Origin: Cycas panzhihuaensis
Lineage: Eukaryota; Plantae; Cycadophyta
Assembly: GCA_023213395.1 (NCBI GenBank)
Contig: CM041465.1
Location: forward strand, 190,409,741-190,473,740
Reading direction: 5' to 3'
Length of the DNA stretch: 64,000 nucleotides
The notes under the pieces are model-generated. The model searched no databases. It worked only from the letters and a program-made list of their open reading frames with translations, and was not told the DNA's origin. The translations under genes and the position numbers were made by a program. The number at the start of each line of letters is the position of its first letter. Position 1 is the stretch's first letter. Shown piece by piece: positions 1 to 64,000 of this stretch.

Positions 1-3000
1 AAAGTTTTTATGAATAATATGTGGAAACATAGAACTAATCATTCTTTAGTTAGCTTAATCGATTAAAGTAAATAATGTCTATGGAAGTAAACAAAGAAGA
101 ATTTAATATTTGTAGAATCATGTTAGTCGGTCATTGGATCAACAAATAGTCATCAATATGTATGTGTTGGGACTTAATGAGTGCATCCAAATGTACATTA
201 AATATTGCCACTACTAAATTTAAGACATATTATATCCATGGATAACATAATTGAGGTCAAATTTACATTGGAATAGCCTACTTTCCATCATGATTCTACA
301 TGGTATAACATCCTCAACATATAGAATTTTAATTCAGTGATCATATTAGATGAATCATACTGACCTTTAGTAGAGTACTCACTAGTAGAGCCTTTGCCAA
401 GTCGAGTTCATGTACTACCTACAAAAATACATTAATGTAGGGAATTTGGACTTAGTATCCAAGACTTAAAGAAATAGACTCTTAGCTATAATAGATCCTA
501 CAATACTAAGTTTATGTTATCCACCATTGACCTTGGCTTATCCCCTAAAGAAGATTCCAAATCTGACTAAGAACTTGAGGTCTAGAGCTTTCCCCAACAC
601 CCAAGCTAGAGATATCTATATTTGTTGTCTCTTATCTTGAACAACTATGTATCAAGGGCATCCTTTACAAAACCCCTATCACTATTCTAATCAATGGTTG
701 TGTATCACTTAACTTCATTGATATATCCCTAGCTAAGTATATTGACCTTTATATTGTCTATAAAACTAGATTTACCTATTCCCTACTAAGATATCATACT
801 CTTTATTATATAGGAACAATAAAAAATTAATACATCTAAATTAATATTCAAATATAATATCAGACAAACACATAAACTTCATGGTATTTAACCTCCACTA
901 AATAAACTTCTTCCTAAATTAAATTCATAAGCAATTAAATAGTAGTATTGGACATATAGTGGTTATTAATAATATAAAAAGCTCACATTGGCATCTGCCT
1001 AACCATACAGCATATCCTCATGAAGTACAAGTTTGTCTTCACCCTCTTTATATCCAACCCCCTTCCAGATTATGGTTGTTACCACACCATTTAACTAAAA
1101 TCTCCTCATGATCCAATTAGCCTTAGGTTATATTAGAATTCTTATTTTTTTTTAAATCAGATTAAAAAATTTACTAGTAAGCGAACGAAAATGAGGATTG
1201 TATAGCCTAATAAATGCCTATATATTGCTCTTATTATCCCCATCTATAAAAAGGATGTCTCTTTTTAGCTCTTTATTGATTATTAGGAACTTAGTATGAT
1301 CACCATAAAGAATAAATTCCCAAGCCTAAGGATTGATAATATACTAGATGAAATCAATGGTGCCACCATATTCTCTAAGTTAGATCTTCAATCAAGCTAA
1401 TACTAAATCCTTATTACCCTAGACGATAAACATAAGATGGCCTTCTAAACATATCATAGCCATTTTTAATCCCAATTTATGCCTTTTAGACTATGTAAAG
1501 CTCTAGTAAAATTTCAAGCTTTAATAAATAAAATTTCCCTCTATCTTTGAAAATTTATCATTATCTTCTTTGATGGCTAGAATTAGCATGTCTCTTCACC
1601 TCTAACATTTAGAAACTATTCTTTAAATTCTCATCTAATGCCAATTATATGATAGGCTTTTAATATGTGACTTTAATAAATCTAAATTATAGTATCTGGG
1701 CCATATCATTTCTTTAGAGATGTCTAGGTTAATCTCAATAAAATTTTGGTTGTCACTACATGGCCAACACCCTAATTACATTCTTTCCTAGGACTTGTAG
1801 GATTATACTAATGATTCATTAGAAATTATGTTACCCTTGCAGTCCCATTAATTAATCTACTATAAAAGGATTCATTTTAGTGGTCTCTAGTTATAAATAA
1901 TTCCTTTAATTACCTGAATGTGATCATGTCATCCACTCTAGTCCTTGTCACCCTAAATGTCTCACAACCTTTCTAGTTAGAATTCAATGCTTCTATATTT
2001 GTCTTAGATGATAAGCTCATGTGGAATTTCCACCCAGTTATATTCAAGAGTCACAAACTCAAAGAGTACAAATATCAGTTATTAATACACTAGTATGAAA
2101 TGAAGGTTATCATATATGCTATAGACAAATGGCACTAATATATATTTGGTTTAAAATTTACTATCTTAATAAACCATCATAGGCTCCACTACCTTCTAGA
2201 TTAGTTGGTTTTATCTAAGAAGTAGGCCAAGTGGATCGATCACCTTTAAATACTTGATTTGACTATCACTTATAAGAAAGGGTAAGATAATGTAGTCACA
2301 AAGGCCCTCTCTTGCCTTCTTAGAACCCCATTTAAACCTAACATATATGCAATCTCTAAGCCACAACCAACATGGTTATTAAATCTGGCCATTAATAACC
2401 AAGCCTAACTTGATTTTATATAATATACCAATAAATCCTATATTTAAAAGGATTAGTCAATACATAAGAACCATCTCTTATATAAGTGCCATATCTTTAT
2501 CTATCCTACAGCTTCCTTTATTCCTTGAATCTTGTCCAAGTATCACTCCACTCCTTTAAAAGGCCATTCAAGGCTTAATAAAATATATCATCATATTTAA
2601 TTTGATTATCACCTATTGCACATGAAATATACTATCCTTATATTTATCTATTAGTGTGATATGTATCAATAAAATAAGACAAACACTGAGTATTAACTAG
2701 GCTTTCATTAACCCCTTCATATTCCTTAGGGTAAGAAATATGATATCACAATGGACTTCATCACAAACATACCAATATCTTTTGGGTTTGACTCTATTTT
2801 AGTAATTATTAATAGACTAACTAAGTATGCCCATTTCTTATCTATTCACACATCCTATAAAGAGTCTTGATTTTCTAACCTATACATCTAGTTTATATTT
2901 TATCTTTATGTTTTTTTATCAATAATAGTTAATGATAGAGGCCCCAAATTTACTAGTTTATTTTAGTAAAAATTCTTCCATACATCATAGACTACATTCA

Positions 3001-4195
3001 ATATGAATTAAACCTATTATCCATAAAATGATACTCAGTTTAAAGTCCTTAATAAAAATTTGGAAACATACTTATGTTACTTTACTTGTAAACACTAGGT
3101 TAAATGGACTTCTTGGCTTTCCCTTATATAGTACTAGTATCATTCATCTCATCAATCAACTATAAGCATGTCTCTATTTATGGATCCTTATGTCTATCCC
3201 TTACCATCTCATCATATCTTAGTGATCAATCTTGAACTAGTTTTGGTATAAAAAACTCTGAGATATGGAACAAGTCCTGAACACCCTCAAGTAAAACCTT
3301 AATACCACTAAGAATCATATGAAGTAACTTATTAATGATAACCATTTTGATTTCTTTTTCTCCATTGCTAACTTGGTTTTCCTTTGTCTTCAGTAGTACA
3401 ATAAGCAATCCCTTAAGAAGTATGAAATTCATAAGCTTATCCCCTAATACTATGGTCCATATAAGATACTCCAGCATATTAGTAAGGTCGTGTATACCAT
3501 GGAACTCCCTTCCAATTCCAAGACCCTTAATGTTTTCCATGTTTCATATCTTAAAGAGTATCTTTGCAAAGACATTACTCCCCAGACTATTCTCTTGGTC
3601 CTTGATAAAGAGTAACTCCTTATAATCCCATTAGAATGTATCTTGGCCAATCAATAAATCTACCTTTGGAACAAGACCATATATGAGCATTTGGTGTAGT
3701 GGGTTAGTTATGAGTCTGAGAAAGTAATATAGGAATTGGTTGAATTTATTAAATATCATCTACATCTCCTTAGCTTCAAGGGCTCAACATATCAGGGAAT
3801 GGGACATATTACATAACTACCTATTGTCAATGAAACATGACTCCTAGATAGGTGACCAAGGGACTTGGTGGTTAGTGCATCTATTAACTTTTGTATATGG
3901 ACTACTTATATCTTCTAATAAAATTGGAAGCTACTTATACCACCAATGGTATTTTGTATTAAAGGACTTTCCTATTTATTTAAAGCCACCAAATGTAGAA
4001 GGGGTATTATTGTGTATTAAGATCATATGTGATAGAATACCCCAACACATTTCTAATTCTCTTTTGTTAACCTTATAAGTGACCATCATATGTAATTATA
4101 TTCTCGTTTATAATAAAGAAAGTCCATTACTATCATATTATGTCCTTTGAGCTATTTAAACTTCTTAGTTTGCAGAGAATATTGGTGTCATAACA
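1..4195 (+). mobile_element. Decayed Ty3/gypsy chromovirus, 5' part outside window (PR-RT-RH-INT-chromodomain-PPT-3'LTR)
   Basis: Degenerate protease (ITILINGCVSLNFID ~680-722; VVLDI*WL ~943). RT ([16 protein letters not shown] ~1273; IFSKLDL ~1368; FMPF ~1476). RNase H ~1970-2320. Integrase ([10 protein letters not shown] ~2745). Chromodomain-like EHLV*WVSYE ~3685. Purine tract ~3794-3806, then an LTR. Many stops and frameshifts. Confidence 0.9.
3807..4195 (+). repeat. 3' LTR of the chromovirus
   Basis: Follows the PPT-like agggaatgggaca. Starts TATTAC (decayed TGTTAC) and ends TAACA. Partner LTR is outside the window. Confidence 0.6.
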
Positions 4196-4947
4196 TCATA
4201 AAAACCTTTCATGTAATTAAATTTTACAAGTAGGATGTCCCATCCTTTGAATTAATTCATGCTATCATAATACTACATATCATTTACCACACTACAATGT
4301 CTCTTACAATCCATTAACTCAAATTTTGGTAATAATTAAGTACTACAAGTAGACATTATAGTTTACAAGTAAAGAAACATTTGTCAAATACTAAAACAGA
4401 TTTGAGAATAACTAGAGCAACTAAGTTATAGGGCCATTAATGTTAGATAATAGTCATAAGGGGAGGTTCATGCCATTAATAAAGAATTAATGAAGAAAAA
4501 TAAAAAAATAAAATATAAGTGAAAATCCTAAAACTTGATTAATCTATATATTCATCTGAATTAAGTGCATAAAAGAAACTTTAATAAATAAGGCCACATA
4601 AACTAAATATATTAAAAAGAGGAGAATGGTCTAAAACTTTGATGATCTTTATTCCCTCAAAATAGATATAGATAAATATAAAGAAGAATACCAATAATAG
4701 CAGGAAAGTTCCATTAAGAGGCTTAATAAATTAATTATCAGGATATATACCCTAAAATAAACAATATAACATTTACTCTCAAAGTATGATTTTGAGGAAT
4801 AAAAGGCTTAGAAGACTTCAGTCCAGTAAAGAGGAAATTTTAAAAATGGATGGATATTAAAAAGATCAAAAGAGATAATAATAACTGTTAACTACATATC
4901 TTTTATCATAATATTAAAATATTAATCTACTTATAAGATGGACATAT

Positions 4948-5232
4948 TGTTGGAACAATACCTATTGGGGATTGTATCAGGATAAGGTTTGGTGGAGTTA
5001 TTATGTAAGTACCAATAGTCACACCTAGTTGACTTCATCAGATATTAGTACTAATCATTTTGATGTATATTAACGTTAGTCAATGGTAGATGTTGAGCAC
5101 TTCCCACTCACATCACACCTATATATTCATAAGGTCTGAAGACCCTAGGGTTCATAAACACTGGCATTATATTGGATTGTTTGCTCATGCTTTCATGTAT
5201 TCTCTCTGCTCCCTCTATTTGTAATTCTATCA
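4948..5232 (+). repeat. 5' LTR of copia 4948-11838
   Basis: TGTTGG...ATCA; collinear with 11545-11838 (shared ggtctgaagaccctagg and tggtagatgttgag). Confidence 0.9.
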
Positions 5233-7456
5233 TTTAGTATTAGAGTAGAGTTTAGGAATTCTAAGCTTAGTTTAGGTTGTAGAAGCATCGTCCAAGAATC
5301 TAAAGGCATGTTTGAGAAGTCAAAGTTATGAAGGAGACATGAAGAATTTATTGCTGCTCAAGTTGTTGGTATACACACACTTTCCATTGGTTTATTACAT
5401 CATTGATATCATTTATGGCTTTCATCTTTACTCTATTTTCATTTGGGTTCATAATATCATTATATTCAAGCCATAGAGCTCCTATAACATTTAGTTGAAA
5501 ATTTATTTTGTGTCTGTGAGTATAATGGTTCGTCTGCACTAGGAATTAATCAAAGAGCCATTGTGTGAGGTATTGCACACCTTACAATTATGTATTAAAG
5601 ATTAACACACTACTAATTCATTTATTGTAAAGCTTGCTCAACTAAATCTATATCATTCAAAGAAGAAAGGAGAGCATCTACAAAGTCTACATTTACATTG
5701 TCCCAATTACCACACATTTGCATCCTCAAGAGAAGAAGTTTGGTTGTCACACATGTACATATTATGCCTTTGTTTATTTAAGTCCTTATGTTCCCTTTCT
5801 AATACTTTGTATTGCATCTTGTTATTGTCTATATTTGCATCTTCCTTTTCTCACTAGTGAACTTAATATTGATGATTAAATAAAGGTTGAGTAGTCCATT
5901 TAATCTTGTCCCATTTCTCACATTGTATGTCTACGTCATTGCTGTGTTTACAATTTATGCAATTTTCTATTCCACTTCCTTTTTATACTAGTAAATCTCC
6001 TTGAAGAACATTTTTTTAAATTTTAGTTTTGATTTTCTACTTTAGACCTTCCATCATTTGTCAAAATAATCTGACCTCGATACCTTTCCCTTTAACTACT
6101 AATTATGTTGTGTCCTCTTTTACATAGAGCATATCTTTACACCTATACTGAAATCTTGTTGCTTTTCATTTACGTAGACAGTAATCACATTGTTAACACA
6201 CATCATACATTCGTTGCCAATGGTGGAACACAAATATTTGGTATATGAACATTATAACCTTTATGGAATAATCTTTATTGATTTTTAAATCAATTCACTT
6301 TTGACCAGAGGCTATTACATAGATGTCTTTTTTATTTTATAGCTACGTAACATAGCCTACACTTTTTTATTCTCTTCGCTAGTTGTATAAATATTGCATG
6401 CCATAAATTTGATATTTAGCTCATATTTAATCTTTGTGCTTGTATAAATTTTAAATATATATATGTGTGGCTTCTTTTAAAATAATCATTTTACACATAT
6501 TTACTCATGCGTCCCTTATTATGAGTCTTCTTTTAGACTACAAGGAGATCATTGACTTTCCATTCCTTCAGACCTTATCACTCTTAATCATTATTGCCCA
6601 TAATTGTTACAGTTTTTCAAGGCTAAAACTAGAATTCTCAGATCTTATCCATTGATACACTTATCATTGTTGGTACTTTATAAGAAGGATCTACGAAATC
6701 ATCTAATATTTTTTATTTATTGAAGTTCATTACTTGGAAGCCCTCTTATTCTGCATTTATTAGGTTATATTCATTAGTTAAAGTGATTAGGTTTAGTTTT
6801 ACAAAAGGGGCCAAGATAAATTTTCAAGTTATTGTTCAAAGAAATGACCTACCTTTGTTCTAATGGCCATAATTTTTACCAACAAAGTCTAAAGTTGATT
6901 TTGTCAACTCCAAAACATAGTTCATTTTCACTCAATTGAAATAAGTGGTCACATGACCATCTTCCATTTTAGTTTGATATATTTTTTAATGAGTAAAGTC
7001 AAAGCAATGTGTATTTGAGCCTTTAATATTAAAAAACTAACTTTTTTGTAAAACCTTTTAATGCATATCTTGGTGGTTTGACATTTAAATTGAGTCTTGT
7101 CTAAAGCACTGGGCTCTATTCTCCTTTCTCTAGTAGGTTGTAAAGACATTTTTTTTTTTAGATCATCTTAATAATATTTGCATCCTCAAAAGTGGCACTA
7201 GTGAAAGGCTTCCTACATCATGACCTTTGTATAAACTAGTGAAAATTTAAATTATAACTTCCTACTAATACAAATTATTACTTTTTGAGATGTTTAGAGT
7301 CCTAATTGGGATATTTGTCTAAGTTCTATAGGTAAAGTGGGATATATCTTGTGTTTATTGAGTGCCTTTTTATTACTTTTTAGTGATTTTGATTGTATTT
7401 TATTTTCAAGTACTTTACATTTTAAAAGTTACTTTTTAAGGTAATTTTTCTTTACA

Positions 7457-10400
7457 ATGGCATCAAATCTTAGAAATGTAATTATGCCTAAATTTTATAG
7501 TATAAACTTTTTTAATTAGAGTAGGCAAATGAAGCCTATATTTATTACCAATAACATGTGGGAATTTATTAATATGGGCTATGAAGAGATTGATGAAACT
7601 ACCATAGAGAATGAAAAGAAAAGCTATAAGAAGAATTCAAAGAAGGATAATGAGGTGCTTGTACTTATCTTTTATACATTGGAGGACTAGATCTTCTTCA
7701 AAGTCAATGAGGCCACAACATCAAAGTAGGCTTAGGATACACTCAAGACAACTTATGAAGGAGCAACATCTTTAAAGCTATAAATCTTAAGGAGAAAATT
7801 TAAAAATCTAAGGATGACAATTTATGAGGGAGCTAATGAGCTTATCACTAAGGTTTAAGACTCAATTAATTAAATGAGATCTTTAGGTGAAATAATTAGT
7901 GAATAAAGGGTTGTTGAAAAGATCCTAAGATGTGTAAGAGATATTAAAAGGTTTAAAATGGTGGCCACTAGTGGGAAGTTTTAAAAAACCTTATCATACT
8001 ACAATTGATCAATTATGTACTATACTTTTCACTGCTTAAGAGAAGAAAAGGGAAAGTGAATCCCTTGACCATCGCTTTGCCAATAAGGCTAGAATTAAGG
8101 ACAAAATTATAGGGATAGAGATCAATCCCCTAGAGGTAGAGGCCAACTAAGAAACTAATCTCAAAGATAAGGCCAAGGTTTTCAAAATTATCATGACTTC
8201 CAATGACAAGGTAATTTTCAAGGACAAGGAAATTTCAAGTACAAAATCAAAGATATTATCAAGGGCAAGGGAAAACCTATGGACCTCAAAGAAGAGGAAG
8301 AGGTTAAAGTCCTAGGGGAGGAACCAAGGACAAAGAGGAAGGAGTCCAAGAGGAAGAGAAAGCACTTAATATTGTTATTATCATAGAATTGTCCACTTAG
8401 AAGAAAAATATTTTACTAAAAGTGCACATTCAAAAAGGAGAATAGTCAATACAACTATAAAAGAAGGGCATGATGATAGATTATTTCTTTTAAGTTTAGT
8501 GGCCAATGGATAAGAAGATAATCGGTATATTAATTCAAGATGTTTAACATATATGACACACAAATAAGAATGGTCTAAGAAGATGTATAATTCTAAGAAA
8601 AGTAGATTTATGTTTGGGTGTTTGGGGAAAATGCCACACATACAATAGTTAGAAAGGGAAATGTTTCTATAATAACTAATTTTGGAGCAACCAAGTGTAT
8701 AAATAATGTCCTTTATATTCTAGCTCTCAAGAAGAATCTTCTATCAATGGGTCCGATTATAAAGAAAAAGTATAAAATGATCTTTAATAATAGAAAGTAT
8801 ACCATCAAGAACAAATTAAGGGACAAGGTAATTGTGGCAAAGGGTTAAATGACTAGTGATAAGTTATTTAAACTAATCATACCTTAAACAGATTTCTATA
8901 CTATAAAAGCTTTAGTAAATATTGATTATGAAATATGGCACAAAAGACTTGTCCATATAAATTATAATATTTAGATTTGATGAAAAGAATGGATATGGTG
9001 ATCAGACTCCTTGTTATAATTTGTGAAGGTTACATAGCTAGAAAACAACAAAGAAAAAGTTTTCCAAATGAAATTTATAAGGCCAATGGGCCCCTTCAAT
9101 TGATTTATACGTACCTATGTGGTCTAATGGATGTACCCTCAGAAAGAGGTTCTTGCTACTTCATGGCTTTAATTAATGATTTCACTAGAATGAATTGGGT
9201 CTACTTCATCAAATTCAAATCAGATGCTCTTTAATACTTTATAGACTTAAAAATTTTGATAGAAAGGTAAAGTGGATTTAGAATTCTTATCCTAAGATTA
9301 GATAATAGAGGAGAACTTATCTCAAATGAGTTTAAGGTTTATTGCAAGTATTATGGGATAAGGAAATAACTTATTAAGCCTTATACTCTATAGTAAAATG
9401 AGGTTGTAGAAAGAAAGAATAGAACAATTAAAGAAATAATAAGGAGTATGCTTAAAGATAAGCATCTTGGACATGAATTTTGGGCAAAATCTATATACAC
9501 AATAGTTTATATATTGAACAAATATACCACCAAATTAGTTAGGTGGGTCACACTAGAAGAAGCTTGGACTGACTATAAACCAAGCATTAAATACTTAAGG
9601 ATTTTCGGATGTATAATTAATGTATATATTCTAAACTAAAGAAAAGCTAAGTTAGATTATAAGAGCACGAAGTGTATCTTTATAAGATATAGTGACTGAC
9701 CTAGATCCTATAAACTCTTGATCTAAAAGTTAAAGGAATGATTGTAAGAAAGGATGTCATCTTTAAAGAAGATAAATTTTATCAAGAATAAGTTACTAAA
9801 AATGATAGAGGGGAAAAGATCATGGTTGAAGTAGAATTAAATCCTAAGAGTAAAAATGTTCCTAATCTAAATGAAGTAAGACCTTATACTTGAAATCAAA
9901 TGGTTCCTATGTGGGTATAAAGGGCACATGACCCTTTAAACATTTTAGATAACAACTTTGAGAGAATAACAACTAGGACTTAAAGGATAAATTTTACTTT
10001 AATGATTCAAGTTATAGAGCCTAATGACCCTCATAACTTTGAAGAGGTTAATATATAAGATCAATGAAAACAAGCTATGAAAGAGAAATATAATGCCTTA
10101 GTTAAAAATGATACATGAGAATTAGTAGATCTTCCATCAAATAAGAATACAATTAGAACTAACTGGATCTATAAGACTAGGTATAAGTCAAATGGAATGG
10201 TTGATAAGTATACGGTAAGGTTACTTCCTAAAGGCTATGCTCAAATTGAAGGTATAGATTATAATGAGATTTTTATACCAGTTACAAGACTAGAGACAAT
10301 TAAATTAATAATAGCTTTAGTTGCGCAGTAAGGTTGGAGAGTGCACCAAATGATTGTTAAAAATACTTTCTTAAATAGTTATATAGAAGAAGAGATATAT

Positions 10401-11530
10401 GTTTAATAACTAAAATGTTTTGAAGTAATGGATGAAGAAAACAAAGTCTATAAACTTAAGAAGGTCTTGTATGGACTTAAATAAACACTTAGAGCATGGT
10501 ACTTTAGGATCAATAAATACTTTAAGGATAACAGATTCTAAAGGAGTCAATCTAATCTAAATTTGTACATCAAGATAAAAGGAAGCTCTATATTTATTAT
10601 GGGCTTATATGTTGATGACCTTGTATACATTAGGAATGATATTCACTTGTCCTAAAGATTGAAAAAGGATATGTGTAAAGATTTTAAAATGATAGACTTA
10701 TGACTAATACATTACTTCTTAAACATGGAGGTTTAGCAAGATGAAAATGGAATATTTATCTCCCAAAGGATATACATATTAGACATATTATACAAGTTTA
10801 ACATGAGTAGCTATAAGTAAGTTATAACTCTAACAAAAGTTGGGATGAAGTTACCCAAGTTTGAGGAATCAAAATCAGTTGACCCTACAATCTATATGTA
10901 ATTGATTGAAAGTTTAATTTACTTAATTTCAACTCGACCAGATATCTTGTATGGTATTATTGTGATTTCTAGATTTATGCATAATCTTATGGTGAGACAT
11001 TAGCAAGAAACAAAGAGGATTCTCATGTATCTAAAGTGCATAAGCATATATAGACTATATTACAAGTTATAAGGGGACTATATATTAATTGGATATATAG
11101 ACTCACATTGGGTAGGTTGTGTAAATGATAGGAAATCTACCTATAGTTATACTTTTAGTTTAGGTTCAGTTGTAATAGCATGGTGTTCAAAGAAATAGGC
11201 CAGAATATCTTTGTCTACTACTGAAGTAGAGTGTAAGGTAGTTATAACAAGTGCTTATGAGATAGTTTATGTTAGAAGGTTACTCTAAGATTTATAAGAA
11301 GGATAAGTTGGTCCCACTTGGATTCTTTGTGATAATAAAAGCACCATTCAGATGACTGAGAATGTAGTGCTTCATGGTAAGATAAATCACATGGAAATAT
11401 AACATCTTTTTATTGGGAAATTGGTCTAATAAAATAAGAAAGATTAGGAGGCAAGCATATTCATTAAGGTACATAGAAAGATAAAGTTTATCAAATTTAA
11501 AGGTAAACTTAGAGTCTCCCCAAATGGGGA
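7457..11530 (+). pseudogene. Copia gag-pol, heavily interrupted
   Basis: ORF-track fragments 8618-8848 (protease tail), 8977-9234 and 9448-9639 (integrase: PLQLIYTYLCG, INDFTRMNWVYFIK, FWAKSIYTIVYILN). RT and RNase H motifs follow in copia order. Confidence 0.9.
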
Positions 11531-11544
11531 TTATAGGAGAGAAA

Positions 11545-11838
11545 TATTGGAATAATATCCATTGGGGCTCATATCAACCTAAGGTTTGATGGAGTTATCA
11601 TGTCAGCACCAATAGCTACACCTAGGTAACTTTATTAGATATTAGTAGCAATCAATTTAGTGTTTGTTAATGCTAGTCAGTGGTAGATGTTGAGAACTTC
11701 ATACTCACATCCCACCTATATATTCATACGGTCTGAAGACCCTAGGTTCATCAACACTGCCATCATATTGAATTTTTGGTTTACCCTTTCATGCATTCTC
11801 TCTACTGTCTCTGCTCCCTCTATCCCCTAATTTCATCA
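11545..11838 (+). repeat. 3' LTR of copia 4948-11838
   Basis: Starts TATTGG (decayed TG), ends CATCA, followed by TSD gatat. Confidence 0.9.
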
Positions 11839-14800
11839 GATATTAAAGCAAATAAATGGTTGGTCAATATATAAAATGCCATGAAATCAATATAGATTAG
11901 TGATACTCAAGAGTAAATTAACTTTAGCATAGATCACCTGATAGGATCCATATATTAGTAGACAACATCATAAAAAGAGGAAGGAAAGGCAACCTAATTA
12001 AAGTAGAAACCACATAGAGCACTAATAGAGTGAGCCATATCATATCCAATTTACATACTGCTTCTAAGGGGAACAATTATTTAAGAAATTCATATAGGGG
12101 TTCCATAAACTTTATTTAAAGGTGGGTACGACTTCCACTTATGTTCTCATACTCTACATCAATAATTTGTAACCCTAGATTCAAGTAGAGATCATTTCTT
12201 TATCCCAACTATATTAGATTATACAATCAATTTGATACATCAAATTGAATCCAAAAATTAGATTACTTAAAGAAGGTTCAATATGACACCACTAACAAAT
12301 CAAAGTCTAAAATATAAGTTAAGGGGAACCAAGAAACCAATGTTTTAGAGCTACTAGAGCATAGATTCCTATACTAATAGAAATTTTGATGTAATATAAA
12401 AATTAAGGAAGAGGGAGAGAGTTGAGGAAAAGACCCTTTGTATTTATCATACTCATAAAAATTAATGTAACAAAGGATAAAAGTATAGAAAAAAAAAATG
12501 ATATAATGTAGAGGTTAACACTAAGGTTAAGGAGAGGGAAGAACCTCAAAAAGACTTTGATGAGATTCAATCAAATAAAGAATCATTATGTATAATGGAG
12601 CTAAATGGTGGCCAACCATAGAGATCTTTGTCTATTATGTCCAACATTTAATATCCAAATACTATTAAGTTCTTCAGATACCTTATAAAGAAAAAGGGTA
12701 TGGCCCTTATTAATCTAAGAAATACATGTAATTTCATTGATGTTTAGATTTCTAATAGATTAGAGTTACATGTAGAGAAGAATGATTTTAATATCACACT
12801 TCTAATAGTTTGGGTCTTGCAATGTTATGAGATTAAGTAGGACTGCCTTTAGATCAATTGGCTCTCAGTAAATTACTATACTTTTCTTATTTGTAATTTT
12901 GATATAGTCTTAGGAGTTAAATAGCTGAGCACACTTAGGACCTATTCTCTAAACTATAATAAAAAAATTTATCAAGTTTATAATAAATGGTAAAAAATAT
13001 GAATTCATGGGGATTATTGCCCTCAAATCATCAATCGATTTTACATAGAAAATGGGGAAAATGATTAATAAAGGTCATGTTGACTTCATCACAACATTAT
13101 TCTATATTTAGTTAGAGGAGTTAAAGGAAGAGTTACCCTAAACCAAAAGTAAGAAATAAATCTACTCCTCAATTATTACACTGATGTCTTTTAATAGTTA
13201 TGTAAGAGCCCACCACTTAGTTGAACCATGTAATACCTTATTAAGTGGAAGAATTATCATAACAAAATTTGACTTAGGAAGATAAATGATTTATTAGAGA
13301 ATATCCATCATCACTAATGCTTTATAGAAAAGTGTTTTTATAATAGGTAAAACTTGTTTAAAATCCAATCCATAATTAATGGGGGATGCACTAGTTATTC
13401 TTATCCTAAATTAGGGAAGAACTAGATTAATTAATAAGTGGTGTTATCTTCTAGGAAGTTATTTTATTGAAATGGTGATTAAAGATGAGTATATATAGAG
13501 GTCATAAGCCTTTATAATTCACTAATTTATTATGGATTTAAGCTCCAGAGACTAACTCTTGGAGGGACCTGTCCCTATTTGGTTTTCAAACTCGACTTTT
13601 AAAATGTCAAATTATTTATTTTTATGGCTATAGAAGAAAACCTTTATCATAAAGTTCTCTTTAAGGATGAGGATGTGTGGCCTTATGGCTTATTGTAAAA
13701 TTGCTTCAACAAGGATACCATGTTCAAGTCACTATGAGATTAAACCTAAGATACAAGGATGATGGGAATTTCCTAATGCAATTCAATTTAAGCATGTGAG
13801 AGGTTTGACTCCATCATCTAATCCTCCCAAAACCTAGACTTTAATCCCATTGCAATCCCTGCTTAAGCTTGAAATTATCTTAAATATGGTCATACAATAC
13901 ACCTATAAGTGAAAGATGTGCTCTAATACCATAGGCCCACCAAAAATGAATAATAAAATAAGAACAAATTAATAATATATAGTATATAGTGACGTTAGAT
14001 AAATAATCAAAAATAAATGAGGAGTACTAAGGTATATATTAAGTACTAAAATATTGAATATAAGATTTAATTAAATTAATTAACTATATAATTATTAAAA
14101 TGATCATAAGTTTTGGTTAACATAACTCTTATATTTATAGTCAAAATAATAGACCATTTATTGTGCTCACTTTTATAATTATTAAAATAATAAATGTTGG
14201 TTTTACTAGGTAACTTTTTTTCCCCTTTTTATTATTGATTCATTAATAGAAGATGAGACTCTAGATGTCAATCTAGAAGTTTATCTTCCTAAATGACTAC
14301 TTTTTTCCTTTAATATTTTTAACATAATTTTATAATTTTTCTTGGAATGTTAGAGGATCTTCCTTAGCCTTGGGATGAACACTCATAAAGAATTAAATAT
14401 TATCAGAAGTGGGCATCCCTAATTTTCTCATCATTTAAGAATACACCCATTGGTAGTAAGTTATTTAATGTAGTTTTTTTCTATTTGGAGGTTAGAGAAT
14501 TTTGATTCTTTTAATCACCTTCAAGGCTCGGGTGGCATGGTTATCTCTTTCTCTAATTAGTTGAAATAATCTTTTATATGTTTAAGTTTTAATCCTTGTA
14601 GTCAACCCACATAGGTTATTTCCCATTTCTAAAATTTGTTTATTATCATCCTTAACATTTAATATAGTTAGATCTATATATGTTAAGATGGAAGGATTCC
14701 TTTGTCTTTTAGTTTTAGCCTAATTTTATTGTTTGATCAGCTTCTAAGGCTTATCCTAGACTATTTAAAGGGTGGTCATTAACCTTTAATTCCTCTAGGT

Positions 14801-15049
14801 TCACTTAATTTGACTATAGGGCTAGTTTTTGTTGACCCTCTAAAATGTACCCTTTATGAGATAATTATTTAGACTAATTTGCAACTATTTGAAGTATTAT
14901 TTTATGAATTCAATAATCATTTTTACTTAGGTATTTATTTCTTTTATATCCCTTATATAAAATTATATCTGAACTACTTATCCATATCCAATACTAATCA
15001 TACCCCCTATGCTTCACTTCTTATTTTCATCTTATTAGTCTTTTACTAC

Positions 15050-15476
15050 TATTGGAGTTAATCATCATCACTCCACTCCCACCTTTCCAACCAGGATTGT
15101 ACACCTCATTAACTTCAAATTAGACATGTGATGCTCAACATGTCAAGGTAAGTTTAACTTTGATTTATGTTAAGTTGAGTTAGTTTCATTTGAGTTAAGT
15201 TAACATTATTTTATTATTATTTTGAATTCAGAGGTTGAGGAGTTTCTCTCCTCCCCCAAATTATAAATATTGAGGGGTGTGCAACCTTAGTGTCTTTAGA
15301 CACTGCCTCCTTATTAGAAATTTGTAATGCTCACTTCTCACAATGGCCTGAATACAATGATTTCATGTTTATACAACTATGATGTTATTGTGATACATTG
15401 ATGTATTGATGCAATATTAATTTATGGTTATTTGATATATGTTCTACCCTATTCTCCTACAAATATATTTCCTACA
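15050..15476 (+). repeat. 5' LTR of element D
   Basis: TATTGG (decayed TG)...TACA, followed by iMet PBS. Confidence 0.92.
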
Positions 15477-16814
15477 TTTGGTATCATAGTGGGCGATTAC
15501 TGATCTGTGAAGTTTTTTGTGAAGAAGAAAAGAGATTTACTCGTATTTGAAGCAGATTTGCTCACAGCAACAAATATTCAATTACATTCATTTTTCTGCA
15601 AGTTTTTTAGCAAGTTTCAATCATTAATGAGTTATATTGGTGATATAACAAATATTTTTAGGTTTATTTTTAGATTTATGTATATCTACGCAGGATTTCA
15701 GTAGTAAGCCATATTTGCTCAAGTTTTTTCACAGATTTGAGCCATATTTCTTCAGTTCTACATATTTTATCTTATATTTCATTATTATTTCAGCAATAAG
15801 TTATATATATTCAAGCTTTTTCTTATATTTGAGTTTTTTTTCTTACATCTATTATATTTCACTTCAGATCTGGTACATAGTCTACAGATATACTTGTTTC
15901 AATAGTTATTTGACCATTTCTCCAGTATACTCATTTAGATCTGTAATATTTGGCTATATATCTACTATACTCATGTCAGATCTGTAATATTTAGCTTAAA
16001 ATCTGTAATATTTTCTCAAGTTTTCTTTAGATCTGTTATATTCTCTTTCAGATCTATATTTTTTCATCATATATTTGATGATTTTTTTCAAGTTTGTTAC
16101 CTATCTATAATTTTTTAGGCATATTCAACCTTCTAAAAGAAGATAAACAATATATCTCACTTTTGCAAGTCAGTTACAACCACATTTACCAAGTTCTTCA
16201 ATTGTTTTTTAATTTTAAACACTTTTTTTTTTGCACTATTTGCTGTAATATATTTGAAAAGATCTCAAGTACAAGTGTATACATTTCATTTATTTGTTAT
16301 ACCTATGTCAAAATAATTAAAAATCTTCTAGTTTCACTTGGCTCTATTGATTTACCAGTCTTTCATCACGATTGTTATAGAAATCTTTTGAATATAGCTT
16401 AAGAATCTACAAACTGAAATCTTGATTTCAAAATAATCAAGCAATCCCTTGTTATTTATATAGAAGAAAATTCTTTGAATCATTTGTATATACCAAATCT
16501 TTGCATTGTTCTTTACCAACAACGGATTGAACACAAAATAGAAATAACGAATAAATCTTAGCCTGAAAAAGGCCACTATCTTGCATTTCTAGAAGTAGAT
16601 TTAAAACCATTTTATAATCATAAAAAACCATGTATTAAAGTAGAGTAATTGGTTTCTGTTAAGAACTATATTTATCCTTATAAATCTGGTTAGCACCAAA
16701 TACCTATCATACTCATTTTGGGCATATCCTGCAATCATTGCAGTTCATAGGATTCATTTTCATTATTCTCTTCATAAGGACATTAGTAGTGAAAAGAGCA
16801 TATGTGCTTGAGGC

Positions 16815-17376
16815 CTCTGCTAGGCCCTCCCTTAAGGTTCGGGGATCATAACCCAACTCTGTCTTTGCCTTTATACATGAATAAGTCCATTGATGCTTGA
16901 GAACATAGACAGTCGGATAGCTAATAAGAGGAAGTTTCCCTATAATTAGAGCCCAAAAGACTGAGAGCCATCCATATATTTCTTCCGCCAATTATGCCTT
17001 TATGCATTACTGCTACATGGCCATATGCAACATCGTCAACATGGGAAAATAATACCTTAGCAGCCCCATTACCAACGTAACCAGGCAAGCATCTATTAAA
17101 ACGTTCAACTATCATATGAGCAATAATATTTCTTGCAGTAAGTTTTCCAGGCCCATATATGACACCTGGATAAAGTAGCACAATAGGTAACCCTTCAATT
17201 ACTGCTTGTTGTGCGATTCCATCAGCCACAGCCTTGGACTTCTCATATTCCGTGTAGTAGAATTTTCCAGGATGTACCTATCTTTTATCTGAAATGTAAC
17301 CATCAGTTGATTCAAGAGCAAAAAATGAAGAAGTGTAAATCAATTTTTGAAGCGTAGCTGTGTGCCTCACAGTTTC
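16815..17376 (-). pseudogene. FLDH: Intronless partial retrocopy of farnesol dehydrogenase / NAD(P)-dependent epimerase-dehydratase (extended SDR)
   Basis: Minus-strand translation ETVRHTATLQKLIYTSSFFALESTDG..*VHPGKFYYTEYEKSKAVAD..LLYPGVIYGPGKLT..VERFNRCLPGYVG..FSHVDDVAYGH // IYGWLSV..GKLPLISYPTVYVLKHQWTYSCIKAKTELGYDPRTLREGLAE. This matches my recollection of plant FLDH, including the YxxxK motif. One TAG (17278-17280), an internal deletion with frameshift at ~16983, no N-terminal Rossmann GxxGxxG. Confidence 0.88.
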
Positions 17377-17939
17377 ACTTACAAATATGAACGCCACTTA
17401 CCCATTACCAGGTATACGGCTGTATATTATTCATAGCGATTAGATACGCGATCATTTTGATCTGGTTGTCGTGGATTGTAAGTCTTCCATTATCTCTACT
17501 GTGTGGCATTCCAGAACTTCAACCTTCGATATTGTTGTTAGTCTTCAAGCTTTGGTTTATAACGGCTCATGCAGTCCATGGACAGGTTTTAGAGGGCACT
17601 TCAGTAGCCATCTCCACGTGAGGCTGCGTGCAGAATGGTATGCAGTGTGCAGGCCGCAGCTACGGGCAGTGGGATAGCAGGTGCAGTAGCGCCATTCAAA
17701 TTCTTTTATTTTTTTAACTTTTTAATTTTTTATAAAATTTAAAAAAAAATAAATTTTATTATATAAAATCTCAAGTCTAGGGTTTAAAGGGGTTAAGCCC
17801 CATTTTATCTCAGTCCCCGGTCTCATTCCACCATCACGTGACCATTAGTCACTTCAAAAAGGAGCTTTCCACTCTTTTATATAAACGTTTTTCTTTTTAT
17901 TTTTAAAATTTTTTATTTTTATATAGGGTTATTAGCATT

Positions 17940-18790
17940 TTTTTGTCATAACTCCTCACTGAGAGATTAGTTTCAGACAAAACTACTTTCATTAGGTTGA
18001 AAATTTTCTGTAGATAAATTTTGACTGGTCATATGACCAATTTGGTGATAATTTGACCCCGTTTCAGTCGATTTAAAGTCAATCAGCCTTTTTCCAATTT
18101 TTTACAAAATTATTTTTTGAACTGGCTGTATTTTATTACCTGGAAACTATTTTCTACCTAAATTTATTCTACATTGATCTATGTTCAACAAACTTCATTA
18201 CCCATATTTTATTTTATTTTTTTGAATTTATTTTGACCATTATTTTAATCGTTGAAATTGACATTTTAGTGGTTTTTAGCATTTTTTTAACATTTTTACA
18301 TAAAGGTACTTGTTACTGTTTTTACTATAACTTTTCTGTTTGACATCTAAATTTAGTTCCGTCAGTTTCATTGGGAATTTAACTCATTCCCCTTCAAACT
18401 GACATATTCTTTCATATGTTTTAAGGTGATTTTACTTATTTTTAAATCCATTAAATTTGGACTACTTAATAGCCCAAATCTGTCATTTTTTGCATATTTT
18501 TATATAAAAATTTTCAAAAAATTTCAACCAAAAATATATTTAGTAGTTTTACAAAACATATTTGATCATTTTTTCAATACTTTCTAAAGTTTTATTAGCA
18601 ATTTTGAACTCCCCACTCCTATTAGGCCTTAAAACAAGGCATGCTTACTTTGGATCATCAAAACTTAACTTATAGGAACCCGTTTTCAAAACGATCAGTT
18701 CTGTTGGATTCATATTTTGTTTATCCTCATACTCGTAAAGTTTCACATCATTTTGATATCATTTAGTATATTTTTGAAGCTGTCAAACTT
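17940..18790. repeat. Degenerate ~180-190 bp tandem units in the leader of element D
   Basis: ataact/aaact motifs recur at ~17948, 18143, 18327 and 18665, each followed by similar aaa..ttcat/ttgg segments. Seen by eye only. Confidence 0.35.
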
Positions 18791-19178
18791 AAGGTTGTCC
18801 CCTAACCCTTCTTTTAAAAAGTTTCTTTATACTCCTTATCTTTCAAAGTAAAATATACATATATTTCAATTTTTCTAGTATTATATATTATCATCAAGGC
18901 TACGGATTTCTTGAATTAAGAATTTACATTTATTTATTTGAAGAAAATCTAAAGGTTAAGGTCTTATTTCAAATTGGTATTTTTAAAAGAATATTGGTAT
19001 ATGTTTTCAAAGTTGCTTCTATATTCATTATTTCTTTATTACATTTAGTTCATTTATTTTCAAAAGGTATTACATTTCTTTTGAAGAGTATATTTGATAT
19101 CATACAAGTTTAGTCACTTATTAACTTTATTTGATTTCATAAAAGCATCTTTTATATGTTCTAAAGTTTTTTTATAAC

Positions 19179-19430
19179 ATGGCACAATTACCTATAATTG
19201 ATGGGCAAAATTTTTTAGAATGGCATAAGCTTATGAAGAATTATTTTATTGCACATAATCTATGGAAGATGACTATGATGTTATTATTAAGGAAAATATT
19301 AGAAAGGATAATGAAGCATTAGGATTATTATTTTGTATTATGAATGCTGATGTTTTTTCAAGGGTTTATGAATTAACAACTTCTAAATCAGCTTAGAATG
19401 TATTGATTTCTACTTATGGGGGAGATACCC
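19179..19430 (+). pseudogene. Copia Gag N-terminal fragment
   Basis: MAQLPIIDGQNFLEWHKLMKNYFIAHNLWKM, then ..RKDNEALGLLFCIMNADVFSRV..TTSKSA*NVL: typical copia Gag start. Confidence 0.75.
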
Positions 19431-19913
19431 TCCATGTATTTGATGATAGTTTTGTTGAGTATGTGAGATAGGTGATAGAACAAGTGGATCATGATGATAA
19501 AACCAATGAAGATTCAGAACAAATGCAGGACCAACTTGCTACACAAGGATTTGATCCTCCATTTGAGGGGGAGAATGAAAATGAATCCTATAATATGATG
19601 GAGAATAAATCTGATATGACGAAAAAGGAATCTTATGATATGACAGTTGTTGATAGCATACAGATTATAAAAGATAAAGTTCAAATTCAAATTTTTCTTA
19701 ATGTTTAAGTTGACAAAGTCAAAATTGCATCTATACATATATACTTGAATCAAACATACAGTTTCTTTGCATCATACCTTGGTTAAGAGATATATTTTGC
19801 AAGAAGGTTGAAGTATGTTAATGAAGATCAAAATTTTAAAGTTTTTTTCAAGTACAAATTCCATAAGTTTAAAGAAAAGATACAAGTGTTCATGATGACA
19901 TTAAGGGGGAGAA

Positions 19914-20350
19914 TGTTGGAGTTAATCGTCATCACTCCACTCCCACCTTTCTAACTAGGATTGTACACCTCATCAACTTCAATTTAGACATGTGATGCTC
20001 AACATGTCAAGGTAAGTTAAGGTAAATTTAACTTTGATTTATGTTAAGTTGAGTTAGTTTCATTTGAGTTAAGTTAACATTATTTTATTATTATTTTGAA
20101 TTCAGGGGTTGAGAAGTTTTTCTCCTCTCCCAAATTATAAATATTGAGGGGTGTGCAACCTTACTGTCTTTAAACACTACCTCCTTATTGAAAATTTGTA
20201 ATGCTCACTTCTCACAATGGCTTGAATACAATGATTTCATGTTTATGCAACTATGATACTATTGTGATACATTGATGTATTGATGTAATATTGATTTATG
20301 GTTATTTGATATATGTTCTTCCCTGTTCTCCTGTAAATGTATTTCCTGCA
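19914..20350 (+). repeat. 3' LTR of element D
   Basis: TGTTGG...TGCA after the PPT; has an extra 10-bp duplication near 20010 relative to the 5' LTR. Confidence 0.92.
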
Positions 20351-20578
20351 GCTACTTAGCCCTTTTCTTCCTTTATTTCATCATCTCTTTGTAATACTTT
20401 ACGCCCAATTTTTACTTCCTATATATCAGCCCCATATGTTTCTATTTATACATCACAATCTCACTCTAAAGCAACATTACACCTACTCTCTTATCATCTT
20501 ATTATAGCCCATAATGACTAATATTTATTTCTCCTATATGTCATTTTTTGATTGCCATGTATACTACTACAAGAGCAT

Positions 20579-20581
<3 letters not shown>

Positions 20582-20639
<58 letters not shown>
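20582..20639. repeat. (TC)18(TA)11 microsatellite inside the CRM 5' LTR
   Basis: Direct reading. Confidence 0.97.
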
Positions 20640-21283
20640 CACACATAAGACTTAGGAGGTTTTGTTCTTGAAATAGTCCACATAATAAAGTAGTCTTAGC
20701 ATGCTTTACAGTGAAGATTTTACAAAATGATGGGGTGGAAATTTGTTTAGTATTCATGAAGTATATATATATGTGTATGTGTGTGTGTGTGTGTGTGTGT
20801 ATGTTTATGTATCTCATGATTTACTCTTCACAAGAAGCATCTTTCGATAAGGTATAATAGGAAGATTAATTGCTATGAGTTGTGAGTCCTTAATATGGCA
20901 AGTCATAAATAGATCATGGACATCGATTGGAAGGAACACATGGTTACATTAAGACCAATTTACAAGTGGGCTAAATGCTTGAAAGAGTAAAGGAATTTTT
21001 AAAATTTTATGAAGGATTATATCATAATTAAAATACCATTATCAAAATGAAAGACATGTAGTACCATCATAGCAACTTTGCATTTAAAAGGTTTTCACAT
21101 AACATTAATTATGAGTAGATAAAGTGTGAAGCAAATCTTAACATGACATGTGGGTAATTCACAAAATTATAGAGACATAAGAAAAGTAAGAATTGTATAA
21201 GAAGGAGTTGATCAATCATTGGCCATGGTAATAAATCACGATCAACTATTTGTATAAGCATTATAAGATTTGGTGATATCATA

Positions 21284-23857
21284 TGTCACGACCCTACTAG
21301 ATCACTTAACACTCATGACTCTACCTCAATGAATTTCACCTAAGTTATTCAATAAGCTAATTCTAAACTATTTAAGTCTTAAGTTTATAAAATATTATTT
21401 CAAATATGGAATTTATAATGGAATATAGTTTGCCTAATAGATGCAGCAAATCTAAGTGGAAAGAGATTCTTTTACACTTTCAATGAGGTCTCTTTCATAA
21501 TTAACAATTATTACAAAATAAATCATAAGAAGCCAAAATAATCAGTTCAATAATAATTTGTCTTATATATAATCAACTAAATTGAGAAAGGAGGCTAACT
21601 AGATTATAGTAGAGGAATTCATTACTTAACCAATCATAATCCTAAAGAGGAAAGTGGCCCTAAGCTAAATCACATGATATAAATACTAGAGTACTGATGT
21701 TTCACTCTTTACTCGATCCCCTTAGATATCTATTTACATAAGTTATCATTGAAATGTCAATTTATGTAACTAGACACTATTTTAATATTTTAACCTCTAC
21801 TATAATATTTTAACTTATACACTTTTCTTATCCTTTAAGATAAAAGTTAAAAAATTCCATCTACATATGGCTCACCATAGAGATAATCTTGATGGACTAC
21901 CTCATTGTGTAACACGTGTGTTCCATACCATACAACCAATCCTAAATAATATGTGGACTCACTCCACCCTCAAAGAAAATATGGATTGACTCCTCTCTTA
22001 ATGAAAAAGGGGACTCACTCTGCCTAATTTTGTTTATAAATAATGACAACTAGAGTATAGAGGGCAGCTCTCTACTTTATCTAAAATTATTATTTAACAC
22101 CCATAAAATAGTCCAAAGAGATTAAATGAGAGATCAAGCACACACTTATGACACTCATAATCATGTCCCTTATATGGGATGGTAATGGTTACTAAGACCA
22201 ATATAGATAGAACTGTCTCAATTCTTATGCATGTAAAAATAACTAAAGGGTAATCACTCAACTCTTATGCACATAGAAATAACTAGAGTAGAGCACACCC
22301 ACTTAACCTTATCTTAAAATTATTTGAATAAACTCCCCTAACTAAGTTATAGTACTTTGTATACAAGGAGTTCTTAACCACTTTTTTGAAATCTATAATA
22401 AGTTTTCATGAAAGAATAAGAACTCTATCTAGTATGCCTTTCTATAAATAAAAAGTATAACTTTAATTGTTTGACTTAGAATAACTTTTCATGCAGTTAT
22501 GGATAATTCATAAAATCCCTAACATTAGTTACAAGCACCTTTTATCTACTAAATATCTAAAAATTAGATCTAATCTCCAAGTTTACTCCCTTAAAACCTA
22601 TCTTATTATTACTTTCTCTTTCATAGAACTTACATTTTTGCCTCAAAATTCTTCTAGCATCCAAAAACTATAGCATAAACTAAAAGATACCTTCTTACTT
22701 ATATTTTTAGACTATACCTCCTCATATGCATGATTTGTTTCCCTATCATTAATTCCATTAAGAATAAGTGGAGAAATATATGTTTTTGTAGCTGTAAAAG
22801 TGCTCATAATGGTTACAAATGTGTATGTAGTTCTTGTTGTTAAAATAACTATAAACTACCCACTACATCCATTTTCCAAAAATGTCTTCTTATAGGGGAT
22901 TTTAGAGTGGCCCATACCTATCTAATCATCTAAATGGATTTAATTCAATCTGAATGAAACTACTCTAATGTGATTTGAACTATAAATAAAGAAGTTATGA
23001 GTAGAACTATGGGAAGCTACCATTTGTCCCTTTGATTTTATATTTCTATAACTTTTCAAGTGATTATTTTTTCCTCAAAGACTTATCTATGGGTTTATAA
23101 GAAATACCCTTTCTTAACTATTTACCTATATGTGCATTTGTGAACTTGTAGGCAACTTTTCTTTTTTCATAATTTTATATTCATGCATTTTGAGTCCACC
23201 TCTCAATGACCCATTTATAAAGTCATGAGAAATGTTTTATTCAATAAGACTTAACTCAAATGTCTACTTAGAATTTTTATAAATTTTCACTATAGTATCT
23301 ATTTTCAATGCTTCAACAACCATTGTAAATCTTGTAGCCTATTCTTTAACTAAATGGGGTATTTCTCTGGAAATTTTGTCCATCAATTATACTCTTATAT
23401 CTTAAAGTTGTTATATGTATTTTTGTATTTGTCTTTTACCATTATAATAAATGTATCTCTCTATTCTTTCATTGTTCATATTGTGTGCTAGTTTGTATAT
23501 ATTATTCCTTTAAGTAATTTAGTTTGCTTTTGTATTATGCAAGCCATAACAAAATAACATAAAGAAATTATATTAATAAAGGTGTTAGAAAAGAAACCCT
23601 ACACCTTAAATCTTGATATAACATAACCTAACATAAAATATTAACTAATATAAATAACTAAAAATAGTGCATCCTCATACTTGGTAGAGCATGGAATAAA
23701 CTTGTACCTTATATAGGGTGAATAACACTATAAAACAAAGAAGATTTATAATTGAATAAGATATAGGGTAAATAAAAATTTTATATGCATACATAGTTGA
23801 GAGCTAACCTACTTAATAAAAAAAAAAAATTAAGTCATTTAAGGTTGGGTCCTTATA
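21284..23857. mobile_element. ~2.6-kb solo LTR inserted in the CRM 5' LTR
   Basis: Absent from the CRM 3' LTR at the homologous site (~29820). Termini TGTCACGACCC ... GGGTCCTTATA form an imperfect inverted repeat. Flanks tcata/gtgta can be reconciled as NCGTA with CpG decay. No coding motifs inside. Confidence 0.75.
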
Positions 23858-26800
23858 GTGTATATGTTGATCTAGTGCTAGTTACATTTTTAAGATAGGG
23901 ATTATTATATACTTAGTATATATTAAATTATGGGAAAAATATAGTACTTCCTAATAACACCATTAAAGACACTGTGCAAAAGAGGCTCAATCAATACTGA
24001 AATCCATAGTATATATCCTAGAGCTGTAGTTGATGACTAGTAGAATAAAAAGAAAATATAAGTAAGGATATATGGGACTTAGGCTAAATTAGAGGGAGTT
24101 TATTTTGCCCCCTTAACACTTAAAAAGATGTTTTTCCTTCTTATCTTTTAACTTTTTAAGCAATGGTTTAGTAGAGAAGAAAGGAGAGCAACACTTAGTA
24201 GAGCTACATAATGTAATCTTAGCCCTTCTAGGCATTTCCTTTATAATGTACAATTATAACTATTAATTAAACTTTTCTTTTGGAAAGGTCTTAGTTGAAC
24301 TACTATGTGTCGTGAGTTAATATTATATTTATTTATTATTAAACCCCTTTTATTTTTTAAAGGTATTGAGTCATTTGGAAATTAGTGCATTATGAGGATT
24401 AACAGAGAGAACTATATTAGTTTAGTATCATAATAAATGTTACCCAATAGATGAAGTATTTATAAGTCAATAAGCCCAAGTAAACTATCTCTACCATTTA
24501 TAGCTAAGTCTAAGTTTAAAAATAAACTTTACAAAATATTTAAAAAAAAATACAATATAAGCAAGAGTAATATTCTATAAAGATTCTAAAATTTCAAAGA
24601 GGAAAGGAGAAAAAGGGGAAGAGAGTAAACTAGGGTTAGGAGACAACTTAGAGTTAAAGTAAGAGGAGATTAGAGATGAATAATAAGAATAAGATTAATG
24701 AATATTAAGAAATTATTGGTTAAGTACTTAAGTAAGTAGAAGAGTTTAGTAAAAATGATGATTTTAGACTTTAGAGGAAATTTAAAGGTTAAGGAGTTGT
24801 TAGATTGGATAACTACAATGGAGAAATACTTTAATTAGGATGAGATGAAATATATGAGGTGTATGAAGTCTGTAGATAATAAGATAAAGGAACATATAAC
24901 ATTATAGTAGGAGTATTTATAGAAGGATAGAGAGGGGAATGGCCAACCTAAGGTTGCCATGTGGAGTGTTATAATAACTAAGATAAAGGAAAAATTTAAA
25001 CCTCTAGATTATAGTCAAGATTTATTTAAGTAATAATAGAACTTAAGGTAGAGGGATAAGAGTGTTCTAAAGTATATAAAGGATGTTTATAGGTTGCCCA
25101 TCAAAACTAGACATAATGAGAATAAGGAGAAAAAGATAATTAGATTTATAAATAGACTAAGTTATATCATTCAGGATGAACTTAATTTGCATAGAGTAAG
25201 GTATATTAATAAGACCTACTAGATGGCTCTAATAGTTGAAGATAAACTAACTAGAAGGACATTAGTGACTAATTGAGGAAGTGCACCACAACAAAGAGGA
25301 CATGGAGGTTATAAATATGTAATTCATGAAAATGATCTTAGATTTGATAGGCCAAAGAATTATATGACATATTTACCACCTAAAGAAAGAGGTGGATATA
25401 TTTCTTTAAGAGGAAAATGATGAGATAACCACATTTAACCAAGAAGTTATTAATTTTCAAGTAGAATTCTTATAACAAGGAGAACCCTTGGATATTATAA
25501 TTATAGATTAGAAGATCATAAGGCATGTGAACATACCTTAAGAAGTGAAGATAAAACAAGAAGTAAAGAGCTAAAACCAAATCTTATAGAGGAAGGAGAA
25601 AGAACTAAAACTTCAATGCCTTCTACTTCTATATATTTAGAATAATGGCTGGTCAATTAGATGCTATTAATAGCAATTTGCTTAAACAAAAGAAAGTAAG
25701 TTGATACAGAGGAACTAAAGGATAAAAAGTGAATTTGTAGGTCTTGATGTGAAATAAGAGGTAAGTTTTATAAACTAATTATTGATAGAGGAAGTAATAA
25801 ATACACAATATCTTTAGATGTAGTGTAAGAACTAAATCTTCCATCTAAGAAGTACAAGGTTCCTTATAAAATGTCATGGTTTAAAGCAGTTAAGACCATT
25901 ACTAGGGAGAAATATTTTATAGTGTTTTGCATTAGAGATTATAAAGATGAGGTGTGGTTTATGTAATTACCATGTATACATGCTATGTATTAGTAGGAAG
26001 ACCATGGAGGTTTGACCAAAGAGTCATCCATGATATTATAAAGAAATCCTATACCATATCCAAGTAAGGAAGGAAGTTTATATTAATACTAGTGAGAGGT
26101 GAAGAGCAAGAGGTGATAGTGCTTTTAAGAAAGAAATTTATTAAGGAAGTTTACATAATTGGTATATATTATAAACTTGTATTGAGAAAGGTTAAGGAAG
26201 GATAATGTGAATGAATAACTAAATGAGTGGAGAAACTCTTAAGTAATTGAGAAGACATCATACTAAAGGAATTGCTAATAGGTTTGCCATTACTAAGGGA
26301 TAGAAGTCATTACATTGATCTATTTCCTAGTTCAAAACTTCATAATTAATGGCTACATTGATTAAGTCCTTAAGAGCATAAATAAGTTAATAAGTAAGTA
26401 CAAAAACTATTGAAAAAGGGTTTAGTAAGGGAAAGTTTAAGCCTTTATTCTACATCTGTGCTTCTCACCACTAAGAAGGATGGAACTTGTAGAATATATG
26501 CTTATTTAAGAGACACCAATACTATTACCATTAAGCATCATCTTCCTTTACTAAAAATGGACGATATGATGGTTGTGCTTATAATAGAAAGGTATTTTTC
26601 AAATATTGACGTTCAAAGTGGTTATCATCATATTTTCATTGAAGAAGGAGATGGATAGAAAATTATATTCAAGACTAGAGATGGCTTATAGGAATGGCTA
26701 GCTATGCCATTTAGGCTTACAAAAACACTAAGTGCACCCATGAGATTGATGGATGTGGTATTAAATCCATATCTTAATACACTCATAACCATTTATTTCA

Positions 26801-29053
26801 TTGATATATTAATATTTAATAAATCCAAGGATAAGCACTTGAAACACCTGAAAATATTCTTTGATTTACTTTAAAGACAAACTTTATATATGAACCTTAA
26901 GAAGAGCAAGTTCATGGAGAACCATCTAGTATACTTGAGGTTTGTCATCTCATAGGAGGGTGTCACTGGATCCAAAAGGATAAGAGTGATTATTGAATGT
27001 CTTGTTCTAAGTTACATCATATGGGTTAAGAGTATTTATAGAATGAATATTTTTTATTAGAAATTTTATTGAGATTACAACTCCCATCATAGATTGCATT
27101 AAGGGTATTATACTCTATTAGATGAGTGACCCTTAGAAGAGCTTTGAACTATTGAAAAGAAGGTTTATTAAAGTAATAATGCTAGATTTATCGAATTTTA
27201 GTAAGTTTTAAAACTAGAGTATGATGCTTTGAAGGTGGGCATTAGTGTTATACTTAATCAAGAGGGTAAACTACTTGTATTTTTTAGCAAAAATCTAAAC
27301 AAAACAAAGAAGAGATATTCCACTTATGATTTAGAGTTTTATGCTTTAATAGAAGCATTAAAATTTTGATGATATTATTTACTTCCTAAAGAATTTATAC
27401 TTTATACTTATCATCAAGCTATAAAATTTACTAATTCAAAAAGTAAGCTTAGTGTTAAGCATTCTAAATGGATTAAATATTTGTAGAGTTATTATTTTAT
27501 AATTAAATATAACTATGAAAAATCTAACTAGGTGATAAATACTCTCAGTATAAGGTTTTCTTTACTTACTATAGTATATAATAAAGCCCTCCATTTTGAA
27601 GCTATTAAGGGTATGTATGCATAAGACAAAGATTTTACAATGGTAGTAGATCATTTAAAGAAATTTCCAATAGTATCTACAGGGAAAAGATTTAATGACT
27701 ACCTATCATAAGAAGGTTATCTTCTTGAAGGAAAAACATTATGCATATATGATAGCTCAATGAGGGAGAATATCATTCACAAATTATATTGTAGGGCTAT
27801 TAGAGGTCATTTTGATTAGGATACGAATTATGTGCCGGTGAATAAAATATACTTTTGGTTAGGAAGACAAAAGTATATTGCTAAGTTTATGGAGTGAAGT
27901 AGAGTTTGCCAATTAGCCAAAGGACAATCATAAAATATAGGTTTATATCAACCTTTATCAATGCCTATAGAACCTTAGGTAGATATTTCCATAGATATTG
28001 TGCTTAAATTGTCATCTACACAATGAGGAAATGATTTCAATTTTGTTGTGGTGGATCATTTCTCAAAAATGACATGTTTTCTATCTTATAAGAGGATGAG
28101 TGATACAAGCAACATTGTAGGTTTATTTTTCAAGGTTATAAGACTTTCTAATTTGTTGAAAACCATCACTTCTAGTAGAGACATTAGATTTTTTAGTCAC
28201 TTCTAATAAATATTGTGGAAGAAGTTGAATATTAAATTATAGTTTAATGGTGCTTATCACCCTTGTATAAATATAAATATAGAAGTAATAAATAAATCCT
28301 TGGAGAATTTGTTAAGAAGGTTATCCGGAGATAAGCTCAAGTATTAGGATAGTATATTGCCACAAGCTAAATTTGCCTACAATAGTTTGATGAATAGGAA
28401 TATAACTAAATTACCATTCTTCATAGTACATAGGATGACACCTAAGACTATCATAGGTTTAGTTAATTACCCACAAATGAATATACAAGTGTTGATGCTA
28501 AAGAACTTTTTGAGAGGCTTAAAAGAATGCATGAAGAAATTCAACCATAGTTAAATATAAAGAAATAGTTGATCAAGTAAGAAGAGCTAAGAGATTTAAT
28601 GTGAGAGATCTTGTTATAAGAGGAAACTATAATAAACTCAAATTTAAGAAAAATATGACTATGAAAGGCATTAAGCAATGTTAATCAAAATGCTTATAGA
28701 ATTAAGTTACCAATGAGCTTGATATTTCTCTTATCTTTAATATTACATATTTATATATTTATTGTCTAACTAATAAAGGTCTTGAAGAACATTTTAAAGA
28801 TTAGAATAAACAAGTGTAAAAAAGAGATGACAAAAGATAAAGACAATATTAGAGAAGTAAATGACTAAGTTGAAATAGAGAAAGTATAATTGATACCTTA
28901 TTAAGTAGTAAGGTTTACTACTAGAAGATAACACTTGGGCACCTAATGTAGATATGAGAAAGTTGGATGAATATATGTAAAAAGAAATGGAGAAGACAAT
29001 TAAGCAATAGACTATTTAATCAATGTATATTTTTTTCTATAGCCATGGGAGGA

Positions 29054-30390
<1,337 letters not shown>

Positions 30391-30599
30391 TATACCACTT
30401 GTCCATATAAGTTTCCTCTCATATCCTTTATTCTTTAGCCTTTACTCATGCTAGCTAACTGAACTCTCATTTCCTGCATACCTTATTCATGGAATCTTAT
30501 TATATTCATCGTTCCCTCATTCTTATTCATACAAACTTTATCTCCTTATCTTTAAGTTATTTCCCTTCTTTTGATCCAAATCTAGATGGACTGAATATG

Positions 30600-30800
30600 G
30601 GAACTCATAACACATGGGCTTTACGATCTATCATATGTAAGGTCTTATATGTTAACGTGCAAGGATTCTCTAAGAAGTGATCCATACCATTTGTTAAAAT
30701 TCAAATTTGAAAATGCATTAAGAGCAAAACATTTAAAGAAGGGCACATTGTTATACACCTTTCTTATTATGGAGTTAATTCTTAAATATGTGCTCTAAGT
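30600..30800 (+). mobile_element. 3' end of an older gypsy remnant (integrase tail/PPT/LTR start) that hosts element D and the CRM
   Basis: aaagaagggcaca + tgttata at ~30735-30755 resembles the PPT/LTR junction at ~3794-3812. The upstream frame is weakly chromodomain-like. Confidence 0.4.
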
Positions 30801-31762
30801 TTAAATGAAAAACAAATCATGATTGCAGTGGCATTAACTTGTACTAATACTTTCAAGGCAAAGCATGCAAAGTGGAAGGGAAAATATTTTGTTTTTATTT
30901 CCCTAGTTGATTAAAGCCCCTTTAAAAGCATTTATTCTAGAATTATGATTTCAAGTAAAAAATATCAAATTGTGATACATAGAACATAGCATAGATTTTT
31001 ATATTGACTTTGAAATAAGTGGCCATGGGCCTTAAGCATGCATTGTATGACAAAGTCACACTAGTTTTAAACTTATGGTCATAAATATAAATTGTTAAAA
31101 ACTGCTACTAAAGCTAACCTTGGCCTAAAATAATTACTAATATATATGTTCGCCCATGAATAATGAATTGATAAATCATTTAAAATAACTAACTATCAAA
31201 GTTTTTTTTTTTTTCCTCGCCCCTTCGAAAGTTGTCTTTATTTTAGATGTTCAATTACCTTAAAAAAAGGGCAATTGTTATAGAAGATGATTATGTGATT
31301 TTGTAAATATATTGTAAGAAAAATAAATCATATTATTACATGCTATTTTTTTGCATTGTGAAATTATAATATTTACTATTATTTTATTGTGATAGTATAT
31401 ACTTCAATATTAACAACCATTTTAATACTTCTTTACAATAGAATTTAGAATTGTTATTAATATTCTATTACTTACTATTTTTTATATTTAAAATATTGAA
31501 ATATTCATGATGTCTACTATTAGATTCTATAAACAATCCGTAAAGATTTACCGCAACTACTTAAATTGTTCATAAACCCAAAATGTTAAATATGGAAGCA
31601 GCATTATTTGGAGGGTTAGAAATAATATACTATGCATTGTATGTCCTCCAAGACTATGCATTGTATGTACTCCAAGGGACATTTTCACAAATATGCTAGC
31701 AGACAAAGCTCACATGGGTTGCGTAATAAACCCCATCTCAGGCTGCATTTATTTATCGCTGC

Positions 31763-31935
<173 letters not shown>

Positions 31936-34729
31936 TATTTTTCGCTATTAGACTTAGGAGATTTTTATTCAAAGAATAGTCCACGTGAAGGCATAGTTTT
32001 AGTATGCTTCACACTAAATATTTTATAAGGAAATAGAGTGAGCAAAGTTTAGTATCCAAGAAGTGTAGGTGTCTGAGTATATGTACTTCATGAGTTATTA
32101 TTTGCAAGCAATGACTTCATGTAAATTATATTAAAGAGAATAATCACTACAAGGCAAAGTCTTGGAGGTGGTTAATCATGAATGGATCATGGATGTTAAT
32201 TGAATGGGACATATGGCTACATCAGGAATAATTTATAGGTGGACCAAATACTTGAAGAAGAGGAAGTTTGGAACTTTTGTTAAGGAGTGAATTGTAATTA
32301 AAATGCTACTATTAGATTGATAGACATTGGCATCATTGAAATGATGCCACAAATTGAAAGGTTTTCACATGAGATTTACTGCTAAGAAGAGACGTTATGA
32401 GCAAATAAAATACAAAGTGAATCTCAATATGACACATGGATAGTTCACAAAATTATAGAGATGTAATAAAAGTAACATTTGCATGGGAAGAAACCCATCA
32501 ACTAGCTACCATGTTAATAAATCGTAATCAATTATTCATGTGAAGTACATAAGTATTACTAGCAAATTGTGTATGTTGATCCAATGGCAATAATATTTTT
32601 AAGACAAAGATCCTCATATACTTAGAATACATTAAAGAATTGTAGGTGGATTATGATAAATATTAATGACATTGTTAAAGACACTCTACAAAGGAGATTT
32701 GAGCATTGCTCGAATCTATAGTAAAAGTCCTAAAGCTTTGGTTGATAACCAAATGAAATAAAGGGGACATAAAAGTGAGGATATATGGGATTTGGGCCAA
32801 ACTAGAAGGGGACTTTTCTGGCTCCTTGCCATTTATAAGGACATTTTGGGTTAGTAGCTTTCAACTCTTTAGGTAATGATTTAGTAGAGAATAGAGTAGA
32901 TTAGCACTTAGTAGAGCTACATAATTTAATCTTAGCCCTTTTTGTCATTTCCTTTATAATGTATAATTATAGTTGTTAATTAAATATTTCTTTTAGAAAG
33001 GTCATAGTTGTAGACGTCTATGTTATGAGTTAGTATTTTTCTTATTTGTTATTAAACCCCTTTTATCTTTGAAAGGTATTGAGGTATTTAGAAATCAATA
33101 TATTATGAGGATTAAAAGAGAGCATTACATCATATACCACTTGTCCATATAAGTTTCCTCTCATATCCTTTATTCTTTAGCCTTTACTCATGCTAGCTAA
33201 CTGAACTCTCATTTCCTGCATACCTTATTCATGGAATCTTATTATATTCATTGTTCCCTCATTCTTATTCATACAAACTTTATATCCTCATCTTTAAGTT
33301 ATTTCCCTTCTTTTGATCCAAATCTAGATGGACTGAATATGGGAACTCATAACACATGGGCTCTACGATCTATCATATGTAAGGTCTTATATGTTAACGT
33401 GCAAGGATTCTCTAAGAAGTGATCCATAGGATTTGTTAAAATTCAAATTTGAAAATGCATTGAGAGCAAAACAATTAAAGAAGGGCACATTGTTATACAC
33501 CTTTCTTATTATGGAGCTAATTCTTAAATATGTGCTCTAAGTTTAAATGAAAAACAAATCATGATTGCAGTGGCATTAACTTGTACTAATACTTTCAAGG
33601 CAAAGCATACAAAGTGGAAGGGAAAATATTTCGTTTTTATTTCCCTAGTTGATTAAAGCCCCTTTAAAAGCATTTATTCTAGAATTATGGTTTCAAGCAA
33701 AAAATATCAAATTGTGATGCATAGAACATAGCATAGATTTTCATATTGACTTTGAAATAAGTGGCCATGGGCTTTAAGCATGCATTGTATGACAAAGTCA
33801 CACTAGTTTCAAACTTGTGGTCATAAATATAAATTGTTAAAAACTGCTACTAAAGCTAACCTTGGCCTAAAATAATGACTAATATATATGTTCACCCATG
33901 AATAACAAATTGATAAATCATTTAAAATAACTAACTATCAAAGGTTTTTTTTTTTTTTCTTCGCCCCTTCGAAAGTTGTCTTTATTTTAGATGTTGAATT
34001 ACCTAAAAAAAAGGGCAATTGTTATAGAAGATGATTATGTGATTTTGTAAATATATTGTAATAAAAACAAATCATATTATTACATGCTATTTTTTTGCAT
34101 TGTGAAATTATAATATTTACTATTATTTTATTGTGACATTATATACTTCAATAGTAACAACCATTTTAATACTTCTTTACAATATAATTTGGAATTGTTA
34201 TTAATATTCTATTACTTACTATTTTTAATATTTAAAATATTGAAATATTCATGCTCTCTACTATTAGATTCTATAAACAATCCGTAAAGATTTGCCGCAA
34301 CTACTTAAATTGTTCATAGAACTCCAAAATGTGAAGTATGGAAGCAACATTATTTGGATGGTTAGAAATAATATATTATGCATTGTATGTCCTCGAAGAC
34401 TATGTACTTCAAGGGACATTTTCACAAATATGGTGGCAGACAAAGCTCACATGGGCTGCGCAATAAACCCCATCTGTACTGTACGATTTATTCCTCTGCC
34501 TCTTCTTGTCACATGGAGTGTTCAATGTGCCAAATCACTTGCTAGAACACTGCCACGTTTACAGTTATCGCATTCATATGGGAAAAAAAGATTAATTATC
34601 AAATTACACATTTGTTTTATTAAAATCCCGGTCAGCGAAGTAAAATCGCAAGATCGTTAATTACATTCCTCTTCATTCAATCCTTCGAATGGACCCTCTT
34701 CAGGGTTTAGTGGCCCCGTATACAACAAA

Positions 34730-35616
34730 TCATAGCATGTGCATCTGATTGAAGATAATAACGAGGCACATGACGAACGCTTGGTCTGTTCCGGGTTGCA
34801 CCACAACCCTTAATACGTCATTCCCCAACATCACCTTCTCTGTTGCTTTCTTTCGTTTCACCTGCACTCACCCACAAATACCTCCTTTCATTATTCGTCC
34901 AAACATTCAGCCATTTTGTATAACTACCCTTCGTATTCACAAATATCTTCAACACAAAAATATTTTAATAAAAGCGGCGAAGATTTATTTTTGTAAAGAA
35001 AAAATAACCTCTGCAACGATGCTTCCGGAGGCAGCGTATATCGTGCAAGATGGCTTCGAGGAGGAGGAGGTGCCTTCAATCACATAATCACACCCCAATC
35101 TTTGTGTGTTGGAATTATTGAGTAACACTTTGGCAGAGACCTTACTTCAAAACAAGTACCACTTCCTAACACTGAATATGGGCTTTTCGCTGTCGATTGA
35201 TCCTCTGAATGCTTTCCATCTTTTAAGAAGCGAAAATCTCTGTTCATAGACCCAGAACGCCTCCAGTTAGTCATTAATATAAACTATTGTGCCAAATGAA
35301 TGCTATCATTAAACTAAATAATGGTTGGGAAATTAATAAAGCGGACACGTACCTTGCGGCGCATTGTAAGGGTGGGTGTGCCTGCAGAATCCATGAGAAC
35401 GACTTCGTGTGCAGAAGTTGAAGAATAATTGTCGACTCTGAACAAGAGATTGCCACTGGAATCGTATACAGTGAAGCCATTCCCTCTCATCACAAGGGAT
35501 TTCTTCCATACCGTCAATATCGTTGGACACGCGGCGCAAAACCGATCGTCGATCAACACTTGTGCAGATGAATTGAACGAATTATGATGGTGAGGATTAA
35601 CGCGCAGATCAGGCAT
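34730..35616 (-). CDS. LURP-one-related (LOR/Tub_2) protein, 3 exons: 35616-35353, 35239-35009, 34861-34730; 208 codons with one in-frame TGA at 35149-35147 (possible recent pseudogene or null allele)
   Basis: Exon 1 ..LTVWKKSLVMRGNGFTVYDSSGNLLFRVDNY..VVLMDSAGTPTLTMRRK. Exon 2 RFSLLKRWKAFRG..KPIFSVRKWYLF*SKVSAKV..DYVIEG..SCTIYAASGSIVAE. Exon 3 VKRKKATEKVMLGNDVLRVVVQPGTDQAFVMCLVIIFNQMHML*. GT-AG phase-0 introns; branch point GACTAAC in intron 1. Confidence 0.92.
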
Positions 35617-35717
35617 TGTTCTTTAATTAATTGGGGGGGAGATGCGTTTTGCAGTACAGCAACAACAACGGCAAAACGAAGATGACCGAAGGGTGAGGGT
35701 GTGTCTGCTTGGTGGCC

Positions 35718-35724
35718 TTTTATA
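35718..35724 (-). promoter_or_regulatory. TATA box of the LOR gene
   Basis: TATAAAA on the minus strand ~100 bp upstream of the ATG. Confidence 0.65.
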
Positions 35725-35832
35725 ACAGCGAAATCTGTGTATTTCAGAACGCGAGAATTCATTTGGAGTTGCGTCTCCAATGAGTTCCAATTGTTGTGAA
35801 CGAACGAGCATTTAATGTTATTAAATGGTATC

Positions 35833-36091
35833 GCCACGTCACAAACACACGATGAAGAACGGCGTCCACATGTAACACATTTCTGCAGCGGTAAGACAGA
35901 CGACGGATTACGTGGACATGCTTGCGACGACGTGCCCACCGCATGCTTAATTGATCCATCACGTCAACAGGCTAGTGACGTCCAGGCTTTGATATGACAT
36001 TCCATGAACCTATCCATATCCCCGGACGACGTGCCAACGACTTGATATCTTAAAGCTCCCTGTATACAATGCCTCGTAACAGTATTTACGT
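35833..36091. promoter_or_regulatory. Cluster of 7 ACGT-core (bZIP/ABRE-like) elements upstream of the LOR gene
   Basis: ACGT at 35836, 35910, 35930, 35961, 35978, 36029 and 36088. The 11-mer GACGACGTGCC is repeated at 35926 and 36025. Confidence 0.6.
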
Positions 36092-38094
36092 TGCAATACA
36101 ACTGCTAAGAGGGACATCGAACTATCTAAATAAAGTCAAGTACACCTAAACTTTATAATTTATTACGTTATTATAATTAATGTAAATTGAGGATTATAAT
36201 AGGTTGTCATTCAAGCAACGAGTTTTCAATGTTAACATTACTTGATTATTTAACGTCATTTGTCCTTCTTTCTCACGTTCCACCTTTTAAAGTTCTAAAC
36301 GTTTTTTTTTTACCCTTTTTTGAAGAGCAAACATAAATATGTATTCCTTGAACTTTGGACTTGTGTATATTGATGTTGCACACAATTCTATTTTAGTCTT
36401 ATAAATTAACTATTTTGAGATCTACATGGATCTTTATGGTTAGCTTGTTAACATATTCATGTATAATCCTATCGCAACAAATATTTTCGATCACATAAAA
36501 AATCTTTTTGAAGATAATGTTATGGCTCTTTATTAAACTTGCATATTATAGCTCATACAATTTATAATAATTATCCTTGTTTAGGATTAATATTTCAAAT
36601 TTTTGCTAAAATAAGTGTCTGTGTGTGTATATATATTCCTAAAATTGAATTTGTTCTAAAATATGTTACTATTCATAATAAAAAAACATCTATATGTAAT
36701 ATGGTAATCTAATATTTTCTTTCTCTTCTTCAATAACTAATCAAAACTATGGTTTTATTTATCTAATATAAATTATAAGTTTAATACTTTTCATTTCTTT
36801 ATTAAACTATTTAATGGTAATATTCTTATGTTGTTATCTCTTATATAAGTGAAATGACTAAAAAATGTGGAATTTAACTTCAAGCCTAGTGACCTTTCCT
36901 TTTTCTAATGAGAGCTTTAGATTACTACTTTGATACTTCTTCACAAGTTTATTTGTAAAACCTACCTATAACTACTAAATATGCCACTAGCAATCCTTAA
37001 CCACTCTTTCTCTTATAAGATTTTTGTAGGCCCTCATTATTATTGTAATACCACACACAATACATATTATATACTTCATTATATATTCTACAGTATGCTT
37101 CATTATACATTACATTTTTCTTATGTTTCATTTGCATTATTCTGTCATCAACCCTTTGTCACAAAATAAGAACATAGTGATATTCCATACTAAGTGTGAG
37201 GGATGTATCCTAGTATATTATAAATTTTATATTGTGATGTTATATGATATTGGGATATAATGCCTATATGTGTGGGTGCATATGTGCATGTGTGTATGCT
37301 TATGTATATGTGATTATCATATGGACCAAATACTCAAATGTATTGTAAATAATATAATAATATCTCCACTAATAATATTATATGGCTAAGTCACTTAAAG
37401 GGAAATAAAATAGGGCATGTGGCATGAGCCAAGAAGGAATTTCTTAGGGGAAAGGTCTTTACTCTGAACCCTTTATATTTAATACCCCCTTTTCTGTGAA
37501 GTTAATTGATAATTAATATGGTTATTAGTGTTGTATATATTGAAGTATTTAATGTTTATTATGATCATAAATTTAAGATATGAGCCCCTCCCCAACTTTA
37601 TGTTTTGTACACTAATTATTCTTTATTAGTTATTGTGCTACAGTAATGAATCATAGTGGTTACTCAATTTACCATATAAGTGTTAATTTAGTTGCATGTA
37701 AATTATTCCTTTGTAGATGTGTATATGCATATCAGTTATATATTATAAAATTAATAAGAATATGATGAATATAATTTACATTTAAGACTAATTTTCTATG
37801 TTAGTTTGTTATTATCCTTCTCAATTTGATTCTAGTTTGAATGGCAACATGATATCATAGTAGGATTAAGTGAATGTCTAGGTAAGATTAGAAGCATGCT
37901 TGCATAGGTTTAAGATATTATTTAAGTATATTAGGATATATCCTTTACCAAGTTAGGTTCATATGAATAGGATTGGATACATTTGAGCTAGATTAGATTC
38001 CTTTTTTGGTCTAGTTGAAGATTAAGTAAGGAGGTTTTTGAGAGGTTTAGAGCTCAAAATTAAATTTTTATTAAAATAATGTCTTATATATGAT

Positions 38095-38225
38095 AAGAAG
38101 TTTGGTTAGTTTGTTGACACAAGGAAGTTGAGTTGGGATCTTAATAAGAAGTTTAGTCAATTTGTTGACACAAGGAAGTTGAGTCAGGATGTTGAGAAGA
38201 AGTCTAGTCAGTTTGTTGACAACAT
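38095..38225 (+). repeat. 51-bp tandem repeat (2.5 copies) in the 5' LTR of A; 1.5 copies in the 3' LTR
   Basis: aagaagtttggttagtttgttgacacaaggaagttgag units at 38095, 38146 and 38197; compare 48796-48875. Confidence 0.85.
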
Positions 38226-41200
38226 AAGAATGGTTAGTATCGACATGATAAGCGTCGACTTAATGTAAAGTTATATAGTATAAATAGCTTATGTCAATAA
38301 GCCATCATTGAAAAGTAGAGTTAACTTAATTATCTGCAAATTGACCTAGACCATATGAGCATATGATATATCTATCATGACTTAGATAGTTACAAAATAG
38401 CCTATGATAACTAAAATTGATGTATAAGTTAGTTACAAAATAGCTTGTGATAACTAAAATTGAGGTATGTACATTTCCATTTTATAATATTCTTTTTTAA
38501 GTTCTATTGAGAGGTATCTCATGATACCAACCAATTCCTAGGCAACAATATACTATGGGTTAATTTTTTTAAACATGGTATCAGAGTAAGAGTTCTGTTT
38601 GGGGTTTCTAAGACTAAAAAACTCTAGTTAGTCCTTATTTTCTCAAATCTTGAAGAAGATAGTAAAGAAGAGTGAAGACATGAAGCAAAAGGTGTCTTTT
38701 AAAACAATACGATTGTGTACGATATTACATGGACTTTAAAAATTAAAGTACCTATTTTTGCTAAAATTTTAGTAATAGGAGCATCTCGGGAAGTACATCA
38801 TCTTATTCCAAAGAGGCAACTGAAAATTTTATCATTTTTATGGTGTTTAGTTCACTTTCAGCAGTCCATGGGTTTGAGGATATTTTGAAGATTTCTCTCA
38901 AAATACTCACTTAATATGGGTAAAACTAGTCCATATAAATGCACTTTTATATGACCAGTCTATCTCATTTTTCTAAGATGACCTCCTTTGTTCTTGATTT
39001 AGGCAAATAAGATAAGCTTACTATAATAAATTACCAAGTTTGGGAAATTAAAATTGAGAGTCTACTAAAAGCAGAAAATGCCTACGATATAGATATAGGA
39101 AAGGAGAAAAGGTTTGTTAATGCTAATGACCAATGTAGTTAGGTTGATAGGAATAATTCAGGAGTAATAATTTTGAAATTGCCCATTTTAGACTCCTTAT
39201 TAGTATATGTTGAAGGAATGAATTCTTCTAAAGAAATCTGGAAGGTATATGATAACCTTTATAGATGGAAAAATGAAGCTAGAATTGTAGCGTTGAAAGA
39301 AAGTTTGTAAAAACTCCACATAAGGGAGAAAGAGAATGCTTTAGATTTGATTCATAAGGTCATATCTATTAGAAATGATTTAGCCAATGCTAGAGCAAAT
39401 ATTCTAGAGCTAGAACTTATATAAATGATTATAAACAAGCTTCCAAAGTCATTTAATAATATGGTAAATTCCATAACTAATAATAACCAAACTGTAATAA
39501 TTTCTCTTGAGACTTTAACCAATCTTCTACTCAGCCAGGAGCAAAGAATTAAAAGATATATGGAGTAGACAGAAATTGAAGTTTTATTATCTAAACTCAA
39601 CATTAGCACCAAAGGATGAGGATAATCTTCTTTTAATGGTTGCAGTTGGGTACATGATATTAGAAATCAACCTAGAGGAAGATGGTAAGACAAGAAAGGT
39701 AGAGGAATGTCAACTATGCCAAAAGACTCAATAGTCTGTTTTAATTATAGAAGACCAAGATACTTTCCTAGTAATTATTAAGCCTTTGATGTGTACTACC
39801 ATTGTGAACAATGAGAATACTATCCCTTTTAATGCTCTAAGAGGCAAGTTGAAATCTGGAGAGGAAAAAGGCTTGTAGGTAACTATAGTAAAGAGCAAAG
39901 CAACTTTAAAGAAGAAGAATAAGAATATAGAGCCGTCATAGTTCCACTTGTCACTTCCACTAAAGATGAAGATGTTTGGTATAATAACTCTAGAGCATTA
40001 AGCGACATGATAGGATGAAAATAATGGTTTGAATATATAAAGCCATACTCTCGTAATAAATCAGTAGAATTAGGGAATAAATATTCCCTTAACATTCAAG
40101 GAATTGGAGTAATAGTAGTCAAAATCAAGAGAAAAGGTTTAAAAATTGGTAATATTTTTTTCATCCCAGGGTTGAAAAAAAATTTACTCTCAGTCTCCCA
40201 ACTTTAGCAAAAAAGGTTGAGAATCATCTTTGATGAAAATTGGTTTTTCCATAAAAAAAGGAAGAATTGTAGTGCCAAGAGGCCTAGAAATTAATACTCT
40301 TTATAGACTACTTTCTAATCCCATTACTTTAGAAAATGATGTAAAATCCTTTGTTGTTTCAAATACTAATAATAACAAGCTCTAGTATTTGAAATATGGG
40401 CATATGTACAATCCAAAGGCATATTAGGAAGAAGTTATTAATATAATAATTTATTTATTAAATAAAAGTCTAACTCAAGCATGGATGGGATACAAGCCTA
40501 ATGTAAGTAATCTCAAAATTTTTGGTTGTCAATATTTTGTTCACATTCCTAATAAGAAAAGATCCAAACTTGATTGCAAGAGTATAGAATGCATAATAAT
40601 AGGCTATAGTAAGAATTCCAAAGCATATAGGTGCATAAACTACAAAGTAAATAAAGTATATATAAACAAAGATGCTATCTTTAATGAACAAGATATTGTT
40701 ATAAATCATGAAAAACATAAAAAAACTAAAGTATCCACTAAATAATTTCCCATGGTTATTCCTTAAACTAAGGATATCTTAAGAATTATATTTGAGGACA
40801 CATAAATAGAAGAAGTATGTTCTGAAAGGGGCTCTTCATCCATCAGAGAATTTAGTCCTAAAAAAGAAAATAAAATTAGAACAACTTCTAAAAGGATACT
40901 AAAATGGTACCTTAAGATAATTAAAGAGGGAAAAGGCGATGTGTTTGATCATAAAACTAGATCCTAGAAATATCAATCATTATTTCACTTAACTAAACCT
41001 TAGTCATATGAAGAAGCAAGATAACACATTATGTGGAAGTTAGCAATGGATACAAATATGAATTAATTGAACCACTTGCTAATAAGTTGATTGTTATAAA
41101 TAGGTGTACAAGGTGAAAGAAAACTCTAATAGAAAAATAGAAAAATACAAAGCAAGATTGGTAGCTAAAGGATACACCCAAACTATAGGAATATATTATG

Positions 41201-42000
41201 ATGAAACCTTTTCTCCAATATCAAAGTTGAATACTATAAGAATGGCTATTGCCTTAGCAACATAATAAAATTCAAAAATCTACCAACTTGACATAAAGAG
41301 CGCCTTTTTAACAAAGACCTAGAAGAAGAAGTATACATGTAATAGCTAAAGGGATATATTTAAAATGATTAAGAACATACTGTTTCCAGGTAAAAAAATG
41401 CTCTATATAGGCTAAAATAATATTATAGAGCTTGGTATACTAAATAAGATAAATATCTTATACAAATTATTTTTAGAGATGCAAATCAAGTTTTAGTTTA
41501 TATGTAAAGATCAACCAAGGATGGATCATTATAATTATTGTGTATGTAGATGATATGATTCTTACAAGTAGTGATACAGAGTCTATTATAGTCATAATAA
41601 CTCAACTAAAAAAAAGATTTAAAATGACAAACTTAGGACTTCTGAGTTATTACCTTGGTATAGAAGTAAAATAAGAAGAGAACTTAATTACCATATCGTA
41701 AAATAAGTATACCAAGAAATTCAAGATAGAAGACTATAATATCTATGTAACGCTAATGGAAATAGGGTGTAATCTAACTTAAGACATAGAAGGAGCTCTA
41801 GTCAATACAACCTTATATAGATAACTAACTTATAGTCTAATTTATCTTTTTTTTTTATAAGATAAAATGAATTTATAGTGGGTTTGAACAGGATCCCACA
41901 ACCGATTACATCAGATGAATTTTGTGCTACCAAGAGATATATGATCGTGACAGCCCTACGGTCTAGGCCATAGAGCTAAATGCTGGGACAAGCCCCACGA

Positions 42001-45000
42001 CTAACTATTACAGATCATATCTTTCTCTACTAGAACCATGAGATCCCTAGGGAAATCACTCTTCCACTCTTGACCTTTCCTGTGCCTTGCTCCCCAGTTT
42101 GCCAAAAAGTCAGCTGGCTTATTACCTTCTCTCAAAGTATGCCTTATACGAACTTCTGCCAGTCCCTTAATGAGCGCTTTGGCATCATTGAAAAGGGACT
42201 AGAATTTCCAGTCTAGACGGGCCTCACCTCTTAACGTATTTAGCACCACCTCTGAATCCCCCTCTATTACCAAACGCTGAGTATTTCCTTCAACTGCTAG
42301 GTCTAAGGCTTTCAGCATAGCATGCATTTCCACATAATGGTTTGTCTGGAATTCATAGTAATCCGCAAAAGCCCAAATTAGGGAACCAGTGCAATCCCTA
42401 CAAATACCCCCTCCTCCAGCTTCCCCAGGGTTCCCTTTAGCAGCCCCATCAAAGTTAACTTTGATCCAGTGCTCCTCAGGAGGCTGCCAACTGCTACCTC
42501 TGGGCCTTACAGTCATAAATACAGGTTGCATACCCCATTTACTTAGAATCCTACTCTCTGGCATGGATATACGCTTTTCTTTCACATTTCTAACATTTTC
42601 CCTAATGTCCATACATATTCTGTTGAAAATGGCAATCTGGTCCATCTGTTTTCCCTGAAAGATTCTTCGATTTCTCTCTTTCCATATATTCTAAGCCAAT
42701 ATGGGGAGCGTACTCTTCCAAATGCAGCTCAGTGTTTTTCTTTGAAAGGGATAAGCCAGGCGAGCCATAAATCAATGATCTTTTTGGAAAATGTCCAGCA
42801 AACCTCTAGTTTTCCCAGCAACATCCTCCAGACCTCCCTTGTGAAAGAACACCGAATGAAGATGTGGTCCATGGATTCCTCCTCTGAGCAACATAAAGTG
42901 CATTTGTTTTCCAACATAAAACTTCTCTTCTTAAGATTATCTATAGTGAGGATTTTATTCATAAGGCAGGTCCACCAGAATATAACAATCTTAGGAATGA
43001 TATGAAGCCTCCAGACACCTTCCAGGGTTGGACTTCTCTGATCCCCTCTAGTTAAACAAAGGAAATGGTATCTTTATTTAACAGTGTATTCCCCGGACGG
43101 GCCCAGAGGCCACACAACCGTATCCGGCAAAGTCATTCTAGGGATGTAATTCTTACTAAGAATCCTTTTTAACTTGTTAAGGCCCTCTTGCAGTTCTACT
43201 CCTTGAATTTCCTCAAGAGACTTCCAGCTCCTATTTTTGCCACTCCCGGACCAATAGTCCTTAACATGAATGCCATATATCCTGACACAGGGATCCATAA
43301 TAGGTACCAGGTCTGGGAAGTCCTTAAGCGCTTTGTCGCAGCAATGCGCATCCTCCCAGAACCTAATAGAGTTTCGATCTCCAAGTCTCCATTTTAAACC
43401 ATTCCTTATGGCTCTCCATGCTTTTAAAATGCTTCTCCAAACTGTAGAACTGACCTGCGAAGCCTCATTCTCTAAAAGAGAACCCCCTTGAATGTATTTT
43501 CTAGACATAATCTTCTCCCAAAGTCTCTCACTCCCTTTAAATAACCGCCATCCCAACTTTGCCCCTAAAGCAGTATTGAATGGTGAAAACCTTCTTAGGT
43601 TGAGGCCACTGGCCCATTTTGGGGTGCAGACTTTATTCCAGCTTACCAGATGTATTCTGTCTTTGCTCTCCGTCCCCGACCATAAGAATCTCTTCTGAAT
43701 AAATTCAATAATATTTGATATACCCATCGGAACACTGAATATGGACATCCAAAATATAGGAACGCTCTACAGCGTTGAAGCGACTAGTTGGAGTTTTCCA
43801 GCTAGACTTAAGAGGGCACCTTTCCAGCCCGCCAGCTTCCTTTGCATCCGATCGATGAGGGGGTTCCATATGTCCTTAGTCATCCTCCCTATAAAGAGAG
43901 GCAGACCAAGGCAGATTGTGGGAAGTTTTTTAATGCTCATCTCAAGGATTCTACTTATCCTACCTTGAATATGGCCCGGGGTATTTATAAAGAAGACATT
44001 ACTCTTGTTCAAGTTTATCTTTTGGTTCGTGGCCTCCTCGAAGTGGCCCAAGATCTCTTTAAATTTGGAAGCCTCCCTTAAAGTGGCTTTCCCTAAGAAG
44101 ATATTGTCGTCCACAAATTGATGATGGACCACATTATCCACTCCAGATGTCGGCTTTATACCTTTTATGGCCCCCTGTCTTTTGACGGACTCCAAGGTTC
44201 TACCTAGAAGCTCAGCCATCGTAATATACAAGAAGGGAGAGAGAGGGTCACCCTGCCTCAACCCCCTAAATCCTGGAAAAAACTTGGAGGAAGAGCCATT
44301 TATGATGACAGAGAATTGTGGGTTACCAATGCATAGTTTTATCCTTGATCGCCAAGTCTCCCCAAAACCAAAAGCTCCAAGGCATTCTAACAAACAGTCC
44401 TAGGAAACCCTATCAAAGGCCTTCGTGAGGTCAATCTTGATAAGCATCGCAGGCTCTTTCCTTTTCGCAGCCGAATGAATTATTTCGTGGACAATAATAT
44501 AGCCATCATATATCTGCCTACCCCGAAGAAAACCATCTTGATTCTGGGAAATGATATTTGGCATAATTTTCTTCACTTTATTCACCAGAACCTTAGTTAT
44601 GATTTTGTATTTAACATTGCAGAGGCTAATGGGGCAGAATTCCTCCATCCTTTTTGCCCCATCGTTTTTGGGGATAAGGACAAGGAATGTGGTCTGCCAC
44701 TCCTGCAAGATCTTTCTGTTCACTTGAAACTCCTTCATTGCTTCCATAAGGTCCCCCTTGATAATGTCCCAGAATTCTAGAAAAAACCCTGGAGGAAAAC
44801 CATCGGGGCCTGGGGCTTTACCTTTCCTCATACTGAATAGAGCCTCCCTGATCTCATCCTGACTGAATGGGGCTATAAGCTGGGCATTCTACTCTTCATT
44901 CACCAAGCATGGAATATTGTTCAGGAAATCATTCCTCCTATCCTCATCCCCGCCTAGCGGTTCAGTGAATAGATCCTTGAAATAATCGCAAGCCAACTCC

Positions 45001-46187
45001 TTCATACCCTCAGCTGAGCTGACAACAGATCCATCATCCTTTTGAAGACTATTGATTCTGTTGTTCGCTCTATGTTTTGCTGTGGTCATATGGAAAAATC
45101 TAGTATTTCTATCGCCTTCGGCCAACCAGAGAGCCCTAGATTTTTGTCTCCAATGAATCTCCTCTCTATTGAGGATCTCCTCCATAGTCTCAGTGAGCTC
45201 CTTCTCAGCCTTGTCCAGCTCCACTGATCTACCCAGCCGTTCAATTTGTTCCTCTATGCCTTTCAGGTCCTGGATAGTTTTGTCCTTTTGTTCATTTATG
45301 TTTTGAAAGACTTCCTTATTCCAAACCTTTACTTGTCTTTTGACCCAGTCCAACTTCTTTGAAAATCTATACATATCGTGTCCTTTAATATCAATGCCCC
45401 ACCATTCCTCAATTCTTTTCCGTAGGTCTGGATGGCGAAGCCACATTAATTCAAATCTAAAGGGGGGCCCAATAAATTTTTTGGGATCTGAAAATTACAT
45501 CAAGAGGGGCGAGTGGTCAGAGCTGATCCTCGGCAAAGCCTCTAAGGCGAAGTCGGAGAAGCACCTCATCTAATCATAGTTGACCAGCACCTGTCGACAG
45601 TTTGAATAAGGCATCCCCAACCTCTTATTGGACCAGGTGAAGGATGCCCCCCTGAGGTTAACATCTTCCAAACCCCCCTGTTGTAAAAAGTCGCTAAAGT
45701 CAGTCATGCTAGTGGTCCATCCCCCGGAGCATCCTCTTTTATCTCCAGGGGATAAAGCTGAGTTAAAATCACCCGCCAGCAACCAAGGGAGTCGGCAATC
45801 CCTGTGTGCCTCGATCAGTCTATCCCAAAGCCTCTTTCTGGCTACTTGAAGAATTGGGGCATATACATTGGTAGCAAGCCATGTGATGTTGCTGCTTTTG
45901 TTCGTTAATCGAACCGAAATAAAAGAATCCTCAATCAAAAAGATTTCTCCCGACCAGATAGATGGGTTCCAAAGCACCATTAATCCCCCGATTCCTTGGC
46001 CATAGTCTCTCTCTATGCCATCATCATGCTTCCAAATTTTGTTTCTAATCTTTGATCCGTTCTCCTCGCATAACTTAGTTTCTTGCAGAAATAACAGATC
46101 CAATTGATGTATGATTCTCATGTCCTTAATAATTCTTTGCTTCGAAGGGGCATTCAAACCCCTAATATTCCATGACATAATTTTCAT
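42001..46187 (-). pseudogene. L1 ORF2: APE endonuclease, RT, zf-RVT, RNase H; several stops and frameshifts
   Basis: MKIMSWNIRGLN, LFLQETK, LAGDFN; KAPGPDGF, KIDLTKAFDRVS, GLRQGDPLSPFLY, QFVDDNIFL; CTLCCSEEESMDHIFIRC; KVNFDGAAKGNPG, IEGDS, HTLREGNKPADFLAN. Confidence 0.95.
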
Positions 46188-46211
46188 CACTTATTTCTCA
46201 GTTTCCAAACC

Positions 46212-47564
46212 TCAGCAGTATCCCCTTTTGGGGTTCTCTTTCTTGTCTTTGGATCTCAGAATAGGTCCTTCAAGAAATGCTTCCTTTAGAGTTTTCTGGG
46301 TACCTAGATCCACCTGGGCAGTTGATTCTTTCTCCCTTTGTAGCTTAGAAGGTGGTCTCCCGACCTTCTTCTCGGCTCCCACATCAGGCATCTTCTTTTG
46401 AGATAAGGATGGTTGCGGTAGTGAATCGAGGGCTGACCTTCCTAATTCCACTGTGTCCTCAGTACCGTTAAGCCCCTGGTTCGCTTCAACATCTGTGGGC
46501 AGATCTGCCACCAACACAGCCTTTTTATCCTTCTTTTCCTTCTGCCTTATAGGCTCATGCAGATTAGTATGGACCGGAGAACCTACTCCAGAATGGGAGA
46601 GATCCCCCGATCTAGTCACTCCAGCCGGGCACTCTTGAATCACAAGGGCCTGAGCCTCTTGATCATCTTCCTCCAAGAGTGTGTCCTCCTCATTTGGGTC
46701 AAAACCCATGTTCGGGAAAGAGGCCTCCGTGGCCTCCATTGGTGCTGGGCGTTCAAAACCCACCCCTTTTTCTTGGGGGTTTGACTTTAGTGGATCTTCT
46801 TCTTTCTCGTCTTTTGAGGGCTGCACTCTCGGGCACTTTTGGGGCAGATGCCCCATATTTCTGCAAGTTGAACATCTAAAGTGGTCCATCTCGTAGACCA
46901 GCGGTTGAACCCAACTCTTATCTCGCAAATCCATCCAGATATCATCCAAGAGGGGCTTGTCTAGTCTTGCCAGGGCAAAAATTCTGGCATTTATGAGCTT
47001 ACTCCTGTTCTTCATTGCGGAGTCAACTGCTAATACAGGGCCCACCACTTTCGCTATACCTCTAAACACCTCAAGGTTCTAGTGGTGAAGGGGGAGGCCC
47101 GGGAGTTGGATCCATATCGGAGCTTGTTTAATTTTAGGGCTTGAGGGATCACAATCCCTATGTCATTTCTCGAGAGAAAGGGCCTTCCTTCCGAACATCC
47201 ATGGTGCTCTGATCAGTATGCTGGACATGTCTTCATAAGAGGCAAATTTAAATAGCACACAGCCCTCAGGCATGGCTATTACCTCCACACTGCTCACTGT
47301 TTTCCATTTTGTCTTTGTCCAAGTTCTAATGGATTCCAGTCCCGGCCTGGGGCCTGAGAATCTACCAACAAGGCAATTTTCCCATAATTTTTCGCTTTTT
47401 TCCACCAGAGCTAGTGGGATCTTCAGTCTTACTTTATTATCCTCGAACACATGTGTTAGGTCAAAGGATTCCTCCTCGTTTGTTTTCAAAGCATCCTGAT
47501 AGGTTCTCCCCAAAGCCAGGTTAGGGTTCTCGTTCTGATTTTGAGGGGAATGATCTTTTTCCAT
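46212..47564 (-). pseudogene. L1 ORF1 (DUF4283-type region plus zinc knuckle), interrupted by stops
   Basis: WENCLVGRF..W..GCVLFKF..RAPWMFG; WIQLPGLP; CSTCRNMGHLPQKC. Confidence 0.92.
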
Positions 47565-50559
47565 TTTTTTAAAAATTCAAAACAAAGGAAGAAAGCTCCA
47601 AATAGGAAAATAGTGGCATACCATTTCATCTTCAAGCTTGCTTTCAAGGGGCTAACATCCGAAATCTTTGCAGTATGCCCGACATCTCCCTTCAAAACCT
47701 CTCTAGCTCCACGTTTGGGTCTATTATGCAGTCTATTTGTGTAACTTTGGGACCTGCGTCCCTTCCCAAGCCTCTTCATGCCCGATAGTCCTGCTGAATC
47801 GTGGCGACTCTCTTCTTCTAGAAGATCAAACCGGGGTTTCGAAAAGCCTAACTTCCACGCTCGAACACTGGAAACTCTAACCCGTTGCTTCTAGAAGATA
47901 CCGGCTCTGGCACTTGGCGGCCCGTCTACCTCCTGGGTGAACTCGTTTACATCCTGCTTGTCCTCCGTCTCAACATGAGTGAGGGGAGAGATAGACCTAA
48001 AAACATCTTCAGAAGCCAGCCAGCCGGCCCTGCCTTTACCCTCCAAGGGACGCCATGGCATCCATAAACTTGTCGCTGCGTATTCCGTCTCAGCCGCGTC
48101 GAACCCTAGCTGCAGAATCCTCCTATAGTCTAATTTATCTTACCATCATAAGACCTAATATCTTATATTTTGTAGATGTTATTTCCAGATATATATAGGA
48201 TCCTTACATTGGAAAGTAGTGAAAAGAATACTTAGGTATTTCAAAGGCACCTTAGATCTAGAACTTACATATACAAAATATGATAGAGGAAAGCTAATTG
48301 GATATAGTCATTTTGATTAGGCTATATACAAAGAAAATAAGAAGTTAATTATTAGATATTATTTTCTTCTTGGCTTAGCAATAGTATATAGGAGTAGTAA
48401 AAAGTAACTAATTATTATATTATCATCTATAGAGGCATAATACAAAGTAATAATAAGTATATTATGTGAAGTAGTATGGCTAAGGTAATTTTTGGTAGAT
48501 TTAAATCAAAAGCAGAATAACCTAATAACTCTTTATTGCAATAATCAAGCCATAATAAAGTTGATAAAGAATCAAGTCTTTCATACCATAACCAAACATA
48601 TTGAAGTACATTATTATTTTATCTGATAAAATATTTGGAATAAAGAAATAAAGCTAATATATTATATAACAACAAGTTATAAATATCTTGACTAAACCTC
48701 TTAGCAAAGATAAATTTTAATTTCTTAGAGATAAGGTTGGTTTAAAATAGATAAAACATTAAAACAAGGTATTAGAATAATATTTTATCTATGATAAGAA
48801 GTCTAGTCAGTTTGTCGGCATAAGGAAGTTGAGTCAAGATGTCAATAAAAAGTCTAGTTAGTTTGTCAACAACATAAGAATGATTAATATTGACATGATA
48901 GGTGTCAACTTAATGTAAAGTCATGTACTATAAATAGCTTATGTCAATAAGCCTTCATTGGTGAGTAGACTTAACTTAATTATTTACAAGTTAAGCTAAA
49001 CCTTATGGATATAAGACATATATAACATGAGTTAAGCAATTATAAAATAGCCTATGATAATTAAAATTAACATATAAGGTATTAGAAAATGAGTATGCAA
49101 AGCTCTAATACCATGTTAGAATAACGATATGCTATGTATACAAGAAATAAAATATGATGGTGAGTAAATGATACAACAATGAAGCATAAGGAAAATAAAG
49201 TATGTACAAGTTAACATAAGATATGGAAGAATGGGCAAAGTTCGAATTAGAATAAATGATAATGTATATACTTATAGTATAAACTCACCATGAATGAGAT
49301 AACCCCATTGGTTTATCTTAAAGGTAGTTCACATCTTTATATGGCTTACAACCTCAAATATAATAATATAAATAAATGTGAAGATAGTGTAGGTGGGGAT
49401 AATTATATAATTGGGTATTACACCCAATATTTCCCCTCTATAATACATAATTATATAAGATAAAATATCATATCAAAAATAAATATTAAGTTTTCAAATG
49501 AATGCTAGGTCATAAGCAGATGTAATACTATAATTTGTTACCGATGTCCTTATGAAGAAAAGCCCATTTATCGAAATGCATGGGTAACCAACTATTGCAA
49601 CCACTAGTTGAATAAGAACCTCCTTTGGATACATGGTTCAATTAGCATGAAGTCAACGTCACTCTAAGAACACACCATCCTACATAGCCAAATAAGTGAG
49701 ATGATGAAGAAATACAAGAGTAGTTGAAAAGGGGTCCTATCTCTTACTTAAATAGGATAATATAGGTAGCTTTAAATAGGTCTAAGACCTTATATTAGCA
49801 CTATGGCCTTAAATTACCTTTGTAGGCTAAAAATATACCTCTATGGGATACATCATACCACTATGGACTTTAATATATCATTATGGACTAAAATCAAATA
49901 ATAGATATCATAATCATGACTAAAAAATGGATGTGATTGAAATACAATATGAATGTATCTCCCAAATAATGAATTTTAATGTGAAATAGGTTCTCTAGAG
50001 CTAAAAATGAGCCATTATACATGTTATCACCCAATTTGGGATACATTATATTAATGAAATATATAAAAAATAGCATTAAACACTAAAAATTACTTATAAG
50101 TGCTAACAACGTGAAGAAAAATAAAGTTTTGAAAGAAACTTTTGATTTTGAGCTAAAATTTCTACATCGAATCAGCTCTAAATATTGTGAAATGACTTGC
50201 CAAATGAAATCTCTCTCAGTCATAAATCCAACATAATTGATGAGATTGAAAGTAGAGTCTGGATGCTCAAGTGACAACAAAAAAAATGACAAAGTCTCTA
50301 TGAAAGTTAAAACTTAAAGGCTTAGCCCCTTTCACCAACTAGTTGAAGGTCATATAGCACCACCGTGTGACCAAGGGTTGATGAACTAGAGGGATGGGTA
50401 GACTTCAAATTAAAATTAACTAAATTTAAAAAGTTTTGTATTTGTAAAGTAATTAATTTAAAATCTATAAAGATTCCAAATTTACTAAACAAAATATGTT
50501 AGTAATTAGAAAAGAAATATATGTCAAAATATTAAAAATAAATTATATTTTAACTAAAA

Positions 50560-51605
50560 TGATTAAGGTTTCAATCATCATGTTATAGGGGCACCATTTT
50601 ATCTTCATTCTCTCTACATTAAAGTTTGATGGGTGGTTGTCATTAATTCATTTCTACATATAGTGGGTACCTACACAGATTTAGGTTACTCCTTTGAATC
50701 ATGTACTGTAAGAGCTCTTCTCTATCTAATTTAGAAACTCTCTATGGAGGCCCTTCAAATCTACACTAGACTTGCTTGGCAATCTCTTTCAAGGTATAGA
50801 AAGTATTGCCAATGGTTGTAATAATGCCTCTATAGAAAGCTCTCAGAAACATGAATGTCAATTATGGGCAGTTAGGCAGCATCAACAATGCAACCTTGCC
50901 ATATATAAATGGCATCCTGATAGTTCTCTGAATGATGCACACCCTATTATGAAACTCTGATAATCTGTTAAAGTAATACATATGTAGAGGTAAATAATTA
51001 GAGATCTCAATGCCTAACAACTTTGATCCATACATATATTTTATGTTTTCAACACTATCAGTCTTGGTCCTGAGAGTTGCAATAATAGAAAGCTCTTTAA
51101 TCTTACTCTTTAAATGGTCCAGTTCATAAATAGTTTTTTGAATTGCTATAGCTTCAACTTGATCTTTAGAAAAGGCTAATGCAATGATTCTAATAGAAAT
51201 AACATCAACACAAATTGTAAGATGGCAAGTAAGGCTTCAACACCTAACATCTAGCACCTTGCCCTGGTACCTTAGTAAATTCTAAATTCATAAGGTATAA
51301 TAGAAATTGCCCATTAGAAATAACATAAGGAGGCTACATATATTTTAAATTGTAAATATTTCCTATTTATAGGCTACTCATTGCGAAATTTTTCTTTTAT
51401 AATTGTAGAGTTATTTTTGACCTTTAGATAGCCAAAAAAAACTCCTTCAGTTATTGTCAACAACTCCATTATAATCTACCACTGGTATACAAAGAGATTG
51501 CTATACTAATTGCATATGCTCAGAATAAAATTCTCATCCTTGTTGATAGAAAACATGTTGTTTCTACAAGGTGATCAGGTCTACATGAATAACTGATTTA
51601 TTCAT
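50560..51605 (-). pseudogene. Decayed ORF of unknown function in element B
   Basis: One frame from aaaaATG at 51605, with 124 stop-free codons at 51236-50865 (SLTCHLTICVDVISIRIIALAFSKDQVEAIAIQKTIYELDHLKSKIKEL..RLSEFHNRVCIIQRTIRMPFIYGKVALLMLPNCP). The 5' third is stop-rich, so the ATG link is uncertain. Confidence 0.45.
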
Positions 51606-52082
51606 TTTTCCTTTATGAATAATAGCTTTAAAAAATCTTCAACATATGCTTCAAAACAACCTTATAATAGCATCAAAATAGTCCCTTAATAATGACTAAA
51701 AAATGTTACAAAACAACCCTAAAGATAATGAAAATAATCCCAAATATGTGTATAAAAATAAAACATCAAATAGCTTCAAAAATCTTGAAATGATCCTTCA
51801 AATGATTAAGAAACAAGTCACTAATCAGGCATAATACAATTTCCCTAAAAAAATTGGAAAGGCTCTAAAAAATTAAAAGAATAACATGTATAAAGGTTAT
51901 AAAATATTATCCTTAAGGATTTAAACCTTTAGTAGAAAATGAGTATGCAAAGCTATGATACGATGTTAGAAAAATGATATGGTATGCATACAAGAAATGA
52001 AATATGATAATGAGTGAATAATATAACAATGAAACACAAGGAAGATGAAGTATATACAAGTTAAAACAAGATATAGAAGAAT

Positions 52083-55000
52083 TAATAAAAATGTCAATAT
52101 CTAAATACATATGCAATAATCTACGTACATTAAGCAACACAACTGAAATATTCAAGAAAATATGTAAATAATACAATAAATAGACCAGTAAGGTTGCAGA
52201 CGAATTTGTCACATCGCAGGCTCTCTATTGGGCAAAGCTTCCACATAAAATTAAATTAATGTGATATATAAATATGTAGGGAATTATTTATAGCCAACTT
52301 TTAATATTAAAATATAATTTGATAGGTTGATTTAATGGCACAAGATGTGGACCTGACCTCATGATTAAATATGGTTTAATTATATAAAAGGTCCATTAGT
52401 GCATACTATAAACATTAGATTATAAAGATGTGAAGAAATATAGGAGGTATTAGATAATTTTAACACCCTCCATTAATAGCAACTTCATTTCTTTAGATTT
52501 TAAGGTCATATCTAAACCATTCAAACTTTAGTTTACCAAGTTCTTTGGTAAAGATGTTGGCGACCTGGTCTTTAGTATGATGGTAAGTGAGATTAACTTC
52601 TTCATTTTGGACACGATCATAGATAAAGTGGTGATGGATCTCGATATGTTTGGTTCTAATATGGAATACAAGATTCTTCATCATCTTTAGCATGCTTTAA
52701 TTATCATAGTATAGGATGGTAGATGTAAATTGTTGAAGTCTAAGCTTGGTTAGAATCTTTCTAAGCTAAATCAACTCGATTATAGCATGGACAACTACTT
52801 TATATTCTACTTCAGTGGAGGAAAGGGTAATATTTTCCTACTTCTTATAGATCCACAAGATTATAGATAAGTTTATATAAAATAATAACCTAAAGTTGAA
52901 TAATATGTGTCCTGGCAACCAACCTAATCAGCATTTATATGTCCTTTTAGGGTAGATGAGTCAGTCTTGTTATACTCAAGGCCAAAGTGATCAATGCTAC
53001 AAATATATTTGAAGATCCTAGTGGTTGTTCTCTAATGAGAATCTTTGGGTTGTAATATATACCTAGAATAGATCCCTACTACATATGACATGTCTGGATG
53101 AGTATGGGTAAGATAAATAAGGCCCCTAACTAACTACCAGTACAAAGTAGGATTGAAAAGCTTTTCTTGATCATCTAAGTTTAACTTGCTTCCTATCTCC
53201 ATGCAAATTAGTATAGACTTATATTCTATCATCCAAAATCTTTCTAAGAGCTCATTGGCATGCTTAGTTTTAGTTGGGAGGATGTGGCTTCATTCTTTCC
53301 AAAATTCAATTACAAGGAAGTAGTGGAGTAGCCTAAGGTCAGTCATCTCAAAGTTATTCTTTAATTCTAATTAAATCTAAGAAATTTTATCTATATTGTT
53401 ACCAATGATAACAATATCATCCACATAAAGGATAATGATTGTGATCAAATTATCTCTAACCCAAATGTAGAGATCAGGGTTGGATGGTAAATGATTAAAT
53501 CCATACTATATAGGGAAGGTATCCATCTTTGTATACCAAGTACGTGGTGCCTACTTAAGTCTATAAAGGGCTTTCTTGAGTCTATGAACTAAGTGTTCTT
53601 ACTCTAGAATAGCATAGCTTGGGGGTTATTTCAAGAAAACCTCTTCTTTGAGCTCTCCATTGAGGAAAGCACTCTTCATATCCATTTGGTAAACAAGCCA
53701 TCCAAATTAGTCTACTAGGGATATAACCAAATAGAATGTCGTCATATTAGCAACTAATACAATGGTCTCACCATAGTCAATTCCTTCTTATTATTTGAAA
53801 CCTCTTGTTACAAGGCAAGCTTTATGACATTCTACAGTTCCATCTCCATAGAACATTATCTTATACAACCGTCTATAGTTAATTTCTTTCTTCCTAGGTG
53901 GAAATCCAGTTAGCTCTAAGTTTTATTTTCTAAGATAGAATTCATCTCATCCATAGCTACTTTCAACATTTGGTGTTTAACTACCTCCTCAAACATGGAA
54001 GGCTCAGGAGTTTCAAGGACACATGCCATGAAGGAAACGTTTATAGAGTGTCTCATCTTGGAAGGCCTCTTTGCAACTATGGGAAGAGGAAGAGCATCCT
54101 TTAAAAGTTGTTATACCTACTTAAGAGGTAATTGAAAACTAGTGGCTTCCACTTGAAGGTCATCAATTGAAATGAGAGGCAAGGTTATTCTTGCTTGAGT
54201 GGATGATGAAGATGTTGCTGGAACTATGACGGACCTAGAGTGTATAAGGAAGTTGGTACTGGTGGCTCTAAAATTTATTAAAGAGTTACTTGTGATGCAC
54301 TAACTTCACCTATTACTATAATATGAGTTTGAGAAGGAGTCAGTTCACGTGGTTTTTCTGCAAAGATTACATCACGTGTCATGTAAGCTTGGTTACCAAC
54401 TATGTCAAATACTTTATAGGCTTTGTAACTAAGTATATAACTAAGGAAGATGCACTTAAGGCTCTTTTCATCAAGTTTCTTTATGTTATCCTTTAGGATA
54501 TATTTGCGTGCAACGCATCTAAAGATCCTCTAGTGAGCTATAAATGGTTTTTGACCTAACTAAGTTTCTTCAGGAGTAATGTTCCTAACTGTAACTTGGG
54601 GGCTTATGTTGGTTAGGTAAGTAGTAGTGGCAATGGCATCGACTCAAAATATGGTTGTAAGGTTAGAAACACTAAGCATGGATTTTCCTTTGTTGATCAA
54701 AGTCTAATTCATCCTTTCAGCTACATTGTTCTGTTAGGGTGTGCGAGGAGTAGAAAATTGATGATGGATGACATGTTCCTTGCAAAATTTATTGAATTGA
54801 TTTAAAATATACTTAATACCATTTTTAGATCTAAGGGTCTTGGTTTTTATTTCACTTTTATTTTTTGCAACAATTTTTAACTCTTTTAATCTATCTAGGG
54901 CTTAGTATTTATTTCTCAAGAAATAGACCCATACTTTCCTTAGGAACTTATCTATGAAGGTGATGAAATACCAACTATCATTCAGAGATTTGATGGAAAT

Positions 55001-58000
55001 AGGGCTACAAATTCCAAAATGGACTAACTCTAATGGTTATGAATCTCTCCATCCATTCTTAGAAGGGAACTTTTTTCTTTGTTGCTTTCCCCTTAGGTAG
55101 GCCTCACATATGTTATAGTATCTCCTGACTTTAGGTAGGTCATGTACTATTTTGATCCTAAACATGAGGTTCAAGCTTTGTATATTCAAATGACCTAGGT
55201 GATGATGCTAAAGGTGGTCTTTGCAGATATTTGTAATCATATCATCTTTTAAATAAGAGCATTCTTTAGGTTCTTATATGTAAGGGGACTCTTCATCAAT
55301 TTCATCCTTTCCCTTATCAGATTGAGTTGAGTTGGCCATGAAATAGGATTCATATTGTGGAGTAGTAGAAAGGGGAACTCCATCCAGTCTATATAAGCCA
55401 CCATCCTCATATCTTGTAGCCATAAGTTTTCCTATAGCATGGTCTACAATTTTGTAAATGCCCTAGCTAAAGATGACATCTAAGTTCTGCTTGAACATTT
55501 AGTTAATGGAAAGTAAACTCATCTTCATACTAAGTACAAGGAATGTATTACTTATGTGGTATATAATGTTAGAGTCCTTTAATATTATTTGTGACCTACT
55601 AATTTTAGTCACATTATAAGTTAAGTTGTCCTTAAATATAACTGTTTAGGTGTTGATTAATTGGGTCTCTTCTAACATCTTTTTAGAACCTGTCATATAT
55701 CTCATTGTACCAGAATTAAGGGGCCATGTGGTCTTATAAAGTTGAGGATAATACTACAAAAAATAAATTATGGGAGAAGGAGTCCTAATCATCTCCCATG
55801 TTTCCACCTTGGTGTTGATTATTCTATTTGTTCCTTTGATGTCCATTTAAGAACTGCTACATATTTTGAGGTCTTTAGCCTTTTGTGGGTTATGGATTCT
55901 AATTTTGTTAATAGAATTGGCCTTGAGATTAATATGATAGCCCCATTATGGGTAAAAAAGGCCTCCTAGTTGTCGAATGGGACCATCTTGTTGATAATAA
56001 GGGTCTCCTTATTGTAGGAAAGGGACTCATTGACGAGGGCATGATCCTCCTTATTAATAAGAAACTCCTTGTCTTTATTAAATGTAACTAGGACCTCCTT
56101 GATGGTATTTGGATGCTCTTTATTAATAAATAGGGGATGGTTGTTGATAAAATAGCCTATATACTTGGCTTCGTTGGTTCTGCAAGAGTTGTAAATCAAT
56201 TTATCTTCTCTTATATTTAATATCTAGATGTCTAAATTTTTCACAATAAAGGTAGATGACATTTTATTTACCCTGCTAATTCTTTTGAGGCAATCCTTAT
56301 GGTTGGTGTTATGATTGATGAGGCTATTGAGTTAAATAGGATGAAGAGGAGGTTTCAATAGGTTGTTGATGAGTTGGCTATTGATGTGACTCTTATGACA
56401 TGGAAAGAGAGTCTAAGTGTTAAGCTAGGTCTTGTTGCTGACTAAGCTATTAGACTACTCTATTAATAGTCTTACCTTTTTCTAAGTTTTAAACTATAAA
56501 GATAGAAGCTAAGTTAGATGTCGATGTCATCCCTAGTCAATTGAGTATATTTTCCTCTCGAAATAAAAGCCCCATCTTGGAGTAATTGTTATGTAACTTG
56601 GATATAAAGGAGTTATATTCAATAGGTAGAATGTTAATGATGTTAAAAATCAAGTCACAATCAAAAGGTGGTTCACTAAGGATAATGAGTTAGTTTCTAA
56701 TAGTTTTAACTTTGGTTAAATAATCAGTAATAATACTATCAAAGGGAATAGAAAATATATGGGCTTTGAATGTCAAAGATCTAGATTCATCTTTTCTCTC
56801 ATAGATGGCACAAAGTATTTTCCATGCCTTATGAGATGTTTGCATGGTTTCAATGTTTTAATCTACTTGGTCTTCAACCGCCAAGTGGAGAAAGGATAAT
56901 ACTATGTTATCTTTAGCTTTGAAGTTTGCTAGGGCTATAGGATTGGGTGGAATTATTTTAGTGGAATCATTATGATCTAGTGTAGGAATAGAAAGAGGTA
57001 TGTCTCCATTAACATAGGCCTAAAGTTTATACATGATAAATAAGTTTTTGACTTACTTCTTCCATAGTATAAAGCTATTTATCCCATTGAGTTTAATAGT
57101 ATTTGAAAGGAGCATTTATAATAGCATGTTTAAAGAGTTTTTGTGTTTGAATTTATATCTTTAAAGATTTTGCATGATAAGGTACTAATCTACCTAAGTG
57201 GCTTCTAATCTAGAATTTTAAGGCTAAGGATCTCTAGGAAAACTCTTAGTTACTATCATCTCTACTAGTGCCTACCCACAAGTGGAAAACTAAGGACTTG
57301 ATATATTTGTACGTGAGCTTAAAGGCTCAATATACTTTAGTATATAGGTTGTAATGAAGGTCCCAAGACCCCCGTAACTTACATTAGTTTTATGCCAAAT
57401 AATAGATCTAGTAGTGAGAACTTACTAACCAAGGCACTGGCCTCATTGTGTCTAGCCTGGTCTCTAAATTCTAAACGATAGGGTCTATATCTCAAGTTAC
57501 CACCTAATACACCTGATAGCTACTAAAATTCCTCATCCAATATGAGTAGGTAAAGGGCATATATGTGGTGGTAACTTTTGGGGTCCTAATTGTTCCCCTT
57601 GTAAGGTTGGAAATAAGGGTTTAATTTAGGAGTTATCATTTTAATACAAAAAATCTAATTTTTTAAGTGAGTTTCTTACACACAAGAGGTTCATTTTAAA
57701 GTAACAAATAGAATGAAGATGAAATAAAATCAAATTAAAATAATAAGAGTAGGTTTAGAAAGCTTTTAATGGGCCAAGCTTTAAGAGTAAACTTCTTCAA
57801 CATTTTAAGAGCAACACCTACATATGAGACATTACCATACACTAATTAGCCTTAGAAATTAGAATTGAACAACTGAGAAAGATAAGCCACAACCTAATCT
57901 AGTAGAAAAACCTTAAAGAAACTAAAAAATGCCTTTAAATTTTAAAAAATAAGGCTTAAATAACTCAAACATAAAGGTTAATTTGAGCGATTAATATCTC

Positions 58001-59081
58001 CTATAAATTAGCTCTAAATCTAGATCAATTTGATTCTAAATTGTAGAGATCTAAATCTCCTTTTCAAAACTTTAGATGGTTCATAAAATAGATGCATAGT
58101 TGAGGAAATATTGCGAAACAACGTAGGCACCTTTTTTATGCTTACGAGACCTACGCGCAAAAACAAGTGACCAAAGGAGGAGTGTGAAACTCTAATGAAG
58201 GAACCAATGACCTCAGAATGAGACAAAATTTTAGAGGAATGGATGCAATGATAGGAGGGACCTAGTAGATGTGGAATTTTTAAAAGAAAAGCTTGTACTG
58301 AGGAGAACAAAGCTGTGGAAGTGTAAGGGGTAGTGAGAGCCCAACTAAGCAAAATAAAGCCTAAAACCACCTCAAATATCTTCTAATAAATTGTGTAAGT
58401 GGAAGTAGGGCTACTAAAAGCATGAGTGAAGCTCTAGTAAGAAGAAATGATCAACAATAAGGTTATAATGAATGAAAAACATGATTTTTCATTTATTTTC
58501 TTTAGAAAACTTAGATCAAAACCCCATATGAATGCACAAGAGTGAAAAATATACTGTAAGAGGTTGTAATCAACTTTAACTAGCTTTATTTTTACTCTAT
58601 CACTACATAAAACTTAGATTTTTTGCTTAATATATGAAAGAAATAGAGTAAACGAGCTTTAAATTGCCAAAAAACATCAAATTGGACATATATGGGCTCT
58701 GATACCATGGTCAAAACCTAAATACATGTGCATTGATCTAAGTATATTAAGTAACACAACTAAAATATTCAAGAAAATATGGAAATAACATAATAAATAG
58801 ACCAAAACGGTTGCATGTAAATTCATCATATCGCAGGCTCTCTATTAGGTAGAGCTTCCACATAAAATCACATCAATATGATGTATAAAGGTGTGGGGCA
58901 TTATTTATAGCTATCCACCAACATTAAAATATAATTTGATAAGCCAACTTAATAGCACAAGAGGTGGACCTGATCTCACTATTAAATATGATTTATTACA
59001 TCAAAGGTCCATTAATACACAACATAAATATTAGATTATAAGGATGTGAAGAAATGGAGGAGGTATTAGATGGTTTTAACA
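52083..59081 (-). mobile_element. Full-length decayed Ty1/copia (C) inserted in the 5' LTR of B
   Basis: LTRs 52092-52465 and 58708-59081. PBS (rc) gctctgatacca 58696-58707. PPT (rc) ccctcc 52466. TSD agaat (52078-52082 / 59082-59086). Gag from ~57127, zinc knuckle ~56240, PR ~55720, INT 55200-54350, RT 54000-53050, RNase H (ORF 52493-52693 HIRTKHIEIHHHFI..DQVANIFTK). Confidence 0.92.
55940..56150 (-). repeat. ~21-nt coding repeat (YQQGGPx heptads) in the Gag of copia C
   Basis: YQQPSPI Y**RASK YHQGGPS YI**RQGVS Y**GGSC PRQ*VPF LQ*GDPY YQQDGPI RQLGGLF YP*WGYH. Confidence 0.75.
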
Positions 59082-62000
59082 AGAATGGATAAACCTTGAA
59101 TTAGAATGAATGATAATGTGCATACTTATAGTACAAACTCACCATCAATGAGAGAATCCCATGGGTCAATCTTGGAGGTAGCACACAACTCTATGTGGCT
59201 CACAACCTCAAATATAATATTATAAATAAATGTAGAGAGAGTGTAGGTGGGGACAATTATGTAATTTGGTATTAAACCCAACATAAGGTACTTACAAAAT
59301 AGCATGTGATAATTGACATTAAAGTATGTACATTTCCATTATATAATATTTACTTTTAAGTTCCATCAAGAGTGATCTCATTATATTAACTAGTTCTTGG
59401 GCAACAATATTCTATAGGTTATTTGTTTTTAAAGAATTTTAAGTCTATGTTTATTAAAAATTCCAATTACGTTTTATATTCATGTCGCAACAGGTTATCA
59501 CAAGGTTTGTCTACTTTGAAGATTTGCATGTAGGTTATTACAATGGTGAGTTCAACTTATAATTCATCTAGAGTGCTCTATGCTAGAGCCACTTGATGTT
59601 AAGTACTACTGGGTAGATCAAAATAATATACAATATAGAGGAGATGTCTATCAACATTAAGGAAACATACTCCAAAGGAAATCCTTATAATAGATGCATG
59701 TAAAATACTATCAAAAATTCATATGTAATACCTTAAAAAAAAACCACTCAAAACACATAAAATAACATGCATAAATAAAATGCACTATATGTGCAGGGTC
59801 ATATACTATTATAACTGACTACATATGAGGTCAAAATCTAAGGAAAAATGTTATGGAGTGGTTTTATGGTGGGGACATCAAATTTTTAATCCAATGATCT
59901 TAGAAGCATGGTATTAAAACCCTTGATTTATTAGCATAAATACAACTAGTAAAATTATAGGAATTAGTTAAAATAAAATAAAATTAAAAATAAAGCAATG
60001 TTGAAATGCCAATGTTAGCCCTTAGAAAGAGACATCATAGTGAGATGTCAAGCATGTGAAAGAAGTTATACCACTAATAAAGAATACGTCAAATATTTTA
60101 AATTACCACAATAGAACATTAAAAGTTTAGGAGGTATAATAAGATAGTGTTGGTATTTAATAGATGTTAAGTGCATATATGCTAAATAACCACTGACTCA
60201 CTAGATGATAAGCTTTAAAGAAGGGTAAATATTAATGAAAGGATGGCCTTTTAGCCACAATTTGCCAATGTGTAAATACAATTATAAATGCCAAAGATTA
60301 GTAACCTAAGGACTTAAAAATGAATAGGTGAGAATACAGAAGAGCAAGCATTAATCACCTATCACTATTTATAAAGAGAAAATAGTCCCATAAGTAGCGA
60401 TGATATTAAATAATAGGTAGAAATAAGATTCCTAGATGAAAACTACTTAAGATATAGATTAGTAGTCCATAGCAAAAATAAGACACTTGAAGTATGCTAG
60501 ACAAAGCAACAACTAGTAGGCATATAGACCCATTTTGCAAAGTGATGTAGGAAGGAGGAAACATATTAATGACAAGTAAAACAATTCATTTTCATGTAAA
60601 ACCCCAGCAGAAATACATGCACATATGTGATCTAAAAAAGATGACAAAACTTTAGTGGAAATCAATAATAATTTTACCCAAAAATTAAAAATATATAAAG
60701 AGTTTATCACCTACGTGGCACATATTCTAAGAACATTCTTTTAAAATGTTGGTTAAAATAATTTTTTATTTTTCTAATGTTTTTGAGTCAGGCCTCTTAA
60801 CCTCTATACTTCAACACCTAATCATATGGTATAAAAGGTGCTAAGACATTTTGGGGTTGATCTTGCACTTATTTCATAAAATTAAATACACTACCCTAAT
60901 CAATATTTTGAGATCTATAATTATGCAATTGTCATATGGGCCACATCTATTTACTTTCTTAAAGAAAATCTTAGATTTCAATATTCTAAATTAATTCTAG
61001 CTACCTATATATAGATTGAGGAAGAATTTTAGCGGATCTCAACTACTTATATCTACATTGACAATATTAAGTAGTAATTTTAGTGTATCGTATATAATTT
61101 TTTGTTGTTTTTAGTTGCAGTCTTCTAGGGCACAACATTTTGGCAAGTGAGTATGGCATAATGAATTATGTAGCTAAAAGATTGTCTAGTTCTAACAATT
61201 ATACTATATAGAAACATCAAATGTTAAACTTTTTTATTTTAAATGATTTATGACTATATGTAGATAACTCTTCCATGGATATGAAGTAGAATTACATATC
61301 GCTTTTGGTTTTCTTAGATTATCTATCAGTGGATGCCTTATTATGAACATTAGAGGCACCACTACCCTAAAGAAAATATAGAATACCATCACTAACTTGT
61401 TTAAACACATGGATGATATGAGAGCTCTAAATATAATGAGTTATCTATACAACTTGAAACTTGTAAGATTGATGATTGACCACCTACATTATGTTAAATC
61501 TATTCAAGATCAATTGATAGCCATTAGAGTGACCACATTTGATCTAGAAATTATTTATTATATTTTGAGGAGTCTACCTCCTATGTAGGAGAACTTTATT
61601 AATACTTTAATACTTTCAAATCAATTACTCGCTATGACATTTAGTTCCTTAGAATAATTATTTCTTAAGTATGAGTAAAAGCTAAAGGACTTAAATCAGG
61701 AGTCATCTAGAGCACTAACTACTAGATTGAAGAGAAGGAAACTATTTATTCCTAAGAGAAACACATCCTCTAAATATATTATTCAGAAGGATAGGCCTAG
61801 AAATTGAAAGTGGGAGTATAAACTAAAGTACTTTCCTTATGGTTGGTTGAAGCACACAAAGAAATATTGTTAGGAATTTCACTAATAACAATGTCAATAA
61901 TAATAATTACATCGATAACCTTAATAATAGCAATAGATACAACATCATCCAAATGATTAAAGAGATCATATTTTCAAATACACAATGGAATATAAAGATA

Positions 62001-62189
62001 GAAAAGAAACATTTTATTACTATATATTAAATGTATTTATATGTATATGATGCTTAGTTTATTAATTCTATTATATTTAGATGTATGACTAGCCTACTAA
62101 AATAATTCTAAGAAATGTAGGAGGTTAACAAAATGGTAACCATTAGAGACAATAGTGATATAGAGGTAGTAAGAGTTAGAAGCATAACT

Positions 62190-62325
62190 ATCATCATGAA
62201 AAATAGAGAAAAATAATACTTAGAGAATGTGCTTTATTTGCTTAACTTGACAACTAATCATTATGAAAAATAGAGAAAAGTAATAGTCAGAAAATATGCT
62301 TTATGTCCCTAATTTGACAACTAAT
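62190..62325 (+). repeat. 67-bp tandem duplication in the protease region of E
   Basis: atcatcatgaaaaatagagaaaa...ttgacaacta at 62190 and 62257. Confidence 0.85.
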
Positions 62326-63461
62326 CTCATTTTAGTAGGAGAAATTGAATAACAAAACATATCTATAATGTTTGCTTAAGGATAATGAATGATCTCAGAT
62401 AAGTGAAATCAAGTTAAAGCTATAAGAATTAGAGATAATAGTCAATACAAACTTTAAGGTTACTCTAGAGTATAAACAACATTCCCTGTTGTATCTCCAA
62501 AACAAAAAGTTTGGCATGAGAAAATGGGAGATCTAAAGTACTCTATTCTTTAGTAAATATAGAAGTTGAATATAGCATATGGCCTTGTGAAGATTGATGA
62601 TAAGTACTACTTATGTAAATCCTATATTTTTAGTAAACAACACATAGAACCTTTTCTAGAAAAGAAAGCTTGGAAAGCTAGAGAGAAACTTGGCTTGGTA
62701 TATTTAGATATCTATGGACTAGTGGTAGTTGTATTATTTGGAGGAGTAAATTTATCGCTTTCATTGATGACTATTTACAAATATTCTAGATTTATCCTTT
62801 GAAGTAGAAATCTCAAGAATTCACATGTTTCAAACCATTTATGAAATGTGCATAGAATGAAAGTTATTATAAAATCACTAAGTTTAATTAGTTCTGTAAA
62901 GATCAAGGGATTATAAGGCAATTTTCTATTACCTATATGCCTTTGGAGAATAGAGTAGTTGAGTGGATGAATATAACCTTTGTTGAGAAAACTAAGTTTA
63001 TGATAGAAGACAATGATATTATAGATTACTTATGGGTTAAAATTTTTAAGGTAGTTGCATAATTGACTAATAGAAGTACTATAAAGCATGTTAGAGATAA
63101 AATACCTAACAAGGCTTGGTTAAATAAACAACTAATTGTATGTCATTTCAGAGTTTTTTGGTGTGTAGTATATATGTATATCCCAAAGGAGAAATGATAA
63201 GTTAGTTGATAAAGACACAAAATACACCCTTGTAGAATACCTTAAGAAAAATAAAGTATATAGAGTTTTTAAGTTACTAACTAAGAGAGTCCACCTAACA
63301 ATAGATGTCATCTTTAATGTGGGTGATATATTAGATTTAGGTTAATATTAAGAAGTAGATTACAGAGTAGTTTGAATATGCACCTAACAAAATATGATGA
63401 CGAGTAGCTTGGACCTACTATTAGTAAATCCATAGAGTTAAAATGTTTTTAGCATTTAGAG

Positions 63462-64000
63462 TGTTAGGATATTGATTTCCATAATTATAGATGCAATGTT
63501 TAACTAGTGGTGAGTTATCATTAGACAATATGAAATATTCTCACATATAATATGATTAGTTGATGTATCAACATGATATGAATGATTAATGCATGAGATG
63601 AAGAGCTTATTTAAGAGGGAAGAAAACTCTATCATTCTCCTATGGTTTTTTTCATCTTAAGTTTTTCACATATAAATTTGGTATGTTATGATGATATCTT
63701 TCTCTTGTGATTGTTATGCTATTTTAATATGTACATACTTCACTTTATTATGTTTGAATGTTTATTGTAAATACCTCACGAATATTTATATTTTACTATT
63801 ATTCATTACAATTTTATATCAATGAATGCTTTACATATCTATATACTTTAATATATTATCCTATACAATAAATTTTTAACATAGTAATAGAGTTTTCCCA
63901 TAAGTTATATAAAAACTTTTAACATGGTATTAGAGCCTAGGTGAAGGTTAAAGTCCTAAAATAAAGGTGAAGATCCTAGTAAGACAATATATTAGAGATA
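63462..64000 (+). mobile_element. 5' LTR and PBS of a further LTR element (F) running off the window
   Basis: TGTTAGG (63462)...TTTTAACA (63924), followed by PBS TGGTATTAGAGCC (63925-63937). Confidence 0.75.

Follow-up and report, generated by a model that had tools for sequence, protein, structure and literature searches.

The LTRs of element B, a retroelement in the 64,000-nucleotide stretch of DNA analysed here (the window), appear to end in a tandem duplicate of the LTR tip together with a 12-nt primer-binding site (PBS) for tRNA-iMet, and many independent insertions of the same family in public sequencing runs end at the outer of the two tips. Our best explanation, which we consider probable, is that full-length tRNA-iMet likely primes at an outer PBS lying behind that outer tip, and that B itself has probably lost this site through a deletion of about 14 bp.

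Limits and layout of element B

The window is AT-rich (GC 31%, CpG observed/expected 0.27) and filled with nested retroelements; no tRNA gene was found in its 64,000 nt. Element B occupies 49080–59283 on the minus strand (Table 1), inside one LTR of a host element, A, whose second LTR lies at 38069–38573. This uninterrupted LTR shows the empty site as a single TAAGT at 38425–38429, and because of this single-copy empty site the TAAGG duplication around B can be accepted as real and the 3′ end of B fixed at 49080, as the initial annotation had read it. Since tip and host both begin with TA, a 7-bp duplication (TAAGGTA) is also possible, and 5 bp was kept as the usual length. The LTR of A carries a tandem duplication of about 43 bp (38386–38470), with the insertion point of B at the junction between its two units, and a second one of about 51 bp (38069–38221). 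A also contains a LINE (42202–47576) whose ORF remnants are almost uninterrupted (DUF4283, endonuclease, RT, zf-RVT and RNase H) and which is far less decayed than the LTR elements of the window.

The 5′ LTR of B is interrupted by element C, whose LTR pair lies at about 52091–52465 and 58708–59083, with an SH3_retrovirus Pfam match at 54281–54529 and a PBS of its own at 58696–58707. An AGAAT target duplication (52078–52092 and 59084–59088) accompanies C, about 8 extra AT-rich bases separating it from the tip of C's 3′ LTR. Elsewhere in the window, a 2.7-kb tandem duplication (29069–34475, 95% identity) has (AT)n/(GT)n microsatellites at its borders. A fragment of an NAD-dependent epimerase/farnesol-dehydrogenase-like gene at 16924–17277, whose closest named single-domain matches are proteins of Taxus (70%) and Cryptomeria (67%), is bracketed by direct repeats (15052–15476 and 19916–20350), with a PBS-like motif at 15479 after the first repeat; it is possibly a captured gene. 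Its matches point to a seed plant, probably a gymnosperm, as the host.

Table 1. Features of element B and its surroundings, in window coordinates
Feature	Position	Strand	Basis or remark
TSD, left copy (TAAGG)	49075–49079	+	Single copy at empty site
3′ LTR, outer tip (22-nt degenerate duplicate of the terminal ~27 nt)	49080–49101	-	Anchored alignment (p 0.0003–0.001), depth step, unrelated flanks
3′ LTR, putative captured inner iMet PBS (12 nt)	49102–49113	-	PBS match, 1 mismatch
3′ LTR, core	49114–49429	-	Inner tip at 49114; degenerate TGTTG start at 49429
Polypurine tract adjoining 3′ LTR	49430–49439	-	Sequence
Internal region, about 2.5 kb	49440–51915	-	Without recognisable coding domain
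T-arm-complementary box	51916–51928	-	11/13; in relatives 2–3 nt from full PBS
Probable deletion scar (loss of ~14 bp that held the outer PBS, the priming site)	51929–51930	-	Comparison with loose ends of relatives
5′ LTR, copy of 34-bp unit	51930–51963	-	Outer tip 51930–51951, inner PBS 51952–51963
5′ LTR core, PBS-proximal part	51964–52082	-	101/119 identical to 49114–49232
Nested copia-like element C	52083–59083	-	Interrupts 5′ LTR of B, separate from B
5′ LTR core, distal part	59084–59283	-	TGTTG start at 59283
TSD, right copy (TAAGG)	59284–59288	+	Sequence

Judged by its sequence, B appears to be a decayed, non-coding LTR retrotransposon. An LTR pair, TG..CA tips, a 5-bp TSD, a polypurine tract, dispersed copies and a lack of gag/pol place it among non-autonomous LTR retrotransposons, with the reservation that decay may hide remnants of gag/pol domains. 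Across six stop-read-through frames of the internal region no Pfam domain reached the cut-off (one weak HEPN match, E 0.05), and no protein relative of the longest internal ORF was found. The two LTRs share about 84–85% identity over 321 bp (271/321), to which the 34-bp unit at their ends is added.

The initial annotation had pointed out that the same 34 bp occur at both LTRs, and this holds: 49080–49113 and 51930–51963 are identical at 30 of 34 positions, a divergence like that of the remaining LTR. The inner PBS that it had recognized within the unit is likewise confirmed, with one mismatch to tRNA-iMet in the 3′ LTR and two in the 5′ LTR. The other 22 nt had been described as a spacer ending in a copy of the LTR terminus. 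The copy is there, but all of the spacer aligns in register to the last 27 nt of the LTR core (p about 0.0002–0.006 against random 22-mers of the window; p 0.002–0.06 for the local alignment of spacer and tip). The spacer is thus a degenerate duplicate of the tip, and the 34 bp are a tandem duplicate of tip and 12-nt PBS with small internal deletions. A further tip-plus-PBS unit, 33 nt long, was seen in one contig of run X1 (see below), and a 35-nt step back in another contig of that run. DNA patterns for the 34-bp unit gave no matches in metagenome contigs and none in viral contigs.

Copies of the family in public sequencing runs

Six public DNA runs share 8–12% of words with the stretch, and they may come from relatives rather than from the species of the window. 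Contigs from four of the six aligned to 48700–52300, and those from three runs (X1, X3 and X4, from three organisms) to 49050–49229. These 180 bp are covered by 940, 742 and 483 contigs in the three runs, reflecting dispersed copies with unrelated flanks. Between 49074–79 and 49080–85 the summed depth rises from 9 to 517 in X1, from 31 to 539 in X3 and from 7 to 241 in X4. There is no like step at 49114, the depths at 49104–09 and 49116–21 being 2092/2399 (X1), 1996/1943 (X3) and 2422/2850 (X4). At the opposite end of the 3′ LTR core, unrelated flanks follow behind 49429 in 38 contigs of run X2.

Among the 18 of 254 rows listed, loose ends before 49080/82 agree with one another at 0.46 in X1 (19 contigs), 0.43 in X3 (15 contigs) and 0.50 in X4 (15 contigs), close to the 0.44–0.47 obtained for simulated unrelated flanks, a simulation that rests on a guessed agreement formula. 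Agreement at the level of unrelated flanks means that the outer tip is the end of many independent insertions. In two of these rows the end is TG, which restores a TGTTAG tip; the outer 3′ tip is TA in B and TG in most of the relatives shown (rows at 49082 in X1, X3 and X4). The proposals of the initial annotation that LTR, PBS and 22 nt together form the effective LTR, and that integration used the duplicated terminus, are therefore borne out in many copies, by the depth step and the unrelated flanks at 49080/49082 in all three runs.

Directly beyond the outer tip, the PBS 12-mer was found in rows of X1 (49086; 19 contigs, agreement 0.60) and X3 (49082; 27 contigs, 0.48, with a TG tip). The ends of other copies were judged by depth and flanks, and their outer PBS by the majority lines of contigs that are short and mixed; some of the PBSs next to the outer tip may belong to further tandem units instead of 5′ ends. 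A T-arm box 2–3 nt from a PBS occurs in 4 of the 12 rows listed (of 86), in three of the four runs (X1, X2 and X3) aligned to 48700–52300, and also in a row of X3 (49102; 4 contigs at 0.9 agreement) from the alignment to 49050–49229.

Ends at the inner tip occur too. Five contigs of X4 are loose before 49116, and among the 24 of 2173 pieces listed, four, of which two probably represent one shared locus, begin at 49114/49116 and carry long unaligned flanks, versus three at 49082/49086. B differs from the family at 49122–49137, and this difference biases mapping toward contigs with the extension, so that these counts do not give a proportion of inner to outer ends. The inner-tip copies represent relatives with a single PBS, or else daughters whose priming took place at the inner PBS. 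The initial annotation had allowed for a one-off aberrant end in B; outer-tip ends recur in three runs, although some copies do end at the inner tip.

Priming and the origin of the duplicated unit

On the element strand, the layout of the family would run from the U5 core through the inner tip, the inner PBS (PBS1, 12 nt), the 22-nt tip copy, the outer PBS (PBS2), 2–3 nt and the T-arm box into the internal region. The outer tip is the end of many copies, and PBS2 stands right behind it in the majority lines of relatives. In the general scheme of LTR replication, all sequence upstream of the PBS used for priming enters both LTRs (PMC5371799). By this standard route, priming at PBS2 would bring the upstream part, PBS1 included, into minus-strand strong-stop DNA, both daughter LTRs would carry PBS1, and integrase would use the outer tip. 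PBS2 is likely to be favoured, its predicted pairing being extended by the T-arm box. Because a full PBS follows the outer tip in relatives, ordinary priming by intact tRNA-iMet would explain the long LTR.

The unit itself may have arisen by an out-of-register jump of plus-strand strong-stop DNA, with its 12-nt tRNA copy, onto a minus strand still carrying about 22–27 nt of U5, an origin that we see as roughly balanced against plain DNA slippage. Plus-strand strong-stop DNA of Ty1 and Ty3 copies 12 nt of tRNA-iMet (PMC5371799). PBS1 has this length, which would fit such a jump, as would the occurrence of a second unit of different length. Many plant PBSs are 12–13 nt long anyway, which makes the length of PBS1 a weak clue. 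The 12-nt stop is linked to a ribosyl-phosphate at tRNA position 64, a connection that we do not use as evidence.

With architecture and priming unchanged, the unit could instead have been duplicated in tandem at the DNA level, by slippage or as repair filler, within a single 5′ LTR and later fixed by replication, a reading that competes with the out-of-register jump only. It would suit the look of the unit, a plain tandem duplicate from which small internal stretches are missing, and other short tandem duplications are present in nearby LTRs, those of host A. The duplicate, however, stops exactly at the 12th base of the PBS and leaves out the T-arm box, and the second unit of different length (33 nt, in one contig) suggests a recurrent, position-specific process. 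We regard slippage as a possible, if somewhat doubtful, origin.

Should the jump be the source of the unit, it might also recur as a PBS ratchet, an extension that we put forward only tentatively and think rather unlikely. Plus-strand strong-stop DNA with a 12-nt tail would now and then be captured out of register and add a unit of U5 tip and PBS; only the outermost PBS would have the T-arm extension, win priming and lock the unit into both LTRs, and LTRs would grow stepwise with spare tRNA-binding sites. In yeast Ty elements, the 12-nt-tailed plus-strand strong-stop DNA is a dead-end product.

The 5′ junction of B corresponds to the layout of its relatives minus about 14 bp, the PBS directly after the outer tip being absent in B's 5′ LTR and present in the relatives' majority lines. 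PBS2 was probably lost from B, after insertion or at plus-strand transfer, a step whose errors in HIV-1 remove bases at the PBS (PMC12657518). The T-arm box behind the junction was scored against a 13-mer that we take to be the T-arm sequence of plant tRNA-iMet. The 11/13 match given in the initial annotation stands, but the box does not lie directly beyond the 34 bp, as a single base (51929) intervenes. Matches to the 13-mer with at most two mismatches number 3 in the whole window versus 0.9 expected in shuffles. With a probability of about 3e-4 that one falls no more than 40 nt from a given site, the position of the box is not due to chance. A second TAAGG in B's own leader (51914–51918) is treated as a chance occurrence (a few per cent, by rough estimate). 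By comparison with the relatives, the box appears to be the ordinary T-arm extension of a real PBS, and B a copy without that PBS; the box would adjoin the tip in B, and give the impression of a truncated tRNA primer, because the roughly 14 bp with the outer PBS are missing. The complement of the 13-mer opens a Drosophila tRNA-Met primer (PMC4647464). In an unrelated element at 63925–63977, two T-arm-like boxes with a spacing of about 25 nt come after an intact iMet PBS; the first box was judged by eye, and the second has 3 mismatches.

It was from the box that the initial annotation had derived a 3′-truncated tRNA-iMet primer: a tRNA cut in the T-stem would prime at the box, and LTR, PBS and spacer would be copied and integrated. 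The box does lie one base from B's outer tip with no PBS between, in a position that is not random, and another primer site would have been needed if the loss of B's PBS predates insertion. Internally cut tRNA primers are known from Ty5 and Drosophila copia, whose half-tRNA priming is the analogue of this model, but those described in PMC5371799 are severed in the anticodon loop and not in the T-stem, and in B's relatives the priming position is instead occupied by a full acceptor-stem PBS. As this PBS follows their outer tip, and the box stands 2–3 nt from a PBS, normal priming gives the same ends. The truncated primer fits B alone, and priming from the edge of the box predicts an end at 51929, not at 51930. 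We therefore consider it very unlikely.

A one-off aberrant 3′ junction, in which microhomology-guided repair or strand invasion joined an over-long cDNA to a look-alike host site with an incidental 5-bp duplication, is hardly credible: the host sequence at 59289–59306 does resemble the outer tip at 49080–49097 (15/19 columns in register; p 0.0004 against random 18-mers of the window and 0.002 with the empty-site copy, both post hoc) and the TAAGG inside the leader could be cited in its favour, but three runs contribute at least 49 contigs that stop at 49080/82 and pass into mostly unrelated flanks, which makes the end a property of the family; the duplication also measures a clean 5 bp, and B has a canonical TGTTG at its 5′ tip. 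Priming at PBS2 does not account for the resemblance between host and outer tip, which reflects either chance or homology-assisted targeting.

Relation to known systems and meaning for LTR elements

B resembles the non-autonomous LTR retrotransposons of plants (TRIM/LARD in the wide sense) in its TGTT..AACA tips, Met PBS, polypurine tract, 5-bp TSD and lack of coding domains (bioRxiv 10.64898/2026.03.01.708851). Unlike TRIM/LARD as described there, each of its LTRs contains a PBS, with a second tip downstream of it. According to the same source, TGTT tips are found in both the Ty1/copia and the Ty3/gypsy superfamilies. In having a short acceptor-stem PBS and, close to it, a stretch complementary to the tRNA-iMet T-arm, the family recalls the multipartite PBS of Ty1 and Ty3 (PMC3592414, PMC5371799). 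In the B family, by contrast with these accounts, the box lies 2–3 nt from the priming PBS, a second PBS lacking a box is duplicated into U5, and the pairing is predicted from sequence.

Two tRNA-binding sites per element are also described for Drosophila Gypsy, which needs only one of them for cDNA synthesis (PMC1635307). The Gypsy sites are at the 5′ and 3′ ends of the genome, whereas those of the B family are 34 nt apart and would derive from tandem duplication of the U5 tip. For the jump proposed above, the closest likeness is the aberrant second-strand transfer of HIV-1, in which plus-strand jumps that are out of register delete or insert sequence at the PBS (PMC12657518). The HIV-1 products are reported there as defective, whereas the duplicated form of B has been amplified to many copies in several organisms. 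Searches of open-access literature brought up no amplified family in which both LTRs had received a duplicated PBS. The parts are all known, and together they make a real variant of LTR architecture, not a new primer type.

These observations indicate that an LTR end can shift outward by taking in its own PBS and still amplify widely, and that LTRs do not always follow the rule of ending at the CA that precedes the PBS. An annotation that cuts such elements at the inner tip would miss their TSDs and could take 3′ or solo LTRs for 5′ ends. The mixture of inner-tip and outer-tip copies amounts to a natural experiment on the choice that a plant element makes between two adjacent PBSs, and on whether the T-arm box decides it.
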